Assembly: GCA_036274155.1 (NCBI GenBank)
Contig: DASUGH010000158.1
Location: forward strand, 16,017-80,016
Reading direction: 5' to 3'
DNA length: 64,000 bases
Source of the DNA: Vicinamibacterales bacterium
Lineage (GTDB): Bacteria > Acidobacteriota > Vicinamibacteria > Vicinamibacterales > UBA2999
The notes beneath the pieces were generated by a model, which did not search any database, was not told the DNA's origin, and worked only from the letters and a program-made list of their open reading frames with translations. The position numbers were made by a program, and so were the translations under genes. This document shows positions 1-64,000 of this stretch, one piece after another (positions within the stretch are counted from its first letter, which is position 1; the number at the start of each line of letters is the position of its first letter).

Positions 1-1
1 T

Positions 2-1816
2 CTCGAGTCGGTCGAGGTGCTGACCAACCCGTTTGCCGCGGAGTACGGCCGGTTCTCGACCAGCCTCGTGCAGATTCGCACGAAGCGCGGCACCAACGAC
101 TGGGAAATCAAACCCGGCAACCTGGTGCCCAGCCTGCGCAAGGGCTTTGCAAGCATCCGCCGTTTCGAGCCGCGCTTCTCCGTGCGTGGGCCGCTCAGAC
201 GAGACCGCCTGTTCCTTGCGCAGGACTTCCAGTTTCGCTACGTCGACGACCCCGTCAAGAGTCTGCCGGACGAACCCGGGATCAAGTTGAGGAGCTTTGA
301 CTCCTTCACGCGTCTCGACGGTGTGCTCTCGACGCGGCATACCCTGGGCGGCCTGGTCGTCGTGTTCCCGCGCCGGATCGAGCATCTCACGATGGACACG
401 TTCCGCCCGCCGGAGACGACGCCGGAGTTCAACCAGAGCGGGACGTCCCTGGGCGTGCAGGATCGCTTTGCGATCTCGCCGACGATGGTTCTCGAAAGCA
501 CGTTTGCGGGCCGCGGGTTCGAGATCAACGTGAACACCGAGGGACGGGAGCCGATGGTGTACACGCCGGAGACCCAGCGGGGCAGCTTCTTCAACGACCA
601 GGAACGCGACGTCCGAAGCATTCAATGGGTCGAAACGTTGTCCATCGCACTGGACAAGTGGCGCGGATCACATCTCTTCAAATTCGGCTTCGACTACCAG
701 GACTCTCACTACAACGGCACGAGTGTGAGCCGTCCGGTCGAAATCCGCCGGCTCGACGGCTCACTCGCCGAGCTCATCGTCCCCGGCGCGCCCGCCACAC
801 AGGAGGTGAGCGCCGCCGATCTGGCCGTGTTCGCGCAGGATCATTGGCGTCTCGGGTCGCGCGTCACACTGGAGCTCGGATTACGAATAGATCGCGAAGA
901 CGTGATCGAGCGCGTGAACTGGTCGCCCCGGGGTGGGGTCGCCGTCACAATGCTCCCCGAGGGGCGCGGTATCCTCCGAGGCGGCGTCGGCCGATTCAGG
1001 CAGCGCACGCCACTCAACGTCGGCGCGTTCGGCCAGTTCGAATCACGCGAGGTCACTCGATTCGGGCCAGGTGGCGAGGTCACCACGCCGCCCGTCACGC
1101 TGTTGAACGTTCCGGCGCCCGACCTGCGTACGCCCGAAGCCGTCGCCGGCAACATCGAATGGAATCAGCGATTCGGCCGGCGAGTCTTGTTGAAAGCCAA
1201 CTATCTGAGGCGAAAGGGCTCGCACGAGTACGTGATCGAGCCAGACCTTGCGCAGGGCGCGCTCCACCTGCAGAGCACCGGCATTTCGCGCTACTGGGAG
1301 GTTGAGGTCACCGGACGATATCTCGGGGGCGAGCGCCGCGATCTCACCGTGTCGTACGTGCGATCGCGGGGGACCGCCGACCTGAACAACTATGACCAGT
1401 TCTACGGCAATCTCCGGAATCCGATCGTTCGTGCGAACGAACACAATCTGGTTCCCACGGATGTGCCGCATCGGCTGCTGATTCGCGGCACGATCGGGCT
1501 GCCCGGTCAATGGGATCTCGCCCCGGTTGCCGAGATCCGGTCGGGATTTCCGTGGTCGGCGGTGAACGAGTTCCAGGACTTCGTCGGGCCGCGGAACCGC
1601 GCCGGGCGCCTTCCGACGGTCAGCACGCTCGATTTCTCCCTGTCGCGGCCCTGGCGCCTGTGGAAGTACCGGTTCCGAGCGGGAGTGAAGGTGAACAGTG
1701 TTTTCGGCGCTTCCGCGGAACGCGACGTCCAGGGCAATATCACGTCCCCGGCATTCGGGCAGTTCTTCAACCCCATCGAGCGCTCGATCGGATTCGTGCT
1801 CGGGTCGGTTGAGTGA
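2..1816 (+). CDS. TonB-dependent-receptor-like outer-membrane beta-barrel, C-terminal ~600 aa (5' end outside window)
   Basis: The frame is open from the window edge. LESVEVLTNPFAAEYGRF, a plug-domain-type motif, precedes the first listed start at 17. A long barrel-like sequence follows, with the stop at 1814-1816. Confidence 0.8.
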   Translation, partial: LESVEVLTNPFAAEYGRFSTSLVQIRTKRGTNDWEIKPGNLVPSLRKGFASIRRFEPRFSVRGPLRRDRLFLAQDFQFRYVDDPVKSLPDEPGIKLRSFDSFTRLDGVLSTRHTLGGLVVVFPRRIEHLTMDTFRPPETTPEFNQSGTSLGVQDRFAISPTMVLESTFAGRGFEINVNTEGREPMVYTPETQRGSFFNDQERDVRSIQWVETLSIALDKWRGSHLFKFGFDYQDSHYNGTSVSRPVEIRRLDGSLAELIVPGAPATQEVSAADLAVFAQDHWRLGSRVTLELGLRIDREDVIERVNWSPRGGVAVTMLPEGRGILRGGVGRFRQRTPLNVGAFGQFESREVTRFGPGGEVTTPPVTLLNVPAPDLRTPEAVAGNIEWNQRFGRRVLLKANYLRRKGSHEYVIEPDLAQGALHLQSTGISRYWEVEVTGRYLGGERRDLTVSYVRSRGTADLNNYDQFYGNLRNPIVRANEHNLVPTDVPHRLLIRGTIGLPGQWDLAPVAEIRSGFPWSAVNEFQDFVGPRNRAGRLPTVSTLDFSLSRPWRLWKYRFRAGVKVNSVFGASAERDVQGNITSPAFGQFFNPIERSIGFVLGSVE

Positions 1817-1949
1817 GTCGTGGTTCAGGCACGTCGACCTGACTATTTACCTGGAAGGCTCCGAGGAAAGTCCTGCGTGCGGAGGCGGTCGGACGTCAGT
1901 TGTCGGTCGATGGTAAGCGGCGCAAAGCCACCGGACTAACAACGCGCAC

Positions 1950-2099
1950 CTACGCGCTCCGCAGGATGGGATGGTCGTTCTGACGCGCGGCGAATTCCAG
2001 CACGGCTCGGATGTCGTCGGGCTCGAGATTGGGCCCCCGACGCCGATGACAAATGCGGCCGGGCGCCTGCGAGCGGCAGTAGAATGCCCGGCGTGTCCG
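1950..2099 (-). pseudogene. Possible remnant of a DUF433-type gene (C-terminal ~45 codons, no start codon)
   Basis: The minus-strand frame reads ...GRICHRRRGPNLEPDDIRAVLEFAARQNDHPILRSA*. This fits the DUF433 C-terminal pattern (yP-L-x-x-eDI-x-aaL-x-yAa). The frame is closed by a TGA 49 codons upstream of the stop and has no ATG/GTG/TTG. Confidence 0.3.
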
Positions 2100-2186
2100 T
2101 CAGGTCGCCGAGCCCAATCGAGGGCCTGATTGCGTGCGGACGCGTGGAGGCCACTGCCTGCCGTCGGCTGATGCACTGGTCCGCGT

Positions 2187-5153
2187 GTGCCCGCGTCTGA
2201 CCGCTGGGCGCGGATCGAAGCCCTCTACTTCGACGCATCGAGGCGGGATGCGGCGGAGCGTGCCGCATTTCTCGAGTCAGCTTGCGGCGGAGACGTCGAG
2301 CTGCGACGTGAAGTGGAGTCGCTGCTCGCACAGCCGCCGACGGGGGACGGCTTTCTGGATACGCCACTCTTCGCGCGAGCCGGAGGGCTGATTCCGAGTG
2401 CGGCTGGGCCAATGCGGATCGGCCGCCGGATCGGTGCGTTCGAGATTCAGGGCTTGATTGGCGCCGGCGGCATGGGCGAGGTGTATCGGGCTCGTGACAC
2501 CACGCTGGGGCGTGACGTCGCGATCAAGGTTCTCCCTCTCGCCTTCATCGCCGATCCCGACCGGCGCGCGCGTTTCCTCCGTGAGGCGCGGATGCTGGCG
2601 GCGTTGAACCACCCGCATATCGCCGCCATTTATGGCGTCGAGGACAGCGGCGGCGTCCCCGTCCTCGTGCTGGAGCTCGTCGCCGGCGACACCCTGGCGG
2701 ACCGCCTCGCGCGAGGCCCCCTGCCGATCAACGAGACGCTGCGGGTGGCGCGGCAGATCGCCGACGCCCTCGATGCGGCGCACGAGAAGGGCATCGTCCA
2801 CCGCGACCTGAAGCCGGCCAATATCAAGATCTCGCCGGACGGCATCGTCAAGGTTCTCGACTTCGGCTTGGCCACGGCCGCGAGTGGCGACCCATCGAGT
2901 CCGCCTCTGACACGGTCGCCTACGGTGACGATCGGCGGTACGCGCGAGGGCGCGATTCTCGGCACCGCCGCCTACATGAGTCCCGAGCAAGCACGCGGCA
3001 AGGGGGTCGACAAGCGGAGCGACGTCTGGGCGTTTGGGTGCGTGGTCTACGAGATGCTGACGGGAAAGGTGGCGTTCGCGGGCGACACCGTCTCGGACAC
3101 GATTGCCACGATTCTCGATCGCGAGCCGGACTGGGCGGCCCTCCCCACTGCGACCCCTCACGCGATTCGACGGCTGCTGTTCCGGTGTCTCGAGAAGGAC
3201 GCGAAGCGACGGCTGCGTGACATTGGCGACGTGCGCACGGAAATCGACGATGTGTTGAGTGGCGCTGCCATGACGGCGTCGCAGCACGCAGCCGTGGTGC
3301 GTTCATCAACGGCCCACCGCAGAGTCGTCTCCGGGCTCCTAAGGCGACACCGGCTATTCGGCGCGGTCGTCGCGCTGATCGCACTCGCAGGTATGGGTGG
3401 AATCTACCTTGCGCTGCCCGACGGCTCGCCGCCTTCCTCCTCCTCGTGGACAACCTTCTCGATGGAGAACGCCGAACCTATCCCATTGACGACGACCGGC
3501 AACGCGACGGTTCCAGCTCTTGCCCCGTATGGCGAGTGGGTCGCGTACGTTCGGCGCGACGGCGATACCGATAGCCTGTGGGTTCGTCAGACAGCGACGA
3601 TCGGTGACCGGGAGATCGCGCGGTCAAAGCGCGGTGACAGGATAGTCGGGGCGACGGTTACGCCCGACGGCCAATTCGTCGACTTCCTCGAGTTCACAGG
3701 GGAGGTGAAGACCAACCTGTGGCGCGTGCCGGTCAACGACAAGGAACCACCACACCCGCTGGTCAAGGATGTGCACACGCCGGTGGCCTGGTCACCGAAC
3801 AAACCGTGGAAGATGGCGTTCATTCGGCGGGGCGAGGAGCTGATCGTCGCAGACTTCGACGGGTTGGGTGAGACGGTCCTCGCGAGGCCGAGTGATCTGC
3901 CCCCGGACGCGCGGTTCTACGTGACTCGCCAGCCTGCGGGAGCCGGCACGAGGCTCGCGTGGTCGCCAGACGGCAAGGTCATCGCGGCGACGGCTTTTCG
4001 TAACGCACCCGTGACGGGGTATTGGATATTCGTCTCCGTGCCGGATAAGGTGGCGGACAAGGCGGACAAGAAGGTCGCCTTCATCGAGCTGAACCCCTCC
4101 GGAAACGGTGATTGGCTCGACAACTCGTCGCTCATCGTGAATCGGCCTGAAAAGCCCGGAGGTCTCGCGGGGTTCTGGCGCCTCTCGTATCCACACGGCG
4201 TGGCATCGCTGCTGCACAAGGACCTCAGCCAATACGTTGGGATCAGCCTGACCCGCAACAGGGACAGCTTCGTGACCACCAAGGTAGACCCTCGCGTCGA
4301 CATCTGGATCGGAGATGGCAACGCACTCGAGGACTTGAGGGAGGTACCACCAACCGGTGCGGTGTTGCCGATCATGCCCAGTGGTGCTGTGGGGTCCTGG
4401 ATCAAAGATCAGTTCTGGTTCAGCGCTCATTCGGGCGACAGCCGGACGGTGTCAGCTCTCTCCTCCGATTTCCGACCAGTTGGCGGGTTCTCGAACGCCG
4501 AGGCGCCAACGGGGACGTCGGAGGGCAGCACGATTGTGTACGTGTCGCGCGCGCCAGAGACGAACAACGAACTCATACGTGCGGATCCAGACGGCCGGCG
4601 CGCAAAAAAACTCGATGACGACGGGAACTGGCCAATAGTCACGCGCGACAACAGAAGTGTGATTTACTCGAAAAAGCACCAGGGGCGATTCAACAGGCCG
4701 TTCATAGTGCCGATCGAGGGGGGGCAACCGCAGCTGATCGCTGACATTGACGCGGTGACACCTGACCAATCGTTTGATAGAACAAAGCTCGCCTTCGTGA
4801 CCGCGACCGGCGATCCAACCCACCGCATCGTTAACGTGTGCGATCTGCCAGACTGTCTGAATCTGCGCTCTCTCGACATGCCAGGCATGGTGAATTCAGG
4901 AGACAAAGGAGGGCGAATCCGGTTCAAACCTGGTGACAAGAGCATCGCCTACGTCAGGGGCGACCTCCCTCGGCAGCAGATATGGGAGCAGCCGCTGGAC
5001 CCGAACATGCCGCCACGCCAGCTCACCAAATTCTACGACGACCGCATGATTCTCGACTTTGCCTGGTCGCACGATGGCTCGCGCTTCGCCGTCGTGCGTG
5101 CCAGGATCATCTCGGACATCGTTTTGTTCAAGGGCCTGCTGCAGCCTCAGTAA
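2187..5153 (+). CDS. Ser/Thr protein kinase with one transmembrane segment and a large C-terminal TolB/WD40-like beta-propeller region
   Basis: Kinase motifs are GAGGMGEVY, AIK, HRDLKPANI, DFGLA and YMSPEQ. The TM helix is LFGAVVALIALAGMGGIYLAL. About 580 aa follow with repeated 'SPDG/ DG..vaf' propeller-type strands. Confidence 0.9.
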   Translation: MPASDRWARIEALYFDASRRDAAERAAFLESACGGDVELRREVESLLAQPPTGDGFLDTPLFARAGGLIPSAAGPMRIGRRIGAFEIQGLIGAGGMGEVYRARDTTLGRDVAIKVLPLAFIADPDRRARFLREARMLAALNHPHIAAIYGVEDSGGVPVLVLELVAGDTLADRLARGPLPINETLRVARQIADALDAAHEKGIVHRDLKPANIKISPDGIVKVLDFGLATAASGDPSSPPLTRSPTVTIGGTREGAILGTAAYMSPEQARGKGVDKRSDVWAFGCVVYEMLTGKVAFAGDTVSDTIATILDREPDWAALPTATPHAIRRLLFRCLEKDAKRRLRDIGDVRTEIDDVLSGAAMTASQHAAVVRSSTAHRRVVSGLLRRHRLFGAVVALIALAGMGGIYLALPDGSPPSSSSWTTFSMENAEPIPLTTTGNATVPALAPYGEWVAYVRRDGDTDSLWVRQTATIGDREIARSKRGDRIVGATVTPDGQFVDFLEFTGEVKTNLWRVPVNDKEPPHPLVKDVHTPVAWSPNKPWKMAFIRRGEELIVADFDGLGETVLARPSDLPPDARFYVTRQPAGAGTRLAWSPDGKVIAATAFRNAPVTGYWIFVSVPDKVADKADKKVAFIELNPSGNGDWLDNSSLIVNRPEKPGGLAGFWRLSYPHGVASLLHKDLSQYVGISLTRNRDSFVTTKVDPRVDIWIGDGNALEDLREVPPTGAVLPIMPSGAVGSWIKDQFWFSAHSGDSRTVSALSSDFRPVGGFSNAEAPTGTSEGSTIVYVSRAPETNNELIRADPDGRRAKKLDDDGNWPIVTRDNRSVIYSKKHQGRFNRPFIVPIEGGQPQLIADIDAVTPDQSFDRTKLAFVTATGDPTHRIVNVCDLPDCLNLRSLDMPGMVNSGDKGGRIRFKPGDKSIAYVRGDLPRQQIWEQPLDPNMPPRQLTKFYDDRMILDFAWSHDGSRFAVVRARIISDIVLFKGLLQPQ

Positions 5154-5173
5154 AGGCGATCCTGCGATCGCAG

Positions 5174-5767
5174 CTAATCGGGTGGTGCTCGATTCGTCCT
5201 GAGCCTCAGTCGCTCCCGAATGAGCTTTCCCTGCGCCTCGGTAAAGCGCGAGTCGGTCGTCAGCCGGATGATCGCATCCTGCATTATCCCGGTGGCCGAG
5301 TGACTGTCATCCGGCAGGAGCACGTGACCCATCTCGTGCGCAAGGACAAGCCCGAGGACGCTCGCACGATCTCTCGAGTAGGTGTCCGCCGTGATGTGCA
5401 CCCGGTCCACGAAGACGTAGACTGTGCGGCCCAATCGGCTGGTCGTCGCCAACACACCGGCGCTGATGCCCTCCGCCTGAATCTTCTTCAGCGCCATGCT
5501 CTCGGAGAGGAGATGCACTCGAATGGACTCGTCCTCCTGCACGGCCGCACGTTCCACATCGTTTTCGACCCACACAAGGTGAACGCCGATATCTGAATAG
5601 ATCGCATCAGCCACTCGTTGTGCCTCCGTCCGAGCGGCCACTCCGAGTTCAGCGTAGTTCTCCACCTGCACGGCCACGACCGGTGGTGGCTGCGCGATGA
5701 CTGGGGTAGAAACCGTGAACGACAACGAGAGCGCAACGCCAAGGCCATGTCTGACAGGTCTCGCCAT
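5174..5767 (-). CDS. Secreted small zinc metallopeptidase-like protein (HEXXH)
   Basis: Signal peptide MARPVRHGLGVALSLSFTVSTPVIAQ. HEMGH motif within LVLAHEMGHVLLPDDSHSATGIM (matrixin-like HExxHxxxxxH-type spacing). Confidence 0.65.
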   Translation of the reverse strand: MARPVRHGLGVALSLSFTVSTPVIAQPPPVVAVQVENYAELGVAARTEAQRVADAIYSDIGVHLVWVENDVERAAVQEDESIRVHLLSESMALKKIQAEGISAGVLATTSRLGRTVYVFVDRVHITADTYSRDRASVLGLVLAHEMGHVLLPDDSHSATGIMQDAIIRLTTDSRFTEAQGKLIRERLRLRTNRAPPD

Positions 5768-5857
5768 CTCCCGTCTCCCTCCGTTGAGGGAGGCGGGAAA
5801 CCGCGATCAAGATCCGCATGGCTGAGAAATCATCGAGTGGGGACGTAGAATGGGGTC

Positions 5858-6439
5858 ATTCAGCAGCAACCCAGTGATCTCACCGGCCTTCTGGTCGCCT
5901 GGCGGGGCGGCGACGACGCGGCTCTCGAGCCGTTAGTCGCTCGTCTGTACCCAGAGCTCCACCGGATTGCGGCAAAGTGCATGCGCGGCGAACGTGTGCA
6001 CCACACCCTCCAAGCCAGCGCGCTCGTGAACGAAGCCTTCGTCAGGTTGATCGACACACGACGAGTCGATTGGCAGAATCGGTGTCATTTTCTGGCAATG
6101 GCGGCGCGCGTGATGCGTCGCGTGCTCGTGGATCACGCGCGGGCCCGCGGATACCGAAAACGCGGCGGCGGAGCGATACGAGTGACGCTGACGGATAGCG
6201 TCGATGTGTCGGATGAACAGCCGCACGATCTGCTGGCTCTCGACGACGCCTTGGAGGCCCTGACCAAGTTCGATGAGCGGAAATGCCGCGTGGTGGAACT
6301 TCGCTTCTTCGCCGGGTTGACTGTGGAGGAAACGGCCGTCGCTCTCGGTATCTCAGGCGACACGGTGACGCGGGACTGGAAGCTGGCCAGAGCGTGGCTG
6401 CAACGCGAAATGGGCCACGGGAATCCGTCGGAAGACTGA
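5858..6439 (+). CDS. ECF-type RNA polymerase sigma factor (TIGR02999-like); 5' end unresolved
   Basis: The track ORF starts at ATG 5981, but the same frame is open from 5849. There it encodes the conserved N-terminus ...SDLTGLLVAWRGGDDAALEPLVARLYPELHRIAAKCMRGER. Region 4 is ELRFFAGLTVEETAVALGISGDTVTRDWKLARAWL. No ATG/GTG/TTG occurs in frame between 5849 and 5981. Confidence 0.85.
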   Translation: MQQQPSDLTGLLVAWRGGDDAALEPLVARLYPELHRIAAKCMRGERVHHTLQASALVNEAFVRLIDTRRVDWQNRCHFLAMAARVMRRVLVDHARARGYRKRGGGAIRVTLTDSVDVSDEQPHDLLALDDALEALTKFDERKCRVVELRFFAGLTVEETAVALGISGDTVTRDWKLARAWLQREMGHGNPSED

Positions 6440-6894
6440 AAAGAGCACTGCTGCCGCGTGACGTGCTGGCTTGCGAATTCGGCGACGCGACACGGCAGCG
6501 CGACGACACCGTAGTGCGCGAGGACATCGCGGAAGAGCTGAACATGCCCGTGAGCGGCGGCAGGCAGGCCACGCGAAGGTTGCCTGGACCTGCCTCGGTT
6601 GTTTACTTCTTCACGGCGGGCTTTGGAGCGGCCGGCGCTGGTTTGGGGTTGAGGTTCTCCAGCAAAGCGAATTCCGATTCACTGAACGCCCCGGGATCCC
6701 AGTCCCTGTCAACACCCCACCTCTCGAGTCCCCCCTTCCGCACTAAGTGCAAGAGGCCCTGAGAATCAGGTCTTTTCTCGTCTTCCTTACGCGAACGTTA
6801 CTCAGAATCTTTGAAGCGGCTCGAACTTTCGCCCGTTACTCTGAACGATCCCGGATTCGACCAATCACGAGCAACGGCGAGTGTCGGTTTCTGC

Positions 6895-7425
6895 TTACCA
6901 CGCCTTCTCAGCGCCAAAGCGGGGCTCTCCATCAGGGCTTTTCTTCGTCGGGGCCCGTTCGGCGGGCGTTCTGTACGCCCAGCCAAGATGTTTCGCGACG
7001 GCTTCCGCCATCGACTGTCGGTTCTTGGCGCCCCGTTGCTTGTTCACCGCGTAGGACCAGAGGACGGCGCCGGATTGATCGGCGACCTGAACTGCGGTCG
7101 AAGCCTTGTCTTCGATGCCCGCACAATACGCGAACAGGCAACGCGCGACTTTCGACCCGGTTGTCTCCTGCTGCTCCAGGAGACTCGATGCGGTGAGGAT
7201 GTAGGTCGCGCCTTCCGGTTTGTTGACGACCGTGAGCGGCACTTCCTTCTTGTGCATAGCCGCCGCCAAGTACACCTCGAAGCCGTCGGGGGTTGGGGTG
7301 ATGTAAACGGTCTCCATCTCGACAGCCGAAAGTGAATCCTGTGCTATGGCTGCTCCTTGGGCATGGGGCGCGCTCGCCACCACGAGCAACGACGCATAAA
7401 CGGCGTACAGATAAAATCTCTTCAC
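6895..7425 (-). CDS. Hypothetical secreted protein
   Basis: The GTG at 7425 is preceded by GAAGGAG. Signal peptide VKRFYLYAVYASLLVVASAPHAQG. Third-position G+C is high. The longer track ORF (to 7506) adds a non-protein-like leader. Confidence 0.6.
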   Translation of the reverse strand: MKRFYLYAVYASLLVVASAPHAQGAAIAQDSLSAVEMETVYITPTPDGFEVYLAAAMHKKEVPLTVVNKPEGATYILTASSLLEQQETTGSKVARCLFAYCAGIEDKASTAVQVADQSGAVLWSYAVNKQRGAKNRQSMAEAVAKHLGWAYRTPAERAPTKKSPDGEPRFGAEKAW

Positions 7426-7705
7426 GGTTGCTCCTTCATGGTTCCCGGGCGATATCGCGCTGAGCTTCTGCGCCCGGGGACACGTGCTGGTCCTTACTCC
7501 TCGCACCGTCCTAACCTGTTCAACGGGTGCTCATCCTCCGGTGAATCGGCACGGTCAACGCGGTTCTTGAAGCTCCGGCCTTGACATGACGTAGCGGGCC
7601 AGTCACGTGCCGGTTACCGGCCTCGGAGGTCTCCCTTCATGGTCAGCAAACGAGCACGACAGCTGCTGTTCCCACTGCCGGAACGCCGGGCGCCACGTCG
7701 CCTTG

Positions 7706-8254
7706 TCAGAAGCGCGTGCTGAACGTCAGCGACCAGCGCCGCGACGCAGTGGCCGGCACGCCAGCGCTCGGAGAAACGGCTTTCGACTTCGACGGAATGG
7801 CGGCATCGACGAGAAAGCCGACAACGCCGCCGAAGAGCGCGCCCCGACCTGCCGCCCGGATCACGCCTTCGGTGGTGCACCCACGGGCGCTCCGGCATAT
7901 CCGGGCGAAGTCGATGAGCACCGCCGCCAGTCCCACGGCGCTCCCGATGAGCGCGCCGTTCCCACGAGGGTCGTCGATGGCCGACCCCGGTTCCACGGGC
8001 CGGGCCTCTCCGACAAGCGTGTCCGCGGCGAGTCCCAGCGCGCCGCCGGCAACTGCCAGCAGCGCCATGCAGGCACCGGCCGAACACACCTCCTCGGTCG
8101 TCCCAGCCACGACGAGGCCCGCAGCCGCGCCAACGCCAGCGCCAATCGTCACCCCATTCCAGACCGAATCCTTCATCGTCTCCTGCGCCAGGCTGGTGGC
8201 TGGCGCCAACAGGACGACCGCAACGACCAGCGCAGCAGATTCGTGTCGGCGCAT
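7706..8254 (-). CDS. Hypothetical secreted glycine-zipper protein
   Basis: The ATG at 8254 is preceded by GAAGGAG. Signal peptide MRRHESAALVVAVVLLAPATSLAQ. Several GxxxG/AxxxG runs (GVTIGAGVGAAAGLVVAG, LLAVAGGALGLAA). The C-terminus ...RWSLTFSTRF ends in Phe, as in OMP beta-signals. Confidence 0.6.
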   Translation of the reverse strand: MRRHESAALVVAVVLLAPATSLAQETMKDSVWNGVTIGAGVGAAAGLVVAGTTEEVCSAGACMALLAVAGGALGLAADTLVGEARPVEPGSAIDDPRGNGALIGSAVGLAAVLIDFARICRSARGCTTEGVIRAAGRGALFGGVVGFLVDAAIPSKSKAVSPSAGVPATASRRWSLTFSTRF

Positions 8255-8400
8255 ATCGGCTCCTTCGTCACAGTGATCGGTGGCGTAAGGTTCTCCGAGG
8301 CGCGGAGGGGAAGTCCTGAAGGGAACCTTGAAATACTCTGAAAGGCGCCGCCCGAGCAGGACGACCCGCACGGGCGTCCAGCTCATCGTCCGGCCAGAGA

Positions 8401-8901
8401 TCACGCCGGGCGGCCGCTCGAGGCAAGGCGGGCGAGGGCATCACCCGTGAGCCGGCAGATCCTCCAGTCCGGCAAGAGCCGCGCGCCCAGCCGCTCGTAG
8501 AAGCGAATCGCGTCGGCGTTCCAATCGAGGACGGCCCACTCCATCCGGCCGTACTGTCTCTCGACCGCCAGGGCAGCCAGATACGCGAGCAGCTGGCGGC
8601 CGATCCCGCGGCCGCGCCACTCGCGCCGCACGAACAGATCCTCCAGGTACAAGCCGGGACGACCGAGGAAGGTCGAGAAGTGGGTGAAGAACACCGCAAA
8701 GCCTATCGCGCTGTCGCCCACGACGGCGAGCGCGACCTCGGCGGTTTTCGTGGCGCCAAAGAGCGATGCGCGCAGGTCGGCCTCAGTGGCCACGACCTCG
8801 TGTGAGAGCTGCTCGAACTCGGCGAGCCCTTTGATCAGGCCAAGAATGATCGGAACGTCCTCTTCACGCGCTGCGGCGATTCGTACGCTCTCCGGTTCCA
8901 T
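8401..8901 (-). CDS. GNAT family N-acetyltransferase (diamine/SSAT-like)
   Basis: RREWRGRGIGRQLLAYLA acetyl-CoA-binding motif (Q/RxxGxG/A). Overall 166-aa GNAT layout. Confidence 0.85.
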   Translation of the reverse strand: MEPESVRIAAAREEDVPIILGLIKGLAEFEQLSHEVVATEADLRASLFGATKTAEVALAVVGDSAIGFAVFFTHFSTFLGRPGLYLEDLFVRREWRGRGIGRQLLAYLAALAVERQYGRMEWAVLDWNADAIRFYERLGARLLPDWRICRLTGDALARLASSGRPA

Positions 8902-9037
8902 GCCGGTACCCTACTGCGAATTGTGATGACTCTCGTCGCCCTGGCGGGCGGACGCGCGGACCTGGTCCTGACCCGTGTTGGACGCACATGGAGAGGGTGG
9001 ATTCACTGCCGTGGACTACAGAACGTTTTGGAGGGAA

Positions 9038-9067
9038 CGTGTCGAAGCGTTCACGTCTGTCGACACG
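9038..9067. repeat. Perfect 8-bp inverted repeat CGTGTCGA-N14-TCGACACG upstream of the resolvase-like ORF
   Basis: Read directly: cgtgtcga at 9038-9045 and tcgacacg at 9060-9067. A nested GAACG..CGTTC lies inside. Confidence 0.5.
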
Positions 9068-9096
9068 AGCAAGAGCGTTGCTGATATCGTGATCCG

Positions 9097-9390
9097 GTGC
9101 CGCAGACGTATTTGGTTGGTCTGTACATTCACGCTTCAGACCCGCAGCTCGCGGCAAACCAACGCGCCGCGCTCCGGCTCTATGCCGAAAACATGGGGTG
9201 GACGATCACGATCGAGACGGCAGGGGAGATCGAGCCGCTCATTCACGCTGCCGCTGAACACGCCATCCAGCTGGTTCTCTGCTGGCGACTGAGCGACATG
9301 CCAGAGGCCGAATCGCTGTTGGCACGTCTTCACGCAACCGGCGTCGATGTCCTGCCGCTCGCGCAGAGCTGCGCCGCCCTGCAGGAATAA
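9097..9390 (+). CDS. Small stand-alone, degenerate serine-recombinase (resolvase) N-terminal-like protein
   Basis: LVGLYIHASDPQLAANQRAALRLYAENMGWTI...LVLCWRLSDM...LHATGVDVLPL follows the resolvase catalytic-domain pattern (YxRxS..Q...Q...L...A...GW; vv..lDRlsR; L...gv.v). The Arg of YxRxS is His and no DNA-binding domain follows. The local G+C is lower. Confidence 0.4.
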   Translation: MPQTYLVGLYIHASDPQLAANQRAALRLYAENMGWTITIETAGEIEPLIHAAAEHAIQLVLCWRLSDMPEAESLLARLHATGVDVLPLAQSCAALQE

Positions 9391-9406
9391 GGTCCGAGCA
9401 GATCGG

Positions 9407-10075
9407 ATGAATGGTAGAGTCGCGCAGATGCGGCTGATCTTCGAGCAGATCCGGTCGGGTGGCGACCGCAACCTCGGGTACCTCCTCGGCGATCGCACAG
9501 CAGGCGTTGGCGTCTTGATCGATCCCTCGTACTCGCCCGACGTCTTCGTCGAGCGCGCACGCGCCCAGGCGCTGTCGATTACGCACGTGATCAACACCCA
9601 CAGCCATCCCGATCACACGAACGGCAACGAGCGGGCGCTGGCGCTCACCGGTGCCCGGCTCGCCGCCCACCCCGCACTCGACCCGAGTGTGCCGCTCGAG
9701 GATGGAGCAACGTTGAGTATCGGCGACCTGCGGCTGATCGCTCATCACGTGCCCGGACACTGTGCCGATCACGTCGTCCTGTACGAGTCGGTTTACCGGC
9801 TCCTCATCACCGGTGATCTTCTGTTCATCGGCAAAGTCGGCGGCACGCAGACCGATGCCGACGCCCGCACCGAATGGCGCAGCCTGCAGCGTCTGCTCAC
9901 GCTCGTGCCAGACGAGACGACCGTGTGGCCGGGGCACGACTATGGCGTCAGGCCGAGCTCGACGATCGCACTCGAGAAGCGGACGAACCCGTTTCTGTTG
10001 TGCGCCGACGAAGCCGCGTTTCTGCGGCTCAAGGCCGAGTGGGCGGACGTCAAGCAGCGTCTTGGTTTGAAGTGA
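9407..10075 (+). CDS. MBL-fold metallo-hydrolase (glyoxalase II / persulfide dioxygenase-like)
   Basis: HSHPDH metal motif (INTHSHPDHTNGN), HHVPGH, GDLLF and WPGHDYG. ATG at 9407, with an alternative at 9428. Confidence 0.85.
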   Translation: MNGRVAQMRLIFEQIRSGGDRNLGYLLGDRTAGVGVLIDPSYSPDVFVERARAQALSITHVINTHSHPDHTNGNERALALTGARLAAHPALDPSVPLEDGATLSIGDLRLIAHHVPGHCADHVVLYESVYRLLITGDLLFIGKVGGTQTDADARTEWRSLQRLLTLVPDETTVWPGHDYGVRPSSTIALEKRTNPFLLCADEAAFLRLKAEWADVKQRLGLK

Positions 10076-10112
10076 GTGGTGCAGGGAGCGCCTGCGCGCC
10101 TCGATGATTGTC

Positions 10113-11648
10113 TTACTTCGCCGGTTCGGCCGCTTTGGGCGGCGCGGGTATCACTCGATATTGATCGACGATCGCAGGCCGCTTTCCCTCCAGGGAGAGC
10201 CCGGCAGCGAGCATCAGTCTGGTGACTGCGGCGATCGTCGGCGGGTCGGGCCGCAGCTCGACGCCAACGTAGCCCTCCGCGATATAGAGCGGCGTCCGGC
10301 CGGTCTTGTTGGGCCTGCTCCAGATCATGGGATCCGCCCCGCGGCTCGCCAGCAGATTCACCACGCGCGGATAGTTGTTGGCCGCGGCGCCGTGCATCGC
10401 CGTGTCTCCGTTGTTGTCCACGCCATTCACGTCGGCGCCGCGATCGAGCAGCATCTCCACGGCTTCGAGCGCTTCGTTCTCCTCCCCGGCCTCCTCGAGC
10501 ACTTCTCTCGTTCCGACACCAGCGGCCGCCATCAACGGTGTCGTGTTGTTGGCGTTCGGCAGCAGCGGATCGGCGCCGAGTTCCAGAAGCAGCCGCATCA
10601 ATGGAACATCCGACCGATCGGCGGCAAAGAGCAGCGGCGTGGCCCCGGAAGTCGCGAGTTGTGAGGATGTCGCGGGCATGCGCGGCGATCCTTGCGGGAG
10701 GCGGGAATTCACATTCGCGCCGCGTTTCACGATTTCCCGTACGAATTCGAGGCTCGAGAGGCGGCCGGCGCCGACCGGGGCGGCACCGTCGCTTCCATCG
10801 CTAGAATCCGGCTTCCGCACGCCGGGCAGCAGGTGCAGCGGCGTGAAGCCGGTTCGTCGATCATTCGGATCGGCGCCGGCGTCGATCAACGCAATCGCCA
10901 GCTCGAAGTGCGCGTTCTGGACCGCGAGCAGGAGAGGGCTCGTACGTCCTCCGGTTGCCGGGCGAGGGCCGGCCTCGTCCTGGGGGCGCTGCATCATCGC
11001 GTTTGCGTCGGCGCCGGCGGCGAGGAAGGCGCGCACCGTCTCCAGGCGGCCTTCGCGCACCGCAAAGAAGAACGGCGTGAATCCAGATTCGGTTTTCGCG
11101 TTCCGGTCGGCGCCCGCCGCCATCAGCGCCCGAACGACGGCGGTGTGCCCTTCTGCCGCGGCCCACATCAACGCCGTCTGTCCGAGTCGTTCCCGTGCAT
11201 TGGGATTCGCGTGGCGGGCGAGCAGCATCTGCACAACCTCCGCACTGCCGGAGCGCGATGCCAGCATGAGGACTGTCTCTCCACCCTTGAGCGTCAGGTT
11301 GATGTCGGCCCCCGCGTCCAACAGCATCTTCACCATCGTGGCGCTGCCGTTCCTGGACGCCTGCGCCAGCGACGACATGCCGTAGCGATTCACGGCGTTG
11401 ACGTCGGCTCCCGCTTTGAGGAGCAAGGCGGCCGTGTCCGTATCGTCGTGATACGCAGCCCAGTGCAGCGCCGTCGTGCCGTCGGGCTGGGGCGCGTTCA
11501 CGCCGGAGCCCGATTTCAGAAGCGTGCGGACAGCGGCCTGATCGCGTTTCTCCGCGGCATCGGCAAGCGGGGACGACGACGCGGCGATGGCGGAAGACGC
11601 GAGGCCGAAACCGAGGATCACGAGTGCACCAAGAGTTCGCCACTGCAT
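10113..11648 (-). CDS. Secreted ankyrin-repeat protein (about 11 recognisable repeats)
   Basis: ATG at 11648 with GGAG 6 nt upstream. Signal peptide MQWRTLGALVILGFGLASSAIAA. Repeated G-x-T-[AP]-L-H/M-x-A-A...G...VV..LL..GAD.NA units throughout. Confidence 0.9.
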   Translation of the reverse strand: MQWRTLGALVILGFGLASSAIAASSSPLADAAEKRDQAAVRTLLKSGSGVNAPQPDGTTALHWAAYHDDTDTAALLLKAGADVNAVNRYGMSSLAQASRNGSATMVKMLLDAGADINLTLKGGETVLMLASRSGSAEVVQMLLARHANPNARERLGQTALMWAAAEGHTAVVRALMAAGADRNAKTESGFTPFFFAVREGRLETVRAFLAAGADANAMMQRPQDEAGPRPATGGRTSPLLLAVQNAHFELAIALIDAGADPNDRRTGFTPLHLLPGVRKPDSSDGSDGAAPVGAGRLSSLEFVREIVKRGANVNSRLPQGSPRMPATSSQLATSGATPLLFAADRSDVPLMRLLLELGADPLLPNANNTTPLMAAAGVGTREVLEEAGEENEALEAVEMLLDRGADVNGVDNNGDTAMHGAAANNYPRVVNLLASRGADPMIWSRPNKTGRTPLYIAEGYVGVELRPDPPTIAAVTRLMLAAGLSLEGKRPAIVDQYRVIPAPPKAAEPAK

Positions 11649-11658
11649 ACGCGGCTCC

Positions 11659-13002
11659 CTATACGGCAAAGAGGTCCTCGACCTGCCCGGTGCTGTCCAT
11701 GAACGAGTCCAGGTGCACCCCCACACGATCGAGCAGCGTGAGATGGAGGTTGGCCAGGTTCGTTCCCTTCTCGTAGCGAATGTGCCGGCCGCCCTTCAGG
11801 CCCGCCGCTGCGCCGCCCGCGACCAGAATCGGCAGGTTCTCGTGATCGTGAGTACTCGAATTCCCGATGCCGCTTCCGTACAGGTAGACCGAGTGATCGA
11901 GAAGGGAGCCGTCGCCGTCCGGCGTGGCCTTCATTCTCTGGAGGAAATCGGTGAACAGCGACAGATGGAACGTGTTGATCTTGGCGATCTTCGCCAGCTT
12001 CTCCGGATCGCCGCCGTGGTGGCTCGTCGGGTGATGCGGGTCTGCCACGCCGATCTCGGGATACGTGCGGTTGTTCTGCTCGCGCGTGAACTGGAACGTG
12101 ACCACGCGGGTGACGTCCGCCTGGAACGCCAGAATCTGCAGGTCGTACATGATCTTCGCGTGGTCGGCGAATGCGGCGGGGACCCCGACAGGTCTTTCGA
12201 GATCGGGCATCGTGTCGTCTGCGGCGGCCTTCTCGCCCCGCTCGATCTCGTGTTCCACCTCACGAACGCTCTCGAGATACTGATCCAGCCGTGCGCGGTC
12301 GGCGGCACCTACCCGCTGCTTCAGCCTGGCAATGTTGCCGGTGAACGAATCGAGAAGGCTGGCCCGATCCTGCAATGCCGCACGGCGCGTCGCCGCATTC
12401 CCGCCTTCTCCAAAGAGCCGTTCGAAGACCACACGCGGATGCGCCTCGGACGGAAGCGGCGTCGTCGGCGATGACCATGACAGGCAGTTCTGATAGACGC
12501 ACGCGTAACCGTTGTTGCAGACGCCGGCCAGCGGGTTCAGATCCATCGCGAGTTGCAGTGAGGCCAGTTGCGTCTCGCGGCCCATCTCCCTGGCAGCGAT
12601 CTGGTCGACGGTGATGCCCAGGTAGTAATCCGAGCTCTCGGTGTGTTTGGCGGGCGCCGCGCTCAGGAAGGACGCGTTGGACGTGTCGTGCGTGCCCGGA
12701 TAGGCGTTCTGGAGACGCATATTGGTGAGCACCGTCACATGATCCTTGACAGGCTCGAGCGGCGCCAGAATCGGAGAAAGCTCACCGAGTGTTCCCTGAC
12801 CGGGTGGAGTCCAGCGGGCCTGATCGCAGCCCATCGGGATGAACACGAAGCCGAGCCGGCGCACCGGTTTTGCGGCGGTTTGCGCCCAGGCCGTGCCCGC
12901 CGGAATCATGGCGTCGAGTAACGGCAACGCGAGCGCAGCCCCTCCGCCCTTCAGCACCGTGCGCCGGGGAATCGCCTTCTTCGTGAGAAACATCGCGCTC
13001 AC
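11659..13002 (-). CDS. DUF1552 domain protein with twin-arginine signal
   Basis: N-terminus MSAMFLTKKAIPRRTVLKGGGAALALPLLDAM (Tat-like RR). The C-terminal ...SSTHDHENLPILVAGGAAAGLKGGRHIRY... is typical of the DUF1552 family. Confidence 0.88.
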   Translation of the reverse strand: MSAMFLTKKAIPRRTVLKGGGAALALPLLDAMIPAGTAWAQTAAKPVRRLGFVFIPMGCDQARWTPPGQGTLGELSPILAPLEPVKDHVTVLTNMRLQNAYPGTHDTSNASFLSAAPAKHTESSDYYLGITVDQIAAREMGRETQLASLQLAMDLNPLAGVCNNGYACVYQNCLSWSSPTTPLPSEAHPRVVFERLFGEGGNAATRRAALQDRASLLDSFTGNIARLKQRVGAADRARLDQYLESVREVEHEIERGEKAAADDTMPDLERPVGVPAAFADHAKIMYDLQILAFQADVTRVVTFQFTREQNNRTYPEIGVADPHHPTSHHGGDPEKLAKIAKINTFHLSLFTDFLQRMKATPDGDGSLLDHSVYLYGSGIGNSSTHDHENLPILVAGGAAAGLKGGRHIRYEKGTNLANLHLTLLDRVGVHLDSFMDSTGQVEDLFAV

Positions 13003-13010
13003 CTTTCTCT

Positions 13011-13059
13011 ACTAATCAAGGGCGCTGCCCTTGATACCCCGTCCGCGCCCTTGATTAGT
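13011..13059 (-). promoter_or_regulatory. Three-arm palindrome between the DUF1592 and DUF1552 genes
   Basis: ACTAATCAAGGGCG (13011-13024) is the perfect reverse complement of CGCCCTTGATTAGT (13046-13059). Its core ATCAAGGGC (13015-13023) also pairs perfectly with GCCCTTGAT (13027-13035, 3-nt loop). The element ends 8 nt before the AGAGAAAGG RBS region of the 13002 start. Confidence 0.55.
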
Positions 13060-13074
13060 CGACAGCGTCTCTTG

Positions 13075-13130
13075 GCCGCGCTCCGCGCGGCGGCCCGTGA
13101 TGCGGACTCGCTCGGGGCCGCATCACGGGC
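13075..13130 (-). other. Two further perfect stem-loops in the same intercistronic spacer
   Basis: GCCGCGC-tcc-GCGCGGC (13075-13091, 7 bp) and GCCCGTGATGCGG-N12-CCGCATCACGGGC (13093-13130, 13 bp). The second contains the DUF1592 stop codon (13123-13125). No U-tract follows either. Confidence 0.55.
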
Positions 13131-15549
13131 TGATGCTCGCTGTCTTGCCGGGTGCAGGGTCTTTCTTCAATTCAGCGCGGCGCATCTGAAACGGTGCGCT
13201 CTTCACGATCCCGAGAATCAGCGACGAGAAGCGATATCCATCTTTTCCGGCATCCTTCACAATCCTGCGAACAGCAGGCGCATCGTAGTACTCCACGCCT
13301 CGGCCGAGAGCGAACGTCATCAGGTTTTCGGTCAAAGCCGTGACAAACAGTTCCGGTCGCGCCAGGAGCGCGTTTTCCAGTCCGTCGACGCCGCGAAATT
13401 CTCCTCCACCCGGCACGGAGCCAGTCGCGTCGACGATGTTTCCATCGACCTCGACGTCGCGCCACTGCCCGATGGCGTCGAAATTTTCGAGCGCGAAGCC
13501 AACCGGGTCGATCGAGCGGTGACAGGTCGCGCACGCGGCGTTATCGCGATGAACAGCCAGGCGCTGGCGCATCGACAGATTGGCGGACATCTTGCTCTCG
13601 TCGAGCGCCGGCACATTCGGAGGCGGCGACGGCGGTGGAGCACCGAGCAGATTGCGAAGCACCAGGACACCGCGAAGAACGGGCGACGTCCGTGTCGCGT
13701 AGGACGTCACAGACAGCACGCTGCCCTGCCGCAGCAGCCCTCCGCGTTTGCTGTCGGGAGCGAGCACCACGCGCCGGAACCGGCTGCCGTAGACGCCGGG
13801 AATCCCGTAGTGCCTGGCGAGCCGCTCATTGAGGAACGTGTAGTCCGACCGGATGAACGTCAGGACGCTGCGATCCTCCCGCACGACGCTGTCGAAGAAC
13901 ATCTCGGTTTCCTGGCGCAGCGCCTGGCGCAGATTGTCGTCGAAGTCGCGGAACAGGTTCGCGTTCGGCGATACGCCGTCGATGTTGCGGAGCCGCAGCC
14001 ACTGCCCGGCGAAATTCGTGGCGAGATTCACGGTGCGGCGGTCACCGAGCAGCCTCCGCACCTGCTTCTCGAGCTCGGCCGGCTGGCTCAGTTTCCCGCG
14101 AATCGCCGACTCGAGCAGTTCATCGTCCGGGATGCTGCTCCACAGGAAGAACGACAGTCGCGACGCCAGTTCGAGATCGCTGATCCGGTAGACGCCACTC
14201 GCCGGCATCTTCCTGGGGTCGCTTTCCACGCGGAGCAGGAACTCCGGATTGGCCAGGATGGCACTCAGCGCTGTGGTGATTCCGGTCTCGAAATCGCCAT
14301 CGGTGCGCGCTTTGCGATAGAAAGCCATCGGGCCTTCCAGGTCGGCCTTCGCCACCGGCCGGCGATAGGCGCGGCGCATCACCACCGACAGGATGGATGC
14401 CGCGCAAGCGGCGTCCTCCGTGGCCTGCCCCGTTGGCTTGCACGTGAACAACCGGCGGCGGCTCGGCGTATCGCCGGCGCCGCGCGGCGCATAAGGTCCC
14501 GCAATCGACAGCTGGGCGACCGCCGGCACGCTGCGCGGATGCCGCCGGTCGTTGAAACGCGATTCGGTTGGCTGCCGGAGCGTATCGATCAGCGACGAGC
14601 CTTCTTGTACGAAGGTGACACTGACGTCGTGCGGACCTGCGGTTATGGGAAGGCGCACCTTCAAGTCTCTGTCGGCCTGCGTGTCGTCGCCGTTCGCGGT
14701 CCTCTGGACGGTGAACGTCTTGACCGGCTCCCGGTCGATGAGCACGAGCAGCTGGTGCGTCCGGCGCTCCCGCAAACCGCTGACGACGCCTTCCAGATTG
14801 CGGGCCAGCATGATCTGGATGTCGTAGTCGCCGTCCTGAGCGAACGTGTGCAGGGTCGACATCCCGCCTCGCGTGCCGAGAGGCATTCCCGGAAGCTGAT
14901 CTTCCTGTGTGAGATCGGCGGCGACGCTGACGGTGTCGCTCTCCACGGACGACTGCGCACTCCCCACCGCCAGCCGGCTGATTTTCTGCGCCGCACTGAT
15001 GTAGCGGTTCAGCAGCGTCGGCGAGAGGTCGCCGACCGTGACGTTGTCGAAGCCGTGACCGCTCTCGTCGGCAGGCAGAAGCGCGGCGGCGTCGATGTCG
15101 AGCGCCAGCAGGTCGCGGATCGCGTTCTGATACTCGGTTCGATTCAGGCGCCGCAGCGTCTCCGTGCGCCCTGGATTCGGTTGTGCCGCCGACGCTGCAT
15201 CGAGCGACGTTTCGAGGAACGTCACAAGCGTCAGGCGATCGGCCTCGGACGGCTGCGGCATGTTCGCGGGGGGCATGACGCCCGTACGCACCTTGCGGAC
15301 AACCTTCTCCCACAGTTCCGGGTGTGCACCAGGCTTCGACACGTCGGCTTGAACCAGGTTCAGGTCGGCCGTCTTCAGTCGTTCGTTGTGGCACCCTGCG
15401 CAATATCGATCGAGAAACTGACGCTGCGGCGCAGGAGCAGGTCCGGCGGGCGCTTGCGCTGACAACCCCGGCGTGAGAAACGTCTGTGTCGCGACGAATC
15501 CGGCGAGAGCCACCGTTAGCATTGCAGAGGTCGACACCGGCTGCGTCAT
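13123..15549 (-). CDS. DUF1592/DUF1595/DUF1587/DUF1588/DUF1585-type multidomain protein with cytochrome-c-like CxxCH motifs
   Basis: Signal peptide. DRYCAGCHNERLKTADLNL (planctomycete-cytochrome-C-type) and NAACATCHRSIDPVGFALENFDAIGQWR motifs. Length of 808 aa and pairing with DUF1552 are typical. Confidence 0.88.
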   Translation of the reverse strand: MTQPVSTSAMLTVALAGFVATQTFLTPGLSAQAPAGPAPAPQRQFLDRYCAGCHNERLKTADLNLVQADVSKPGAHPELWEKVVRKVRTGVMPPANMPQPSEADRLTLVTFLETSLDAASAAQPNPGRTETLRRLNRTEYQNAIRDLLALDIDAAALLPADESGHGFDNVTVGDLSPTLLNRYISAAQKISRLAVGSAQSSVESDTVSVAADLTQEDQLPGMPLGTRGGMSTLHTFAQDGDYDIQIMLARNLEGVVSGLRERRTHQLLVLIDREPVKTFTVQRTANGDDTQADRDLKVRLPITAGPHDVSVTFVQEGSSLIDTLRQPTESRFNDRRHPRSVPAVAQLSIAGPYAPRGAGDTPSRRRLFTCKPTGQATEDAACAASILSVVMRRAYRRPVAKADLEGPMAFYRKARTDGDFETGITTALSAILANPEFLLRVESDPRKMPASGVYRISDLELASRLSFFLWSSIPDDELLESAIRGKLSQPAELEKQVRRLLGDRRTVNLATNFAGQWLRLRNIDGVSPNANLFRDFDDNLRQALRQETEMFFDSVVREDRSVLTFIRSDYTFLNERLARHYGIPGVYGSRFRRVVLAPDSKRGGLLRQGSVLSVTSYATRTSPVLRGVLVLRNLLGAPPPSPPPNVPALDESKMSANLSMRQRLAVHRDNAACATCHRSIDPVGFALENFDAIGQWRDVEVDGNIVDATGSVPGGGEFRGVDGLENALLARPELFVTALTENLMTFALGRGVEYYDAPAVRRIVKDAGKDGYRFSSLILGIVKSAPFQMRRAELKKDPAPGKTASISP

Positions 15550-15560
15550 CTGCCGCTTCC

Positions 15561-15599
15561 TCCGGACTGGAGGATCCTACTCCTGTCCGGAAGTCCGGA
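15561..15599 (-). promoter_or_regulatory. Leader stem-loop overlapping the Shine-Dalgarno of the DUF1592 gene
   Basis: In mRNA sense: UCCGGACAGGAG-uaggauc-CUCCAGUCCGGA (15591->15561), 11 bp plus one A.A mismatch. Its 3' arm runs into GGAGGAAGCGGCAG-AUG. A second tandem copy of UCCGGAC (15599->15593) could pair alternatively. Confidence 0.5.
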
Positions 15600-15736
15600 T
15601 CTCTTTGATTTTTGGGCTCCCCAACATGATGGAGGTCTCCCTTTCGAGACGACTCCGCACACCTCTCCCAATGCGATCGCGTGCCTGTCGAGCAGCGGCT
15701 TCACCCGATCATCTCGTGTGAGGCGGTGCGAGGGTG

Positions 15737-15853
15737 GGCAACGCCGCCATCCTCACGGCGCTTCGCGAGCAGCTCGGGCTGAAGCTCGAGCCCACCCGCG
15801 GCGCCGTCCGCACAATCGTGATCGATTCAGTCGAGAGGCCGACCGAGGACTAA
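15737..15853 (+). pseudogene. C-terminal remnant of a TIGR03435-type (BlaR1-tail-like) gene
   Basis: [38 protein letters not shown] aligns almost residue for residue with the end of the BlaR1-like protein at 21351 ([38 protein letters not shown]). The frame is closed by TGA at 15719-15721, so only ~43 codons survive. Confidence 0.65.
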
Positions 15854-15937
15854 GAGCACCCACACTGCCGACGGCTGCGGCCACACTCCTCCCGTTGCAC
15901 GAGAGGCCACCGCTCCAGCAGAAGAGCGCTCTACGCT

Positions 15938-16231
15938 TTACCGGTTGCGCCGTCTAGCCGCCGCCACGCCGGCTGCTGCCACGGCGGCGCCGACCACGGC
16001 CGCCACGACCTTGGCTCGCTTCCGCTTCCGCGGGCGGCCGGTGATCTTCCCTACGACCTTCCCAGCCGCGTCGGTCGCCTGCCGCTGCGCGCGCGCGACG
16101 GTCTTCCCTGCATGCTTGACGGTGGTTCTGGTCAGCCGAGCGGCCAGGCGTCCACCTCGACGCCCAGCCTCCCCAACGGCCGCCTTGGCGTGGCTCACCG
16201 CTTGCGCGGCTTCCGTCGATATTTTCGTCAT
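15938..16231 (-). CDS. Small basic protein with C-terminal hydrophobic Ala/Val helix (hypothetical)
   Basis: ATG at 16231 with AGGAGA 7 nt upstream. High third-position G+C. Sequence ...RPRKRKRAKVVAAVVGAAVAAAGVAAARRRNR. Confidence 0.5.
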   Translation of the reverse strand: MTKISTEAAQAVSHAKAAVGEAGRRGGRLAARLTRTTVKHAGKTVARAQRQATDAAGKVVGKITGRPRKRKRAKVVAAVVGAAVAAAGVAAARRRNR

Positions 16232-16525
16232 GTGCCGTTCTCCTGTGCACGCAGGCTCGACCCACGTGCCTGATCCGTTTCAGCGTATCGCTATGCAAAA
16301 CAGCGCCCAGGCAGGTGCATCCTGTCGAGTCGGTGAATCGTCCGGCGCCGCACCAACCTTCGCTCACGATGCGCCCGAAGGTCGGCTGAGGCTCGGAGTT
16401 CCATTTCGGCATCAACGCGAGTACGTGATCGGAGGCCGCCTGCTTTAACATCCGTGCGCGTTCATGCAGGCCGCCCATATGCGGCCGCGGATTCAGGGAA
16501 TTGATCAACTGCGGGAAGGCAGCAG

Positions 16526-18967
<2,442 letters not shown>

Positions 18968-19068
18968 GAGAGAATCAGACACCGTAGCGGACGCTCCCGC
19001 CGCCGGAGCTCGGCGGCAAACCCCTTCCGCCGGCGCCTTCCCCCGCCGACGTTCCGTCTCACCCATGG

Positions 19069-19111
19069 TTGACATGCTACACCTGTGGCAGTAAAGTGCC
19101 ACACACGTAGC
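19069..19111 (+). promoter_or_regulatory. Candidate sigma-70-type promoter with overlapping palindromic operator upstream of the BlaI-like gene
   Basis: TTGACA (19069-19074), a 17-nt spacer, then TAAAGT (19092-19097). Palindrome GCTAC-N3-TGTGGCA-gtaaag-TGCCACA-N3-GTAGC spans 19076-19111. ATG at 19124. Confidence 0.5.
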
Positions 19112-19123
19112 ACCTGAACGCAT

Positions 19124-19516
19124 ATGCCAAAACCCACACTGGACCGCCTGACGCGCCGCGAGCGCGAGATCATGGACGCGATCTTTGCCGGGGGAAACCG
19201 GGCCTCCGCCGAGGACATTCGCAGCCGGCTGATCGACTCGCCCAGCTACTCGGCGGTGCGGACGATGCTCACCAGGCTCGAGCAGAAGGGATACGTCCGC
19301 CACCACGCGCTGGGCAATCGCTACATCTACTCGGCCACCGCATCACCCGCCGCCGTGCAGCGGGCGGGGCTGCGGCGCTTTCTCGGCGTGTTCTTCGAAG
19401 GCTCGACCCGGAATCTCGTCACCTCCCTGCTCCGCAACGAGGAATGGTCGGACGAGGCGCTCGATGCCCTGCAGTCGGAAATCGATCGCGTGCGCAAACA
19501 GAGGAGAAGGCCATGA
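19124..19516 (+). CDS. BlaI/MecI/CopY-family transcriptional repressor
   Basis: LTRREREIMDAIFAGGNRASAEDIRSRL...YSAVRTMLTRLEQKGYVRH winged-helix pattern. 130 aa. Stop overlaps the next start (ATGA). Confidence 0.9.
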   Translation: MPKPTLDRLTRREREIMDAIFAGGNRASAEDIRSRLIDSPSYSAVRTMLTRLEQKGYVRHHALGNRYIYSATASPAAVQRAGLRRFLGVFFEGSTRNLVTSLLRNEEWSDEALDALQSEIDRVRKQRRRP

Positions 19517-21351
19517 CCGACACACTGGCGACTACTGCGCTCGCGTTGAGCGCGTTTCCGCTCTCGATAGTCGTCAAGGCTACCGGCATCATGGCGGTCG
19601 CGCTGCTGGCGATGCGGGGCATGCGCCGGTCGCGCGCGTCGATGCGGCACCTGGTGCTCGCGTCGTCATTCGTGGCCACGCTCGTGTTCCCCGTCGTGGG
19701 GCTGATCGTCCCGGCGATCACGGTACCGGTCGAATCGTTCGTCACGCCATCAGCAGTGCTGCCGATCACGATCGCACCTGCAAACGGTGCTGCCCCCGTC
19801 CCCGGCGCGGCTGCTCCATCAGCGGCCGTTACGCCAGAGAGCCACGCGTATCTTCTGTCACCCTCCGCCTGGCTCATTACCGGTTGGGCCGCCGCTGCCG
19901 TCGTGTGTCTGCTCCCGGTCCTCTTCACGCCGATTCGGCTGCGGCGACTCCGCCGAACGGCACAGCGTTGGCACGAGGCGGAGAACGTCGCCCGCTCGCT
20001 CGGCGGCGATCGCAGCGTCGCAGTGCTCGTCCATGAGGAGGTGTCCGCTCCGGTGATCTGCGGCGTGGCGCGGCGGGCGATCGTGATGCCCACCGACGCG
20101 CTCCTGTGGAACGACGGGGAGATTCGGCGCGCGCTCGTCCACGAGCTGGAACACATTCGCCGCGTCGACTGGCCCGTGCACATCGTCACACGCATCGTCT
20201 GCGCGCTCTACTGGTTCCATCCGTTGATCTGGGTTGCGTGGCGGCGGCTCGGTCTCGAAGCGGAACGTGCTTGCGACGATGCGGTGTTGCGAATGGACGA
20301 ACCAACCGCATACGCGCAGCAGCTCGTGACGCTCGCGAGGAGGCACGTGATGGCCAGGGCTATCCCCGCTCTCTCGATGGCTCCCGGGTCCGACCTGGCA
20401 GCACGCGTGACGGCGGTGCTCGACGCCACACAGGCGCGAGGGCGATTGGGGCTGGCGCGCGCATCAGTGGTCATCGCCACTGCGGTGTTGCTCACAGCAG
20501 CGGTTGCACCGCTTCGTGCCAAGGGCAGCCAGACGATACAAAGTCAAGCCGCTGACGCACCGGCCTTCGACGTCGCATCGATCAGGGAAAATACGTCGGG
20601 CGACCAGGGCCAGAGCATTCGCCGGCAGCCGGGCGGCCGCATCGTGACGAGCAACTACGCGTTGCGGTCTCTCATCCTGTCCGCCTACGGGCTCCAGCCG
20701 CAGCAATTGGTCGGCGGTCCCGACTGGATCGACTCGGCGCGCTACGACATCATCGCCCAGGCCTCGCGCGAGTTTCCCATTGCCGAGCCGGGAACTGTCG
20801 GCCCACCGCAGCTCATGATGCAGCGACTGCTGCAGGATCGCTTCAAGCTCGCCGTTCACACCGAAACGCGCGAGCTCCCAATCTACGCGCTGACGACGGC
20901 ACGCAGCGACGGGCGGCTCGGCCCGCAGATTAGAACGGCCGCGATCGACTGCCAGGCTGTCATGAGCGAGGCCCTGAAGAAGGCGCAAGGCGGCGTATCT
21001 CCGCCCACAGCGCCGCAGCGGGCGGACGGCGGGCCAGGATGCGGGATGAGATTCGATGGCCGTCGCGTCACCGCGGGCGGCACGTCGATGGCGGCACTGG
21101 CGAGGAACCTCGCCGGCCCGGTGGGCCGGCTCGTCGTGGACCGCACCGGACTCGCCGGCGGATTCGATTTCGATCTCGAGTTCACGGCCGATCTGCCGGC
21201 GGCAGCTGCAGCCGGACTGCCGCCGCCCGACGCCAACGCGCCGTCAATCTTCACCGCGCTCCAGGAGCAGCTCGGCCTCAAGCTGGAGGCGACGCGCGCA
21301 CCAGTGGAGGTGCTGGCGATCGACGGCGTCGAGAGACCTACGGAGAATTGA
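19513..21351 (+). CDS. BlaR1-like M56 peptidase sensor with TIGR03435-type C-terminal domain
   Basis: ATG at 19513 overlaps the BlaI stop. N-terminal TM helices. HELEHIRRVDW (HEXXH). The C-terminal ~270 aa, ...FDVASIRENTSG...LVVDRTGLAGGFDFDLEF...IFTALQEQLGLKLE...IDGVERPTEN, replaces a penicillin-binding sensor. Confidence 0.85.
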   Translation: MTDTLATTALALSAFPLSIVVKATGIMAVALLAMRGMRRSRASMRHLVLASSFVATLVFPVVGLIVPAITVPVESFVTPSAVLPITIAPANGAAPVPGAAAPSAAVTPESHAYLLSPSAWLITGWAAAAVVCLLPVLFTPIRLRRLRRTAQRWHEAENVARSLGGDRSVAVLVHEEVSAPVICGVARRAIVMPTDALLWNDGEIRRALVHELEHIRRVDWPVHIVTRIVCALYWFHPLIWVAWRRLGLEAERACDDAVLRMDEPTAYAQQLVTLARRHVMARAIPALSMAPGSDLAARVTAVLDATQARGRLGLARASVVIATAVLLTAAVAPLRAKGSQTIQSQAADAPAFDVASIRENTSGDQGQSIRRQPGGRIVTSNYALRSLILSAYGLQPQQLVGGPDWIDSARYDIIAQASREFPIAEPGTVGPPQLMMQRLLQDRFKLAVHTETRELPIYALTTARSDGRLGPQIRTAAIDCQAVMSEALKKAQGGVSPPTAPQRADGGPGCGMRFDGRRVTAGGTSMAALARNLAGPVGRLVVDRTGLAGGFDFDLEFTADLPAAAAAGLPPPDANAPSIFTALQEQLGLKLEATRAPVEVLAIDGVERPTEN

Positions 21352-21521
21352 GTCCGATCACAGTCAAAGGCCTCCTTCCATCGGGTTGCCCGAGCGCAGG
21401 AGCAGGTCGCGATCACAGCGACTCGCCATCGCCTTCATTCGGCGTCAAGAGGAGACGCGGGACTTCCTTGCGGGGCAGCTTGCACCAAGTGGCATCGCGG
21501 TCGCTGCGGCACCGAGTGTCA

Positions 21522-21552
21522 CACTTTGCGATTCTTTGACAGTTCTTTGACA
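21522..21552 (+). promoter_or_regulatory. Direct repeats TTCTTTGACA x2 (plus a degenerate third copy) at 11-bp phasing upstream of the histidine kinase gene
   Basis: ttctttgaca at 21532-21541 and 21543-21552, preceded by cactttgcga at 21522-21531. TACACT lies 15 nt after the second TTGACA. The most plausible CDS start is ATG 21595. Confidence 0.5.
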
Positions 21553-21594
21553 TCCGCACCGGAGGCGTACACTAGCCTCGTTTCACAGGCCGTC

Positions 21595-23562
21595 ATGAAC
21601 CGCTTGCGATATCGGCAGGTGTTCCTCTTCCTGGTGGTCCTGGTCCTGCCCACGGCGGCGATCATCATCCAGAGCCGGTACAACGCGTCCCGTGAGCGGG
21701 AGAACGATGCGCAGGCGCGCGAGCTGGCGCGCCGCGAGCTGGCCGATCTGCGTAGACGGCGCGCGACCGAGATCGGCCAGGACATCGTGACGCGGCTCGA
21801 GCGCATCAAGCTGCAGGAGATTGCCCGCGCGCCCTCCGGAGCCGCGACGGCCGCGACCGCATCCTCCGACTCCGCCGTTGCGTTCGTTGGTTGGGAAGGA
21901 CGTGAAGGGCTGATCTGGCCCTGGAACGTCGCGCATTCCCACAACGGAGGCGCGAGCCGCGAGGAATCGGAGTTTACGCGCAAGCGCCAGGCCGGCGAGC
22001 GCGCGGAATTGGCCGAGCAGAATTATTCGCGAGCCGCCGCGTTCTACCGCGAAGCGCTCGGAAATGCCAGAACCGACGCCGAGCGGGCCTCCGCCAGCCT
22101 TCCGCTCGCCAATGTCCTGGCGCGGGCGGGCGCGCAGGCTGAGGCGGCGCGTGTCTATCGCGGCCTGTTGAAGCTTCCCTCGAGCGTCACCGACGACCAG
22201 GGACTGTCCTTCGCCTCTTATGCCGCCCTGAGGTTGTCGGAGTCGCACGCCGCCGAGGCTCTGGCGCGCGTGAATCTCGACCTGGAATCGGCCGCTCTCT
22301 TGTCACCGGCGCAGGCGTACCGCTGGCGATCCGTGCTGGAGTCGATGGAACGGTCAGGCGACGCGGCTGTACGTTTGGCTGCAGCAGGCGCGTCCGCGCG
22401 GCTCGCAAAGCGCATTGCCGACGTAGAGGACGCCCTCCAGGTGCAGCAGCATTTTCGCGACCTGCGCGTCACAGCGGACTCGTGGCAGCCGTACGCGGGC
22501 CGCGACCGGTGGTGGATCGGCAAGGCGCCTACAGGAGCAGCTTCCCGGCCGCTCGTTCTGGCGGTTCGCGTCGAGGAAATTCTCCGGAGCGTCGAGACTG
22601 AGCGGCAGGCGCGGCATGAGCCCTCATTTCAGCTGGTGACCGACGGCGTCTCGGGCGAATCGCTGGGCGAGCACCTGCCAGGCATGCGTGTCGCCCTCGG
22701 ACCTGAAATCACGAAGGCGGTCGCCGCGCCGGGCGCCGGCCGATCGTTCTATGGGCTCTCCCTCTTTCTCGTCGTGACGCTGACCTTCGTTGGCGCCTTC
22801 TTCCTGTGGCGCGACACGCGCCGCGAGAGCCGGCTCGCGGAGCTGCGATCGCAGTTCGTCTCCAGCGTCTCTCACGAATTGAAGACCCCGCTGACCTCCA
22901 TCCGGATGTTCGCGGAGTCGCTGCAGATGGACGACGAGTCGGGGACGGGCGATCCGAAGGAGCGGGCCGAATACCTGGAGACGATCGTCTGCGAGAGCGA
23001 ACGTCTCACCAGACTGCTCAACAACGTGCTGGACTTCTCCCGCATCGAGCGCGGTCAGAAGAATTACCACCTGCAATCGGAGGAATTGCCGGGTGTGGTC
23101 GACGCCGCCGTGCGCACGATGCGGTTTCCTCTGGCCGAACAGGGCTTCGACCTCCGCGTGGACATCTGCGATGACCTTCCCTCTCTCAGGCTGGATCGCG
23201 ACGCGATCGAGCAGGCCATTCTCAACCTGCTCAACAATGCGATGAAGTACTCGGGAAAAAGCCGGGAGATCGGCCTGCGGCTTTCACGCCGGAATGGCAG
23301 CGCGCTGATCCAGGTCGCTGACCAGGGCATCGGCATCCCGGCTGGCGAGCAGCGCCGCATCTTCGACAAGTTCTACCGCGTCCCCTCCAAGGAGAACAAC
23401 GCCATCTCGGGAACCGGCCTCGGTCTGGCGCTGGTCGCGCACATTGCCGACGCCCACGGCGGAACGGTCGAAGTCGAGAGCGCCCCCGGGAAGGGGAGCA
23501 CGTTCTCCATCGCGCTGCCTCTGCCTCGCGAGCCGGCACCGGATGGAGGCGCCGCGGTATGA
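21595..23562 (+). CDS. Sensor histidine kinase (HisKA + HATPase_c) with large N-terminal extracytoplasmic region
   Basis: TM helix FLFLVVLVLPTAAIII. H-box SVSHELKTPLTSIRMF. N-box LLNNAMKYS. G-boxes DQGIGIP and GTGLGLA. Stop overlaps the next start. Confidence 0.9.
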   Translation: MNRLRYRQVFLFLVVLVLPTAAIIIQSRYNASRERENDAQARELARRELADLRRRRATEIGQDIVTRLERIKLQEIARAPSGAATAATASSDSAVAFVGWEGREGLIWPWNVAHSHNGGASREESEFTRKRQAGERAELAEQNYSRAAAFYREALGNARTDAERASASLPLANVLARAGAQAEAARVYRGLLKLPSSVTDDQGLSFASYAALRLSESHAAEALARVNLDLESAALLSPAQAYRWRSVLESMERSGDAAVRLAAAGASARLAKRIADVEDALQVQQHFRDLRVTADSWQPYAGRDRWWIGKAPTGAASRPLVLAVRVEEILRSVETERQARHEPSFQLVTDGVSGESLGEHLPGMRVALGPEITKAVAAPGAGRSFYGLSLFLVVTLTFVGAFFLWRDTRRESRLAELRSQFVSSVSHELKTPLTSIRMFAESLQMDDESGTGDPKERAEYLETIVCESERLTRLLNNVLDFSRIERGQKNYHLQSEELPGVVDAAVRTMRFPLAEQGFDLRVDICDDLPSLRLDRDAIEQAILNLLNNAMKYSGKSREIGLRLSRRNGSALIQVADQGIGIPAGEQRRIFDKFYRVPSKENNAISGTGLGLALVAHIADAHGGTVEVESAPGKGSTFSIALPLPREPAPDGGAAV

Positions 23563-24242
23563 GCCGGGTGCTGATCGTCGAAGACGACCCGATGATCCTG
23601 CGCGGGCTGCGGGACAACCTCGCGAAGAAGGAGTACGACGTGATCACGGCGTCGGACGGCGAGGAGGGCTATCGCCTCGCGCTCTCGGGCAAGCCGGATC
23701 TGATCATCCTCGACCTGATGCTGCCGAACATGAACGGCCTCGAGATCTGCCAGAAGCTGCGCGCGGACGGCTCGTCCGTGCCGATTCTGATGCTGACGGC
23801 GCGAGGGGAGGAGTCGGACCGGGTGCTCGGTCTGGACCTCGGCGCCGACGACTACGTGACCAAGCCGTTTTCGATCCGCGAGCTGCTCGCCCGCGTGCGG
23901 GCGCGGCTGCGCAGCGCCCAGACGGGCGACACGCTTCCCGACGAGCTGCGCTTCGACGACGTGGTGGTGGATTTCAAACGGTTCGAGGCGACGCGGTGCG
24001 GCTCGCCGCTCGAGATGACGAAGAAGGAGTTCGCGATTCTGCGCCTGCTCGCGGCGAGAGTCGGCGAGGTCGTTTCGCGCGAGGACCTGCTGAACGATGT
24101 CTGGGGCTACGAGAATTATCCCAGCACCAGAACGATCGACACGCACATCGGATGGCTGCGCGCCAAGCTCGAATCCAATCCCGCTTCGCCGAAGCGCCTG
24201 ATTACCGTCCACGGAGTCGGCTACAAATTGACGATTCCTTGA
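23559..24242 (+). CDS. OmpR/PhoB-family response regulator (REC + winged helix)
   Basis: VLIVEDDP..., DLIILDLMLP, DDYVTKPF. C-terminal LEMTKKEFAILRLL...TIDTHIGWLRAKLE...ITVHGVGYKL. Confidence 0.92.
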   Translation: MSRVLIVEDDPMILRGLRDNLAKKEYDVITASDGEEGYRLALSGKPDLIILDLMLPNMNGLEICQKLRADGSSVPILMLTARGEESDRVLGLDLGADDYVTKPFSIRELLARVRARLRSAQTGDTLPDELRFDDVVVDFKRFEATRCGSPLEMTKKEFAILRLLAARVGEVVSREDLLNDVWGYENYPSTRTIDTHIGWLRAKLESNPASPKRLITVHGVGYKLTIP

Positions 24243-24299
24243 CATTTGCTTCGACGCGCGTTGACACCGCGCGCGCCGGACCGCCCTACAGTGGCAGTC

Positions 24300-25397
24300 A
24301 TGAATTGCATCGTCGTGATCGAGGACGACGCCTCCATCCGCCGCGGTCTGGCAGACAGCCTCCGGAAGCAGTCCTACGACGTGCTCACTGCCGCCGACGG
24401 CGAGGAGGGCTGCCGTCTCGTGCGGGACAACCCGCCGGATCTGGTCATCCTCGATCTGATGCTCCCTGGCATGAGCGGCTACGACGTGTGCCGCGAGCTT
24501 CGCGGGCATGGCCTCGCCACCCCGATTCTGATGCTGACCGCCCAGAGTCACGAGGCCGATCGCGTGCAGGGATTCGACTCCGGCGCCGACGACTACGTGA
24601 CCAAGCCGTTCTCGATTCGCGAGCTGATCGGACGGGTGGGCGCCATCCTGCGCCGCTCGGAAGGCCGCCTGGATCTCGCCAATCAGAAGGAGCTCGACGA
24701 CGCCCGACGCATTCAGCAGCAGCTCATGCCGAAGGAGATCCCTCGAATCTCCGGCTTGCGGATTGCCGGGTCGTGGCGCCCCGCGCGGATCGCCGCCGGC
24801 GACTACTTCGACGCCCTGAGGCTCGACGCCGAGACCGTCGCCGTCTGCATCGCCGATGTGTCCGGCAAAGGCATGCCCGCCGCCATGATGATGGCGAACC
24901 TGCAGGCCGCCGTGAAGACCTGTGTCGCGTATCGCATGCGACCGCGGGAGCTGTGCGAGCGTGTCAACCGCGTGATGTGCGCCAACCTCGCCGGGCAGGG
25001 CTTCATCACGTTCTTCTACGCCGAGGTGACGCGCGACCGTCTCGCTTACTGCAACGCCGGTCACAATCCTCCGTTGGCGCAGCTGCACGGCTCGCCGGCG
25101 ACATCCCGTCTATCTGCCGGCGGCATGGTCCTCGGCGTTGTTGCCGACTCGCCTTATGAGGAAGAGGGCGTTCATCTGACGTCCGGCGACTGCGTGCTGC
25201 TGTACACCGACGGCGTCACCGAGAGCCGCGACGCGAGCGGCGAGGAGTTCGGCGAAGACCGTCTCGCGCGTGTCGTGCAGCGGCTTCGTGGCAGCGAGGC
25301 GGCAGTCCTGACCGACGCCGTTCTCAGCGCGGCCGCCGAGTTCAGCCACAACCATTTCCACGACGACCTCACCGTCGTCGCCGTCTCCGTCGACTGA
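24300..25397 (+). CDS. Response regulator with PP2C/SpoIIE-type phosphatase output (REC-PP2C)
   Basis: The REC domain is highly similar to the preceding gene. The output has GDYFD, CIADVSGKGMPAAMMMANLQ and LYTDGVTESRD motifs. ATG at 24300. Confidence 0.9.
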   Translation: MNCIVVIEDDASIRRGLADSLRKQSYDVLTAADGEEGCRLVRDNPPDLVILDLMLPGMSGYDVCRELRGHGLATPILMLTAQSHEADRVQGFDSGADDYVTKPFSIRELIGRVGAILRRSEGRLDLANQKELDDARRIQQQLMPKEIPRISGLRIAGSWRPARIAAGDYFDALRLDAETVAVCIADVSGKGMPAAMMMANLQAAVKTCVAYRMRPRELCERVNRVMCANLAGQGFITFFYAEVTRDRLAYCNAGHNPPLAQLHGSPATSRLSAGGMVLGVVADSPYEEEGVHLTSGDCVLLYTDGVTESRDASGEEFGEDRLARVVQRLRGSEAAVLTDAVLSAAAEFSHNHFHDDLTVVAVSVD

Positions 25398-25406
25398 GGA
25401 GGATGT

Positions 25407-28400
25407 ATGCGTAGGCTCGTGGCTCTCATCACGGCACTGCTTCTCGTGAGCACCGCCACGCTCATCGTCGCGCAGAGAGTCACGGGCGACGATCTCTTCC
25501 AGCAGGCTCTGGATCAGGAACGCGGCAGGCGCGACATCCCCGCGGCGATCAGGATTTACGAACGCATCCTGAAGGAATTCCCGGCGAACCGGGCGCTCAT
25601 GGCCAGGACGCTCGCGCAGCTGGGTGACTGTTACGAGAAGCTCGGGCAGTCGAGGGCGCAGGAGTACTACCAGCAGGTCATCGCGAAATATCCCGAACAG
25701 ACGGAGATGGTCGGCAAGGCCAGAGCGCGCCTGGCCAGCCTCGCCGGCGTTCCAGCCAGCCCGCTGCCGTCCACGCGATTGGAGTTCGTGCTGCCGGCGG
25801 GAACGAATCTGCAACATGTGTTTCGGAACGGCGTGGACATCTCACCCGACGGTAAGCGGATGGCGTTCGTGGCGAGCGCCAGCCTCGACACCGGCTTCGC
25901 GGCACCGCAGCCGCGGCGAATGATCTACGTGAAGTCCACCGATGACTTCAGCCAGACCACCGCGGTTCCCGGTACAGAAAGCGGCTATAACCCCTTTTTC
26001 TCGCCGGACGGCGAATGGCTCGGGTTCTTTGCAGGCCCGGCCGTCGGTAACCCCAACAATCCTCGCCTGCCGATTCAACTCAAGAAGGTGCAGCTTTCCG
26101 GAGGGACGCCCATCGTCCTCACGACCCTCACAATCCATCCGAACAAGTTGACGGCAGACAACTTTGGCGCCACGTGGGGCGCCGATGGAACCATCGTCAT
26201 AGGAAGCTTTCAGGACGGGCTGCAATGGATTCCGCAGGAAGGCGGCGACTTGAAGCCGTTGACGCATCTGGACGCCGGCGCAAACGAAGTGAGCCATCGG
26301 CTTCCACATTTCCTGCCTGATGGAAGCGGCGTCCTCTTCACCGTGCTGCACGACAATCCCCATTTCATCGCTCGCCCGCAGATCTGGATTGCCCCGAAGA
26401 ACGGCAAGCCGAAGCTGGTCGTCGAGGACGGGACGGATGCGAGGGTCGCCAACAACCGGCTGATCTTTGCGCGCCGCGGGAAGCTCTTTTCTATGGCATT
26501 CGACCCGCGAACGCTCGCCACGAGCGGCTCTCCGGTCGCGGTGATCGATGACGGGGTCGTGCACAGCGACATCTTCAACGTGATTGGCGCACGCACTGGC
26601 GCCGCGCAGTTCAGCGTCTCGCAGAACGGGGCGCTGATGTACGCCGTCGGTTCTGTCGAGCCTCCTTTGCAGCGCCCCGTTGCCTGGATCGACAGGAACG
26701 GCGTTGAAGCGCCTCTCGAGATACCGGCCAGGGAGTACGTCTATGCGCGAGTATCGCCCGATGGCAGATACATCTCGCTCGGCTCCCGTGACGGTCTCTG
26801 GGTCTATGACACGGTCTCGAAGGGGCTCGAGAACCAACTGACGGACGCGACGGATGCGCCGGAATGGTCGCCAGACGGCACGCGCCTGGCCTTCTCGCTG
26901 AGCCTGGCTAACGCGACATTTGTGAAGGACGTCGGCTCATCGAACCCCCCGAAACGGGTTGCGGCGGGTTACTCCTTTCCCACCTGGATGCCCGGTGGAC
27001 GCGAGCTCGCGGTGCAACGTGAGACTGGCGGCAGAAGGGAAATCGCGATCGTCGCGGTCGATCAGCCCGGGAAGATTCGGCCTCTTCTCTCCGACCCCGG
27101 GCACAATTACAGCTATCCAACCTTCTCGCCCGACGGACGATGGCTGGCATATTGTTCCGACGAATCGGGAAGCAATCAGGTGTACGTGCAGCCCTATCCC
27201 GGCCCAGGCCCGCGTGTGCGGATCTCGCCGGACTCTTTCATCGAGATCGAAGGGAAGACCCTGCCCCTGCCCCGGCCCGCGGATGCTCCGGTCTGGGCCC
27301 GTGACGGCAGCCAGAGGCTGTTTTACAACCTCCTTCCCGGCTCCGGTGTGACGATGTCCGTGGCGTTTCGGGTCACCGACGGACAGTTCATTCCTGACAC
27401 GCCGACCGAGAACTTCCGCGCCGTCTTCAACAACCCCGTCTTTACGCGTGGGTGGGATGCGGCCCCCGACGGGCGCTTCGTCATCATCAAGCTGCCGCCT
27501 CCCGACCAGGCACAGGAGCGGCAGCGCGCTGTGTTTCCTTCCAGCCTGGTACTGATGGCCCCGAGCGCGCAAAGAATCAGGCTCGGACCGGGATCTGGCT
27601 CATCCACTGCTGCGTCCAGCCGCAACATCACGACCGACACCCGCCTTCGATGGTGGGATCCCATAGGGCAAACCGCGGCTGCGACACCGGCAGGCGAATA
27701 TTTCATGCCGGAGCTCTCTCGCGATGGGAAGTGGGTGGCATTCACCCGCGGCACTCCTCGTAAGGTCTGGAAGATCGAGCTCGCGACAGGCACTCTGCAG
27801 CGCGTGACCGTTCCCGCAAACGATTTCGCGTTTGCGAACCCGCGATGGTCGCCTGACGGCACGAGGATCGCTGCCCAAAGATCGGACGGCATGTTTATGC
27901 TGATCTCGGGGTCAAGTGCCTTCTCAGCGTTCGGGAGCGGCGAAACATCGAGGACTCTGTCGGACTGGTCTCCCGACGGCCGCTATCTGGTCTACGTTAC
28001 GAATGGCGACGTGTTTGCCCTGCCGCTTTCCGCCGACCAGGCGGCCGGCCGCAACCCGATCACATCGATTTCGTTTGACAAACCGCTGCAGATCACCGGC
28101 GGCAAACCACTGCAGATCACATCGACTCCTTTTGCGGAAAGCGATGCCCGCATATCGACCGATGGGCGCTGGATCGCGTACGTGGCGAACGAGCGAGGCC
28201 GGAAGGAGATCTACGTCTCGTCTTTCCCCCAACCGGGAAACAGAGTGCAGGTATCCAGGGAAGGCGGCATTCAGCCGCGATGGGCCGATGGCGGCCGTCG
28301 GTTGATGTACTTCGAGCCGACGACGCCGGGGGGCCGGTATCTCTCGGTTTCGATCGCGGCCACAGGCAGTCAGCCCGAGGTGGGCGCTCCGCAGCCGTTC

Positions 28401-28571
28401 GGACCCCAACCAGAGTCCGGCTACTCTGGGCTGATGGAGCGGGAGTACACGTTCAACATTGGACCTGAGGGGCGACTATTGATGCAGTGCGGAACGCCGG
28501 CTTGCCTCGCCAGTGAAGGGCCACTTACCGGGCCCGAGAAAGGAAGGAATTCAATCCCGCCGGCACGATAG
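25407..28571 (+). CDS. Large secreted TPR + tandem TolB-like (PD40/WD40-like) beta-propeller protein
   Basis: GGAGGA RBS, ATG at 25407 and a signal peptide. TPR-like AIRIYERILKEFPANRALMARTLAQLGDCYEKLGQSRAQEYYQQVIAKYP. Many 'SPDG..laf/ay' propeller strands follow. 1054 aa. Confidence 0.85.
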   Translation: MRRLVALITALLLVSTATLIVAQRVTGDDLFQQALDQERGRRDIPAAIRIYERILKEFPANRALMARTLAQLGDCYEKLGQSRAQEYYQQVIAKYPEQTEMVGKARARLASLAGVPASPLPSTRLEFVLPAGTNLQHVFRNGVDISPDGKRMAFVASASLDTGFAAPQPRRMIYVKSTDDFSQTTAVPGTESGYNPFFSPDGEWLGFFAGPAVGNPNNPRLPIQLKKVQLSGGTPIVLTTLTIHPNKLTADNFGATWGADGTIVIGSFQDGLQWIPQEGGDLKPLTHLDAGANEVSHRLPHFLPDGSGVLFTVLHDNPHFIARPQIWIAPKNGKPKLVVEDGTDARVANNRLIFARRGKLFSMAFDPRTLATSGSPVAVIDDGVVHSDIFNVIGARTGAAQFSVSQNGALMYAVGSVEPPLQRPVAWIDRNGVEAPLEIPAREYVYARVSPDGRYISLGSRDGLWVYDTVSKGLENQLTDATDAPEWSPDGTRLAFSLSLANATFVKDVGSSNPPKRVAAGYSFPTWMPGGRELAVQRETGGRREIAIVAVDQPGKIRPLLSDPGHNYSYPTFSPDGRWLAYCSDESGSNQVYVQPYPGPGPRVRISPDSFIEIEGKTLPLPRPADAPVWARDGSQRLFYNLLPGSGVTMSVAFRVTDGQFIPDTPTENFRAVFNNPVFTRGWDAAPDGRFVIIKLPPPDQAQERQRAVFPSSLVLMAPSAQRIRLGPGSGSSTAASSRNITTDTRLRWWDPIGQTAAATPAGEYFMPELSRDGKWVAFTRGTPRKVWKIELATGTLQRVTVPANDFAFANPRWSPDGTRIAAQRSDGMFMLISGSSAFSAFGSGETSRTLSDWSPDGRYLVYVTNGDVFALPLSADQAAGRNPITSISFDKPLQITGGKPLQITSTPFAESDARISTDGRWIAYVANERGRKEIYVSSFPQPGNRVQVSREGGIQPRWADGGRRLMYFEPTTPGGRYLSVSIAATGSQPEVGAPQPFGPQPESGYSGLMEREYTFNIGPEGRLLMQCGTPACLASEGPLTGPEKGRNSIPPAR

Positions 28572-28678
28572 CCTCCCGCAGCCGGCTGAGGCGGAGCATT
28601 CGGGGAGCGATAATCCGCTACGTGTCCCGATTCCTCGATAGCGATCGCACCGTATGTCGCCAGGAGCATGCAGACTCA

Positions 28679-28750
28679 CATCGGTTATCGATGGAATGAC
28701 TTGACACCTCTGTCGGTAAAGGCACACTATTCCCATCGCCTGACGATGGG
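28679..28750 (+). promoter_or_regulatory. Two CATCG-N5-CGATG palindromes flanking a TTGACA box upstream of the PadR gene
   Basis: catcg-gttat-cgatg at 28679-28693. TTGACA at 28701-28706. cccatcg-cctga-cgatggg at 28732-28750. ATG at 28759. Confidence 0.45.
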
Positions 28751-28758
28751 AGAGAGGG

Positions 28759-29088
28759 ATGAAGAGTGAGCCGCCTGACCTGCTGCCCGGGACGCTTGAT
28801 CTCCTGATTCTCAAGACGCTCGCGCGCGGCGCGATGCACGGCTACGGCATCGCGCAGCATCTCAAGGCGGCCTCCCGCGACGTCCTGCAGGTGGGCGAGA
28901 GCTCGCTCTACCCGGCCCTGCAGCGTCTGCTGTTGAACGGATGGGTCACCGCGGAATGGGGGGCCTCCGAGAACAACCGCCGAGCCCGCTTTTACACGCT
29001 CACAGCGTTGGGCAGAAAGCGCCTCACCGCGGAGCGCCAGGAATTCGATCGCCTGGTGCTCGCGATTCAACAGGTGCTCGCGATCTAG
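28759..29088 (+). CDS. PadR-family transcriptional regulator (acidobacterial TIGR03433-like)
   Basis: LLPGTLDLLILKTLARGAMHGYGIAQHL...SLYPALQRLLLNGWVTAEWGASENNRRARFYTLTALGRKRL. 2 nt separate it from the next gene. Confidence 0.92.
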   Translation: MKSEPPDLLPGTLDLLILKTLARGAMHGYGIAQHLKAASRDVLQVGESSLYPALQRLLLNGWVTAEWGASENNRRARFYTLTALGRKRLTAERQEFDRLVLAIQQVLAI

Positions 29089-29090
29089 AC

Positions 29091-31676
29091 ATGGGCACCG
29101 TATTCCGCCGCCTCTGGTACTGGGTCCGTCAGCGCGAGATCGAATACGGGCTCGAGGAGGAGCTCGAGTTCCACCGCGCTCTCAAGCAGCAGGAGCTCGA
29201 GGCCGAAGGCCTCTCGCCCGAAGACGCGCGACTCACCGCGCGCCGCGAGCTCGGCAACGTGACGCGCGCGCGCGAGGATTCGCGCGCCGTCTGGATGTGG
29301 CCCTGGCTCGAAACCGTGTGGCACGATGCGCGCTACGCGCTGCGCGCCGTGCGTCGCCAGCCCGGCTTCGTCCTGCTCTCGGTGGTCGTCCTGGGCGTCG
29401 CCATCGGGCTGAACGCGAGTCTCTTCACGGTATTTGCCGCCGCGGCGCTGCGGCCGATGACCGGCGTCGCCGAGCCGGCGACGCTGGTGGTGGTCTCCGG
29501 GCGTGTCCCGCAGATTCCGGACCTCCTTTCCGGCCTCTCCATTCCCGAGTTCGATGTCCTCGCCGCAGAGGCCACGACGGCTGAACTCGCGGCGGAACGG
29601 CGAATGCCGGTACGGTTCGATTCTGGCGGTGGCGCGCGGGACATGACGGCTGCTTTCGTCACCGGCAACTACTTCGAGCTGCTCGGTGTCCACATGGAGC
29701 ACGGTCGCGGTGTTCTCGCGGACGAAGACACGCGCGGCGCATCAGTGCCTGTGGCTGTCCTGAGCTATTCGCTCTGGTACACGCAATTCGGAGCGGACCC
29801 GGCCATCGTCGGAAGAACGGTTCGCGTGGCCGGGCAGCCTCATACGGTCATCGGCGTCACCTCGCGCGCGTTCGCCGGCAGTGAGCGCTCGCGAGTATGG
29901 CTCCCGCTCGCGTCGTTGCCGGTGCTGCGCCCAGGCAATACGGGGCTGGACCGCCCTCAGGACTGCTGCGCCGAGGTCTACGCGCGTCTGCGGCCGGGCG
30001 CAACGCGCGCGCAGGTGGCGACGGAGCTCCAGACGTTGAGCGATCGCTTCCGTCGGACGGTGGGACAGGACGTCCGGCCGATCGTGCTGACCGGCACGCA
30101 GGCGCTCAGGGGACGCCGCGGCGACAACCAGAGCCTGGCCATCATCGGCGTGCTCTTCCTCGGCATCATGATGGTGCTGCTGCTCGCGTGTGCGAATGTC
30201 GGAAACCTGCTGCTGGCGCGCGCCGCCACCCGACGCGGAGAGATCGGCGTTCGTCTTTCGCTGGGAGCAGCACGATCGCGCGTCGTCCGGCAGCTGTTGA
30301 CCGAGGGGTTGATCCTGGTGCTGATCGCGGCCGCTGCGGGGCTGGCGATCGCGGCGTGGCTGCCGCGCTTCGTTATGAATACAGTCGCACGGCAGCCTGC
30401 GCCGTTCGATATCGGTCCCGACGGACTCGTCTTCGCGTACACGGCGGCGATCGCGGGTATCGCGTGCCTGGCGGCGGCGCTGGCGCCGGCGCTTCACGCG
30501 ACGCGTGGCGGTATCACCGCGACGCTGAAAGGCGACGCGCTCAGCCGGTCGCGCGTGCCGCTGCGCAGCCTGCTGCTCGGCGTACAGCTGGCCCTGACGG
30601 TCGTGTTGCTGACCAGCGCCGGTCTGCTGCTTCGCGGCGTTGCCGCGGCGCGTGAGCTGGATCTCGGATTCCGCGTCGAGGGCGTCTCAGAGGTGGCCGT
30701 CGAGCTGCCGGAGCCGGACTACGACGCGGAAAGAATGCGGACTTTCCTGGCCGACTTGTCGACGGCCCTGCAGTCGGCTGGATTGACGTCCGTGGCGTTC
30801 GCGGCGCCTGGACGCGCCACTGACGAGGCCAGGTTGCCTGGCCGGGGCGCAAACCAGACCAGCCCTGTCGAGCGGCTGGACGTATCGTCCTCGTACTTCG
30901 CTCTGTTGGATGTGCCGATGACGGCGGGTCGGAGCTTCACTGACCGCGACCGGAATCCCGGTGCCGCGGTCGTCAACGAAACGTTCGCGCGCCGATTCTG
31001 GCCCGGTGAAAACGCGGTCGGCCGCTCGTTCGTCGCAGAGAATCGCACCCTCGAAGTCATCGGGGTCGTTCGCGATGCGAGGGTGCTGGGCCTGGACCCG
31101 GTGCCACCGAGCTATTTCGTTCCCCTTACTGGACCGCGAGGCACGCTATTTCCGGTGCTCCTTCTGCGATCGAACCAGCCCTCGGAAGCTGCCGCGGTCA
31201 CCGCGGTGGTCGAACGACTCGAGCCTCGCGGACGCGTCACGGTGACCCCGATGCGCAATCGGTTCGATTTCGAGCTCGCGGAGCTCGCGCTCGCTCCGCT
31301 GGCCGCATCGGTGCTGGGGCTCTTCGCACTTGGTCTGGCGACCGTTGGCATGTTTGGCGCGTTTGCCTACGCGGTGCGTCAGCGCACTCGCGAGATCGGT
31401 ATCCGACTCGCCCTGGGCGCACGGTCTGCCGATGTCGTCCGCAGCATCCTTTCAGGCAATGCTCGCGTCGTCGCGCTGGGACTCGGCGTCGGCCTTCTGG
31501 GCGCCGCCGCCGTATCGCAGATCCTGCGAAGCCTGCTCTTCGGCCTCAGCCCGCTCGATCCGCTGACGTACGCAGGCGTCGCTCTGCTGCTTGCGGCGGT
31601 CGCGTTCGTGGCCAGCTACGCTCCGACCCGGATCGCACTGCGCGTCGATGCCGCAACGACACTGCGCGCCGAGTAA
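29091..31676 (+). CDS. ADOP-family duplicated ABC-type permease
   Basis: ATG at 29091. The prefix RRLWYWVRQREIEYGLEEELEFHRALKQQELEAEGLSPEDARLTARRELGNVTRAREDSR is typical of PadR-linked permeases. Then duplicated MacB-like/FtsX halves. Confidence 0.9.
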   Translation: MGTVFRRLWYWVRQREIEYGLEEELEFHRALKQQELEAEGLSPEDARLTARRELGNVTRAREDSRAVWMWPWLETVWHDARYALRAVRRQPGFVLLSVVVLGVAIGLNASLFTVFAAAALRPMTGVAEPATLVVVSGRVPQIPDLLSGLSIPEFDVLAAEATTAELAAERRMPVRFDSGGGARDMTAAFVTGNYFELLGVHMEHGRGVLADEDTRGASVPVAVLSYSLWYTQFGADPAIVGRTVRVAGQPHTVIGVTSRAFAGSERSRVWLPLASLPVLRPGNTGLDRPQDCCAEVYARLRPGATRAQVATELQTLSDRFRRTVGQDVRPIVLTGTQALRGRRGDNQSLAIIGVLFLGIMMVLLLACANVGNLLLARAATRRGEIGVRLSLGAARSRVVRQLLTEGLILVLIAAAAGLAIAAWLPRFVMNTVARQPAPFDIGPDGLVFAYTAAIAGIACLAAALAPALHATRGGITATLKGDALSRSRVPLRSLLLGVQLALTVVLLTSAGLLLRGVAAARELDLGFRVEGVSEVAVELPEPDYDAERMRTFLADLSTALQSAGLTSVAFAAPGRATDEARLPGRGANQTSPVERLDVSSSYFALLDVPMTAGRSFTDRDRNPGAAVVNETFARRFWPGENAVGRSFVAENRTLEVIGVVRDARVLGLDPVPPSYFVPLTGPRGTLFPVLLLRSNQPSEAAAVTAVVERLEPRGRVTVTPMRNRFDFELAELALAPLAASVLGLFALGLATVGMFGAFAYAVRQRTREIGIRLALGARSADVVRSILSGNARVVALGLGVGLLGAAAVSQILRSLLFGLSPLDPLTYAGVALLLAAVAFVASYAPTRIALRVDAATTLRAE

Positions 31677-31789
31677 ACGCCGGCCCCTTGTGCGCGGTCG
31701 CGGGCGAACCGTCTCCTCACCCGAAAGAGGTGTTGTTCCGGCGACGGCGACGATCCCATAATCCGGCGCCAGCAGGGCGAGGAGGTCGG

Positions 31790-32712
31790 ATGCGGTCAGC
31801 CGTCGCGGGCGTTGTCGTTGCCGTCGTTGTTCTCGTCGCGGCCGGATGGCTGTTCCAGAACGCCATCACAGGCCGCTCCAGTGCGCGCCAGGCCGATCAG
31901 CCCGCGCGCACAGCGGATGGCAGGCCGGATCTGAACGGCATCTGGCAGGCGCTCAACACCGCCAACTTCGACATCCAGGCCCATGCCGCCAGGCCGGCTC
32001 AGGCGGTGATTCCGGCAGCGCCGCGCAGCGGAGTGGCAGGACTCGTTCGAGCCACACACGTGGAACTCCCGCACCCGTTGGTGCGGCCGCTCGGCGCCGT
32101 CGGCGGCGTTCCGGCCGGCGAGAGTGTCGTCGAGGGCGACGAGATCCCGTACCAGCCGTGGGCCGCCGCGAAGAAGAAGGAGAACGCCGAGCACTGGCTG
32201 GAGCGCGACCCCGAGATCAAGTGCTACATGCCGGGAGTACCGCGCGCGACCTACATGCCCTACCCGTTCCAGATCCTGCAGGGCACGAACACGATCGTGA
32301 TGGCATACGAGTTTGCCGGCGCCTCGCGCACGATTCACCTCGGCACGGTCTCCGACAGCCCGGCGCCGACGTGGATGGGATGGTCGCGCGGCCGCTGGGA
32401 AGGCGACTCGCTCGTCGTCGAGGTGACCGATTTCAACGAGGAGACCTGGTTCGACCGCGCCGGCAACTTCCACAGCGACCAGCTGCACGTCACCGAACGC
32501 TACACTCCGACGAGTGCAATCATCTGCTCTACGAGGCCACGATCACCGACCCGAACGTGTTCACGCGCCCGTGGTCGATCCGCATGCCGCTGTACCGGCG
32601 GCTCGAATCGGGCAAGAAGCTTCTCGAGTACAAGTGCGTGGAGTTCGTCGAGGAGTTGATGTACGGCCAGCGTGGCGTCGTCGATCCGGCGACCGGGCAG
32701 AAGAACAAGTAG
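31790..32712 (+). pseudogene. Uncharacterised secreted/anchored protein (paralogue family 'P'), interrupted by a frame change near 32505-32512
   Basis: GAGGAGG RBS and ATG at 31790. Frame A reads to ...LHVTERYTPT. The conserved C-terminus NHLLYEATITDPNVFTRPWSIRMPLYRRLE...EYKCVEF continues in the -1 frame to the stop at 32712. The paralogue at 32728 has the same order in one frame. Confidence 0.65.
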
Positions 32713-32727
32713 ACGGAGGGCTGCCAC

Positions 32728-33771
32728 ATGAACGCCCGCTATCCGGTCCTGATGCTCGCGCTCGCGGCGGCCGTTGGCGCCGCCATCGCGACGAGCGGAG
32801 CACTTCCAATCGCCATGACTGCGGAGCCGGACTCCACCGCTTCGTCGTGGAAGCAGACGACGCCCTGGGGTGATCCCGATCTGCAGGGTGTGTGGCGGTA
32901 CGAGGCCGCCATCCCGCTCGAGCGACCGGCGCGCTTCCAGGGACGCGAGTCGCTCACCGACGAGGAGCTCGAAGAGAGTCAGCGAATCGAGGACGAACAG
33001 GCCAGGCAACGTCTGGCGGGAGCGGAAGGCGCCGCCGTCGGCCGGCGATCGGTCGCCGAGTCGCCGATCCGCGGGAACGAGTACAACAGCTTCTGGCAGG
33101 ACCACGGACGGCCGCGGCAGGTCCTCCGACAGACATCTCTCATCGTCGATCCGAAGGACGGCCGGCTTCCATACACGTCAGACGCCAGGAAAGCGGAGGC
33201 GCGAGCCAGCGCCCGCTACGGCGTCGGGCCGTACGAGTCCTACCTCGATCCCGATACTGGCGAGCGCTGTCTCACGGACGGCGTCACGGCACTGATGTGG
33301 CAGGGGCCTAACGGAGGACACAACCGGATCGTGCAGAGCCCTGGCTACGTCACCATCCTCCATGAGGAGTATCTCGACCGGCGCATCATCCCGACCGACG
33401 GACGACGCCACGGCAGCATCCGGCAGTGGTTCGGCGATGCCGTCGGCAGGTGGGAAGGCTCGACCCTCGTCGTCGACACCACCATCAATTTCATCGATCG
33501 AACGAATTACGAGTGGGCGGCGATTTTCACGCGGCCGTCGGAGACGCTGCACATCGTCGAGCGCTTCACTCGCACGGGCGCTGACGCGATGGAGTACCGC
33601 ATCACCGTGGAAGATCCAGCGACGTTCGACAAGCCGTGGACGGCGGTGATTCCGATCACGCGGCTGAACGAAGGCACACAGATCTACGAGTACGCGTGCC
33701 ACGAGGGCAACTACGCGATGACGAACCTGCTGGCAGGCGGGCGTGCCGACGCGGCGAAGCGATCACGGTGA
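32728..33771 (+). CDS. Uncharacterised secreted protein (paralogue family 'P')
   Basis: Signal peptide. Conserved blocks are GERC...NRIVQSPGYVTILHEEYLDRRIIPTDGRRH...GDAVGRWEGSTLVVDTT...LHIVERFTRT...EYRITVEDPATFDKPWTAVIPI...YEYACHEGN. Confidence 0.8.
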   Translation: MNARYPVLMLALAAAVGAAIATSGALPIAMTAEPDSTASSWKQTTPWGDPDLQGVWRYEAAIPLERPARFQGRESLTDEELEESQRIEDEQARQRLAGAEGAAVGRRSVAESPIRGNEYNSFWQDHGRPRQVLRQTSLIVDPKDGRLPYTSDARKAEARASARYGVGPYESYLDPDTGERCLTDGVTALMWQGPNGGHNRIVQSPGYVTILHEEYLDRRIIPTDGRRHGSIRQWFGDAVGRWEGSTLVVDTTINFIDRTNYEWAAIFTRPSETLHIVERFTRTGADAMEYRITVEDPATFDKPWTAVIPITRLNEGTQIYEYACHEGNYAMTNLLAGGRADAAKRSR

Positions 33772-33775
33772 ACTC

Positions 33776-34204
33776 ATGCACAGACATTTCATGATCCTGT
33801 TCGTCGTAAGCGTCGTCTCGTTGCCCGCGGCGCTCCGCGCACACCATGCCTTCGCTGCGGAGTTCGACGCCAGCAGGCCGTTCAAGATTCGCGGCACCGT
33901 CGTCAAGATGGAGTGGATCAACCCGCACACGTGGCTGCACCTGGATGTGAAGCGGCCCGACGGCAAGACCGAGCGCTGGATGATCGAGGGCGGCCCGCCG
34001 AACGCGCTCTACCGTCGCGGGTTCACGAAGAACTCGCTCCCGCAAGGCGCCGAACTCGTCGTCGAGGGGTTTCGTGCCAAAGACGGGTCGCTCAAGGGCA
34101 ACGGCCGCGAGCTGACATTCGCGGACGGCAGGCGGCTGTTCGTCGGATCGTCGGGCACCGGCGCGCCCAACGACGGCAAGGAACCGCAGGGCGGCAAGGA
34201 ATAG
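33776..34204 (+). CDS. Small secreted protein, DUF6152-like, predicted mature N-terminus His-His
   Basis: MHRHFMILFVVSVVSLPAALRA|HHAFAAEFD..., followed by the WINPHTWL motif. It is a paralogue of 56572-56967. Confidence 0.75.
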   Translation: MHRHFMILFVVSVVSLPAALRAHHAFAAEFDASRPFKIRGTVVKMEWINPHTWLHLDVKRPDGKTERWMIEGGPPNALYRRGFTKNSLPQGAELVVEGFRAKDGSLKGNGRELTFADGRRLFVGSSGTGAPNDGKEPQGGKE

Positions 34205-34209
34205 CCTTT

Positions 34210-35445
34210 CTACACCTCCACCTTCAGCCGAATAGGCCGCACGACCGACAGGCGCAGCCTGCCACGGCCCACGTGATCCAGGCGGACCACGTCGGTGCGT
34301 TCCTCGAGTCGGCGCCGCAGGAGAACCAGACGCGCTTCGAGATTGTCCTGGAACTCGGGCAGCTTCAGACTCGGCTCGAGCCTGATTTCCTTGTTCGTGA
34401 ACTCCTGACTGTGCTGCTCGAGGTACAGCTGCAACAACTTCTGAAAGATACGTCCAGGCACCCCTTTGATCAGATAGGCATCATCGATGAACACGCTGTC
34501 GTCGCATGGAAAGTAGCGCACTGTGATGCCGGCGCCGTCGGTGGCCACACCAGGCGCGTGCGGTGCAGCCGCTGGAGGACCCATCGATGCCGGCGCGGCA
34601 GCAGGTTCCGCACCGCCGGCAAACCCCACGGCGATCATCGAGACCGCGAGATGGCGTGCGAGGAGCTGCATGCGCGATTCATCACGTGCGAGAAAGCGGC
34701 CGGCCGCGTCACTCTGGAGACACAGCACACCCAGCACCTCACCGCGCGCCTCCAGCGGGATCGCGAGCTGACTCTTCGCGTCGTCCAGACCCGGCAACGG
34801 AATCTCACGGGCGAGCCGGCCCGCATCGCCGATTCGCGTCAGCTCCTCGCGCACGGCACGCGAGAGCACGCGCTCCCGCGCGAAGTTCGTCGTGCGCAAC
34901 GGAATCCCGCGTGCCGCGGCCGTGCCGATCAGGCCTTCGCCGATCACGACTTCCGAGCCGACGCCCGACTCCACGAATCCGTGGCTGGCGACCGTATACA
35001 ACCGCTTGCCGGACTCGTCGCGGACCATGACGAACGACTGCGCATGTCCGAAAAGCGCGTCGAGCCGTTCGAGGGCGGTCGCGAGCAACGTGTCCAGATC
35101 GCCGCACGCAGCGAGCCGTCCCATGAACTGCGCAACGGCAGCGACCAGGCCCGTGTCGGCGTCTTCGCGGGCGCCCTGCGGGCGCACGATGGGACGGCAC
35201 CCAATCACGCGGTACACATCGACGCCGCGAAGCCGGAAGACGTCCTGCATACCGCTCTGCGACGCGATGGCGTCCAGCCGGACGCGCACGCGCTCGAACA
35301 GTGCGCCCGCTGTTTCCGTGCGCTCGAACTCCAACTCCATCCGATACTGATCCGTCGTCTCCGGAGCAACGACGATGACCTGCGCGCGAGGGTTCTCCAG
35401 GATGTTGCGCCGCGTCTTGTTGAAGAACTGGACGGAGAGGCCCAC
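34210..35445 (-). CDS. PNPOx-like + GAF + C-terminal winged-helix-like domain protein (one-component regulator candidate); N-terminus unresolved
   Basis: GAF core is ...FVMVRDESGKRLYTVASHGF...GEGLIGTAAARGIPLRT...LAIPLEARGEVLGVLCLQS. The C-terminal ...NLEARLVLLRRRLEERTDVVRLDHVGRGRLRL resembles the OmpR-type ..hi.rLRkKLe...i.tvrG.GY.l. The listed GTG 35445 is internal. The frame stays open upstream (SKKPSISTCSKEGVPNTTYLSIVHLIDESHV) to a TAG without any start codon. Confidence 0.75.
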   Translation of the reverse strand: MGLSVQFFNKTRRNILENPRAQVIVVAPETTDQYRMELEFERTETAGALFERVRVRLDAIASQSGMQDVFRLRGVDVYRVIGCRPIVRPQGAREDADTGLVAAVAQFMGRLAACGDLDTLLATALERLDALFGHAQSFVMVRDESGKRLYTVASHGFVESGVGSEVVIGEGLIGTAAARGIPLRTTNFARERVLSRAVREELTRIGDAGRLAREIPLPGLDDAKSQLAIPLEARGEVLGVLCLQSDAAGRFLARDESRMQLLARHLAVSMIAVGFAGGAEPAAAPASMGPPAAAPHAPGVATDGAGITVRYFPCDDSVFIDDAYLIKGVPGRIFQKLLQLYLEQHSQEFTNKEIRLEPSLKLPEFQDNLEARLVLLRRRLEERTDVVRLDHVGRGRLRLSVVRPIRLKVEV

Positions 35446-35708
35446 ATGCGACTCGTCGATGAGGTGGACGATCGACAGGTACGTCGTATTCGGAACGCCC
35501 TCCTTTGAGCAGGTACTGATCGAAGGCTTCTTCGACTATGGACTGCCGATCAATGGCGAGCGGCCGTCCGAAGACCGCTTGATCGAGCGAATCGTCGAAT
35601 GTGCGCCGCGGTTCGGCATCGAGGTACTCGGCCCGTCGCCGTTGTGATTCGCCAGGCGCGATCAGCGCAGGACCCGCAAACCAGTCGAGAAAGACACGAG
35701 GTGAAGCG

Positions 35709-36125
35709 ATGACCAGCACACTGCATTACGTTGCCGATCTCTTCCATGCCGTCGACGCGTTGAATGCGACGGCCTTTGCGGAGAGATTCACAGAAGACGG
35801 CACCTTCCGCTTCGGGAACGCCCCAGCCGTTGTTGGCCGGCGACAGATCGAAGAAAGTGTCGCCGGGTTCTTTTCCACGATCGGCGGTATGAAGCACGAG
35901 ATCGTGGGTGTGTGCTCCGGCGCGTGGGAAGGCGGTACGGTGACCAGCGTCGAGACGATGGTGACGTATCGGCGCAAAGATGCGACGGTCACCGACGCCA
36001 TTCCGGTGACCAGCACGCTGCGGATGCGGGGAGATCTCATCGCAGACTTTCGTGTCTTTGCGGACATCTCACCCGTCTTCGCCACCGCAGCGGGAGTCGG
36101 TGCTGGCGAGGCGGCAACCGTATGA
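35709..36125 (+). CDS. SnoaL/NTF2-like small protein
   Basis: ATG at 35709. ...DALNATAFAERFTEDGTFRFGNAPAVVGRRQIEESVAGFF... is typical of SnoaL-like/DUF4440 folds. Confidence 0.7.
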   Translation: MTSTLHYVADLFHAVDALNATAFAERFTEDGTFRFGNAPAVVGRRQIEESVAGFFSTIGGMKHEIVGVCSGAWEGGTVTSVETMVTYRRKDATVTDAIPVTSTLRMRGDLIADFRVFADISPVFATAAGVGAGEAATV

Positions 36126-36147
36126 GGACGAGCGGGGTAGCAGGCAC

Positions 36148-36417
36148 TCAGCCGCCTTCGACCGCAGACACGATGTCGATCTGATCGCCGGGCTCCACCG
36201 GGGTCCCGATTTCGCCCACGCCGAGCTGGCGGTCGTTCAGGAACACCACCATGACCGGGTTCAGCGCGCCGTCCTTCGCCCAGACGAGCGGCATCAGAGG
36301 GGGATGTCGATCGGTGAGTGCCCGGAGCGCCGACTCGACCGTCGTGGCCAGCACGTCAACGGAGTTGACGCCGCCGATGCGCTCGGCGAAGAGGTTCGTG
36401 AAGCGGATCCGGGGCAT
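36148..36417 (-). CDS. MoaD/ThiS-family ubiquitin-like sulfur-carrier protein (C-terminal Gly-Gly)
   Basis: 89 aa ending ...PGDQIDIVSAVEGG*. The beta-grasp-length protein lies immediately downstream of the AOR gene. Confidence 0.85.
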   Translation of the reverse strand: MPRIRFTNLFAERIGGVNSVDVLATTVESALRALTDRHPPLMPLVWAKDGALNPVMVVFLNDRQLGVGEIGTPVEPGDQIDIVSAVEGG

Positions 36418-36447
36418 GAAACAACCGTGGGAGTCGCGACGAAGGCG

Positions 36448-38286
36448 TCAGGACGGCGAGGCCTCTGCCATCTCCTCGATTTCCCTGTCGAACACCGCCC
36501 AGACCCGCTCGCTCAGCTGCGAGAAGAACTCGCGCGTCACGAACGGCGGAACGCCCAGGTTGGGGTTCGGGCGGTCGAACACCTCCGACGGCAGCGTGTA
36601 GTCCGATCGATCGTACCCCTGCTTGCGCTCGAGCCACAACGCGCGGACGAAGGCGCGCCGCACGGCAGCCAGCAGCTCCGCTGACGTCGCCTCGAACCCG
36701 CTCTCATGCTTCAGCGCCTCGACGACGTGGTCGGCGCTGACGCCGGCGAACTTGCACAGGCCGAGCAGGTCGTCGCGCACGAAGTACAAGCCGCGTTCAG
36801 TAATCAGCTTCGCCCAATAGTCGAGCGAGGTGTTGCCCTCGAGCGCCAGCGCCATGTAGGTGGCCATCGACATGTGTCCGCCGGCGATCGCCCACGGATA
36901 GCCCGGGTTCGTATCGGGCTGGTAGGCGGGGAACTCCATGCCCTTGCTGTGCATCGCATACCCGGTCTCCCCGAGCTTCTCCGACAGCCGCTTCACGCCG
37001 CGGCCCACCTCGGGAAACCGCCCCGTGGCAGCGCCCTCGATGAGCTCGCGCGCCTTGTCGAAGTCGCCAAAGGTCGCGCCGTTCAGAATCGGCGCGTCCG
37101 GATGCCGCTGGTTGTAGTCCATCACGTACGAGATCGTCGTGCCCAGCGAGATGTTGTCCATCCCGAGGTGGTCGACCAGGCTGATGAGCGCGGCAGCCTT
37201 GCGCGGATCGTGAATCGCGATGTTGGTCGACAGGAGGTTCACCGGCTCATAGTCGAACTTGGCCAGAAAAGCGCCGCGCGTCCCGTCGGCGTTCTTCTCG
37301 TACACGTTCTTGTGGCAGTTGATGCCGCAGCGGAAGCACGACTCGGCCTTGACGACGAACTGCGGCTGGACGTGGTCGCGGAACATCAGCTCGGGCTTGC
37401 CGTCGCCCGTGGGCCGGAAGTTGTTCTGCGGGACGAAGTGGAACTTTTCGAGCGGCTCGTAGTTCGACCAGGTCCCGCCGAGCCCTCCCTTGTCCTTCTC
37501 GCGGAATTTGCGCGATCCGGGGCCGGTCGACGCCGCCTTGTTGATGTCGCGGATCTCCGGCTTCAGCTTGGCGATGCGGTCTGGCGTCTGCGCGACGATC
37601 GCCAGCACGCGCTTGTACCCCATGACGGCGCCCATGCCACCACGGCCGGCCCACCGGCACTTGTCGTCGCCCGACCTGAGCTGGTTTTCGGTGCTGAGCG
37701 CCACCGCCGCCATGTAGCAATCCTCGTAGTGCTCGCCGGCGGGACCGATCACCGCGAAGTGCGCGTCGGCGTATCGATCGCGCAGCCACATGATCTTGTC
37801 GTGGCAGGCGAGCCCGAGCAGATCGCCTGCGGGCTCGAACCCAATCTGCGGACCTTGCTCGCTGTGACGGATCACCAGGTACACCGGCACGTCGGCCCGG
37901 CCTTCCAGAATCATCTCGTCGAGCCCGGTCCATTTGAGCTTCGGGCCGAACTTGCAGCTGCCGGCCGACCACATCGCGGCGGGCAGGCCCTTGTTGGAAA
38001 TCTTGAGTGGGCTGTAGGCCGAGAAATACGTGCGCAGACCGGTCATGACGTTCGACGCCGTCAGCACACCGGTGTTGACGATGAGCGGATTGTCGGGCGT
38101 GAACGCGTGCGTGATGGTCCGCTCCGCCAGGATCTGGAACGATCGTCCGAATCCCCCCAGCACATCCTCGAGGTTCCGGCAGGGCACGTCTTCGACGCGG
38201 ACGTCCCGGGATGCCAGGTCGACGGTCGCACGCGTGTAGACGACCGCGCGAGGGTCGCTATGGGATCCGTTGAACGAGGTGCGCAT
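36448..38286 (-). CDS. aor: Aldehyde:ferredoxin oxidoreductase family (tungstopterin enzyme)
   Basis: N-terminal AFOR_N pattern ...VDLASRDVRVEDVPCRNLEDVLGGFGRSFQIL. FeS cysteines ESCFRCGINCHKNV. C-terminal AFOR_C region. 612 aa. Confidence 0.92.
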   Translation of the reverse strand: MRTSFNGSHSDPRAVVYTRATVDLASRDVRVEDVPCRNLEDVLGGFGRSFQILAERTITHAFTPDNPLIVNTGVLTASNVMTGLRTYFSAYSPLKISNKGLPAAMWSAGSCKFGPKLKWTGLDEMILEGRADVPVYLVIRHSEQGPQIGFEPAGDLLGLACHDKIMWLRDRYADAHFAVIGPAGEHYEDCYMAAVALSTENQLRSGDDKCRWAGRGGMGAVMGYKRVLAIVAQTPDRIAKLKPEIRDINKAASTGPGSRKFREKDKGGLGGTWSNYEPLEKFHFVPQNNFRPTGDGKPELMFRDHVQPQFVVKAESCFRCGINCHKNVYEKNADGTRGAFLAKFDYEPVNLLSTNIAIHDPRKAAALISLVDHLGMDNISLGTTISYVMDYNQRHPDAPILNGATFGDFDKARELIEGAATGRFPEVGRGVKRLSEKLGETGYAMHSKGMEFPAYQPDTNPGYPWAIAGGHMSMATYMALALEGNTSLDYWAKLITERGLYFVRDDLLGLCKFAGVSADHVVEALKHESGFEATSAELLAAVRRAFVRALWLERKQGYDRSDYTLPSEVFDRPNPNLGVPPFVTREFFSQLSERVWAVFDREIEEMAEASPS

Positions 38287-38426
38287 TCCGACAATTTATC
38301 ACTGCCACCTCGCGTGTCTCCAGCCGAGGCCCTCCTCGACGCCATCACGTCAGCGTCGCAGATTTCGAGGCGTGTGGAACACGCGGCACGGTCGGCGCCG
38401 CAACGATAGAGCCGTCCTGACGGGTG

Positions 38427-38451
38427 GAGGGGAGATGATGCCTCTCCCCTC
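38427..38451 (-). terminator. 9-bp GC-rich stem-loop between the S41 peptidase stop and the AOR start (weak terminator/processing candidate)
   Basis: GAGGGGAGA-tgatgcc-TCTCCCCTC read directly. No U-tract follows in the transcribed sense. Confidence 0.3.
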
Positions 38452-38477
38452 TTCCCCACCTGCCTGAGTGCGCGAGC

Positions 38478-40457
38478 TTACCGCTTCTGCGCCACCCGTC
38501 CCGTCATCACGCTGCCGCCGTCCGATGTCCGCCTCGCCGGGGCCTGCGGCGTCTCGAACGCGGCGCCGGTGGCCGCAATCGGCGTCGCGGCTTCAGGGTC
38601 GGCGGCAGGCGGTGGCGCGCTGCTCGACGAGGTCGACGATGTCGTCGCTCCCGGCGGGGCGCACACTGCCGGCCCTGCATAGCGGCACTCGGACGCTGTA
38701 CGAACCTGTTCCGCCACGATCGCCGTGAACGCGTCTACGAACGGCCGCCCGTTCGTCAGCAGGTTTTCGCGCGTCATGTAATCGAGGCGGATGTCGGCAT
38801 GCGCACCAATGTTCTCGACATAGTGGGCTTCCGGGTAGCCCGGGACGGTGACCGGCGCGATACGCGTGACGAGCGTATTCGTATTCGTGGCAGTCGACTC
38901 GGAATACGTCCCGGCCTGGAGGCCGGATACCGACCCGCCGCCGCCGTTGGTGCGCGTCCCCACCAGCGCGCCGCGGCGGTTGTCCTGGAGCATCGCGGAG
39001 AAGATGTCGCCCGCCGAGATGGTGAACTCGTCTACCAGCAGGATCAGCGGCTTGGTGTAAGCAATGACGTTGCCCTGCGCATCCTTTGCAGGCTGGTTGC
39101 CGTGCAGCTGCGTGCTGCATGCCGGCACCGGGTTCGTCAGGGCTCGCCCCTGGCGATACGCCCGCTCGAGCTCCTCGAGTATTGCCGTGTAGATTTCCAC
39201 GAGCGCCGTGTCACCGGCGTTGCGCGCCGCCTCGAGTTGAGCATTGACGAGGTTGATGCGGGAGATCGTGACGCGAATCTCCTCGCCGAAGAAGAAGAAC
39301 GGATAGGGAATGAGGTACGACGCCGCGGTCAACATGTAGCAGCCGCCGCCAGGGTTGCGCATGACATCGACCACGAGCGCGTCGGTGTTCTGCTCGAGGA
39401 ACGCGATCTCCGCCTGAAGCTCCGCAGTGGCGGTGGGAGGAGGAGCAAAGTTGGGAAATCGCAGAACCCCGATCCGGAGGCCGCCGGCCTCGTAGATGCC
39501 TGAGAAGTGGGAGTGGGAGGGCAACTGTCCGAGGCGTTGCACGAAGTTCGCGGGCAGGCCGGCCCTGAACACCGGATTGCGGCCGCCGAGCCCCAGCACG
39601 TATCGCCGGAGCGGTGTGTCGCTCGGGTTATCTGTACTGTCCAACGCGAGCAGGTGATGATTCTGCGGCAGGGCGAAGTTGGTGAGTTCCTGCCACGCGT
39701 CGTAATACGACGGTGACTCGGTGGCCAACAGGCTCTTTTTCTTCCCGCTGGTGCCCGGAGTCGGCACCGCGCCAATCCATCGCAGCGGCACCCCGGTCTT
39801 CTGCCACGGGATGACGTAGGTTTCCCGGGAGCCGCCGGCGCGTTCGATCACGACCACCGCGTTGTCTGGCAGGTCGATCACACGCGGCACGTTCGACTGC
39901 GGTCGGACGGTGAGGAAGCTGGCAGCGTCTCTCTTCGTCGCCAGTGGGTTGCTGTGCGCCGAGAAGCGAGAGAAATACTTTATCCACTCCTCGCTGGTCC
40001 TGTCGTCCATCGACACGAGCACGTCGCCCAGCTGGAACGGATACAGCGCCAGCGGCAGGCGCGTCCGGTTGATCGAGTCGATCATCACACGGCCGTCGTA
40101 GATATCTACCGTGAACCCAAGGTTCGCCACGAAGCTGGACGGCATTGAAAACTGGGAGTGCGTATCCTGAAGGCTGGCGACGTACTCGAGCATGATCTCG
40201 AAAAACGACAGATCGTCCTGCGAGTGCCTGATCCGCGTCAGCCACGGACGCAGGTCGAAGAGATCGAACCCGAACAACTGTTTCTTCCACTCGTAGGGCG
40301 CGTAGCGCTTGGCATAGTTCCCGGCAAGGTTCTCGAAGTCGTGAATCTTCTGATCCTGAGTGAGCTGCGCCGCCGCGGAGGCGGGAATCAGGCAAGAGAC
40401 CAGCATCACGGCGACCAGTCGCTGAGACAAAGATGCGAGCAGGGTGTTCGGCCGCAT
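38478..40457 (-). CDS. Secreted S41-family (tail-specific/C-terminal-processing-like) serine peptidase
   Basis: Signal peptide. DVMRNPGGGCYM and LILLVDEFTISAGDIFSAMLQDNRRGALVGTRTNGGGG blocks are characteristic of peptidase S41. Low-complexity Ser/Thr/Pro/Ala tail. Confidence 0.88.
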   Translation of the reverse strand: MRPNTLLASLSQRLVAVMLVSCLIPASAAAQLTQDQKIHDFENLAGNYAKRYAPYEWKKQLFGFDLFDLRPWLTRIRHSQDDLSFFEIMLEYVASLQDTHSQFSMPSSFVANLGFTVDIYDGRVMIDSINRTRLPLALYPFQLGDVLVSMDDRTSEEWIKYFSRFSAHSNPLATKRDAASFLTVRPQSNVPRVIDLPDNAVVVIERAGGSRETYVIPWQKTGVPLRWIGAVPTPGTSGKKKSLLATESPSYYDAWQELTNFALPQNHHLLALDSTDNPSDTPLRRYVLGLGGRNPVFRAGLPANFVQRLGQLPSHSHFSGIYEAGGLRIGVLRFPNFAPPPTATAELQAEIAFLEQNTDALVVDVMRNPGGGCYMLTAASYLIPYPFFFFGEEIRVTISRINLVNAQLEAARNAGDTALVEIYTAILEELERAYRQGRALTNPVPACSTQLHGNQPAKDAQGNVIAYTKPLILLVDEFTISAGDIFSAMLQDNRRGALVGTRTNGGGGSVSGLQAGTYSESTATNTNTLVTRIAPVTVPGYPEAHYVENIGAHADIRLDYMTRENLLTNGRPFVDAFTAIVAEQVRTASECRYAGPAVCAPPGATTSSTSSSSAPPPAADPEAATPIAATGAAFETPQAPARRTSDGGSVMTGRVAQKR

Positions 40458-40717
40458 GGCGTGTTTCTCCTTGAAGGCCGGCGTGCACCGGCCGTTATTG
40501 GCTGGCAGGGGGCGCAGCGTGTGGAAGGCATGTCACACGAGGGCTTGCGTTGCTGCGGCGCGGGAATATAGCACGAGCGGGACGAGAGCGTCGGCAGTGA
40601 GCGTCCGTGCCACTCGAAAGGGGCACGGCTGTCATCAGCGTCACTTCCTGTCATCGGCACGCGAGAGTACGGATGTACTAGAGCCAAGCGGACATCCTGG
40701 CGCTACAATGCGCCGCC

Positions 40718-41158
40718 GTGGACACGCAACTGAGGGCTGTGGTCGTCGATCTGCAGAAGGCCGAGGAGCGTCTCCATTCGCTGCGCTCCACCCTCCCGCG
40801 CGAGGCCTGGACACATCGGCCAGGAGATCGGCGCTGGTCACCGGCGGAGTGTGTGGCGCATCTCAACCTCACGTCGGAAGCGGTGCTGCCGCTGCTGCGC
40901 GCCGGATTGACCGAAGCCAGGTGCCGCGTGCGCCACGTGCCGACATGCCATCGCCGTGATCCTGTCGGCTGGATGCTCTGGATGGCGACCGCGCCCTGGT
41001 GCAGAGTGAAGACCCGAACCGTTCCGGCGCTCATGCCTCCAGGCGAGCGACCACTGGCTGCACTCGTCGCCGACTTCGCGGCTCTGCAGGCCGACGTCAT
41101 CGAATGCGTGGAGGGGCGTCGAGTCGAGGCAAACGACGCTCGCACCTGCCTGGCGTAG
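40718..41158 (+). CDS. DinB-family protein, apparently C-terminally truncated
   Basis: The N-terminal half fits DinB_2 (..RPGDRRWSPAECVAHLN..). The usual C-terminal His-containing helices are absent. The last ~14 codons are antisense to the FAD-remnant. Confidence 0.5.
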   Translation: MDTQLRAVVVDLQKAEERLHSLRSTLPREAWTHRPGDRRWSPAECVAHLNLTSEAVLPLLRAGLTEARCRVRHVPTCHRRDPVGWMLWMATAPWCRVKTRTVPALMPPGERPLAALVADFAALQADVIECVEGRRVEANDARTCLA

Positions 41159-41248
41159 CAGCACGCTCGCGGCGAGCCCGGCGATCCCGGCTCCGATGAT
41201 CGCGACGTCGTAGCGTGTACCGGCAGACACGCAGGCAGCGTACGCCAT
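41120..41248 (-). pseudogene. N-terminal remnant of an FAD/NAD(P)-binding oxidoreductase
   Basis: MAYAACVSAGTRYDVAIIGAGIAGLAASVLLRQAGASVVCLDS is a textbook GxGxxG Rossmann start. Similarity stops after ~43 codons, where the sequence becomes antisense of the DinB gene. Confidence 0.5.
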
Positions 41249-41278
41249 GCGGCAGCGGCACGTGGGGTAGAATTCCGC

Positions 41279-41617
41279 ATGGGACCTGTCATGCCATACC
41301 TGTACGTCGGCCTCTTCATCGCGGTCCTCGTCGCGTGGTCGTGGCACTTCCACTTCTGGTCGAATAGTCCGATCGCCCGGAAGTCACGCACTCCGCTCTG
41401 GCTCGGATTCACCACAACAGCCACTTCCGCGCTCTTCCTCGTCTCCGGCGTCATCGGCTACAACCTGAATAAGCACACCAGGTTTGTCGCTGGCACTGCG
41501 TGGAACGATGGGGTGCTCTGGTGGGAGGTTGCAGTCGGCGTCGTCCTGCTTCCAGTCGCAATCTTCCTGCTGCGACGCGGTGCCCGTGACATCGACCAGA
41601 GGCTTGGCCGGGCCTGA
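41279..41617 (+). CDS. Small integral membrane protein (3 predicted TM helices), hypothetical
   Basis: Hydrophobic segments are YLYVGLFIAVLVAWSW, LWLGFTTTATSALFLVSGVIGY and VLWWEVAVGVVLLPVAIFLL. Confidence 0.5.
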   Translation: MGPVMPYLYVGLFIAVLVAWSWHFHFWSNSPIARKSRTPLWLGFTTTATSALFLVSGVIGYNLNKHTRFVAGTAWNDGVLWWEVAVGVVLLPVAIFLLRRGARDIDQRLGRA

Positions 41618-41685
41618 GTCGGGCCTGGAAATCGTCCCTTCGGCATTCTCGATTCCGCAACGGGCATTCAGGCACGCTCACCGGG

Positions 41686-41711
41686 CTAGTGCCATTGTAC
41701 TATTTCACTAG
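41686..41711 (+). promoter_or_regulatory. Inverted repeat CTAGTG-N14-CACTAG in a conspicuously AT-rich stretch upstream of the GntR gene
   Basis: ctagtg at 41686-41691 and cactag at 41706-41711, within ...cattgtactatttcactagttcaatatttctgac..., 27 nt before GTG 41738. Confidence 0.45.
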
Positions 41712-41737
41712 TTCAATATTTCTGACACGATAGGCCC

Positions 41738-42133
41738 GTGCCGGACCGGTTCAAGGTCGATCGTGCGAGCCCGCTTCCCGTCTACGTGCAGCTCGCCGAG
41801 CAGATCCGTCTGCTCGTCCGCCGCGGCGCACTCAGCCCCGGCGACCCACTTCCAACCGTGCGCGAGCTCGCCGTCGCGCTTGGCATCAACGCGAACACGG
41901 TGGCGCGCGTGTATCGCGACCTGCAGCAGGAGAGACTGCTCCGCCTCGAGCGCGGCCTCGGAACCTTTGTCGCGGCACAGAAACACGACTCGACGCTCGT
42001 CGACCGCGACTATCAGCGCATCGTCAAGCGGACGAGAGAGCTGGTGGCGCTCTGCCGGGAGTCCGGCCTCACGGCGCGGGAGCTCGCGCAGCTAATGGAA
42101 AGCATCTGGAAGGAGGTGGACCGTGAAGGGTAG
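41738..42133 (+). CDS. GntR-family (YtrA-like, short) transcriptional regulator
   Basis: PVYVQLAEQIRLLVRRGALSPGDPLPTVRELAVALGINANTVARVYRDLQQERLLRLERGLGTFV. 131 aa. Confidence 0.9.
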   Translation: MPDRFKVDRASPLPVYVQLAEQIRLLVRRGALSPGDPLPTVRELAVALGINANTVARVYRDLQQERLLRLERGLGTFVAAQKHDSTLVDRDYQRIVKRTRELVALCRESGLTARELAQLMESIWKEVDREG

Positions 42134-43013
42134 GGGGAATCCCATCGCCAACTTGATCATGCTCGGAGCCGCCGTGCTCGCCGCTGTCGCCTGGCTCGCC
42201 GCCGGCGCGGCCGCGGCCATTCCAATCTTCGCGTTCGGTGTCTACGTCGGCCTCTCCCCGCGGCTGTTGAAGGAATGGGAGCGAGGCGTGCTCCTGCGCC
42301 TCGGCCGGTTCCAGCGGGTTCTCGGACCGGGGATCAACTGGACGTTCCCTGGCTTCGACCGGCTGGTCGCGACCGTGGACATGCGCATTCGTTCCACGCC
42401 CTTCCAGGCCGAGAAGACACTGACGAAGGACACAGTTCCCGTCAACGTCGACGCCGTGCTGTTCTGGGTTGTCACCGATGCCCGAAAGGCCATCGTCGAA
42501 GTCGAGCACTACGCCGCCACGGTGAGCTGGGCGGCGCAGACGACGCTCAGGGACGTGATCGGGCACACGGAGCTCGTGCGCATGATCGCAGACCGCGAAC
42601 AGATCGATCGGCAGCTGCAGGAGATCATCGACGCCAAGACCAGCGACTGGGGGATCACCGTGCAGTCGGTCGAGATCCGCGACGTCCGGCTGCCTGGCCT
42701 GCTCGAGGATGCGATGAGCCGCAAAGCCCAGGCGGATCGCGAGCGCGAGGCGCGCATCATCCTTGCCCAGTCGGAGCTGGTGGTCGCCGACGAGATGGAG
42801 AAGGCGTCGGCCGTGTACCGCCGCGATCCCGTGGCGCTGCGGGTTCGCGCGATGAACATGACCTACGAGTCGATCAAGGAGCGCGGCGCGCTGATGGTGG
42901 TGCCGAGCGACATGGTGTCTTCAATGGGCAATCTCGCGGCCTTCGCGCCCGCGGCATTCGATCCACCGGCTCCGCGGCCGGCTGACCGCACGCTCGAAGG
43001 CTCCGACGGCTGA
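42123..43013 (+). CDS. SPFH/Band-7 (stomatin/prohibitin-like) membrane protein
   Basis: AGGAGG RBS then GTG 42123. EWERGVLLRLGRFQRVLGPGINWTFPGFD...TKDTVPVNVDAVLFW...WGITVQSVEIRDVRLP...AQADREREARI. Confidence 0.9.
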   Translation: MKGRGNPIANLIMLGAAVLAAVAWLAAGAAAAIPIFAFGVYVGLSPRLLKEWERGVLLRLGRFQRVLGPGINWTFPGFDRLVATVDMRIRSTPFQAEKTLTKDTVPVNVDAVLFWVVTDARKAIVEVEHYAATVSWAAQTTLRDVIGHTELVRMIADREQIDRQLQEIIDAKTSDWGITVQSVEIRDVRLPGLLEDAMSRKAQADREREARIILAQSELVVADEMEKASAVYRRDPVALRVRAMNMTYESIKERGALMVVPSDMVSSMGNLAAFAPAAFDPPAPRPADRTLEGSDG

Positions 43014-43594
43014 TGGCTCTCTGGTCGCTGCTGCGCGTCACCAGCCAACGATCCCTGAGGTCGTGCCGCCTCGAGTTCGAGGATCGGCCGCTCGAGCGTG
43101 CGTCGCTCTTCCCGCTGTTCGACGAGCAGGGGAAGACGCAGGTGGTGATGATTACCGCCGAAGAGAGCGGGCGAATCCTGCTGGCCGATTGGGCACCGGG
43201 TCTGTTCATGCGCGACTGGCGGCGCAATCGGCTGCGGCTGCGATACGCCGACCTCAACGATGCGTCGACGTGGAATGAGGAACGTTTCGAGGATCTGTGG
43301 CATTTCGACCCGTGGTGGGTGCTCAACGACGAGAGATACCAGAGCCACGGGGCCGTTCCCGCACTGCGACGCACGAACATCCCGGGCTACGATGCGACCG
43401 TGTCCGAGATCGCCTTCGACTCGAGGCTGGAACGCGCCGCGTATGTGATGAAGCGGTCCGGCCAGTCTCGTGTGAAGCGTTTCACGTCCGACACGCTCTC
43501 GAGCATCACCGGACGCCGTCGCGCCGCGCTCGAGCGCCCACGCGGCGCCGGGGTGGCGGGCTGGCGTCTCCGGGCGTTCTGGCCCTCGCCGTGA
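43013..43594 (+). CDS. Hypothetical soluble protein, translationally coupled to the SPFH gene
   Basis: The ATG overlaps the SPFH stop (TGATG). High third-position G+C. I recognise no TM segment or known motif. Confidence 0.6.
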   Translation: MALWSLLRVTSQRSLRSCRLEFEDRPLERASLFPLFDEQGKTQVVMITAEESGRILLADWAPGLFMRDWRRNRLRLRYADLNDASTWNEERFEDLWHFDPWWVLNDERYQSHGAVPALRRTNIPGYDATVSEIAFDSRLERAAYVMKRSGQSRVKRFTSDTLSSITGRRRAALERPRGAGVAGWRLRAFWPSP

Positions 43595-43637
43595 GGTCAC
43601 CAGAGTTTCTGGCAATGCTGCGCGGTACGGGAGCGCC

Positions 43638-44906
43638 TCAGGAGTCGGCGGCGTCTTCCCACACCGATGGCGCAAAGTAGATGGCCTCGCGATGTTGAAC
43701 GAGCGACGACGTGCGCCGCGTGACGTCGCTCTGGATCATGGCAAACTCACACAAGCCGTCGGCGTAGTCCAGCGTCCGACCCGGCACCCATAGCGAGATG
43801 CGGACGTCGTAGGAGGTGGGATAGAGCATGCAGTTGGGCAGCTCGACCCTGATTCGACGAGTGCCAGCCGTCTCCTGATCGATCGAATACCCGACGTCAT
43901 CGCTCTGCAGACTCAGGACGTGCATGCCCATTTCCTTGCGCCTGATGTCGATCGTGACGTTGACGCCGCGCTCGGGCTGCGCGAACTCCACCTCGAATTC
44001 GAAGACGACCGACTGGCCCATCATGAAGGCAACGCAGGGAGCGCCGTTCGAGTCGAGCGACCGGGCCGACACGATCTGTACAGCGCCGCCCCCAGCAGCA
44101 CGACGGCGAAGCGGGCTGCCGTGCGCGCCGCCCGACTGGCCCTTGACATAGGCATCGGCCACCTCGCGAACGGCACCGCGCATTCGAACCCGACCGTGAT
44201 CGAGCCAGAGACCGGTGGTGCAGAGATTGGTGACGGCACCCATGTTGTGACTCACGAACAGCACCGTCCGGCCCTGACGGGCGACTTCGCCCATGCGGCC
44301 GATGCACTTGTTCTGGAACTTGAGATCACCGACCGCCAGGACTTCGTCCACGATCAGGATCTCGGGCTCGAGATGGGCGGCCACCGCGAACGCGAGGCGA
44401 ACCTGCATGCCGGTCGAATATCGCTTGACCGGCGTGTCGATGAACTTCTCGACCTCCGCGAACGCGACGATTTGATCGAAGTTCCGATCGATCTCGGCCT
44501 TTTTCATTCCGAGGATGGCGCCGTTGAGATAGACGTTCTCGCGGCCCGTCAGCTCCCCGTGGAAGCCGGTCCCCACTTCGAGCAGCGCCGTCATGTGGCC
44601 GAACACCTCGCAGCGGCCGGCGGTCGGGTCGGTCACCCGCGACAGGATCTTCAGCAGCGTGCTCTTTCCCGCGCCGTTGCCGCCGATGATGCCGACTGCC
44701 TCGCCGACGGCGACGTCGAATGAGACGTCCTTGACGGCCCACAACGTACTCTCGCGATCGCGCTCACGACGGGCCTCGCGATTGCCGCCGAACAGCGATT
44801 TGACGCCAAACACCATTTCGTCACGCAGCGTATCGTGACGCCTCCTGCCGGCGTCGATCGTGTATCGCTTGGAAAGGCCCTGGGCACTGATGGCAACGTC
44901 AGGCAT
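43638..44906 (-). CDS. wzt: Polysaccharide/O-antigen ABC-transporter ATP-binding protein with C-terminal Wzt_C-like extension
   Basis: Walker A GGNGAGKSTLL, signature YSTGMQVRLAFA and Walker B ILIVDEVLAVGD. A ~170-aa beta-rich C-terminal domain follows. Confidence 0.9.
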   Translation of the reverse strand: MPDVAISAQGLSKRYTIDAGRRRHDTLRDEMVFGVKSLFGGNREARRERDRESTLWAVKDVSFDVAVGEAVGIIGGNGAGKSTLLKILSRVTDPTAGRCEVFGHMTALLEVGTGFHGELTGRENVYLNGAILGMKKAEIDRNFDQIVAFAEVEKFIDTPVKRYSTGMQVRLAFAVAAHLEPEILIVDEVLAVGDLKFQNKCIGRMGEVARQGRTVLFVSHNMGAVTNLCTTGLWLDHGRVRMRGAVREVADAYVKGQSGGAHGSPLRRRAAGGGAVQIVSARSLDSNGAPCVAFMMGQSVVFEFEVEFAQPERGVNVTIDIRRKEMGMHVLSLQSDDVGYSIDQETAGTRRIRVELPNCMLYPTSYDVRISLWVPGRTLDYADGLCEFAMIQSDVTRRTSSLVQHREAIYFAPSVWEDAADS

Positions 44907-44954
44907 CCGCCGACCTCGCGGCTCGGCACCCCGCCAGGGCCGGGCTGGCGCCGG

Positions 44955-45713
44955 TCAGAAGCCCCACCGGCGGCGGATCGCTTTGCGGAACGTCGGAGCG
45001 AGATGCTTCACGTGCGTCATGAAGCCGAGCTCGCTGTTCGAGCGCAGCGCGAACAGTTCGGGGTGGACACAATCGAGGAATCCAGGATCGCTCATTTCAG
45101 CCAATCCCGCCGACTTCAGCGTCGCATACGCGCGGCTGTCTTCTCTGACGTAGAGGAACGTGTTCTGGCGGTACCAGAACGGGATGCGCGTGTCGCTCCA
45201 GATGTGCGGACGAAACAGGTCGAACGGCTGGTAGTGCCGCTCCAGGAAAAGGCGTCCCCAGAAGGAGTGCTGCCGCTCGTTGATATGGGTCGGGCCGTTC
45301 TGTTTGATGTAGGCGGCGCCGAAGACGATCGCGTCAGAGAGGTCGATCAACGAATCGATGAAGACGACAGACGAAGCCGGCTCGAGATGCTCTGCCACCT
45401 CCACCGACATCGCCAGACCGACCTTTCGGCCCAATGAAAACGGTTTGTTCAGATCGACGGCGTGGAACCGAATCGCATCGTCGATCATCGCCGACTGCGT
45501 GTTCCAGGAGCCGTCCAGTCCGATGAGCTCGGAGCTTCCGAGCTCATGCCACGCTTTCAACCAGGCACCTCGCCCACAGCCGACGTCGGCGACCGACTGT
45601 GGCTGCAGATACTTCCAGACATGAGGCAACACGATTCTGGCGGACTGCAATGACGGCGCGATCTGGTACCTATAGTAGTCCTCGTCGTACTCTCTATCAG
45701 TGCTGTCCGCCAT
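44955..45713 (-). CDS. Class I SAM-dependent methyltransferase
   Basis: Motif I VADVGCGRGAW. Post-I LIGLDGS. EVAEHLEP. 252 aa. Confidence 0.85.
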   Translation of the reverse strand: MADSTDREYDEDYYRYQIAPSLQSARIVLPHVWKYLQPQSVADVGCGRGAWLKAWHELGSSELIGLDGSWNTQSAMIDDAIRFHAVDLNKPFSLGRKVGLAMSVEVAEHLEPASSVVFIDSLIDLSDAIVFGAAYIKQNGPTHINERQHSFWGRLFLERHYQPFDLFRPHIWSDTRIPFWYRQNTFLYVREDSRAYATLKSAGLAEMSDPGFLDCVHPELFALRSNSELGFMTHVKHLAPTFRKAIRRRWGF

Positions 45714-46224
45714 AGGGTAGAACGAACGTTCGAGCGAGGTCCGATACCACGCAGAATTGCCGCGCTCACATCGCGACGACGATCACAGGCTGCGACCTGT
45801 CATTGTGAAGCCGCTCGCTCCGCAGCCGGTGTACTGAAAACGCAGAACAGGATGGGAGTCTTACACGCGATCGCGTCACCGACGCGCAGCGGCCGTTGGT
45901 CCAGCCCAGCCGGCGATCGACGGCGCTGACCTGAGCGAAGTCTACTATAGCGATGTACCATTCAAGCCGGGCGCAACCTCCGGCGGAGATCGACGCATCC
46001 CATCACCAGGCAGTGAGTCGCCGGATCTCGATTCGCCAGTTCGGCGATATCGCCCGGCAATTTCGTATGGCTGTGGTATATCCCTTGCACGCCCGACGTT
46101 CGCGCGCTGCACGACCTCAATCGTGGCGACGCCGCGGTGTCGTGGTCGCCGGTCCAGCACCATCGGATGTTGTTGCACTTGCCAGTTGCGCTTGCACGAC
46201 AGGGCCGGGCGGCTGCGACATGAC

Positions 46225-47268
46225 ATGGACATGAGCCTGGGGGAGCGCGCGCGCCAGACGACGGCTTGGCTCGCCGTCTGCGCGTTCAGCACGTCGCTGG
46301 CCCTGCTCGAAGCACATCGCCTCAGGTGGTTGTCTCGCTTTCGCCGGCGAGCACAGGTCCCGTCTGCGCCAATCGGCAGCGCTGACGGCGCCGCACGTCC
46401 TCTCTCATCGGCGACGGCTTCCGTCCCCGAGCGTGCAATCAGCGGCGGCGCGCGCAGCGTGCCGATCGTCTTCATTCATCAGGGCGACAGCCCACACCTC
46501 GTGTACGCGCTGGCGCAGGCCTCGGCCAGCAACCCGTCATCGCGCGTCATTCTTCTCGGCGACGACGCCAACAACCGCTATCCGCTGGTGGAGCACCACC
46601 GGTTCGCCGACTATTTCGTCGCCGCGGCAGCGTTCGGCGGGGTCTATCAGCACTACAGCACCCACCCCGAGAGCTTCGAGCTGATTTGCTTCCAGCGCTG
46701 GTTCGTTCTGAACGAGTTCATGACGAAACAGCGGATCGAACATTGCGTCTATCTGGATTCGGACGTGCTCCTCTATGCCGACGTCACGTCAGATCTGAAG
46801 AAATTCAGGCTGTTCGACTTCACCTTGTGCTGGAACACGATTGGCTGTGTGTGCTTCGTGAATCGGCGACAAGGGCTCGAACAGCTGTGCCGGTTCATGA
46901 CTGACGCCTACACGAAGAAGGATTCTTACACCTATGACCGGATGGTGGCGCACTTCGCCACCCGCCTCAAGCATGATTTGAAGGGCGGGGTCTGCGACAT
47001 GACGGCGCTGCAGCTGTATAGCGAACGACATTTCGGCAGCGTCGGCGAAGCGTCACACATCATCGACGGTTCCGTGTACGACCCGAACATCAACGTTCCC
47101 CAGCCCGGATTCGAGATGGAGAACGACGTGAAGAAGGTGACCTGGCACGACGGCGTTCCCTACGGAACATTCGTGAGCACCGGCGAGCGCATCCGCTTCA
47201 ATTCGCTGCATTTCAACGGACGCGCCAAAGCGCTGATGCCGCGCTACTGCACCGCACACGTGTCGTGA
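46225..47268 (+). CDS. Putative glycosyltransferase-like protein (DXD-type motif), uncharacterised
   Basis: ATG at 46225/46231. ...VPIVFIHQGDSPHLVYALAQA...CVYLDSDVLLYADV. Sits within the glycan locus. Function inferred from context plus the DSD motif only. Confidence 0.6.
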   Translation: MDMSLGERARQTTAWLAVCAFSTSLALLEAHRLRWLSRFRRRAQVPSAPIGSADGAARPLSSATASVPERAISGGARSVPIVFIHQGDSPHLVYALAQASASNPSSRVILLGDDANNRYPLVEHHRFADYFVAAAAFGGVYQHYSTHPESFELICFQRWFVLNEFMTKQRIEHCVYLDSDVLLYADVTSDLKKFRLFDFTLCWNTIGCVCFVNRRQGLEQLCRFMTDAYTKKDSYTYDRMVAHFATRLKHDLKGGVCDMTALQLYSERHFGSVGEASHIIDGSVYDPNINVPQPGFEMENDVKKVTWHDGVPYGTFVSTGERIRFNSLHFNGRAKALMPRYCTAHVS

Positions 47269-48254
47269 TGGCCGAGCCGCGCACCTCATCCATCCTGCTC
47301 ATCTTGCCGTTCTTCGGCAGCCTGCCGCCATGGTCGGATCTGTACTTTCGTTCCTGCGCCGCAAATCCCACCGTCAACTGGCTGCTCGTGTCCGATCACG
47401 TGTTCGACCCGGGATCGCTGCCGCCGAACGTGCGCTGCAGGCGAACGACCCTGGCGGCATTGAAACAGCAGATCGACGCCATCGTCGGTTTCGAGACGGT
47501 GCTGCCCACTCCCTACAAGCTGTGCGACTTTCGGCCGCTCTTCGGCGTCCTGTTCGCACCCGAGATCCAGGGCTTCGACTTCTGGGGCCACTGCGACATC
47601 GATGTCGTGTTCGGCGACCTCCGGCGCTTTCTCCCCGAGACGACATTGAGTGCACACGACAAGGTGCTCATTCACGGGCACTTGTCTCTCTATCGAAACA
47701 ACGACGCCGCCAACAACTACTTCCGTCTGGAGGCGCCCGGACTGAGCTACCGCGAGGCCTTTACCTCGTCGGAGAGCAGGGCGTTCGACGAGTTTGGCGG
47801 TGTCAAACCACTCCTCGACCATCACCATATCGAGTTCTTCCGCAACGACGGCTGCATCGCCGATATCGATCCCTGCACTTATAAGTTCAACGTTCTCTGG
47901 TCGCACAACTATCGACGCCAGTGCTTCTACTGGGAGGCAGGTCGACTGTTCCGGGCGTTCTGGACCGGTACCAGTTACGGCCGTGACGAGTACGCCTACA
48001 TCCATCTGCAGAAACGTGCCATGGGCTCGGCCAGCAGACCGCTCATCGAAGCGGACGGCTGGTACATCACCCCTTACGGATTCGTAGCGAAGCCTCCCGG
48101 CCAGCCGGACGTCGCCGACATGAGGCGACTGAACCCGACGAATGTCATGTTCGACCTCAAGCAGGCGCTCGCGTCGTCGATGTGGCGGCTCAAGCGGAAG
48201 GTGCGCGGCGCGCGCACCAGTCGCGGGCTGAGTCCTCGAACAGCGACGCTCTGA
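47265..48254 (+). CDS. DUF6625-like putative glycosyltransferase
   Basis: ILLILPFFGSLPPWSDLYFRSCAANPTVNWLLVSD...FWGHCDIDVVFGDLRRF is the pattern I associate with DUF6625. Start GTG 47265 or ATG 47268, overlapping the previous stop. Confidence 0.65.
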   Translation: MMAEPRTSSILLILPFFGSLPPWSDLYFRSCAANPTVNWLLVSDHVFDPGSLPPNVRCRRTTLAALKQQIDAIVGFETVLPTPYKLCDFRPLFGVLFAPEIQGFDFWGHCDIDVVFGDLRRFLPETTLSAHDKVLIHGHLSLYRNNDAANNYFRLEAPGLSYREAFTSSESRAFDEFGGVKPLLDHHHIEFFRNDGCIADIDPCTYKFNVLWSHNYRRQCFYWEAGRLFRAFWTGTSYGRDEYAYIHLQKRAMGSASRPLIEADGWYITPYGFVAKPPGQPDVADMRRLNPTNVMFDLKQALASSMWRLKRKVRGARTSRGLSPRTATL

Positions 48255-48264
48255 CACGAGGCCG

Positions 48265-49167
48265 ATGAACGTCGTGATGGAACCGCTGGTGGACAACGGG
48301 CCGATAGGCGGCGACGATGCCGCGGTCGCTTCGCTGCCGGGAGCGCGCAAACCGACGTACGTGCTGGAGCCGCCGCGGAATGTCTTCGACCTCGGCGTCA
48401 AGGCGGTCTGGGAGTATCGCGAGCTGCTCTACTTTCTGATCTGGCGCGATGTGAAGGTGCGCTACAAGCAGACGGTCATCGGCGTGAGCTGGGTGATCCT
48501 GCAGCCACTGCTGACAACCGTCGTCTTCACGTTCGTCTTCGGCCGGCTGGCCGACATTCCATCGGACGGCGTGCCCTACCCGCTGTTGATATTCACGGCT
48601 CTGCTGCCGTGGAACCTGTTCGCCAGCGCGATCGGCCGCGGCGGCATCAGCGTGGTGAGCAGCGCCAACCTGGTCTCCAAGATCTACTTTCCCCGGCTCG
48701 TGCTACCGCTGTCGTCCGTTCTCTCGCCTCTGGTGGACTTCGTCGTCGGATTCGGCGTGCTCATCGGCATGTCGTTCTGGTACCGCTCGTTTCCCGGCTG
48801 GCCGGTGCTGGCTCTGCCGCTGTTCGTGCTCCTCACGCTGCTGACGGCGCTTGCCGTCGTGCTGTGGCTGGCCAGTCTCAACGTCCGCTACCGCGATGTC
48901 GGGCATGCCATTCCATTCATCGTGCAGCTGTGGATGTTCGTCTCCCCAGTCGTGTACCCGATCACCGAGGTCCCGCCGGCATGGCGATTCGCCTACGGCT
49001 TGAACCCGATGGCCGGGGTGATCGAGGGATTTCGCTGGGCTCTGCTGGGGAAGAGCCACCCTGACTTCCGGGTCATTGCCGCCAGCTCGATAGTGGTCGT
49101 GATTTTGCTGGTCCCGGCATTGCTCTACTTCCGGCGGACTGAGCGCACGTTCGCCGACATCGTCTGA
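48265..49167 (+). CDS. wzm: ABC-2-type polysaccharide export permease
   Basis: WEYRELLYFLIWRDVKVRYKQTVIGVSWVILQPLLTTVVFTFVFG plus six hydrophobic segments. Confidence 0.9.
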   Translation: MNVVMEPLVDNGPIGGDDAAVASLPGARKPTYVLEPPRNVFDLGVKAVWEYRELLYFLIWRDVKVRYKQTVIGVSWVILQPLLTTVVFTFVFGRLADIPSDGVPYPLLIFTALLPWNLFASAIGRGGISVVSSANLVSKIYFPRLVLPLSSVLSPLVDFVVGFGVLIGMSFWYRSFPGWPVLALPLFVLLTLLTALAVVLWLASLNVRYRDVGHAIPFIVQLWMFVSPVVYPITEVPPAWRFAYGLNPMAGVIEGFRWALLGKSHPDFRVIAASSIVVVILLVPALLYFRRTERTFADIV

Positions 49168-49227
49168 GCGACGGTCACGTCGCGCATGTGGCGCGTGGTC
49201 ACGCGCCACGAGGCTGTCACCGAAAAT

Positions 49228-50247
49228 ATGGACACTCCTGTCGCACTCATCGTCTTCAATCGTCCTGATCTCACGGAACGCGTCTTCGCCGAAGTGCGAC
49301 GGGCCCGCCCATCCACGCTGCTGCTGATCGCCGATGGTCCACGCGCCGCTCGGCCGACCGACGTCAGGAAATGCGCCGAGACCCGCGCGATCGTCGAGCG
49401 TGTCGATTGGCCCTGTGAGGTGCTGAAGAACTACTCCGACGTCAATCTCGGCTGCGGGCTGCGCGAGTCGTCTGGAATGACGTGGATCTTCGAGCAGGTC
49501 GAGGAGGCGATCGTCCTGGAAGACGACACATTGCCGCACCCGAGCTTCTTTCCGTTCTGTGAAGCGATGCTCGACAGGTATCGCCATGACGAGCGGGTGA
49601 TGCACATCTCCGGCGACAACTGGCTCGTCGGCGGCGAGGCGCCGTCGGGCGAGAGCTACCTGTTCTCGCGCTACTGCCTGTCGTGGGGATGGGCGAGCTG
49701 GCGGCGGGCGTTCCGGCTCTACGATCCGACGATCGCGCTGTGGCCGCGGGTGCGGGACACGGCCTGGCTGAAAGGGCTGCTGGGCGACAACCGCGCGGTG
49801 GAATACTGGAAACGGATTCTCGACCTGACTCATGCCGGCATGAAGTTCGTGGACACCTGGGACTACCAATGGCTGTTCACGATCTGGTTACACCATGGGT
49901 TGTCGATTCTGCCGAGCGTCAACCTGATCTCCAATCTGGGATTTGCCCGAGAGGACGCCGCGCACATGACCGGGGGAGCGGACGACCCGAGAAGCCGCAG
50001 TGCGACCGCCGAGATGCGGTTCCCGCTCGTCCATCCAGAATTCATGGCGCGCGACGTGCTCGCTGATCAGCGAATGTTCGACCAGTGCATCGCTCCGCCG
50101 CCGGTGCTTGGTCTTTATGGCACCGTGCGACAGAACATCGTGGACGTGCTGCCGACGCCGGTTCGACGATCGCTCTCTACGCTCAAGGCGCGATTGACCG
50201 AGCTCGCTGGCTCTGTCGATATCACGGGGCCACGTGTCGGCAGCTAG
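49228..50247 (+). CDS. GT-A-fold glycosyltransferase (GNT-I/HlpA-like)
   Basis: VALIVFNRPDLTERVFAEV...LLLIADGPR...AIVLEDDTLPHPSFF (EDD motif). ATG at 49228. Confidence 0.7.
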   Translation: MDTPVALIVFNRPDLTERVFAEVRRARPSTLLLIADGPRAARPTDVRKCAETRAIVERVDWPCEVLKNYSDVNLGCGLRESSGMTWIFEQVEEAIVLEDDTLPHPSFFPFCEAMLDRYRHDERVMHISGDNWLVGGEAPSGESYLFSRYCLSWGWASWRRAFRLYDPTIALWPRVRDTAWLKGLLGDNRAVEYWKRILDLTHAGMKFVDTWDYQWLFTIWLHHGLSILPSVNLISNLGFAREDAAHMTGGADDPRSRSATAEMRFPLVHPEFMARDVLADQRMFDQCIAPPPVLGLYGTVRQNIVDVLPTPVRRSLSTLKARLTELAGSVDITGPRVGS

Positions 50248-50355
50248 TCCGGAATTCACTTGTGAACTCCGGTGTAGCGGCGATGTCGCCTGGGTAGTAC
50301 GGCTTCGGCCGATGCACGATTGCCCTTCGTTGCCGCGAGCCGCGAGACAACGTCA

Positions 50356-51279
50356 ATGGACAGTCTGGTTTATCTCGTCTACAGTCCGGCCAACTCCGTC
50401 GATCAACTGACGTTTTCCGTCATGTCCGCCCGCCGGCTGCTGCCGTCGGCGGACGCTCTCCGGGTGCTCGTCTTCACCGACGATCCCACAGCGCTCGATG
50501 ACCTCGAGGTGCAGACAGTCACGATTGCGCCGGCCGTGCTGGAGGAATGGGCCGGTGCCCATCGCTATATTCACCGCCGCAAATTGCTGGCGATCAAGCA
50601 GGCGCTCCAGCAATTCGGGGGACGGGTGCTGTATTGCGATACTGATACCTACTTCCGACTGAGTCCTCTCGAGGTTTTCAAACGGATCGGCCGCGGACAC
50701 ACGCTGACGCATCTCTGCGAAGGATATTTGCACCGCGCCAAGGCCGGCGATCTCGCGGCGTTCGTCGATACCCATGAACTGAAAGCGCTCGACGGCAGCC
50801 GATGGGGCATCACGGCGGCGACGCGAATGTTCAACGGCGGCGTGGTCGGGCTGGACGCCGCTGACGCGGCGCTGCTCGACGAGGCCGTTCATCTCGTCGA
50901 CCAGCTGTATCCGCGGTTACGGCTCCACACCATCGACCAGTTCGCCGTCGGGGCGTGCCTGTCGCGCCGTACCTCGATGCAGGCCTGCGATGACGCCATC
51001 TATCATTACTGGCCGCAGCGGCCACAGTTCGCCGACCAGCTGGCCATCGTGCTGCACGATCCGTCTCTCCGCACTGACGAAGAGCGATGGCGTCGGCTCG
51101 AGCCGCACCTGCCGACGCAGGACCAGCGTGTGCACAACTGCTGGCCGTCACGATGGCCCGAGCGCCTGCGAATCGAGCTGCGCGACGTCGCCAAGCGAAC
51201 AGGCCTGCTGGGCCCATTGAGGAACACCGTGGCGGTCGGCCGCCGATTGCGCGGCAGCAGCCGTTCTATTTCTTCTTGA
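50356..51279 (+). CDS. Putative nucleotide-sugar-dependent transferase-like protein (DXD), uncharacterised
   Basis: ATG at 50356. LVYLVYS...LRVLVFTDDP...VLYCDTDTYF. The last gene of the plus-strand glycan block. Confidence 0.55.
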   Translation: MDSLVYLVYSPANSVDQLTFSVMSARRLLPSADALRVLVFTDDPTALDDLEVQTVTIAPAVLEEWAGAHRYIHRRKLLAIKQALQQFGGRVLYCDTDTYFRLSPLEVFKRIGRGHTLTHLCEGYLHRAKAGDLAAFVDTHELKALDGSRWGITAATRMFNGGVVGLDAADAALLDEAVHLVDQLYPRLRLHTIDQFAVGACLSRRTSMQACDDAIYHYWPQRPQFADQLAIVLHDPSLRTDEERWRRLEPHLPTQDQRVHNCWPSRWPERLRIELRDVAKRTGLLGPLRNTVAVGRRLRGSSRSISS

Positions 51280-52165
51280 ACAGGTTCCGCAACGCGTCGG
51301 AGGCGTTGATTTGTTCGTGAGTCATGCCCTGGGTGCCCCGGCGAAACCTGGCGGCGTCTTTGGGGATGGTGGGCCCAAGCTCGTTGCGGACCACGGCCTT
51401 GATCTTTTCCGCGAACTTCCTGGTGACCTCGACATTGGCGAGGATGAACCCCTCCTCCGTCACTTCCACCGGCCGGTCGCCGTACTCGGACGTGATCGTC
51501 GCGGTGTAGACGAGGAACGGCGCCGAGGCGACTTTGTTGGTGGCCCTGTTGATGCCGACCTTGTCCTCCATCTTCGCGAACGTTTCGACGTAAACGTCTA
51601 CCGGGAGGAACTCGGCTCCGCGGTCGAAGCTGGAAAAGCTCTTGGACTGCCCCGTCCGGAAGTCGTGGTCCCTGGAGTATCGGTCCACCTGCCCCTGATC
51701 CAGCGCCTTGATCACGGGGTCGTTGTCGAACTCCTTGCGGAGGTAGGGGAAGACGCCGTCCCTGGTGGTCGCCTTACGCAGGTTCTCGCTCACGACCGTC
51801 TGAAAGAGCGCCACCAGGATCGGATCGTTGGCGTCGCGCCTGGGAGCACTGGCGAGCGCGGACCGCCGTTCCTCTCTCTCCTTCTTCGCCGCGTCGGCTT
51901 TCGCCTGCGCCTCGGGGTCGTCGGTGGAAAGGATGTTGCCGTCCTTGTCCTTGACCGTCGTGGTCGTGGTGACGGTGCCATCTTTCTCCTTGATGGTGAC
52001 CGTCGTGGTCGTGGTCCCTTCGTTGTCGGTCTTGACCTTCGTCGTGATCTTCTTGCCGTCCTTGACGGTAGTCGTCGTAGTGGTGCTCGTTGCGCCCACC
52101 GCGGCAAAGCTCGCGAAGGTCAGGAGGAGGGAGGTGATGACGGCAACCGCTCGGATCTTCTTCAT
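51266..52165 (-). CDS. Secreted protein with Thr-rich tandem repeats and an unknown ~200-aa C-terminal domain
   Basis: ATG at 52165. Signal peptide MKKIRAVAVITSLLLTFASFAAVGA. Repeats TTTTTTVKDGKKITTKVKTDNEGTTTTTVTIKEKDGTVTTTTTVKDKDGN. The 3' end overlaps the convergent gene by 14 nt. Confidence 0.7.
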   Translation of the reverse strand: MKKIRAVAVITSLLLTFASFAAVGATSTTTTTTVKDGKKITTKVKTDNEGTTTTTVTIKEKDGTVTTTTTVKDKDGNILSTDDPEAQAKADAAKKEREERRSALASAPRRDANDPILVALFQTVVSENLRKATTRDGVFPYLRKEFDNDPVIKALDQGQVDRYSRDHDFRTGQSKSFSSFDRGAEFLPVDVYVETFAKMEDKVGINRATNKVASAPFLVYTATITSEYGDRPVEVTEEGFILANVEVTRKFAEKIKAVVRNELGPTIPKDAARFRRGTQGMTHEQINASDALRNLFKKK

Positions 52166-52321
52166 ACTTCTCGCCCGTGCATGGCTTCCGGTGATTGGAC
52201 CAGGGGCTCCGGGCGCCCCACCTTGATCCAATCGGCAATGTCGTCGAGAGCATGAAAGACGTCGAGTGGAACAGTCGATTGCGTTCGTGGCTACCGCGCA
52301 GGACCAGCGTTCCTCATGAGA

Positions 52322-52837
52322 TCAGATGACAGTGTTGAACCAGGCGGCTGCCAGCGCGATGGCAATGACGATCACCGCCTGGCCGCCGATGAGCACCGCC
52401 TGCACGCGGTTCGAGCGTCCCTTCAACGACGTATACCGTTGGCTGAGGACCGTCGGCACGAGCCAGGAGACAGCGAGGAGCGAATCGAAATAGGGGCCGC
52501 CGCCGTACCGTACTCTCCCCCACATCAAGGCCAGCACCAGCGCGAGCGTTCCGCCAAGCATGACCAGCGCAGCCTTGCGGGTGTCCTCCGCCGTGACGTT
52601 CGGGCCATGACCGGCGCATCTGAGTTGCAGCATCCTGGGCAACATCGTTCCTGCTCCTTTCGCATCGGCGGCCGTGGCGGCCGTCGACGACTGCGGGTTG
52701 AACCAGGCATCGACGGCGCCGGCAACGAGATCGATTGCCGTCCCGAACGATGCCGGCTGGGTTGCAATGAGCTCCGCCAGCTCGCGGCCGTAGCGGCGGC
52801 GCCATGCCGGCGGATACAGCCGGATCAGCCAGGTCAC
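52322..52837 (-). CDS. Membrane protein coupled to PadR (permease-prefix-like N-terminus)
   Basis: MTWLIRLYPPAWRRRYGRELAELI is the prefix typically seen downstream of PadR genes. Three or four hydrophobic segments. ATGA overlap with the PadR stop. Confidence 0.65.
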   Translation of the reverse strand: MTWLIRLYPPAWRRRYGRELAELIATQPASFGTAIDLVAGAVDAWFNPQSSTAATAADAKGAGTMLPRMLQLRCAGHGPNVTAEDTRKAALVMLGGTLALVLALMWGRVRYGGGPYFDSLLAVSWLVPTVLSQRYTSLKGRSNRVQAVLIGGQAVIVIAIALAAAWFNTVI

Positions 52838-53166
52838 GCGCTGGCCAGCCGCCTCTGGCCGACTTTCGCGACCACCTGCATGCTGGCGAGCCGGGCGCGC
52901 AGCGCCTTCTCGCCAACCGCCGTCAGCTGGTACGGATTGCGCCGGTCTTCGGCCTCGAGTCCCTCGATGAGGCCGCGCGATTCGAGCCGGGCGATGGCGC
53001 CGTAAAGCGACCCCGGCCCGAAGCGCACCCCCGCGAAGGAGGCGATGTCTTCGGTGATGGCGTAGCCATGCTTGGCGCCGTCGGCCAGGCTCACCAGGAT
53101 CAGCAAAGCCGGCTCGGCGAACCGGCCGAACTCGTCGAGATCGGCAACATCATCACGGCGTGCCAT
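52834..53166 (-). CDS. PadR-family transcriptional regulator
   Basis: LLILVSLADGAKHGYAITEDI...GSLYGAIARLESRGLIEGLEAEDRRNPYQLTAVGEKAL. Confidence 0.9.
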   Translation of the reverse strand: MARRDDVADLDEFGRFAEPALLILVSLADGAKHGYAITEDIASFAGVRFGPGSLYGAIARLESRGLIEGLEAEDRRNPYQLTAVGEKALRARLASMQVVAKVGQRRLASA

Positions 53167-53177
53167 ACTTCGTCCTC

Positions 53178-53207
53178 AGTATTACCGTGGACGTAGTATT
53201 ACTCTGG
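53178..53207 (-). promoter_or_regulatory. Direct repeat AGTATTACnnTGG x2 (17-bp phase) immediately upstream of the second PadR gene
   Basis: agtattaccgtgg at 53178-53190 and agtattactctgg at 53195-53207. In gene sense they contain TAATAC(T), a possible -10 or operator. Confidence 0.4.
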
Positions 53208-53327
53208 CGGTAGCACAGTGTCAAGGGCGCGCCCGGATGTCGAGCAACCGTTCATCACGTATCTCCCTGGCCAGCTGGTGTCTGTCGGCGGACCCGCCGT
53301 GCTCACCGGGAACGTGCGGCCGGGACT

Positions 53328-53462
53328 CCGCCAGGCCACACCGTTCGCTATCGCTTCGAGAAGACCGGCCGGTATCTGGTGATTTGCGGCACGCGTGTGC
53401 ATTCGCTGAACGGCTGGATGTTCGGGTTCGTGAACGTCGTCGGCACCGAAGCAACCAGGTGA
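53328..53462 (+). pseudogene. C-terminal remnant of a cupredoxin-like gene
   Basis: ...PPGHTVRYRFEKTGRYLVICGTRVHSLNGWMFGFVNVVGTEATR* has the Cys-x4-His-x5-Met arrangement and the 'G.Y.[YF].C..H...GM.G.i.V' flavour of type-1 copper proteins. The frame has no start codon back to the TAG at 53211. Confidence 0.35.
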
Positions 53463-53678
53463 CCGCAACCGCTGAAACCGGGGGCGCACGGACGGACCCG
53501 TTCGGCACGCGCCCATCGGCGGCATATCGCCGCGGCTGATAAGTCGACCGCGACATCAGCCCGCACTCTTCATCATGCGTGTGACGGGAAGCGGTTATGG
53601 ATGACTCATCGCTGGCGCCAATCTCATGTAGATTGAGGGACAGGCGGTCGGAGCCGCTGGGTAACGAGCAAATAGCCG

Positions 53679-54527
53679 GTGATCATCACACGCGCGCTCC
53701 GACGAGCCGTCCTCACGTCAGTCATCTGCGCGCTCGCGGCGTGCCACCCGCGCATCTCGCCCTCGAGTACGTGGGTGCACCGGCTGCCGAACGGCCCGGT
53801 GCTCACGGTCATTGGCGATCCCTCGTCCTCCGCCGGCGCGACGTGGACGCTCACCGGCATGATGGACGGGACGACCGTGGATCTCGAGGGCATTCTCGCG
53901 AAGCCACGCGGCAGGGGCCCTTTTCCGGCAGTCGTGCTCAGCCACGGCGCCGGCGGCAATGCCGCGTCGTACGGCCACCGCCTTGGTGCCGTGATGCGCA
54001 CATGGGGGCTGGTCTGTATCGCGACCAACTATACGCACGCTCGCGGGGTGCGCATCGGGGTGCCCGGCTCTTTTCTCGAACAGGGCGCGAGCTCGGCGAA
54101 CGTGTTCCGCGCTCACGCCGCCGTGACCGTGCTGGCGCGCCTCGGCTACGTCGACGTCCGGCGCATCGCCGCCCACGGTCACAGCATGGGCGCCTTCGTG
54201 ACCACCGCGTTTGTCGCCGCGTACCCCGGTGACGTTCGCGTCGCGTCGCACACTGCAGGAGGTGTCCTGCTGCTGAGCCCCGTCCACCTGGACGGGATCC
54301 CCGCTCCGAGCGAGGCGCAGGCCCGACGCATCCAGACACCCTATCAGTGGCACCATGGCCTCCTGGATTTCGCCGTTCCGTTCATCCTCGACCGGCGGTT
54401 CGACAGCGTCGTCGGCGGGCCGCACGAAGGCTACATCTACAACCGTTTGCGTCACACAGAGGTCGCCGAGGATTCCACCGTGCTGAAGCGCATCAGGACC
54501 TGGTATCGCGCGCACGGCCTTTTCTGA
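53679..54527 (+). CDS. Alpha/beta hydrolase (dienelactone-hydrolase/prolyl-oligopeptidase-like) lipoprotein
   Basis: Lipobox-like LTSVICALAAC. GPFPAVVLSHGAGG. Nucleophile elbow GHSMG. Confidence 0.8.
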   Translation: MIITRALRRAVLTSVICALAACHPRISPSSTWVHRLPNGPVLTVIGDPSSSAGATWTLTGMMDGTTVDLEGILAKPRGRGPFPAVVLSHGAGGNAASYGHRLGAVMRTWGLVCIATNYTHARGVRIGVPGSFLEQGASSANVFRAHAAVTVLARLGYVDVRRIAAHGHSMGAFVTTAFVAAYPGDVRVASHTAGGVLLLSPVHLDGIPAPSEAQARRIQTPYQWHHGLLDFAVPFILDRRFDSVVGGPHEGYIYNRLRHTEVAEDSTVLKRIRTWYRAHGLF

Positions 54528-54598
54528 CGCCCTTTCGCTTGAACCGCCCCGGGAACCGGGCCATAATGTCGGACCCATGCAAGTTATTGAGGGGGCAT

Positions 54599-56572
54599 AT
54601 GTTTAACGGCGCCCAGACGCGATTCGCGATACGCCCGCTGCTCCTCCTTGCGTGCGCCGCGGTGGCCAGTGTGCCTCTCTTCTCTCAGGGAGGCCCGGCG
54701 CGGGCCGGGAACGCGCCCGACATCTCCGGCGAATGGCGACTGGAGAACAGCGAGGACGACACCACCGCTCAGCCGCCGCTCGGTGATTACACCGGCATCC
54801 CCTTCAACGACGCAGGGCGTCTCAGATCCGACACGACGCCGGAATCGATCTGGGGAACGCCGGAGTATCAGTGCCGTCCGCATTCGGCGCCCCACCAGTG
54901 GCGGGGACTTGGCGGCGCGCGGATTCTCAAGGAGCAGGATCCGCTGACCCGCGACATCCGCGCGTATCACATCCAGTTCATGCGCTCGCTCGACCGTCCG
55001 GTCTTCATGGACGGACGTCCGCATCCGCCGGCATGGGCGCCACACAGCTGGACCGGTTTCTCGACCGGAGAATGGATCGGGAACACGCTCAAGATCACCA
55101 CGACCCACCTCAAGGACGGATATCTCAAGCGAGGCGGGCCGCAGACGAGCGACATGTACTCGATGACCGAGTTCCTCACGCGCCACGGCGACATCCTGAG
55201 CATCGTGACGGTCATCGACGATCCGATCTACATGGACGAGCCGTACGTCCATTCCACGACGTACGCCTACGATCCCACGGCAAGCGTCGCCCACGAGGTA
55301 TGCAACTCGTCGGCGTTCGCCGAGAATGGCGGCACCGACCGGCATTGGGTGCCGCATTTTCTTCCCGGAGAGAACAACGCCCGCAGCGAGTGGCTGAAGG
55401 ACGAGAACTGGTTCCCGCCGGAAGCGGCGCTCGGCGGCGTGCGGACGCTGTATCCGGAGTACCGAACGACACTGAACGGGACGGTTCGTCCGGACACGTT
55501 GAAGGTTCCCGCCTCGCGCTCGGCGCTGACCATCGACAAGCGGATCGCCGAACAGAGCCCGCGTGATGGCCAGGTGCACGTCCTTCCGGTTCAGGGCAAC
55601 ATCTACATGCTGGTCACCGACGGCACCAACGTCACGGTCTCCCTCGGTCCCGAGGGCGTGATGGTCGTGAACACCGGCCCGGCGCAGATGTCCGACAAAC
55701 TGCTGACCGCGATCAATCAGCTCGCGAACGCATCGGTGTTGCCGCCGACGACCAACAACTGCGCCGGCGTGTCGTGTCCGGGTGCGTGGGGCTGGTCGAG
55801 CCCCTATATGAATGCGGTGATCAGCTCCCCCGCGCCGCCGAAGCCAGTCCGCTACATCGTCAACACCAGCGCTTCGCCTGACAACGTGGGCGGAAACCTG
55901 AAGATCGCCACGTCAGGCTTCTTCCCGCGCGTGCAGGGGTTCGGCGCCGCCGTCGAAAGCGTCGGTCGCGGCGCCTCGATTGTGGCGCACGAGAACGTGC
56001 TCAACCGCATGACCGCCGCGCCGGCGGCGAAGCAGCCGGCAGTTCCCGCCGCCGCGCAGCCGACCGACACCTACTTCGACGAGTTCTTCAAGCTGCCGGC
56101 GTATGTCAACGGCGAAGCCGTAATCGTGTATTCCGCGGCGGCCGCCAACACCGACGGCGACAGTTTCGTGTTCTTCCGGCACTCCGAGGTGATTGCCGCC
56201 GGCGATCTCTACTCGACCGTCAGCTACCCGGTGATCGACGTCGCCAAGGGCGGCACGATCCAGGGTGTGATCGACGGCCTGAACAAGATCATCGATCTGG
56301 CGGTTCCCGAGTACCGGGCCCAGGGGGGCACGTGGGTCATCCCCGGGCGCGGCCGTCTCTCCGATACGGCCGACGTCGCCTCGTACCGCAACATGGTGAC
56401 GATGATGCGCGACCGCATCCGCGACCTGAAGTCGAAGGGCATGACGCTGCAGCAGGTAAAAGCGGCGCGGCCGACGCTCGATTTCGACGGCCGCTATGGC
56501 TCGACCACCGGTCCCTGGACCACCGACATGTTCGTCGAGGCTGTTTACCGCACCCTCCAGGAGAAGAAGTAA
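54599..56572 (+). CDS. Fusion of a family-'P' domain with a degenerate (ligand-less) MBL-fold domain, secreted
   Basis: ATG at 54599 and a signal peptide. The N-half has EYQC...DRPVFMDGRPH...GFSTGEWIGNTLKITTT...VIDDPIYMDEPY. The C-half has MBL topology, but HxHxDH reads SASPDN (IVNTSASPDNVGGN) and the GHG position reads GRG. Confidence 0.8.
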   Translation: MFNGAQTRFAIRPLLLLACAAVASVPLFSQGGPARAGNAPDISGEWRLENSEDDTTAQPPLGDYTGIPFNDAGRLRSDTTPESIWGTPEYQCRPHSAPHQWRGLGGARILKEQDPLTRDIRAYHIQFMRSLDRPVFMDGRPHPPAWAPHSWTGFSTGEWIGNTLKITTTHLKDGYLKRGGPQTSDMYSMTEFLTRHGDILSIVTVIDDPIYMDEPYVHSTTYAYDPTASVAHEVCNSSAFAENGGTDRHWVPHFLPGENNARSEWLKDENWFPPEAALGGVRTLYPEYRTTLNGTVRPDTLKVPASRSALTIDKRIAEQSPRDGQVHVLPVQGNIYMLVTDGTNVTVSLGPEGVMVVNTGPAQMSDKLLTAINQLANASVLPPTTNNCAGVSCPGAWGWSSPYMNAVISSPAPPKPVRYIVNTSASPDNVGGNLKIATSGFFPRVQGFGAAVESVGRGASIVAHENVLNRMTAAPAAKQPAVPAAAQPTDTYFDEFFKLPAYVNGEAVIVYSAAAANTDGDSFVFFRHSEVIAAGDLYSTVSYPVIDVAKGGTIQGVIDGLNKIIDLAVPEYRAQGGTWVIPGRGRLSDTADVASYRNMVTMMRDRIRDLKSKGMTLQQVKAARPTLDFDGRYGSTTGPWTTDMFVEAVYRTLQEKK

Positions 56573-56967
56573 TGCGTAGAGTGGCTTATCTCGTCGTCGG
56601 CGCGGCGGTGTTGGCAGGCACAGCGACGTACGCCCACCATTCGTACGCCGCAACATACGACGTGTCGACGGAAATCAAGCTGGACGGAAAGCTCGTGGCG
56701 TTCTCCTACCGCAATCCTCATTCGTTCGTGACCGTTCAGGCACCGGACAAGGACGGCGCGATGCAGCGCTGGTCCATCGAGTGGGCGGGCAGCGGCCAGC
56801 TCGCACAGGCCGGCGTCCAGCACGACACGCTCAAGGTCGGCGATGAGATCGTCGTCGTCGGTCGCCCGTCGCGCGTGCGCGGCGAATATCGCGCCCTGAT
56901 GGTCAGGCTGACCCGGCCGTCGGACGGCTTCAACTGGGGCGGACGTGCCGGACAGGTCGTTGACTAG
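56572..56967 (+). CDS. Small secreted protein, DUF6152-like, predicted mature N-terminus His-His
   Basis: The ATG overlaps the previous stop (TAATG). MRRVAYLVVGAAVLAGTATYA|HHSYAATYD..., followed by the YRNPHSFV motif. Confidence 0.75.
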   Translation: MRRVAYLVVGAAVLAGTATYAHHSYAATYDVSTEIKLDGKLVAFSYRNPHSFVTVQAPDKDGAMQRWSIEWAGSGQLAQAGVQHDTLKVGDEIVVVGRPSRVRGEYRALMVRLTRPSDGFNWGGRAGQVVD

Positions 56968-57724
56968 GACACCCGCTGCCCTCGTCGCAACCCTGGCGAT
57001 CGCCCTCGCTCTGCCGGCAGCCGTTCACGCTCAGCGCGGCGGACGCGGCGCGGGTGGAGGAGCGCCCGCCTCGGCGCGCACCGCTGCCGCGCTGGATCTC
57101 ACGGGCTACTGGGTGTCGGTGATCACCGAGGACTGGAAGTACCGGATGGTCACGCCCAAGAAGGGCGTGTTCGACGCCATTCCCCTCTCCGCGGAAGGCC
57201 GCAAGGTCGGTCAGGCGTGGGATCCCGCCCGCGACGAGGCCGCCGGTGAACAGTGCAAGGCGTACGGCGCGGCCGGCATCATGCGGATGCCGACGCGTCT
57301 GAACATCACCTGGGAGAACGACAACACCCTGCGCATCGACACCGACGCCGGAACTCAGTCGCGCCGGCTGTACTTCGGCAACGCGCCGGCGCCGGGAGAG
57401 CGGAGCTGGCAGGGCCACTCGGTTGCCGTGTGGGAGGCCGGCGCCGGCGGTGGTCGTGGCGCTCCACGGCAGGGGAATCTCAAGGTGGTGACCACCAACC
57501 TTCGGCCCGGCTACGTGCGCCGCAACGGCGCTCCGTACAGCGACAAGACCACCGTCACCGAGTACTTCGACGTCAACACGCTGCCAAATGGCGATCGCTG
57601 GATGACCGTGTTGGCGGAGGTCGAGGACCCGGTCTATCTGAGCCGCCGCTACATCACGACGTCGGACTTCAAGAAACTGCCAGACGCCACCGGGTGGGCG
57701 CCCACGCCCTGCTCGACGAAGTAA
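56945..57724 (+). CDS. Uncharacterised secreted protein (paralogue family 'P')
   Basis: Signal peptide ...AALVATLAIALALPAAVHAQ. GEQC...TRLNITWENDNTLRIDTDAGTQSRRLYF...WQGHSVAVWE...LKVVTT...VTEYF...EVEDPVYLSRRY. Start GTG 56945 or TTG 56960. Confidence 0.72.
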   Translation: MPDRSLTRTPAALVATLAIALALPAAVHAQRGGRGAGGGAPASARTAAALDLTGYWVSVITEDWKYRMVTPKKGVFDAIPLSAEGRKVGQAWDPARDEAAGEQCKAYGAAGIMRMPTRLNITWENDNTLRIDTDAGTQSRRLYFGNAPAPGERSWQGHSVAVWEAGAGGGRGAPRQGNLKVVTTNLRPGYVRRNGAPYSDKTTVTEYFDVNTLPNGDRWMTVLAEVEDPVYLSRRYITTSDFKKLPDATGWAPTPCSTK

Positions 57725-57730
57725 CAGCCC

Positions 57731-58945
57731 CTATCTGCTTCGATCGACGGCGACGCCGCGCAGGTAGACCGATGCGATCCTCCGTGTGTTCGTAATGTCG
57801 TCGAGCGGGTTGGCGTCGAGCACGATGAAGTCGGCGCTCTTGCCAGCCGCGATCGTGCCGGCATCCGCCATGCGCAGGAACTCCGCACCATTGCGCGTGG
57901 CGGCGACGAGAACCTGCATCGGCGTCATCCCGGCCGCCACCATGTCGGCCATTTCGACGTGTGGTGCCCACGGGGTGTTACCGTCGGAGCCGAGCGCGAT
58001 GCGCACGCCCGCCGCGTTCATCCGCGCCAGGTTCCTCGCCTGTACGCCGAACTGAGCCTGTGCGTCGGGGCGATCGGTGTTGCCCGCTTCCAGCTTCTGC
58101 AGTTCGGCCTGCGACAGGCTGCCCTTCAGCCAGCTCACATCAGTCTTGACGCCGCGATCGGGCAGGTTCGGCACGAGCACGAACGCCGGACGTGTCTTGA
58201 CCATCGCCATGAACTCGTCGTCGACATCGCGGTCGCGCACACCGTGTGCGAACGCGTCGATCCCGGCCTTCCATAAACCTTTCGCATCCTCCAGCGTGAA
58301 CAGATGGGCGGTTACGCGGAGGGAGTTCTTGTGTGCCTCGTCGATCACGGCACCGTACAGGTCCGGGGTGAGCTTCTTGTACTTCCCGTCGCGATCGTCG
58401 ACCCAGATCTTGACGATGTCGACCTTCTGCGCGGCCAGTTCCTGTACGGCCTTCCGGCCTTCGGCCGCGGTGGTAATCCAGTGCGGGGCGGTCGAGCGCC
58501 CCGGCTCCGGCGCGGTGATGCCGCGGCCGGCGGTGAAGAACCGTGCGGCGCCCGGAATCGTCTGGGCGCGCATCTGGAACGGCAGCTCGCCCAGGTCCTG
58601 CCCGAGGCTCATGGCAGCGCTGAGACCGTAGTAGGCGCGCCGGCGCAGATCCTGCGTGAGCGCTTCGCGCTCCTGGCTCAGATGCGTGTGCGTGTCGACG
58701 ATCGCGGGCATGACGGTCTTGCCTAGGAGACTCACGCGGGTGGCTCCGGCGGGAGCTTTCACATCCGCGGCGCGGCCGACCTGAGCGACACGCGGGCCGT
58801 CAACGACGATCGTGGCGTTCTCGATCGCCGCCCGTCCGTCTCCGACGATGACGCGTGCGCCTTCGAACACCGTCATCGCCGTCTGCGCACGATTCGAGAT
58901 GGACCACGCCGACACCACGAGCAGCACGAACAACACTCGTTTCAT
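57731..58945 (-). CDS. Secreted amidohydrolase-family metallo-hydrolase
   Basis: ATG at 58945 and a signal peptide. PAIVDTHTHL (HxH), VTAHL, AFAHGV and LGSDGNTPW, ending ...NTRRIASVYLRGVAV. Confidence 0.88.
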   Translation of the reverse strand: MKRVLFVLLVVSAWSISNRAQTAMTVFEGARVIVGDGRAAIENATIVVDGPRVAQVGRAADVKAPAGATRVSLLGKTVMPAIVDTHTHLSQEREALTQDLRRRAYYGLSAAMSLGQDLGELPFQMRAQTIPGAARFFTAGRGITAPEPGRSTAPHWITTAAEGRKAVQELAAQKVDIVKIWVDDRDGKYKKLTPDLYGAVIDEAHKNSLRVTAHLFTLEDAKGLWKAGIDAFAHGVRDRDVDDEFMAMVKTRPAFVLVPNLPDRGVKTDVSWLKGSLSQAELQKLEAGNTDRPDAQAQFGVQARNLARMNAAGVRIALGSDGNTPWAPHVEMADMVAAGMTPMQVLVAATRNGAEFLRMADAGTIAAGKSADFIVLDANPLDDITNTRRIASVYLRGVAVDRSR

Positions 58946-59054
58946 TGAGGCCTCCCGAGGACGATGCCAACAGAGAGAGACGATCATACGCCCTGGCAGG
59001 GGTATCCTACGCCCGGCTGCCCAGGCGGCGGATGGGAGCTGGAAGGACACGACA

Positions 59055-59624
59055 ATGCTGATGAAGAGATCGCTGGCCGTGCTCGCGCTCGTTCTCACGT
59101 CCTGTCTCGCGGCCCTTGCCGGCGTCCAGGCCCGGCAGAACCGGGGCGCCGCTGCGCTGACCGGCGCTGACTATGTGGAAATACAGCAGCTGAGCGCCCG
59201 ATACGCGCAGGCGATCGACAGCTGCGCCGACAACGGATACGAGTACGCACGGCTGTACACGCCGGACGGCGTCTTCGTCGACATGTGGAGCGAAGACGCA
59301 CTCAAGCAGGGCGGCACGCGGTGGCAGGGACGCGAAAAGCTAGGTGAGATCGCGTCCGGCGCAAATTTCGGCGGGCCGGGGTGTACGAGCACGCGTTTCA
59401 ACGGCAGCGTCAGCCATCTCATCTTGAACCTGGTGATTACACCGTCGCCCGAAGGGGCCAGAGGCAATTCGTATCTCGTGGAGCTCGGAGGCCGGGATCC
59501 CAACCGTATTCAGCGTCTCGGGAACTACGAGGACGTCTATGTGAAGACCGCCGACGGATGGCGCTTCAAGTCGCGGACACACACGCGCGCGCCGAACGGA
59601 ACCCGGCCGTCGCCGCAACAGTGA
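59055..59624 (+). CDS. Secreted SnoaL_4/NTF2-like protein
   Basis: ATG at 59055. Signal peptide MLMKRSLAVLALVLTSCLAALAGVQA. EIQQLSARYAQAIDS...YEDVYVKTADGWRFKSR. Confidence 0.72.
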   Translation: MLMKRSLAVLALVLTSCLAALAGVQARQNRGAAALTGADYVEIQQLSARYAQAIDSCADNGYEYARLYTPDGVFVDMWSEDALKQGGTRWQGREKLGEIASGANFGGPGCTSTRFNGSVSHLILNLVITPSPEGARGNSYLVELGGRDPNRIQRLGNYEDVYVKTADGWRFKSRTHTRAPNGTRPSPQQ

Positions 59625-59647
59625 CAGCGGCTATCGGTGCGTGCTCA

Positions 59648-59676
59648 CCGGGTGCGCGCTGCTGACGCGCACCCGG
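59648..59676. terminator. Perfect 11-bp GC-rich hairpin between convergent genes (bidirectional terminator candidate)
   Basis: CCGGGTGCGCG-ctgctga-CGCGCACCCGG read directly. It lies 24 nt after the 59624 stop and 12 nt after the 59688 stop. No U-tract. Confidence 0.5.
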
Positions 59677-59687
59677 CCGGCGCCCGC

Positions 59688-60257
59688 TTACTCGACACTG
59701 AGGATTGTGATGACGGGCAACATCCTGTACTGACCGTTGCCCATGGCCGTCACCGAGAGCTCGCCGTCGAGGTCCAGGCGGATCGTCGTCGCCCCGCCCT
59801 CGGGGATCGTGAACTGGCGATTGAGTTTCACCTCTTTGGATGGGATCTCCAGACTCCCGATGAGACCGTCAGGCGTCGTCAGCGTTGACCCGCACGCGGG
59901 GTCGGCAGCAGCAGTCGGCGAGTTGTAGAGTGCGGCACTCTCGACGACGACTCGCAGTTGGGTGTAGTGCCCGGCCAGCAGTTGCCCAGTCCCGATCAGA
60001 TCGAACGCGTTGACCAGCTTTTTCAGGTCGCAGGTCAGCGTGGTCGCCCCGCCGGGAAACGTGAGCGGCTGCCAGTCGGCATCAGCGTGATGGGCGCTCA
60101 CGCTCGAGAACGTGACGAGCATCGCCTTGGCGTCGGCATACGGGCCGTCTTTGAGGTGCACGGTCAATGAACCGGTTGGCCCCGAGGGGCCTACAGGCCC
60201 CGAACAGGCGGTCGCGAGTAGAACGACAGCGCAGAGCGCAGAATTGTGATGGCGCAC
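59688..60257 (-). CDS. DUF4382-like lipoprotein
   Basis: GTG at 60257. Lipobox LLATAC. GSLTVHLKDGPYADAKAMLVTFSSVSAH...LLAGHYTQLRVVV...LEIPS...IRLDLDGELSV. Confidence 0.72.
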   Translation of the reverse strand: MRHHNSALCAVVLLATACSGPVGPSGPTGSLTVHLKDGPYADAKAMLVTFSSVSAHHADADWQPLTFPGGATTLTCDLKKLVNAFDLIGTGQLLAGHYTQLRVVVESAALYNSPTAAADPACGSTLTTPDGLIGSLEIPSKEVKLNRQFTIPEGGATTIRLDLDGELSVTAMGNGQYRMLPVITILSVE

Positions 60258-60490
60258 CGGTGGTCCCCCCTGCGGGAGTACCGGGCAAGTCCTGCGCCCA
60301 GGGCGTCGAAAGCCTGGTTGCGTCGAAATTGCCGGGCATTCGAGGGCAGAACGCGGCGCTGCTGGAACTCGCACGAACGATTTCTGTGAACGTTCTTTCG
60401 TTCCTGTAAGTGCCTGTTTCTCTGTGCCTCTGTGCCTCGGTGGCGAAAATCTTGGTGCCTCACAGGCCGACACGATTTCACGACGGCCTG

Positions 60491-60742
60491 TTAGCCCTCG
60501 TCCGCGACCGTCTTGACGATCCGAATCTGCATGCGGCGCAGCTCGACGATCGCCCGGGCGCTGTCGGACTCGAACACCTGAAGACTTGCCGGTGTCGCCA
60601 CTACGCCCTGCCGCGCGAAGGCGTCCTGCGGTACCAACGCCTGGATGCCGATGGCTTCGAGTGCCCCGCGGGCGAGCCCTGCTTCAAAGCCGTTGCCGAA
60701 CGTCGCGATGGTGACCAGCGGTTCGTCCCTGCGAAGTGGCAT
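60491..60742 (-). CDS. DUF2007-like small protein (putative signal-transducing fold)
   Basis: 83 aa. ...ATFGNGFEAGLARGALEAIGIQALV...LQVFESDSARAIVEL fits the DUF2007 pattern. Confidence 0.55.
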   Translation of the reverse strand: MPLRRDEPLVTIATFGNGFEAGLARGALEAIGIQALVPQDAFARQGVVATPASLQVFESDSARAIVELRRMQIRIVKTVADEG

Positions 60743-60771
60743 GACCCGCTCAGCGTATCACCGTCCGCCCT

Positions 60772-61095
60772 TCAATCTGCGACTTCGAGGTCGATGACGA
60801 AGCGCTGGCTCTTCGCCTCGTCTGGCTCCCGGGGCCGTGCCTTCTTCAGCTCGACGCGCGTGCGTCCCGGCCTCGTCATCTCGAGGCTCCACACCGCTAC
60901 GCCGGAACCGCCGATGGCTGTACTCGTGGACTGATAACTCTGCTCGGCGATCCTGACGGATGTCTCGTCGAGCGAGACGACCACCCATCGGTACCCCGTA
61001 CCCGCCGACTCCGACAGGCTGACCATGACGGTATCGCCCACACGAACCTTCATGCTGGTGTCGCTCTGCGCTTCCGTCACTCTCAGCTCGGCCAC
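60772..61095 (-). CDS. Chagasin/ICP-like (MEROPS I42) cysteine-peptidase inhibitor; start uncertain
   Basis: All three inhibitor loops are recognisable: SAGTGYRW (NPTTGY-like), AIGGSG (GxGG) and ARPRE (RPW/E-like). The GTG at 61095 has GGAG 5 nt upstream. An ATG at 61263 would add an Arg-rich 56-aa leader with no signal peptide. Confidence 0.65.
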   Translation of the reverse strand: MAELRVTEAQSDTSMKVRVGDTVMVSLSESAGTGYRWVVVSLDETSVRIAEQSYQSTSTAIGGSGVAVWSLEMTRPGRTRVELKKARPREPDEAKSQRFVIDLEVAD

Positions 61096-61265
61096 ACCGG
61101 CTCCGCCAGTTTGAGGCGCCAATACTCCGTGCGAATCGAACGCGCCGCCGCCCTCCGGTGACGCATCGGCCGGGCGTGCGAGCAGCGAATGAAACGGCCT
61201 CCGCTCACGGGCGGCACGCCCTGGGGTTCGCGGCAGAACTCGAGAGCGCTCGAGCCGTGCCATGC

Positions 61266-61418
61266 TCAGGCCGTCCGGGCGGCGGTGTTCTTGACCGATT
61301 CTTCGACGCCGAACCGCTTCACCCGCGCGGGCGGCTCCGCCTGTGCGACGGCGTAGTCGAGGAAGTTCGGGTAGCCGGGCAGCCAGCCCATTGCTCGAGG
61401 AATCTGATTCGCGTCCAT
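61266..61418 (-). CDS. Possible 50-aa ORF upstream of the inhibitor gene
   Basis: GGAGGTG lies 2 nt before the ATG at 61418. Third-position G+C is high through MDANQIPRAMGWLPGYPNFLDYAVAQAEPPARVKRFGVEESVKNTAARTA*. I recognise no family. Confidence 0.3.
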   Translation of the reverse strand: MDANQIPRAMGWLPGYPNFLDYAVAQAEPPARVKRFGVEESVKNTAARTA

Positions 61419-61862
61419 GGCACCTCCGCCGCCCGGACGACCGGGCGAATCCGCCACATCGAGGCGCGGTAACCGCGTTCGAGGTTGCGACCGGTCCTCT
61501 GGTGCGAGCGCGACCCAGCGGGGACCCCAGCAGATTTGTTCGATCGAAACGTGTGATTCTCGGTCCGCGCTGGTAAACGCCGGTGGTGGTGCCGTCGAAC
61601 AAAAAGTTGCAGTCCGCCGCTCCCATGGATTCGCCCGCGACATTACGTGACCGGAACGATGCTCCACGCTGGTCGTGCCGGGTCGGCAGCTCATCCATCG
61701 GAACCGGACCGCGAACCTCCACGTTAAAAGTGGGCCGTATTCCGCTCCAGACCGTCGGGCACATGGGCACGCACTGTGCAATCACCGACTGTGAACCCCC
61801 GTGTCGTCCTGGCTTAGAATTCCAGCCCTACGGCCGGGAGTGCTTGCAACTCTCTAACGCTC

Positions 61863-63485
61863 ATGGGCATTCCGCATCGCTTCCCCCTCGACACGTTTCC
61901 CCCCCGATGGCGGTTTCGAAAGGCAAAGACGACTTCCGAAACTCCTAACCCCGATCGAAACGCAGATCTGGAGATTCCATCCAACGCGACTCGTCGACTG
62001 GGACGTCTGGCGAGCGTCGGGCTCGGCGGCGCCGCCGTTCTGGCGCTCGCGATTCTGGCGGCTGCTCTCTACCTCGCCTTCACCGGCAGACGCCAGTTTG
62101 CGACCCCGAGCGCGATTGCCGTGTATTACGTCATCCCGGCGACTGCCGCTGTCCTCCTTCTCGCGGCGCTGAAGCTCGAACCGGTCCGGCGGGTGAGGGT
62201 GCTGCTCTCGTGCCTGTCGGTCGCGGCCGCGCTATATGGGCTGGAGCTGGTGGTGAACGTGTTCGAAACGCGGCCGCTCAACGAATCGCCGATGACCACG
62301 CTCAACCGGGCCAGCGACAGACGCGCTTATGCCGAAGCGTTGAGCAAACGGGTGAATCGCCCGATCGATGCGCGCAGCGCCCGCGAGGTGCTCGCCGATT
62401 TCTCGGCGGCAGGGGTCGAAGCGGTGCCGATCGTGACGCCGAGCAACCACCTGTTCATCAGACACCAGGGAGGAGCGATCACGTCGGCGGTAAGCATCGA
62501 CGGAACCGAAGTCGTTCCCTTGGCAGCGGTGGCCAACCGGGAGACGCTCCTCTGCAACGAGAACGGCGAGTGGATTCACTATCGCGCCGACGACCACGGA
62601 TTCAGCAACCCGAAGGGTCAGTGGAAGCCGCCGATCGAGATTGCCGCGCTTGGCGATTCGTTCGTTCAAGGCTACTGCGTCCCGCCGGAGAGAAATTTCG
62701 TCTCGCTGATCCGGCAGCGCCACCCGGCCACGCTCAACCTCGGCGTCGCGGGTGACGGTCCGCTGTTGATGCTCGCGACGCTGCAGGAGCATCTCAGCAC
62801 CATGCGCCCGAAAACGGTGCTCTGGTTCTACTTCGAGGGAAACGATCTGATCGATCTCCAGACCGAACGGCAGAGTGCGCTGCTGCGAAACTATCTGAAC
62901 CCCGACTTCAGCCAGCCGCTGCTGTCGCGACAGGGCGACATCGATCGCGCGATGCTGGAGGTCGTGCCGCGCGTGAACGCCCGCGAGGAGTCCGACAAGG
63001 CGGCGCGACCGTGGAACACTGTCAAGTACGCAACCCTCTCGTTCGTGAAGCTGACCACGTTGAGAGAACGGCTTGGCATCATCACCGAGACGGACACCGA
63101 GACCCTTCGCCGCAATGCTGACCTCGACAGCATGAACACAGCTGTCTTTCGTGACGTGTTGACGGCGGCGCGATCGCGAGTCGACAGCTGGAGCGGCCGG
63201 CTCGTCTTCGTGTATCTCCCTGGCTGGACGAGGTACGCCGGCATCAGCTGGCGGAGCGATGACAAGCGCGAGCAGGTGCTGAGCCTCGTTCGAGAGCTCG
63301 GCATCCCGATCATCGATCTCCACCCGGTCTTCCAGGCGCAAGACGATCCGCTCGACCTGTTTCCGTTCCGGCTCCCAGGCCATTACACGGAAGCCGGACA
63401 CCGTCTGGTGGCCAGTGAGGTGCTCAGCCAGCTGGCAGCTGCCGAACCCGGCGCCGGGAAGGAAACGGCCAGACGAGCTCGATGA
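61863..63485 (+). CDS. Membrane-anchored SGNH/GDSL-like hydrolase
   Basis: Two or three N-terminal TM helices. Block I IAALGDSFVQG. Block III FYFEGNDL. C-terminal ...PGHYTEAGHRLVA (block V-like). Confidence 0.72.
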   Translation: MGIPHRFPLDTFPPRWRFRKAKTTSETPNPDRNADLEIPSNATRRLGRLASVGLGGAAVLALAILAAALYLAFTGRRQFATPSAIAVYYVIPATAAVLLLAALKLEPVRRVRVLLSCLSVAAALYGLELVVNVFETRPLNESPMTTLNRASDRRAYAEALSKRVNRPIDARSAREVLADFSAAGVEAVPIVTPSNHLFIRHQGGAITSAVSIDGTEVVPLAAVANRETLLCNENGEWIHYRADDHGFSNPKGQWKPPIEIAALGDSFVQGYCVPPERNFVSLIRQRHPATLNLGVAGDGPLLMLATLQEHLSTMRPKTVLWFYFEGNDLIDLQTERQSALLRNYLNPDFSQPLLSRQGDIDRAMLEVVPRVNAREESDKAARPWNTVKYATLSFVKLTTLRERLGIITETDTETLRRNADLDSMNTAVFRDVLTAARSRVDSWSGRLVFVYLPGWTRYAGISWRSDDKREQVLSLVRELGIPIIDLHPVFQAQDDPLDLFPFRLPGHYTEAGHRLVASEVLSQLAAAEPGAGKETARRAR

Positions 63486-63824
63486 GACCGGCCGCTCCGT
63501 TGCATGGATCCGGTGTGGGCAGAACAGTGCCACACAGGAGACGAGTCCATGGCTGGTATCGAGCGTCCGACACGCGGCAGTCACGAAGGGCCACATGGAG
63601 ACCCGTTCCGCCGGGTTCAGCAGCAGGGATCCGAGCGGTCCGGGAGCGCGGATCGCGATGACGAGGTGAAGCGGCCGGCAACGCCCCGCGATCGCGGCGC
63701 CGAGGACGATCGAGATCGCGACCGGCGGGAACGCGACAGGCCTCGACAGCGCTGATTCGGCGATGAGCCGGTTGCGCGTTCGATAAACCCGCTCGGGAGC
63801 GGTGGCACGGATCGGACGCCGCCG

Positions 63825-64000
63825 CTACCGGGCAGCGCGCGCGGCGACCGGCGACGATCCGCACGGTTGCCCGCCGACGACCGACAAGAGGACGACCGGC
63901 TTGCGCCCCTTCCGGTCGAGCCCGTAGGAGGTGCCGCGCGGGATGATGGTGAACATTCCGGGCTTCACGTGCCCGCGCTTCCCGCCGACGGTCAGCTCGC
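63825..64000 (-). CDS. Cupin-domain protein, C-terminal 57 codons (5' end outside window)
   Basis: The minus-strand frame from the window edge reads ELTVGGKRGHVKPGMFTIIPRGTSYGLDRKGRKPVVLLSVVGGQPCGSSPVAARAAR*. The G..v.pG....iP.G..h...n pattern is cupin-like. The ORF track does not list it because its start lies outside the window. Confidence 0.45.
   Translation of the reverse strand, partial: ELTVGGKRGHVKPGMFTIIPRGTSYGLDRKGRKPVVLLSVVGGQPCGSSPVAARAAR

Follow-up and report, generated by a model that had tools for sequence, protein, structure and literature searches.

A conserved three-gene operon of soil Acidobacteria encodes two proteins of an unnamed superfamily with predicted barrel folds and a DUF6152 protein with a predicted N-terminal His-His

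In the 64-kb stretch of DNA analysed here (the window), three genes, A, B and C, lie together on the plus strand (Table 1). A and B encode members of a protein superfamily that we call P, and C encodes a DUF6152 protein. The genes are separated by 15 nt (A-B) and 4 nt (B-C): the TAG stop codon of A (32710-32712) is followed by the ATG of B at 32728, with a GGAGG inside the gap, and the TGA stop codon of B (33769-33771) is followed by the ATG of C at 33776. These coordinates and codons bear out the co-directional arrangement and spacing described in an earlier note on this DNA. Signal peptides and membrane anchors were assigned by eye, and A is probably membrane-anchored. B combines a signal peptide and a P-D-L-x-G-x-W strand at its N-terminus with a helical insert, a beta barrel at the C-terminal end and a YACHEGN motif.

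Table 1. Genes and upstream element of the two module copies in the window
Feature	Coordinates	Strand	Basis or sequence
Upstream element	31716..31762	+	CTCACCCGAAAGAGGTGTTG, then TTGTTC 31733-31738, 18 nt, CATAAT 31757-31762
Gene A, short P-superfamily protein, ~307 aa after repair, N-terminal hydrophobic anchor	31790..32712	+	ORFs in two frames; orthologue alignment; hhalign
Gene B, long P-superfamily protein, 347 aa	32728..33771	+	homologues, AF2, Foldseek
Gene C, DUF6152, 142-aa precursor, signal peptide ending ..ALRA, mature start His-His, OB-fold (predicted)	33776..34204	+	PF19649
Gene D, P-like N-terminal domain and degenerate MBL/SoxH-like domain	54599..56572	+	hhalign; TIGR04559
Gene E, DUF6152, 131 aa, mature start His-His	56572..56967	+	PF19649
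Gene F, distant short P-superfamily protein, 259 aa	56945..57724	+	hhalign; iterated profiles

Genes for PadR (TIGR03433) and ADOP (TIGR03434), each scoring above its model cut-off, lie directly upstream of A. The adjacency to PadR-ADOP that the earlier note had recorded is therefore present in the window, but the link that it implied falls away, because PadR-ADOP was not found upstream of the orthologous A-B-C operons in any of four other contexts (loci L001, L002, L003/4 and L005). The adjacency is thus incidental, and PadR-ADOP co-regulation is ruled out. Between ADOP and A lies a conserved, promoter-like element, which from its sequence may act as the promoter of the operon. DNA comparison shows that it is almost the same upstream of the A orthologue in L002, and the CATAAT block is also found in L003 and L005, despite differing upstream genes. 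A generic promoter/terminator scan did not call the element and was uninformative, and Rfam returned zero riboswitches or other RNA families in the whole window and in the region upstream of A. The best explanation is that A-B-C is a self-contained operon encoding an extracytoplasmic three-protein set.

Gene A is split over two frames. The frame that opens at 31790 ends at 32659, while the conserved C-terminus is read in the other frame, ending at 32712. DNA alignment with four orthologues, all of which are free of the deletion, places one missing base at ~32518-32519, and the orthologue in L002 is intact, with 306 aa. The coordinates given for A in the earlier note thus stand, but its frame is broken by a 1-nt deletion that the note had missed. 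A programmed frameshift is ruled out because the orthologues read in a single frame. If the frameshift is real, the module would be decaying in this genome and A-B-C would be a pseudogene-bearing remnant, since the deletion, compared with the four orthologues, truncates and rewrites the last 64 residues of A, including the second conserved Cys. We regard this as quite unlikely, given that B and C are intact, with 88-95% identity to their homologues, that the sequence of A is well conserved on either side of the gap, and that the gap coincides with a short run of A (GCA-ATC instead of the expected GCAAAT), typical of an assembly or sequencing error.

A and B are paralogous, as had been proposed: BLASTP aligns 158 aa of them at 31% identity (E 7e-19), and hhalign matches A to the B-type profile with a probability of 99.9%. 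B has more than 7,900 homologues, none with a Pfam domain or a name that points to a function. The P superfamily as a whole comprises 13,701 representatives clustered at 50% identity, is found at 588 or more sites in reference genomes, and is abundant in Vicinamibacterales and Bryobacterales. Scans of A, B and the second-copy proteins D and F with Pfam, NCBIfam and PADLOC gave nothing usable or significant for P, a PDB profile search with the B-type alignment found no sequence relative, and no characterised homologue was found for A, B or C. In agreement with the earlier note, the large proteins lie outside any characterised family, and their match to FABP/CRABP proteins is at the level of fold only.

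The AF2 model of B has a pLDDT of 80.9 and a pTM of 0.78, with a pLDDT of 87-97 in the barrel. Foldseek gives FABP/CRABP barrels as its best structural match (E 1.6e-4); there are 19 PDB matches at E <= 1e-3, and among the matches listed almost all are of FABP/CRABP type (with SAHS). The P core is thus modelled as a calycin (FABP/lipocalin)-like antiparallel up-and-down barrel of ~125 residues. Across 215 P sequences, C181, R219, G236, W242, E278, D296 and C324 are near-invariant, and the conserved cysteines C181 and C324 may be joined by a disulfide that fastens the C-terminal segment to the barrel. G-x-W in the first strand is a calycin signature. In P, the motif P-D-[LI]-x-G-x-[WYF] has its G in 112 and its aromatic residue in all of the 113 sequences in which the N-terminal region is aligned, and a regular expression finds this motif in 163 of all 215 sequences.

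P has in common with the calycins (FABP/CRABP, Blc and ZinT/YodA) a G-x-W in the N-terminal strand and a conserved Arg in a barrel strand, and its predicted core would be an up-and-down barrel like theirs; the two conserved Cys that flank the P barrel can be counted among the likenesses. In contrast, no Pfam or NCBIfam lipocalin, FABP or ZinT model matches P at E <= 1, the target-normalised TM-score of the B model against FABP/CRABP (Foldseek) is only 0.43-0.52, and B-type proteins are longer by a ~150-residue N-terminal region and a C-terminal helix that bears a CHEGN motif. ZinT is a calycin that handles metal in the periplasm and has a His-rich amino terminus.

The product of gene C matches PF19649 with an E-value of 1.1e-32 and 112.4 bits, against a cut-off of 27, confirming the guess that the small protein is DUF6152. 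Cleavage of the signal peptide, at a site placed by the -3/-1 rule, would expose His1 as the first residue. Among 153 unique DUF6152 sequences, His1 and Pro50 are invariant (153/153 each), and His2 (152/153), His51 (152/153), Glu71 (151/153), Ala(-1) (149/153) and Asp9 (139/153) are strongly conserved; the His-His is a probable metal-binding site. The AF2 model of DUF6152, built on a shallow alignment, reaches a moderate pLDDT of 66, with the His-His segment below 50, and has the topology b1-b2-b3-helix-b4-b5. DUF6152 models as an OB-fold; the Foldseek matches listed are mostly OB folds, Mop and CcmE among them, with none below E 1e-3.

The same parts recur in a second copy, D-E-F, as the earlier note had reported. 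E matches PF19649 (E 5.5e-23, 81.3 bits, cut-off 27), is 33% identical to C and has 1,971 homologues. The N-terminal third of D and the whole of F are distant members of P: hhalign matches D to the B-type profile with a probability of 91%, a profile alignment of F gives 88% over 151 columns, and iterated profiles reach D at 1e-31 from seed A and 1e-22 from seed B, and F at 4e-30 and 3e-25, while BLASTP finds no match between F and B. The degenerate, MBL/SoxH-like C-terminal half of D scores 29.5 bits against TIGR04559 (E 4.6e-7), far under the cut-off of 280, and the HxHxDH motif of the metallo-beta-lactamase fold is missing, with TSASPDNVGGN at that position; a PDB profile search with D found no sequence relative. 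D is kept beside DUF6152 in L087 and L088 and is divided into two genes in L051, and an F-type gene comes after DUF6152 in L087, L088 and L089. The second copy is a genuine variant, conserved separately from the first. Two modules in one 64-kb window, and many paralogues per genome, are unusual for metal trafficking.

Beyond the window, the same A-B-DUF6152 operon is found in four unrelated genomic contexts (L001, L002, L003/4 and L005), with gaps of 4-15 nt. In a metagenome sample centred on DUF6152 and scanned with a three-sequence query, a P gene is adjacent to 36 of the 49 DUF6152 genes. Furthermore, the two families are fused in a single chain in L007 (twice), L019, L101 and L155, and the pairing spans divergent subfamilies: A/B with C, D/F with E, and in L005 a P protein of 330 aa with a DUF6152 protein of 157 aa. 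A-B-C is thus a real operon, widely conserved in soil Acidobacteria. Taken with the placement of the large proteins outside characterised families, these co-localisations support the earlier reading of the genes as a functional module. About 60 of 80 P loci have no DUF6152 gene within 6 kb, and P therefore does not need DUF6152; conversely, L169 has arrays of four DUF6152 genes without P.

By a published principle, a conserved His that immediately follows a signal peptide points to metal binding, with experimental support for DUF4198 (Ni) and Ang-1/Ang-2 (Cu); His1 conservation is 79-100% in DUF4198 and the two anglerases, and the families described there do not include DUF6152 (PMC12537917). 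DUF6152 resembles such proteins (CopC, YcnI/DUF1775, DUF4198, DUF6702, Ang-1/Ang-2 and LPMOs) in having an invariant His directly after the predicted cleavage site, in its further conserved His and carboxylate residues, in its extracytoplasmic location, and in lying beside redox enzymes and membrane proteins, which at some loci are the CopD-like DUF6644. It differs from them in having two consecutive His instead of one invariant His and a predicted OB barrel instead of an Ig-like, cupredoxin-like or beta-sandwich fold, and no sequence relation was detected. The fold of histidine-brace-type proteins (LPMO, CopC, YcnI, Ang-1) does not suit the DUF6152 model, in which both the predicted topology and the best Foldseek matches are OB. 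His2, His51, Glu71 and Asp9, all conserved, are candidate second ligands near His1, in a model whose N-terminus has a pLDDT below 50. A literature search on DUF6152, DUF6644 and a histidine brace with an OB-fold found no paper.

Small OB folds that bind a metal or cofactor include CusF (Cu(I)/Ag(I)), CcmE (heme) and Mop (molybdate), of which CusF and CcmE are periplasmic, and DUF6152 is predicted to be OB-like as well. However, DUF6152 is without the conserved Met/Trp Cu(I) site of CusF, and the residues proposed as its ligands belong to the amino terminus and the b1-b2 loop. With an hhalign probability of 8.9% and no conserved Met in the alignment, membership in the CusF family is ruled out.

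One way to read the module is as pure metal capture and hand-off, in which DUF6152 would take Cu, Ni or Zn and give it to the P barrel or to a permease, with no ligand chemistry, as in CopC to CopD, YcnI to YcnJ, or the anglerases that serve HupE/UreJ. The invariant His-His amino terminus and the published precedent (PMC12537917) are in line with this, and six loci carry a common cluster in which P, DUF6152 and DUF6644 genes are each present twice, the last encoding membrane proteins with weak similarity to CopD, DUF2214 and SirB. In addition, the tandem DUF6152 arrays without P resemble sequestration. Yet paralogous modules are numerous per genome, and P is very large and diversified, which resembles substrate diversification. 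The near-invariant barrel residues are Arg, Glu and Asp and not a His/Cys/Met set, and A-B-C has no conserved adjoining permease; its neighbourhood shows no conserved metal-responsive regulator, riboswitch or known metal transporter. We therefore consider hand-off alone unlikely.

The recurrent neighbours of P include periplasmic enzymes. By raw count, 19 of 80 P loci have a PQQ dehydrogenase homologue within 6 kb, and in ~10 of the 80 (~12%) it is the immediate neighbour and reads in the same direction, so the association is a minority pattern. Cytochrome c proteins are recurrent beside P/DUF6152, and DUF1592/DUF1552, NHL propeller and amidohydrolase genes lie directly beside P genes. TonB-dependent-receptor-like neighbours, in 13 of ~80 loci, are estimated to be no commoner than expected from the abundance of such receptors in Acidobacteria, and are not taken as meaningful partners.

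Such neighbours would also suit metal-free carriers, in which the P barrels would deliver to periplasmic enzymes a hydrophobic or anionic small molecule (a substrate, a product, a quinone or scavenged PQQ) and DUF6152 would be an adaptor, its His-His serving protein contact or heme/cofactor ligation. The carboxylate of an FABP ligand is bound by a buried Arg, and in the FABP/CRABP-like barrel of P the near-invariant Arg of a barrel strand is a candidate counterpart. CcmE provides the example of an OB-fold heme chaperone. The known PQQ binder PqqT, in contrast, is a periplasmic binding protein, a class different from that of P. Vicinamibacteria are without PQQ synthesis and scavenge PQQ (PMC12124388), which favours carriers of this kind. 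Nevertheless, it is difficult to account for an invariant His-His, along with a conserved His and Glu, unless a metal is bound, and we hold the metal-free reading to be distinctly improbable.

In fungi, a PQQ-dependent pyranose dehydrogenase (PQQ-PDH) drives LPMO action (PMC5960967). The P/DUF6152 loci are similar in that a PQQ enzyme is paired with a protein bearing an N-terminal His site, but the fold is different, a PQQ gene is directly adjacent in only ~12% of P loci, and a copper or oxygen role of DUF6152 is hypothetical. DUF6152 and P could together form a novel type of periplasmic copper enzyme, with a histidine-brace-like Cu site on the His-His of the OB-fold, PQQ dehydrogenases or cytochromes c as reductants, and the barrel holding the small substrate that is oxidised. 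We think this very unlikely; if true, the enzyme would be a bacterial, non-polysaccharide analogue of the LPMO/PQQ-dehydrogenase pair, with many paralogues in soil Acidobacteria.

The reading that we tentatively prefer is a periplasmic complex that combines a transition metal at the N-terminal His with small-ligand barrels and serves periplasmic redox enzymes. In this complex, the probably anchored A, secreted B and C would act together outside the cytoplasm. In C, the amino-terminal His-His would join His51 and Glu71 in chelating an ion of a transition metal, in the manner of CopC, YcnI, DUF4198 and the anglerases, while the barrels of A and B would hold a small ligand or take over the metal. 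The whole unit would thus be a metal-dependent binding or processing accessory of periplasmic redox enzymes.

The P superfamily numbers 13,701 clusters, yet it has no name, no Pfam or NCBIfam model and no solved relative, and the P-rich Vicinamibacterales and Bryobacterales are dominant, poorly understood soil bacteria. Conservation of His1 in DUF6152 (153/153) is stricter than in DUF4198 or DUF6702 and equal to that in the two anglerase families, all four of which are experimentally metalloproteins; DUF6152 is therefore a cheap and well-defined experimental target. One small protein could reveal a new OB-fold metal site, and operon linkage and natural fusions point straight to P as its partner. 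Through its association with PQQ dehydrogenases, cytochromes c and CopD-like proteins, the module would be connected with oxidation in the periplasm or with the metal economy of soils.

Genes A, B and C (copy 1 of the module) form a conserved, tightly spaced operon that encodes two paralogous proteins with predicted calycin-like barrels and one predicted OB-fold protein, whose His-His start is invariant. The three genes are co-directional and, as the earlier note had described, are separated by 15 and 4 nt (the A–B and B–C gaps, respectively), with a GGAGG ribosome-binding site in the A–B gap. Gene A is split: the frame opened at 31790 runs into a stop at 32659, and a different frame, ending at 32712, encodes the conserved C-terminus. 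Alignment with four orthologous genes places one missing base at ~32518–32519, where the window (32510–32525) reads GCA-ATC and the orthologues have one base more; the deletion changes the frame of the last ~64 residues. The orthologue in comparison locus L002 is an intact 306-aa protein. Because the orthologues read through without a shift, a programmed frameshift is ruled out, which leaves an assembly error or a recent pseudogene.

Coordinates and assignments of genes in the two copies and of the upstream pair
Feature	Position	Strand	Description
PadR	28759–29088		TIGR03433, 139 bits versus cut-off 102; on the directly upstream side of copy 1
ADOP permease	29091–31676		TIGR03434, 637 bits versus cut-off 622; directly upstream of A
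A	ATG 31790 to TAG 32712	+	ORFs in two frames
B	ATG 32728 to TGA 33771	+	ORF
C	ATG 33776 to TAG 34204	+	ORF; DUF6152
D	54599–56572		P-like N-terminal third, hhalign probability 91%
E	56572–56967		DUF6152, 33% identical to C
F	56945–57724		P by profile comparison

The same trio (proteins of ~300 aa and ~345 aa followed by a DUF6152 protein), with similarly tight spacing, is present in four other contigs (L001, L002, L003/L004 and L005/L006), in which the flanking genes are all different and no conserved neighbour gene was found. The implied tie of the module to the PadR–ADOP pair is not supported, as the pair is absent upstream of the trio in all four. In addition, an element that includes TTGTTC, an 18-nt spacer and CATAAT is located between ADOP and A, and is conserved at the same position in L002, L003 and L005. 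Since the element is conserved and the flanks differ in other contigs, A–B–C is most likely transcribed as a unit of its own, next to PadR–ADOP only incidentally. A short conserved upstream sequence (window 31716–31735, with equivalents in L002, L005 and L007) could form a 4-bp hairpin, pairing as CACC...GGTG in the window and L002 and as TACC...GGTA in L005, an apparent compensatory change; the sequence may belong to the −35 region or to a small leader element.

A and B are indeed paralogues without a known family. Repaired A and B share 31% identity over 158 residues (E 7e-19), and repaired A matches a profile of 79 B-type (long) sequences with a probability of 99.9%. Neither protein has a match in Pfam, NCBIfam, PADLOC or the PDB sequences. 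We refer to their superfamily as P. Among >7,900 homologues, none carries a functional name (all are hypothetical or unnamed) or a Pfam domain; the superfamily comprises 13,701 representatives at 50% identity (E <= 1e-3) and occurs in at least 588 places in reference genomes, mostly in Vicinamibacterales and Bryobacterales and in some Gammaproteobacteria.

The AlphaFold2 model of B (pLDDT 80.9, pTM 0.78; strands 199–312 at pLDDT 87–97) has 19 Foldseek matches in the PDB at E <= 1e-3, and those listed are almost all barrels of the retinoic-acid/fatty-acid-binding type, plus the related SAHS protein. The similarity covers ~125 columns with target-normalised TM-scores of 0.43–0.52, and is at the level of fold only. 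Across 215 unique P sequences, C181 (97%), R219 (98%), G236 (100%), W242 (95%), L247 (97%), E278 (98%), D296 (98%) and C324 (97%) are near-invariant. C181 and C324, which flank the barrel, probably form a disulfide, in keeping with an extracytoplasmic location. Where the region aligns, the N-terminal strand P-D-[LI]-x-G-x-[W/Y/F] retains the glycine in 112/113 and the aromatic residue in 113/113 sequences, and we take this strand to resemble the calycin G-x-W signature. In B-type proteins, ~150 additional residues precede the barrel, and an invariant C-H-E-G-N opens a C-terminal helix. That the module is a small-molecule carrier working without metal seems distinctly unlikely.

The suggestion that the small protein belongs to DUF6152 proved correct (C, E 1.1e-32). 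The DUF6152 model is of moderate confidence (pLDDT 65.8, core 70–83), with the predicted topology b1, b2, b3, short helix, b4, b5 of an OB fold. No Foldseek match reaches E 1e-3, and those listed are mostly OB folds (ModE/Mop, the lysyl-tRNA synthetase anticodon-binding domain, SSB and CcmE); the JGI label 'YhcR' on some members agrees with this reading. In 153 unique sequences, mutually 23–100% identical and numbered from the first histidine, His1 (153/153), His2 (152/153), Phe or Tyr at 8 (153/153) and Asp9 (139/153) are conserved, as are Ala at −1 (149/153) and, in the precursor numbering of C, Pro50 (153/153), His51 (152/153) and Glu71 (151/153). If signal peptidase cleaves behind Ala −1, the mature protein would start with NH2-His-His. 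A conserved histidine right after the signal peptide predicts metal binding, a principle demonstrated for DUF4198 (nickel), DUF6702, and Ang-1 and Ang-2 (copper), among which conservation of His1 ranges from 65% to 100% (PMC12537917). DUF6152 is absent from the text and supplements of that paper, and our literature search found no paper mentioning it.

The P and DUF6152 families are linked through adjacency and fusion. Among 80 P-centred loci, DUF6152 lies within 6 kb in ~20, and A-type (short P), B-type and DUF6152 genes occur together in ~11. From the other side, in a metagenome sample centred on a different DUF6152 subfamily, 49 genes were flanked by 1.2 kb or more of sequence to either side; a P gene adjoins 22 of them on the same strand and 14 on the opposite strand (in L143, which was checked, the genes are real), two have a P gene not adjoining but no more than 1.2 kb away, and the other 11 lack one. 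Furthermore, L007 (twice) and L019 encode a signal peptide, an AHH-DUF6152 domain and a P barrel in a single ORF, while one ORF each in L101 and L155 is matched by both profiles and is a candidate fusion. These arrangements, together with the trio in four contigs, bear out the view of a functional module rather than chance adjacency. Fusion and adjacency across divergent subfamilies are strong evidence for a physical partnership of P and DUF6152 proteins. The partnership is not an obligatory one, since B-type genes mostly occur by themselves and four tandem DUF6152 genes in L169 (3038–4815) have no P gene nearby, as also in L150. Each of the L169 genes begins with AHHSFAMFD after the signal peptide.

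The module recurs, as claimed, at 54599–57724, where E is a DUF6152 protein, and F and the N-terminal third of D match P by profile. BLASTP found nothing between F and B, and a four-sequence F profile matches the B profile with a probability of 88% over 151 columns, with the landmarks Cys, W-x-G, T-E-[FY] and D-P in register. Six seeds run separately (A, B, the D N-terminus, F, a fifth type from L005 and a fusion) converge on a common ~235 ORFs; the A and B seeds find D with E-values of 1e-31 and 1e-22, and F with 4e-30 and 3e-25, respectively. The remainder of D resembles SoxH-type metallo-beta-lactamase folds weakly (TIGR04559, E 4.6e-7, far under cut-off); its C-terminal half (55500–56572) has TSASPDNVGGN at the position of HxHxDH, which is absent, and no PDB sequence relative was found for it. 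The D–E–F order is kept in L087, L088 and L089. In the gammaproteobacterial L051, the D C-terminal domain is a separate gene and a B-type gene follows F; a multicopper-oxidase-like gene (7955–9448, minus strand; HxH motifs, by eye), seen once, lies ~1 kb downstream of this P/DUF6152 cluster. A secreted amidohydrolase gene (window 57731–59098, minus strand) is convergent with F, and homologues lie no more than a few kb from P genes, some adjoining, in L024, L034, L061 and L067.

Neighbour associations are recurrence counts within loci, not enrichment over a genome-wide background. On this measure, the commonest neighbour in P-centred loci is a PQQ-dependent dehydrogenase homologue (TIGR03075 or TIGR03074 type; some carry a cytochrome c domain), found within 6 kb in 19/80 and directly adjoining P co-directionally in ~10 (e.g. 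L019, L023, L065, L072, L076 and L078). The pairing of LPMO with PQQ pyranose dehydrogenase (PMC5960967) offers an analogue for a scheme in which PQQ enzymes would drive a copper oxidase, a reading that we consider highly unlikely. Operon-like orders of DUF1592 (cytochrome c), DUF1552 and B occur in L047, L036, L072 and L079, and of an NHL propeller, A and B in L045. The alcohol-dehydrogenase-type PQQ neighbours in L023 (6919–8622), L065 (7648–9546) and L076 (3209–5665) carry D-x-D (DYD, DMD, DLD), at the position that marks lanthanide-dependent enzymes; their scores on TIGR04528, the 'acido-empty-quinoprotein' model, are good but lie under its cut-off. The DUF1592 (cytochrome c)–DUF1552 pair that directly precedes B-type genes in L047, L036, L072 and L079 also occurs in the window (11662–15576, minus strand). 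By eye from translations, the window further has an aldehyde:ferredoxin-oxidoreductase-like gene with a small MoaD/ThiS-like gene after it (36148–38286, minus strand).

Six DUF6152-centred loci (L105, L140, L143, L146, L152 and L159; e.g. L143 3045–6982) share the arrangement P, two DUF6152, P, two DUF6644, with both P genes on the minus and both DUF6152 genes on the plus strand. DUF6644, a membrane protein of four helices, weakly resembles CopD, DUF2214 and SirB. The L143 cluster has a cytochrome c gene just upstream of it. Tandem DUF6152 arrays and CopD-like partners speak for pure metal capture and hand-off, by analogy to CopC-CopD or anglerases, while the many paralogues and the diversity of P favour a diversification of substrates over a simple supply of metal; we regard pure hand-off as rather unlikely.

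Our own reading is tentative, and we consider it plausible though short of even likelihood. A, B and C would form a complex at the periplasmic face of the membrane, placed there because the hydrophobic N-terminus that A keeps shows no obvious site of cleavage. In C, a transition metal would be chelated by the His-His at the amino terminus together with His51, Glu71 and perhaps Asp9. The barrels, which have the conserved Arg, Glu and Asp, would either bind a small ligand or take over the metal, and in many lineages the whole would act as a helper of periplasmic redox enzymes.

C has the sequence feature that defines N-terminal-His metalloproteins, yet a different fold. Its predicted OB fold is that of CusF, CcmE and Mop; a relationship to CusF was rejected, as C has neither the sequence nor the site of CusF. 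P is like calycins in predicted fold and one motif, but failed every sequence-model test for membership. Since P fails these tests and C differs in fold or sequence, we describe the module by likeness only, as possibly functioning in the manner of periplasmic metal-binding systems of the N-terminal-His kind, here joined by a calycin-like partner; it is not placed in any characterised family, and DUF6152 itself is uncharacterised. If the OB-fold His-His site is catalytic or the barrel ligand unprecedented, this would be a categorically new system. P is an unstudied superfamily of very large size and ecological prominence.

Follow-up and report, generated by a model that had tools for sequence, protein, structure and literature searches.

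The locus lies at positions 54599-57724 of the window, by which we mean the whole 64,000-nucleotide stretch of DNA analyzed, and consists of three co-directional, overlapping genes. Gene A (54599..56572, + strand; 657 aa) encodes an exported fusion of a P domain of the AN subtype (54716..55498, +; residues ~40-300), which has a beta-rich core, and an MBL-like domain (55616..56569, +; residues ~340-657) that is a pseudo-enzyme. Gene B (56572..56967, +; 131 aa) encodes a DUF6152 'His-His' protein with a predicted signal peptide ending in TYA, directly followed by HH. Gene C (56945..57724, +; 259 aa) encodes an exported stand-alone P protein of the C subtype, modelled by AF2 as an avidin-like eight-stranded barrel. 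The gene calls were reproduced, confirming the order P(+MBL), His-His protein, P given in a preliminary description of this DNA, and signal peptides were identified in all three proteins, in agreement with the export it had proposed. The tight start/stop overlaps were also real. A and B share one base in TAATG (TAA stop of A at 56570-56572, ATG of B at 56572), with GGAG upstream, and this 1-nt overlap was also kept in orthologue loci L001-L003. The B/C overlap is 23 nt with GTG 56945 as the start codon of C and 8 nt with the in-frame TTG 56960. Translational coupling had been deduced from these overlaps only and is listed here as unsupported. A sigma-70-like promoter match, TTGAAC-17-CATAAT (54539..54567, +), precedes the start of A by ~30 nt; against a shuffle mean of 0.7, this one match is not above expectation for the region, and its position alone is suggestive. 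A single operon is the best explanation for the arrangement of A, B and C.

The window carries a second module at 31790-34204 with the order P1-P2-DUF6152. P1 (31790..32712, +), a type-1 P gene, is frameshifted near 32515-32518 as judged against intact 306-aa orthologues at L004 7067-7987 and L005 7066-7986. It is followed by P2 (32728..33771, +; 347 aa) and by a DUF6152 gene, HH1 (33776..34204, +; Pfam 1.1e-32, 112.4 bits), whose product has the predicted mature N-terminus HHAFAAEFD. With this module confirmed, the window holds four P domains and two His-His proteins, as originally counted. The profile-profile comparison named beforehand as the refuting check was run, and the four P domains stood as paralogues. 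Analysis by hhalign revealed a probability of 98.6% (E 1e-15) for the P domain of A against the C family and 99.3% (E 8e-21) for P1 against P2, while cross-module pairs reached 71-87% (E 4e-6 to 4e-5) compared with <0.5% for controls. Homology between the N-terminal part of A and C was also detected by tblastn (8e-8 and 1.7e-10), and bridging sequences matched both P sub-family HMMs. The P family is absent from Pfam: 81 C-type P proteins were scanned and none matched a family, yet this subtype by itself comprises 2,707 clusters at 50% identity.

Two modules within 64 kb, with the P and DUF6152 families in common, might be taken for a recent local duplication, and the preliminary description had presented the locus as a rearranged copy of the module at 31790-34204 and as a lineage-specific expansion that included the flanking hydrolases. 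This reading is already refuted by the phylogeny of the P domains. A neighbor-joining tree was built from 59 P domains; bootstrap recovery was 48/50 for the AN clade, 50/50 for the C clade and 50/50 for the split of AN+C from P1+P2. The P domains of the window lie at distances of 0.08-0.47 from orthologues elsewhere compared with 0.78-0.93 among themselves, and each clusters with its orthologues in other phyla. Identity between B and HH1 is only 31%, and both module types are present across several phyla. We also examined the flanks, where the two hydrolases were found as described: upstream an alpha/beta-hydrolase-like gene (53679-54527) that gave weak matches only, and downstream an amidohydrolase on the minus strand (57731-59098). 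Their membership in the system was not borne out, because neither recurs beside the module in 85 other loci; SnoaL, PadR, GAF and AOR genes were rejected as parts for the same reason. Recent local duplication is therefore extremely improbable. The four P domains are ancient paralogues and the two modules are distinct ancient types, with no local or lineage-specific expansion.

The normal order of the module is P(AN), MBL, DUF6152, P(C), which the window matches. This four-part module was found in Acidobacteriota, Gamma- and Alphaproteobacteria, Planctomycetota, Chloroflexota and Eremiobacterota. Gene order varied while the parts stayed together (AN-MBL-HH-C, HH-AN-MBL-C and MBL-C-AN-HH, in at least six phyla), and a P gene was located within 2.6 kb of 95 of the 117 DUF6152 genes examined (85 loci). 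About 19% of DUF6152 genes had no P neighbour, and some modules contained one P only or no MBL. Natural fusions joined AN to MBL (in the window and elsewhere), AN to C (P0363) and HH to P, with HH N-terminal in all four HH-P fusions. A fixed multi-part exported module of P and DUF6152 proteins across at least six phyla is previously undescribed.

Analysis of gene A revealed more than 1,271 homologues, of which the best 120 are full-length proteins with 74-92% identity. In the majority of other lineages, the AN and MBL halves are encoded separately, by adjacent genes. A Pfam scan of A, and of its C-terminal half alone, returned no family even at E <= 1, and A had no match in a sequence search of the PDB. 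The sole match of the C-terminal half was a weak one to TIGR04559 (SoxH_rel_PQQ_2; 4.6e-7, 29.5 bits), and the separate-gene MBL relatives reached 56-98 bits (up to 4e-28). Neither A nor its relatives are members of TIGR04559, because 29-98 bits is far below the cutoff of 280. The MBL homology of A is transitive: an HMM of its C-terminal half matched the separate genes at 1e-76 to 1e-125, and these matched Lactamase_B (PF00753) at 1e-5 to 5e-19. In alignment columns of 54 homologues plus the window protein, motif 2 of A is degenerate (55865..55897, +), with TSASPDNVGGN replacing THxHxDHxGGN. The ligand positions of A are S424, S426, D428, N429, N517, D536 and R584 compared with HxHxDH/H/D/H, and all five ligand histidines are replaced (S424, S426, N429, N517 and R584), so the MBL-like domain is indeed 'dead', as first described. 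The full metal-ligand set was intact in 21 of the 54 relatives. Despite this ligand loss the MBL-like domain of A is under purifying selection, with a dN/dS of 0.11-0.24 compared with 0.07-0.15 for the P domain. Since the five histidines have been lost, the domain may serve in the window lineage as a conserved scaffold or binding domain fused to AN rather than as a dizinc hydrolase.

The fold of the P proteins was examined by AF2 modelling. The model of C (pLDDT 89.8, pTM 0.82) is an eight-stranded barrel closest to avidin. A Foldseek search of the PDB with this model ranked avidins best (E 4.8e-3, probability 0.97-0.99, none at E <= 1e-3), with TM scores of 0.47-0.59 per target and 0.26 per query. 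The model thus suggests the same general barrel type as avidins, without membership in the avidin/streptavidin family. C104 and C256 are invariant in the C family, as are many Trp and Arg residues. Full-length A, modelled with 61 close homologues, gave a pLDDT of 44.8 overall and 25-50 over most of the MBL-like domain; this low-confidence model placed about nine strands at residues 107-224 of the P domain. Periplasmic calycin-like proteins include ZinT/YodA, which functions in metal handling and has a His-rich N-terminus, and YceI, which binds isoprenoids and pairs with the membrane protein YceJ. By analogy these may serve as precedents for periplasmic barrels in metal handling or isoprenoid binding, as leads only.

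B matched Pfam DUF6152 (PF19649) at 81.3 bits (cutoff 27; E 5.5e-23). Seven residues were invariant over 83 diverse members of the family: H22, H23, G39, N48, P49, H50 and E70. The predicted first two residues of mature B are H22-H23 (codons 56635..56640, +), followed by N48-P49-H50 (56713..56721, +) and E70 (56779-56781, +). The context of the His-His pair conformed to a signal peptidase I pattern in 103/103 DUF6152 proteins, with Ala or Gly at -1 and a small or aliphatic residue at -3. Because the invariant pair directly follows the predicted cleavage site, the first residue of mature DUF6152 would be a histidine with a free amine, as in histidine-brace sites. A histidine brace is defined by a His as first mature residue, with free amine, and a second His in T-shaped Cu coordination (PMC10952591). 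H23 and H50, both invariant, are candidates for the second histidine. Histidine-brace families were absent from the Pfam hits of the 83 members even at E <= 5, and the sole match of DUF6152 in a profile search of the PDB was a non-significant adhesin repeat. The fold looks OB-like from sub-threshold Pfam matches: DUF4131 in 42/83 members (best 5.6e-6), tRNA_anti-codon in 27/83 (best 8.5e-5), and tRNA_anti_2, TOBE and CcmE in a few. Comparison by hhalign gave a probability of 7% for CusF and 4% for YgiW.

These properties bear on a metal-free alternative, in which the P barrels, like YceI and lipocalins, would shuttle a small hydrophobic or anionic molecule through the periplasm, and DUF6152 would be a structural or docking OB-fold subunit whose histidines make protein-protein or ligand contacts. 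The avidin/calycin-like barrel, the many invariant Trp and Arg residues of C and the MFS and TonB-dependent receptor genes among the neighbours are consistent with such a shuttle. It leaves unexplained, however, the histidine as first mature residue in 103/103 members, the N-terminal HH in every HH-P fusion and the invariant H/H/H/E set, and we consider it quite unlikely.

The neighbourhood of the module was examined in other loci. TonB-dependent receptor genes were present in 32 of the 85, although such receptors are very common in these genomes anyway; in L030, L033, L064, L067, L079 and L087, for example, they were co-oriented and directly adjacent or embedded. DUF6644 membrane proteins directly followed C or HH in 14 loci, and were also found in Novosphingobium humi. 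These partners matched DUF6644 at up to 1e-19, DUF2214 weakly at 3e-4 and CopD over near-full length with a non-significant E of 0.38. In the window, neither module has a TonB-dependent receptor or DUF6644 gene nearby. The neighbourhoods of L002 and L003 contain a PQQ dehydrogenase and H4MPT genes, a lead only, as just 9 loci had a PQQ dehydrogenase nearby. No riboswitch was detected when the window and 13 loci were scanned with Rfam.

One reading of these neighbours is a metal-acquisition relay. DUF6152 would act as a periplasmic metallochaperone, like CopC/YcnI or CusF, accepting a metal (Cu, Zn, Ni or Fe) that is freed from a chelate imported via TonB. The chelate would be bound by the P barrels, for which the calycin-like chelate binders ZinT and siderocalins offer a model, and hydrolysed by active MBL, and DUF6152 would hand the metal on to DUF6644 as a CopD-like importer. 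The N-terminal His of DUF6152 has a parallel in CopC and YcnI, where it follows the signal cleavage site (PMC8424229, PMC12362106), and the DUF6644 genes beside HH or C, the in-operon TonB-dependent receptors of several loci and a HupE/UreJ gene near L001 are also consistent with a relay. The number of paralogous modules per locus and per genome is unusual for metal homeostasis, with six HH genes in 14 kb in L063, several AN-MBL copies in L025 and two modules in the window. Adjoining regulators are of the TetR, MarR, PadR and OmpR types rather than Fur, Zur, CsoR or CueR, no metal riboswitch appeared in the Rfam scans, the similarity to CopD is non-significant and DUF6644 is missing from the window. 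We rate a relay as rather unlikely.

A second reading makes DUF6152 itself catalytic, as a periplasmic oxidative enzyme with a histidine-brace-like Cu or a 3-His-1-Glu Fe centre, to which the P barrels would present a small, possibly hydrophobic substrate and active MBL would add a hydrolytic step; the paralogues would correspond to different substrates. To our knowledge, no enzyme has an OB-fold histidine brace, which counts against this reading, although histidine-brace proteins can be oxygenases (PMC10952591). The paralogue-rich families adjoin genes for TonB-dependent receptors, MFS transporters, carboxylesterases and VOC/dioxygenase-type proteins, with thiolases, PQQ dehydrogenases and lactonase-like proteins as further neighbours, and beta-oxidation genes with a TetR regulator in N. 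humi. In 5 loci HH is next to a cytochrome-c-containing protein that weakly matches Cu2_monoox_C, and in L086 DUF6644 adjoins a CxxCH protein. These links are guilt by association with no background correction, however; the core module has no conserved redox partner and the window module has none of these neighbours. We regard an oxidative enzyme as unlikely.

The explanation we prefer, which we place somewhat short of an even chance, is that the operon encodes a secreted (periplasmic) hetero-oligomeric complex of an ancient, widespread and uncharacterised module. The paralogous subunits AN and C, as avidin/calycin-like beta-barrels, would most likely be paired and hold a small molecule. Signal-peptide cleavage would expose the invariant His-His of the OB-fold-like DUF6152 subunit as a free N-terminus, and this pair, together with the NPH histidine and the Glu, would most likely coordinate one metal ion, either as a histidine brace or as a 3-His-1-Glu site. 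Ancestrally, a fourth subunit, an MBL-fold metallo-hydrolase, would dock on AN. The substrate of the module is probably one brought in by TonB-dependent receptors. A more specific proposal, which we consider doubtful, is that DUF6152 is a new class of N-terminal-His (histidine-brace-like) OB-fold metalloproteins, which with the undescribed avidin-like barrel family and the ancestral MBL hydrolase would form a new periplasmic metallo-enzyme or metal-relay complex acting on TonB-imported substrates, with thousands of variants in soil Acidobacteriota, Proteobacteria and other phyla.

If the N-terminal His-His is a metal site, the few known histidine-brace-type proteins would be joined by one with a new fold, and an abundant periplasmic system with many paralogues would be recognised in dominant soil bacteria, the carriers including Vicinamibacterales, Terriglobia, Bryobacteraceae, Steroidobacteraceae and Sphingomonadales. 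The lineage of the window is a natural experiment, in which selection persists on a ligand-less MBL subunit. The question can be addressed by experiment in cultured carriers, namely Granulicella rosea DSM 18704, Novosphingobium humi KACC 19094 and Croceibacterium atlanticum 26DY36.

Several known systems resemble parts of the module. Among named families, the MBL part of A scores highest against the SoxH-related 'quinoprotein relay system' zinc metallohydrolases (TIGR04558/TIGR04559), a family exemplified by PP_2678 of the Pseudomonas putida ped cluster and itself uncharacterised. Both are non-cytoplasmic and the PQQ dehydrogenases near the module provide a parallel, whereas the domain of A differs in its lost zinc ligands. 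Avidin/streptavidin (calycin) shares with the modelled P barrel the eight-stranded up-and-down arrangement. The P domain differs in that sequence identity is only 7-10% and the Foldseek E only 5e-3, and in being double the size and carrying a ~55-residue helical insertion (60-117) and the conserved Cys104/Cys256 pair; there is no sign of biotin binding. CusF, an OB-fold Cu(I)/Ag(I) metallochaperone with a His-rich N-terminus, and BOF/YgiW resemble DUF6152 in being small and periplasmic and in the OB-fold that DUF6152 probably has as well, but the Met/Trp Cu(I) site of CusF is missing from DUF6152. CopC/YcnI with CopD/YcnJ offer a further likeness, being small exported beta-rich proteins with a free His as first mature residue, a further conserved His available as ligand and often a small multi-pass membrane protein beside them. 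Sequence kinship is lacking, as CopC, YcnI and DUF1775 were absent from the Pfam scans of the 83 DUF6152 members. Our search of the literature found no paper mentioning DUF6152 and nothing useful on DUF6644 or DUF2214. CopC and YcnI adopt a cupredoxin/Ig-like sandwich, in contrast to the OB-like fold apparent in DUF6152, whose motif is His-His with NPH and Glu and whose copper binding is putative. The Cop/Ycn systems have neither the barrel proteins nor the MBL that accompany DUF6152.

The module at 54599-57724 consists of three overlapping, co-directional genes on the + strand, A (54599-56572, 657 aa), B (56572-56967, 131 aa) and C (56945-57724, 259 aa). The A/B junction reads TAATG, the final base of A's stop codon (TAA) doubling as the first base of B's start codon (ATG), and a GGAG lies upstream; the same 1-nt overlap was also present in the orthologous loci L001-L003. 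The B/C overlap is 23 nt if C starts at the GTG at 56945 and 8 nt if it starts at the TTG at 56960. A sigma-70-like match ~30 nt upstream of A was not above chance, and Rfam scans covering the window and 13 loci gave no riboswitch. Each of the three proteins carries a typical Sec signal peptide at its N-terminus. B matched the Pfam family DUF6152 (5.5e-23), and no Pfam family was matched by A, in which an N-terminal domain of the barrel-type P family (AN) is fused to a metallo-β-lactamase (MBL)-like domain, or by C, a second P protein. This anatomy is secure. Some 1.4 kb upstream, the strand opposite the module carries a PadR regulator (52834-53166, - strand) that overlaps by 4 nt with a downstream membrane protein gene (52322-52837); conservation of this pair with the module was absent. 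A threonine-rich repeat protein with a signal peptide (51266-52231, - strand; TTTTT and VKDGKKITTKVKTD-like repeats) gave a weak Big_13 match only.

Scanning the window with tblastn and HMMs revealed exactly one further module, copy 1, comprising P1 (31790-32712), P2 (32728-33771) and the DUF6152 gene HH1 (33776-34204). The preliminary description had proposed that the four P domains are homologous, and the profile-profile comparison that it had set as its refuting test supported this, with all pairs scoring above the control: AN versus C gave a probability of 98.6% (E 1e-15), P1 versus P2 99.3% (E 8e-21) and the four cross-module pairs 71-87% (E 4e-6 to 4e-5), compared with <0.5% when the P profiles were set against the C-terminal half of A, to which they are unrelated. 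Sequences from other genomes that match the HMMs of both module types (L017 222-1181, L051 10308-11087 and Sphingomonadales proteins in L086 and L087) bridge the two. On the basis of these scores and bridging sequences, the four P domains constitute one superfamily.

The same description had suggested a lineage-specific expansion, with copy 2 a rearranged copy 1. Neither idea, nor a local expansion, was upheld by a neighbor-joining tree of 59 P domains (50 bootstraps), which supported an AN clade (48/50), a C clade (50/50) and a split of AN and C from P1 and P2 (50/50); each window P domain also lay at a far shorter distance from orthologues elsewhere (0.08-0.47) than from its window paralogues (0.78-0.93). 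Homologues of each window protein number in the thousands, and the nearest are 74-92% identical over their full length and mainly from soil metagenomes and Vicinamibacterales MAGs. Judged from these sequence comparisons, the two modules are separate types of ancient origin, and neither is a rearranged copy of the other. The frame of P1 shifts near 32515-32518 relative to intact 306-aa orthologues (L004 7067-7987 and L005 7066-7986), so that P1 is a pseudogene or the assembly is in error here. Copy 1 is closely preceded by a gene (28941-31676, + strand) for a large ADOP-type (acidobacterial) MacB_PCD/FtsX permease; similar permeases were found near modules in 5 other loci, probably by chance, as they are common. 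A gene at 36448-38286 (- strand) belongs to the aldehyde:ferredoxin oxidoreductase family of tungsten/molybdenum pterin enzymes (AFOR_N 1e-37, AFOR_C 3e-40), here in an apparent Vicinamibacterales genome.

To define the distribution of the module, GTDB species genomes were scanned with a DUF6152 alignment, yielding at least 582 loci, of which 80 were kept. Their carriers were Acidobacteriota (Vicinamibacterales, Terriglobia, Bryobacteraceae and Granulicella rosea DSM 18704, locus L079), Gammaproteobacteria (Steroidobacteraceae), Rhodospirillaceae, Gemmataceae, Dehalococcoidia and Candidatus Cybelea. HMM scans of 85 loci placed a P gene within 2.6 kb of 95/117 DUF6152 genes. Type 2, to which A/B/C belongs, has four parts, AN, an MBL-fold protein, DUF6152 (HH) and C, most often ordered AN-MBL-HH-C or HH-AN-MBL-C; AN and MBL are unfused genes in most lineages, and fused in the window's lineage and a few others. 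Type 1, represented by copy 1, is arranged P1-P2-HH or HH-P-P, and plasmids of Novosphingobium humi KACC 19094 (NZ_CP117419, 35.9-38.5 kb) and Croceibacterium atlanticum 26DY36 (NZ_CP011453, 38.9-40.6 kb) carry it as well. Further fusions were identified (L085 6721-7875, L069 9225-10250, L071 9041-10210, L065 1402-2520 and protein P0363); P0363 joins AN and C in tandem, and in DUF6152-P fusions the DUF6152 part is invariably N-terminal, directly after the signal peptide. One Vicinamibacterales MAG displayed extreme local paralogy, with six DUF6152 and seven P genes in 14 kb (L063 1-14098).

The structural model of C (pLDDT 89.8, deep alignment) showed a strand, a ~55-residue helical insert and then a beta-strand meander. 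A Foldseek search of the PDB returned nothing at E <= 1e-3; the top matches were avidins (E 5e-3, probability <=0.99, TM ~0.5 per target). From the model and these matches, C is predicted to be an eight-stranded avidin/calycin-type barrel without a close solved relative. The C type alone comprises 2,707 clusters at 50% identity, and none of 81 C-type proteins matched a Pfam family.

Unfused relatives of the MBL-like domain matched Pfam Lactamase_B at up to 5e-19, their top named family being the uncharacterised SoxH-related TIGR04559, far under cutoff. The complete ligand set HxHxDH/H/D/H was present in 21/54 relatives; unfused MBL genes with intact ligands include L029 6857-7945 and L048 6759-7937. 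The corresponding window positions are S424, S426, D428, N429, N517, D536 and R584, so that all five ligand histidines have been replaced (by S424, S426, N429, N517 and R584); close orthologues of A read SA[E/D]H...N...[N/D]...R. Comparison with six orthologues gave dN/dS values of 0.07-0.15 for the P domain of A and 0.11-0.24 for its MBL-like domain. These values mark the MBL-like domain as a pseudo-enzyme kept by selection and not a relic in decay. At two positions of the former active site, H429 to N (55883-55885) and H512 to S (56132-56134), A also departs from >90% of its close orthologues; it was the most ligand-poor of 120 homologues examined, and its pattern SSDNHSNDR was unique among them.

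DUF6152 members gave recurrent matches to OB-fold families, all sub-threshold; the PDB yielded no relative, and nothing connected the family to CusF or YgiW. Seven residues (H22, H23, G39, N48, P49, H50 and E70) were invariant in 83 diverse members. His-His directly followed an AxA-type signal-peptidase site in 103/103 sequences, and therefore histidine is predicted to be the first mature residue, the hallmark of histidine-brace metal sites (PMC10952591); CopC and YcnI provide precedents for N-terminal-histidine metal sites (PMC8424229, PMC12362106).

We also examined neighbouring genes, given as raw counts. TonB-dependent receptors occurred in 32/85 other loci, co-oriented and adjacent or embedded in L030, L033, L064, L067, L079 and L087. 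Four-helix DUF6644 membrane proteins, one or two per locus, immediately followed C or HH in 14 loci and in N. humi (L029 9298-10398, L036 9158-10358, L048 9024-9662 and L086 5370-6345, among others); they conserve a W..P.vE..H motif in the first helix and matched DUF2214 weakly (3e-4) and CopD not significantly (0.38). MFS transporters were neighbours in 13 loci, PQQ dehydrogenases in 9, lactonase-like proteins in 9, VOC proteins in 7 and carboxylesterases in 6. In 5 loci a ~450-aa protein that carries a c-type haem motif and weakly matches Cu2_monoox_C (7.8e-4) adjoins DUF6152 (L016 8367-9755, L019 8520-9857, L012 2801-3691, L062 2967-4271 and L077 3-1346). In one Vicinamibacterales MAG (L002/L003 5477-20070), a PQQ dehydrogenase and a tetrahydromethanopterin-linked formaldehyde-oxidation block (Fae, Mpt_N, ATP-grasp_3, DUF1464, GXGXG, Amidohydro_3) lie on either side of the module. 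None of the neighbours listed for other loci stands beside either window module. The alpha/beta hydrolase and amidohydrolase flanking A/B/C, which the preliminary description pointed out, recur beside the module in none of the 85 other loci and were rejected as parts of the system.

As a tentative model, slightly short of an even chance, the A/B/C products would form a secreted hetero-oligomer in which two avidin-like barrels hold a small molecule and an OB-fold subunit holds one metal ion via the free N-terminal His-His, H50 and E70. The MBL partner would act as a hydrolase in lineages that retain its ligands and as a scaffold in the window's lineage. We infer complex formation, metal binding and ligand binding alike. 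Among more specific alternatives, we regard a metal-acquisition relay as unlikely, an oxidative enzyme as somewhat less likely still and a metal-free shuttle as the least probable of the three. Metal handling is favoured by the N-terminal histidine and the DUF6644 partner, and organic substrates by the many paralogues and the TetR/MarR-type regulators. Taken together with the lack of DUF6152 literature in our searches, the fact that no characterised system combines these parts leads us to rate the A/B/C-type module, whose function is putative, as lying outside every known kind of system.
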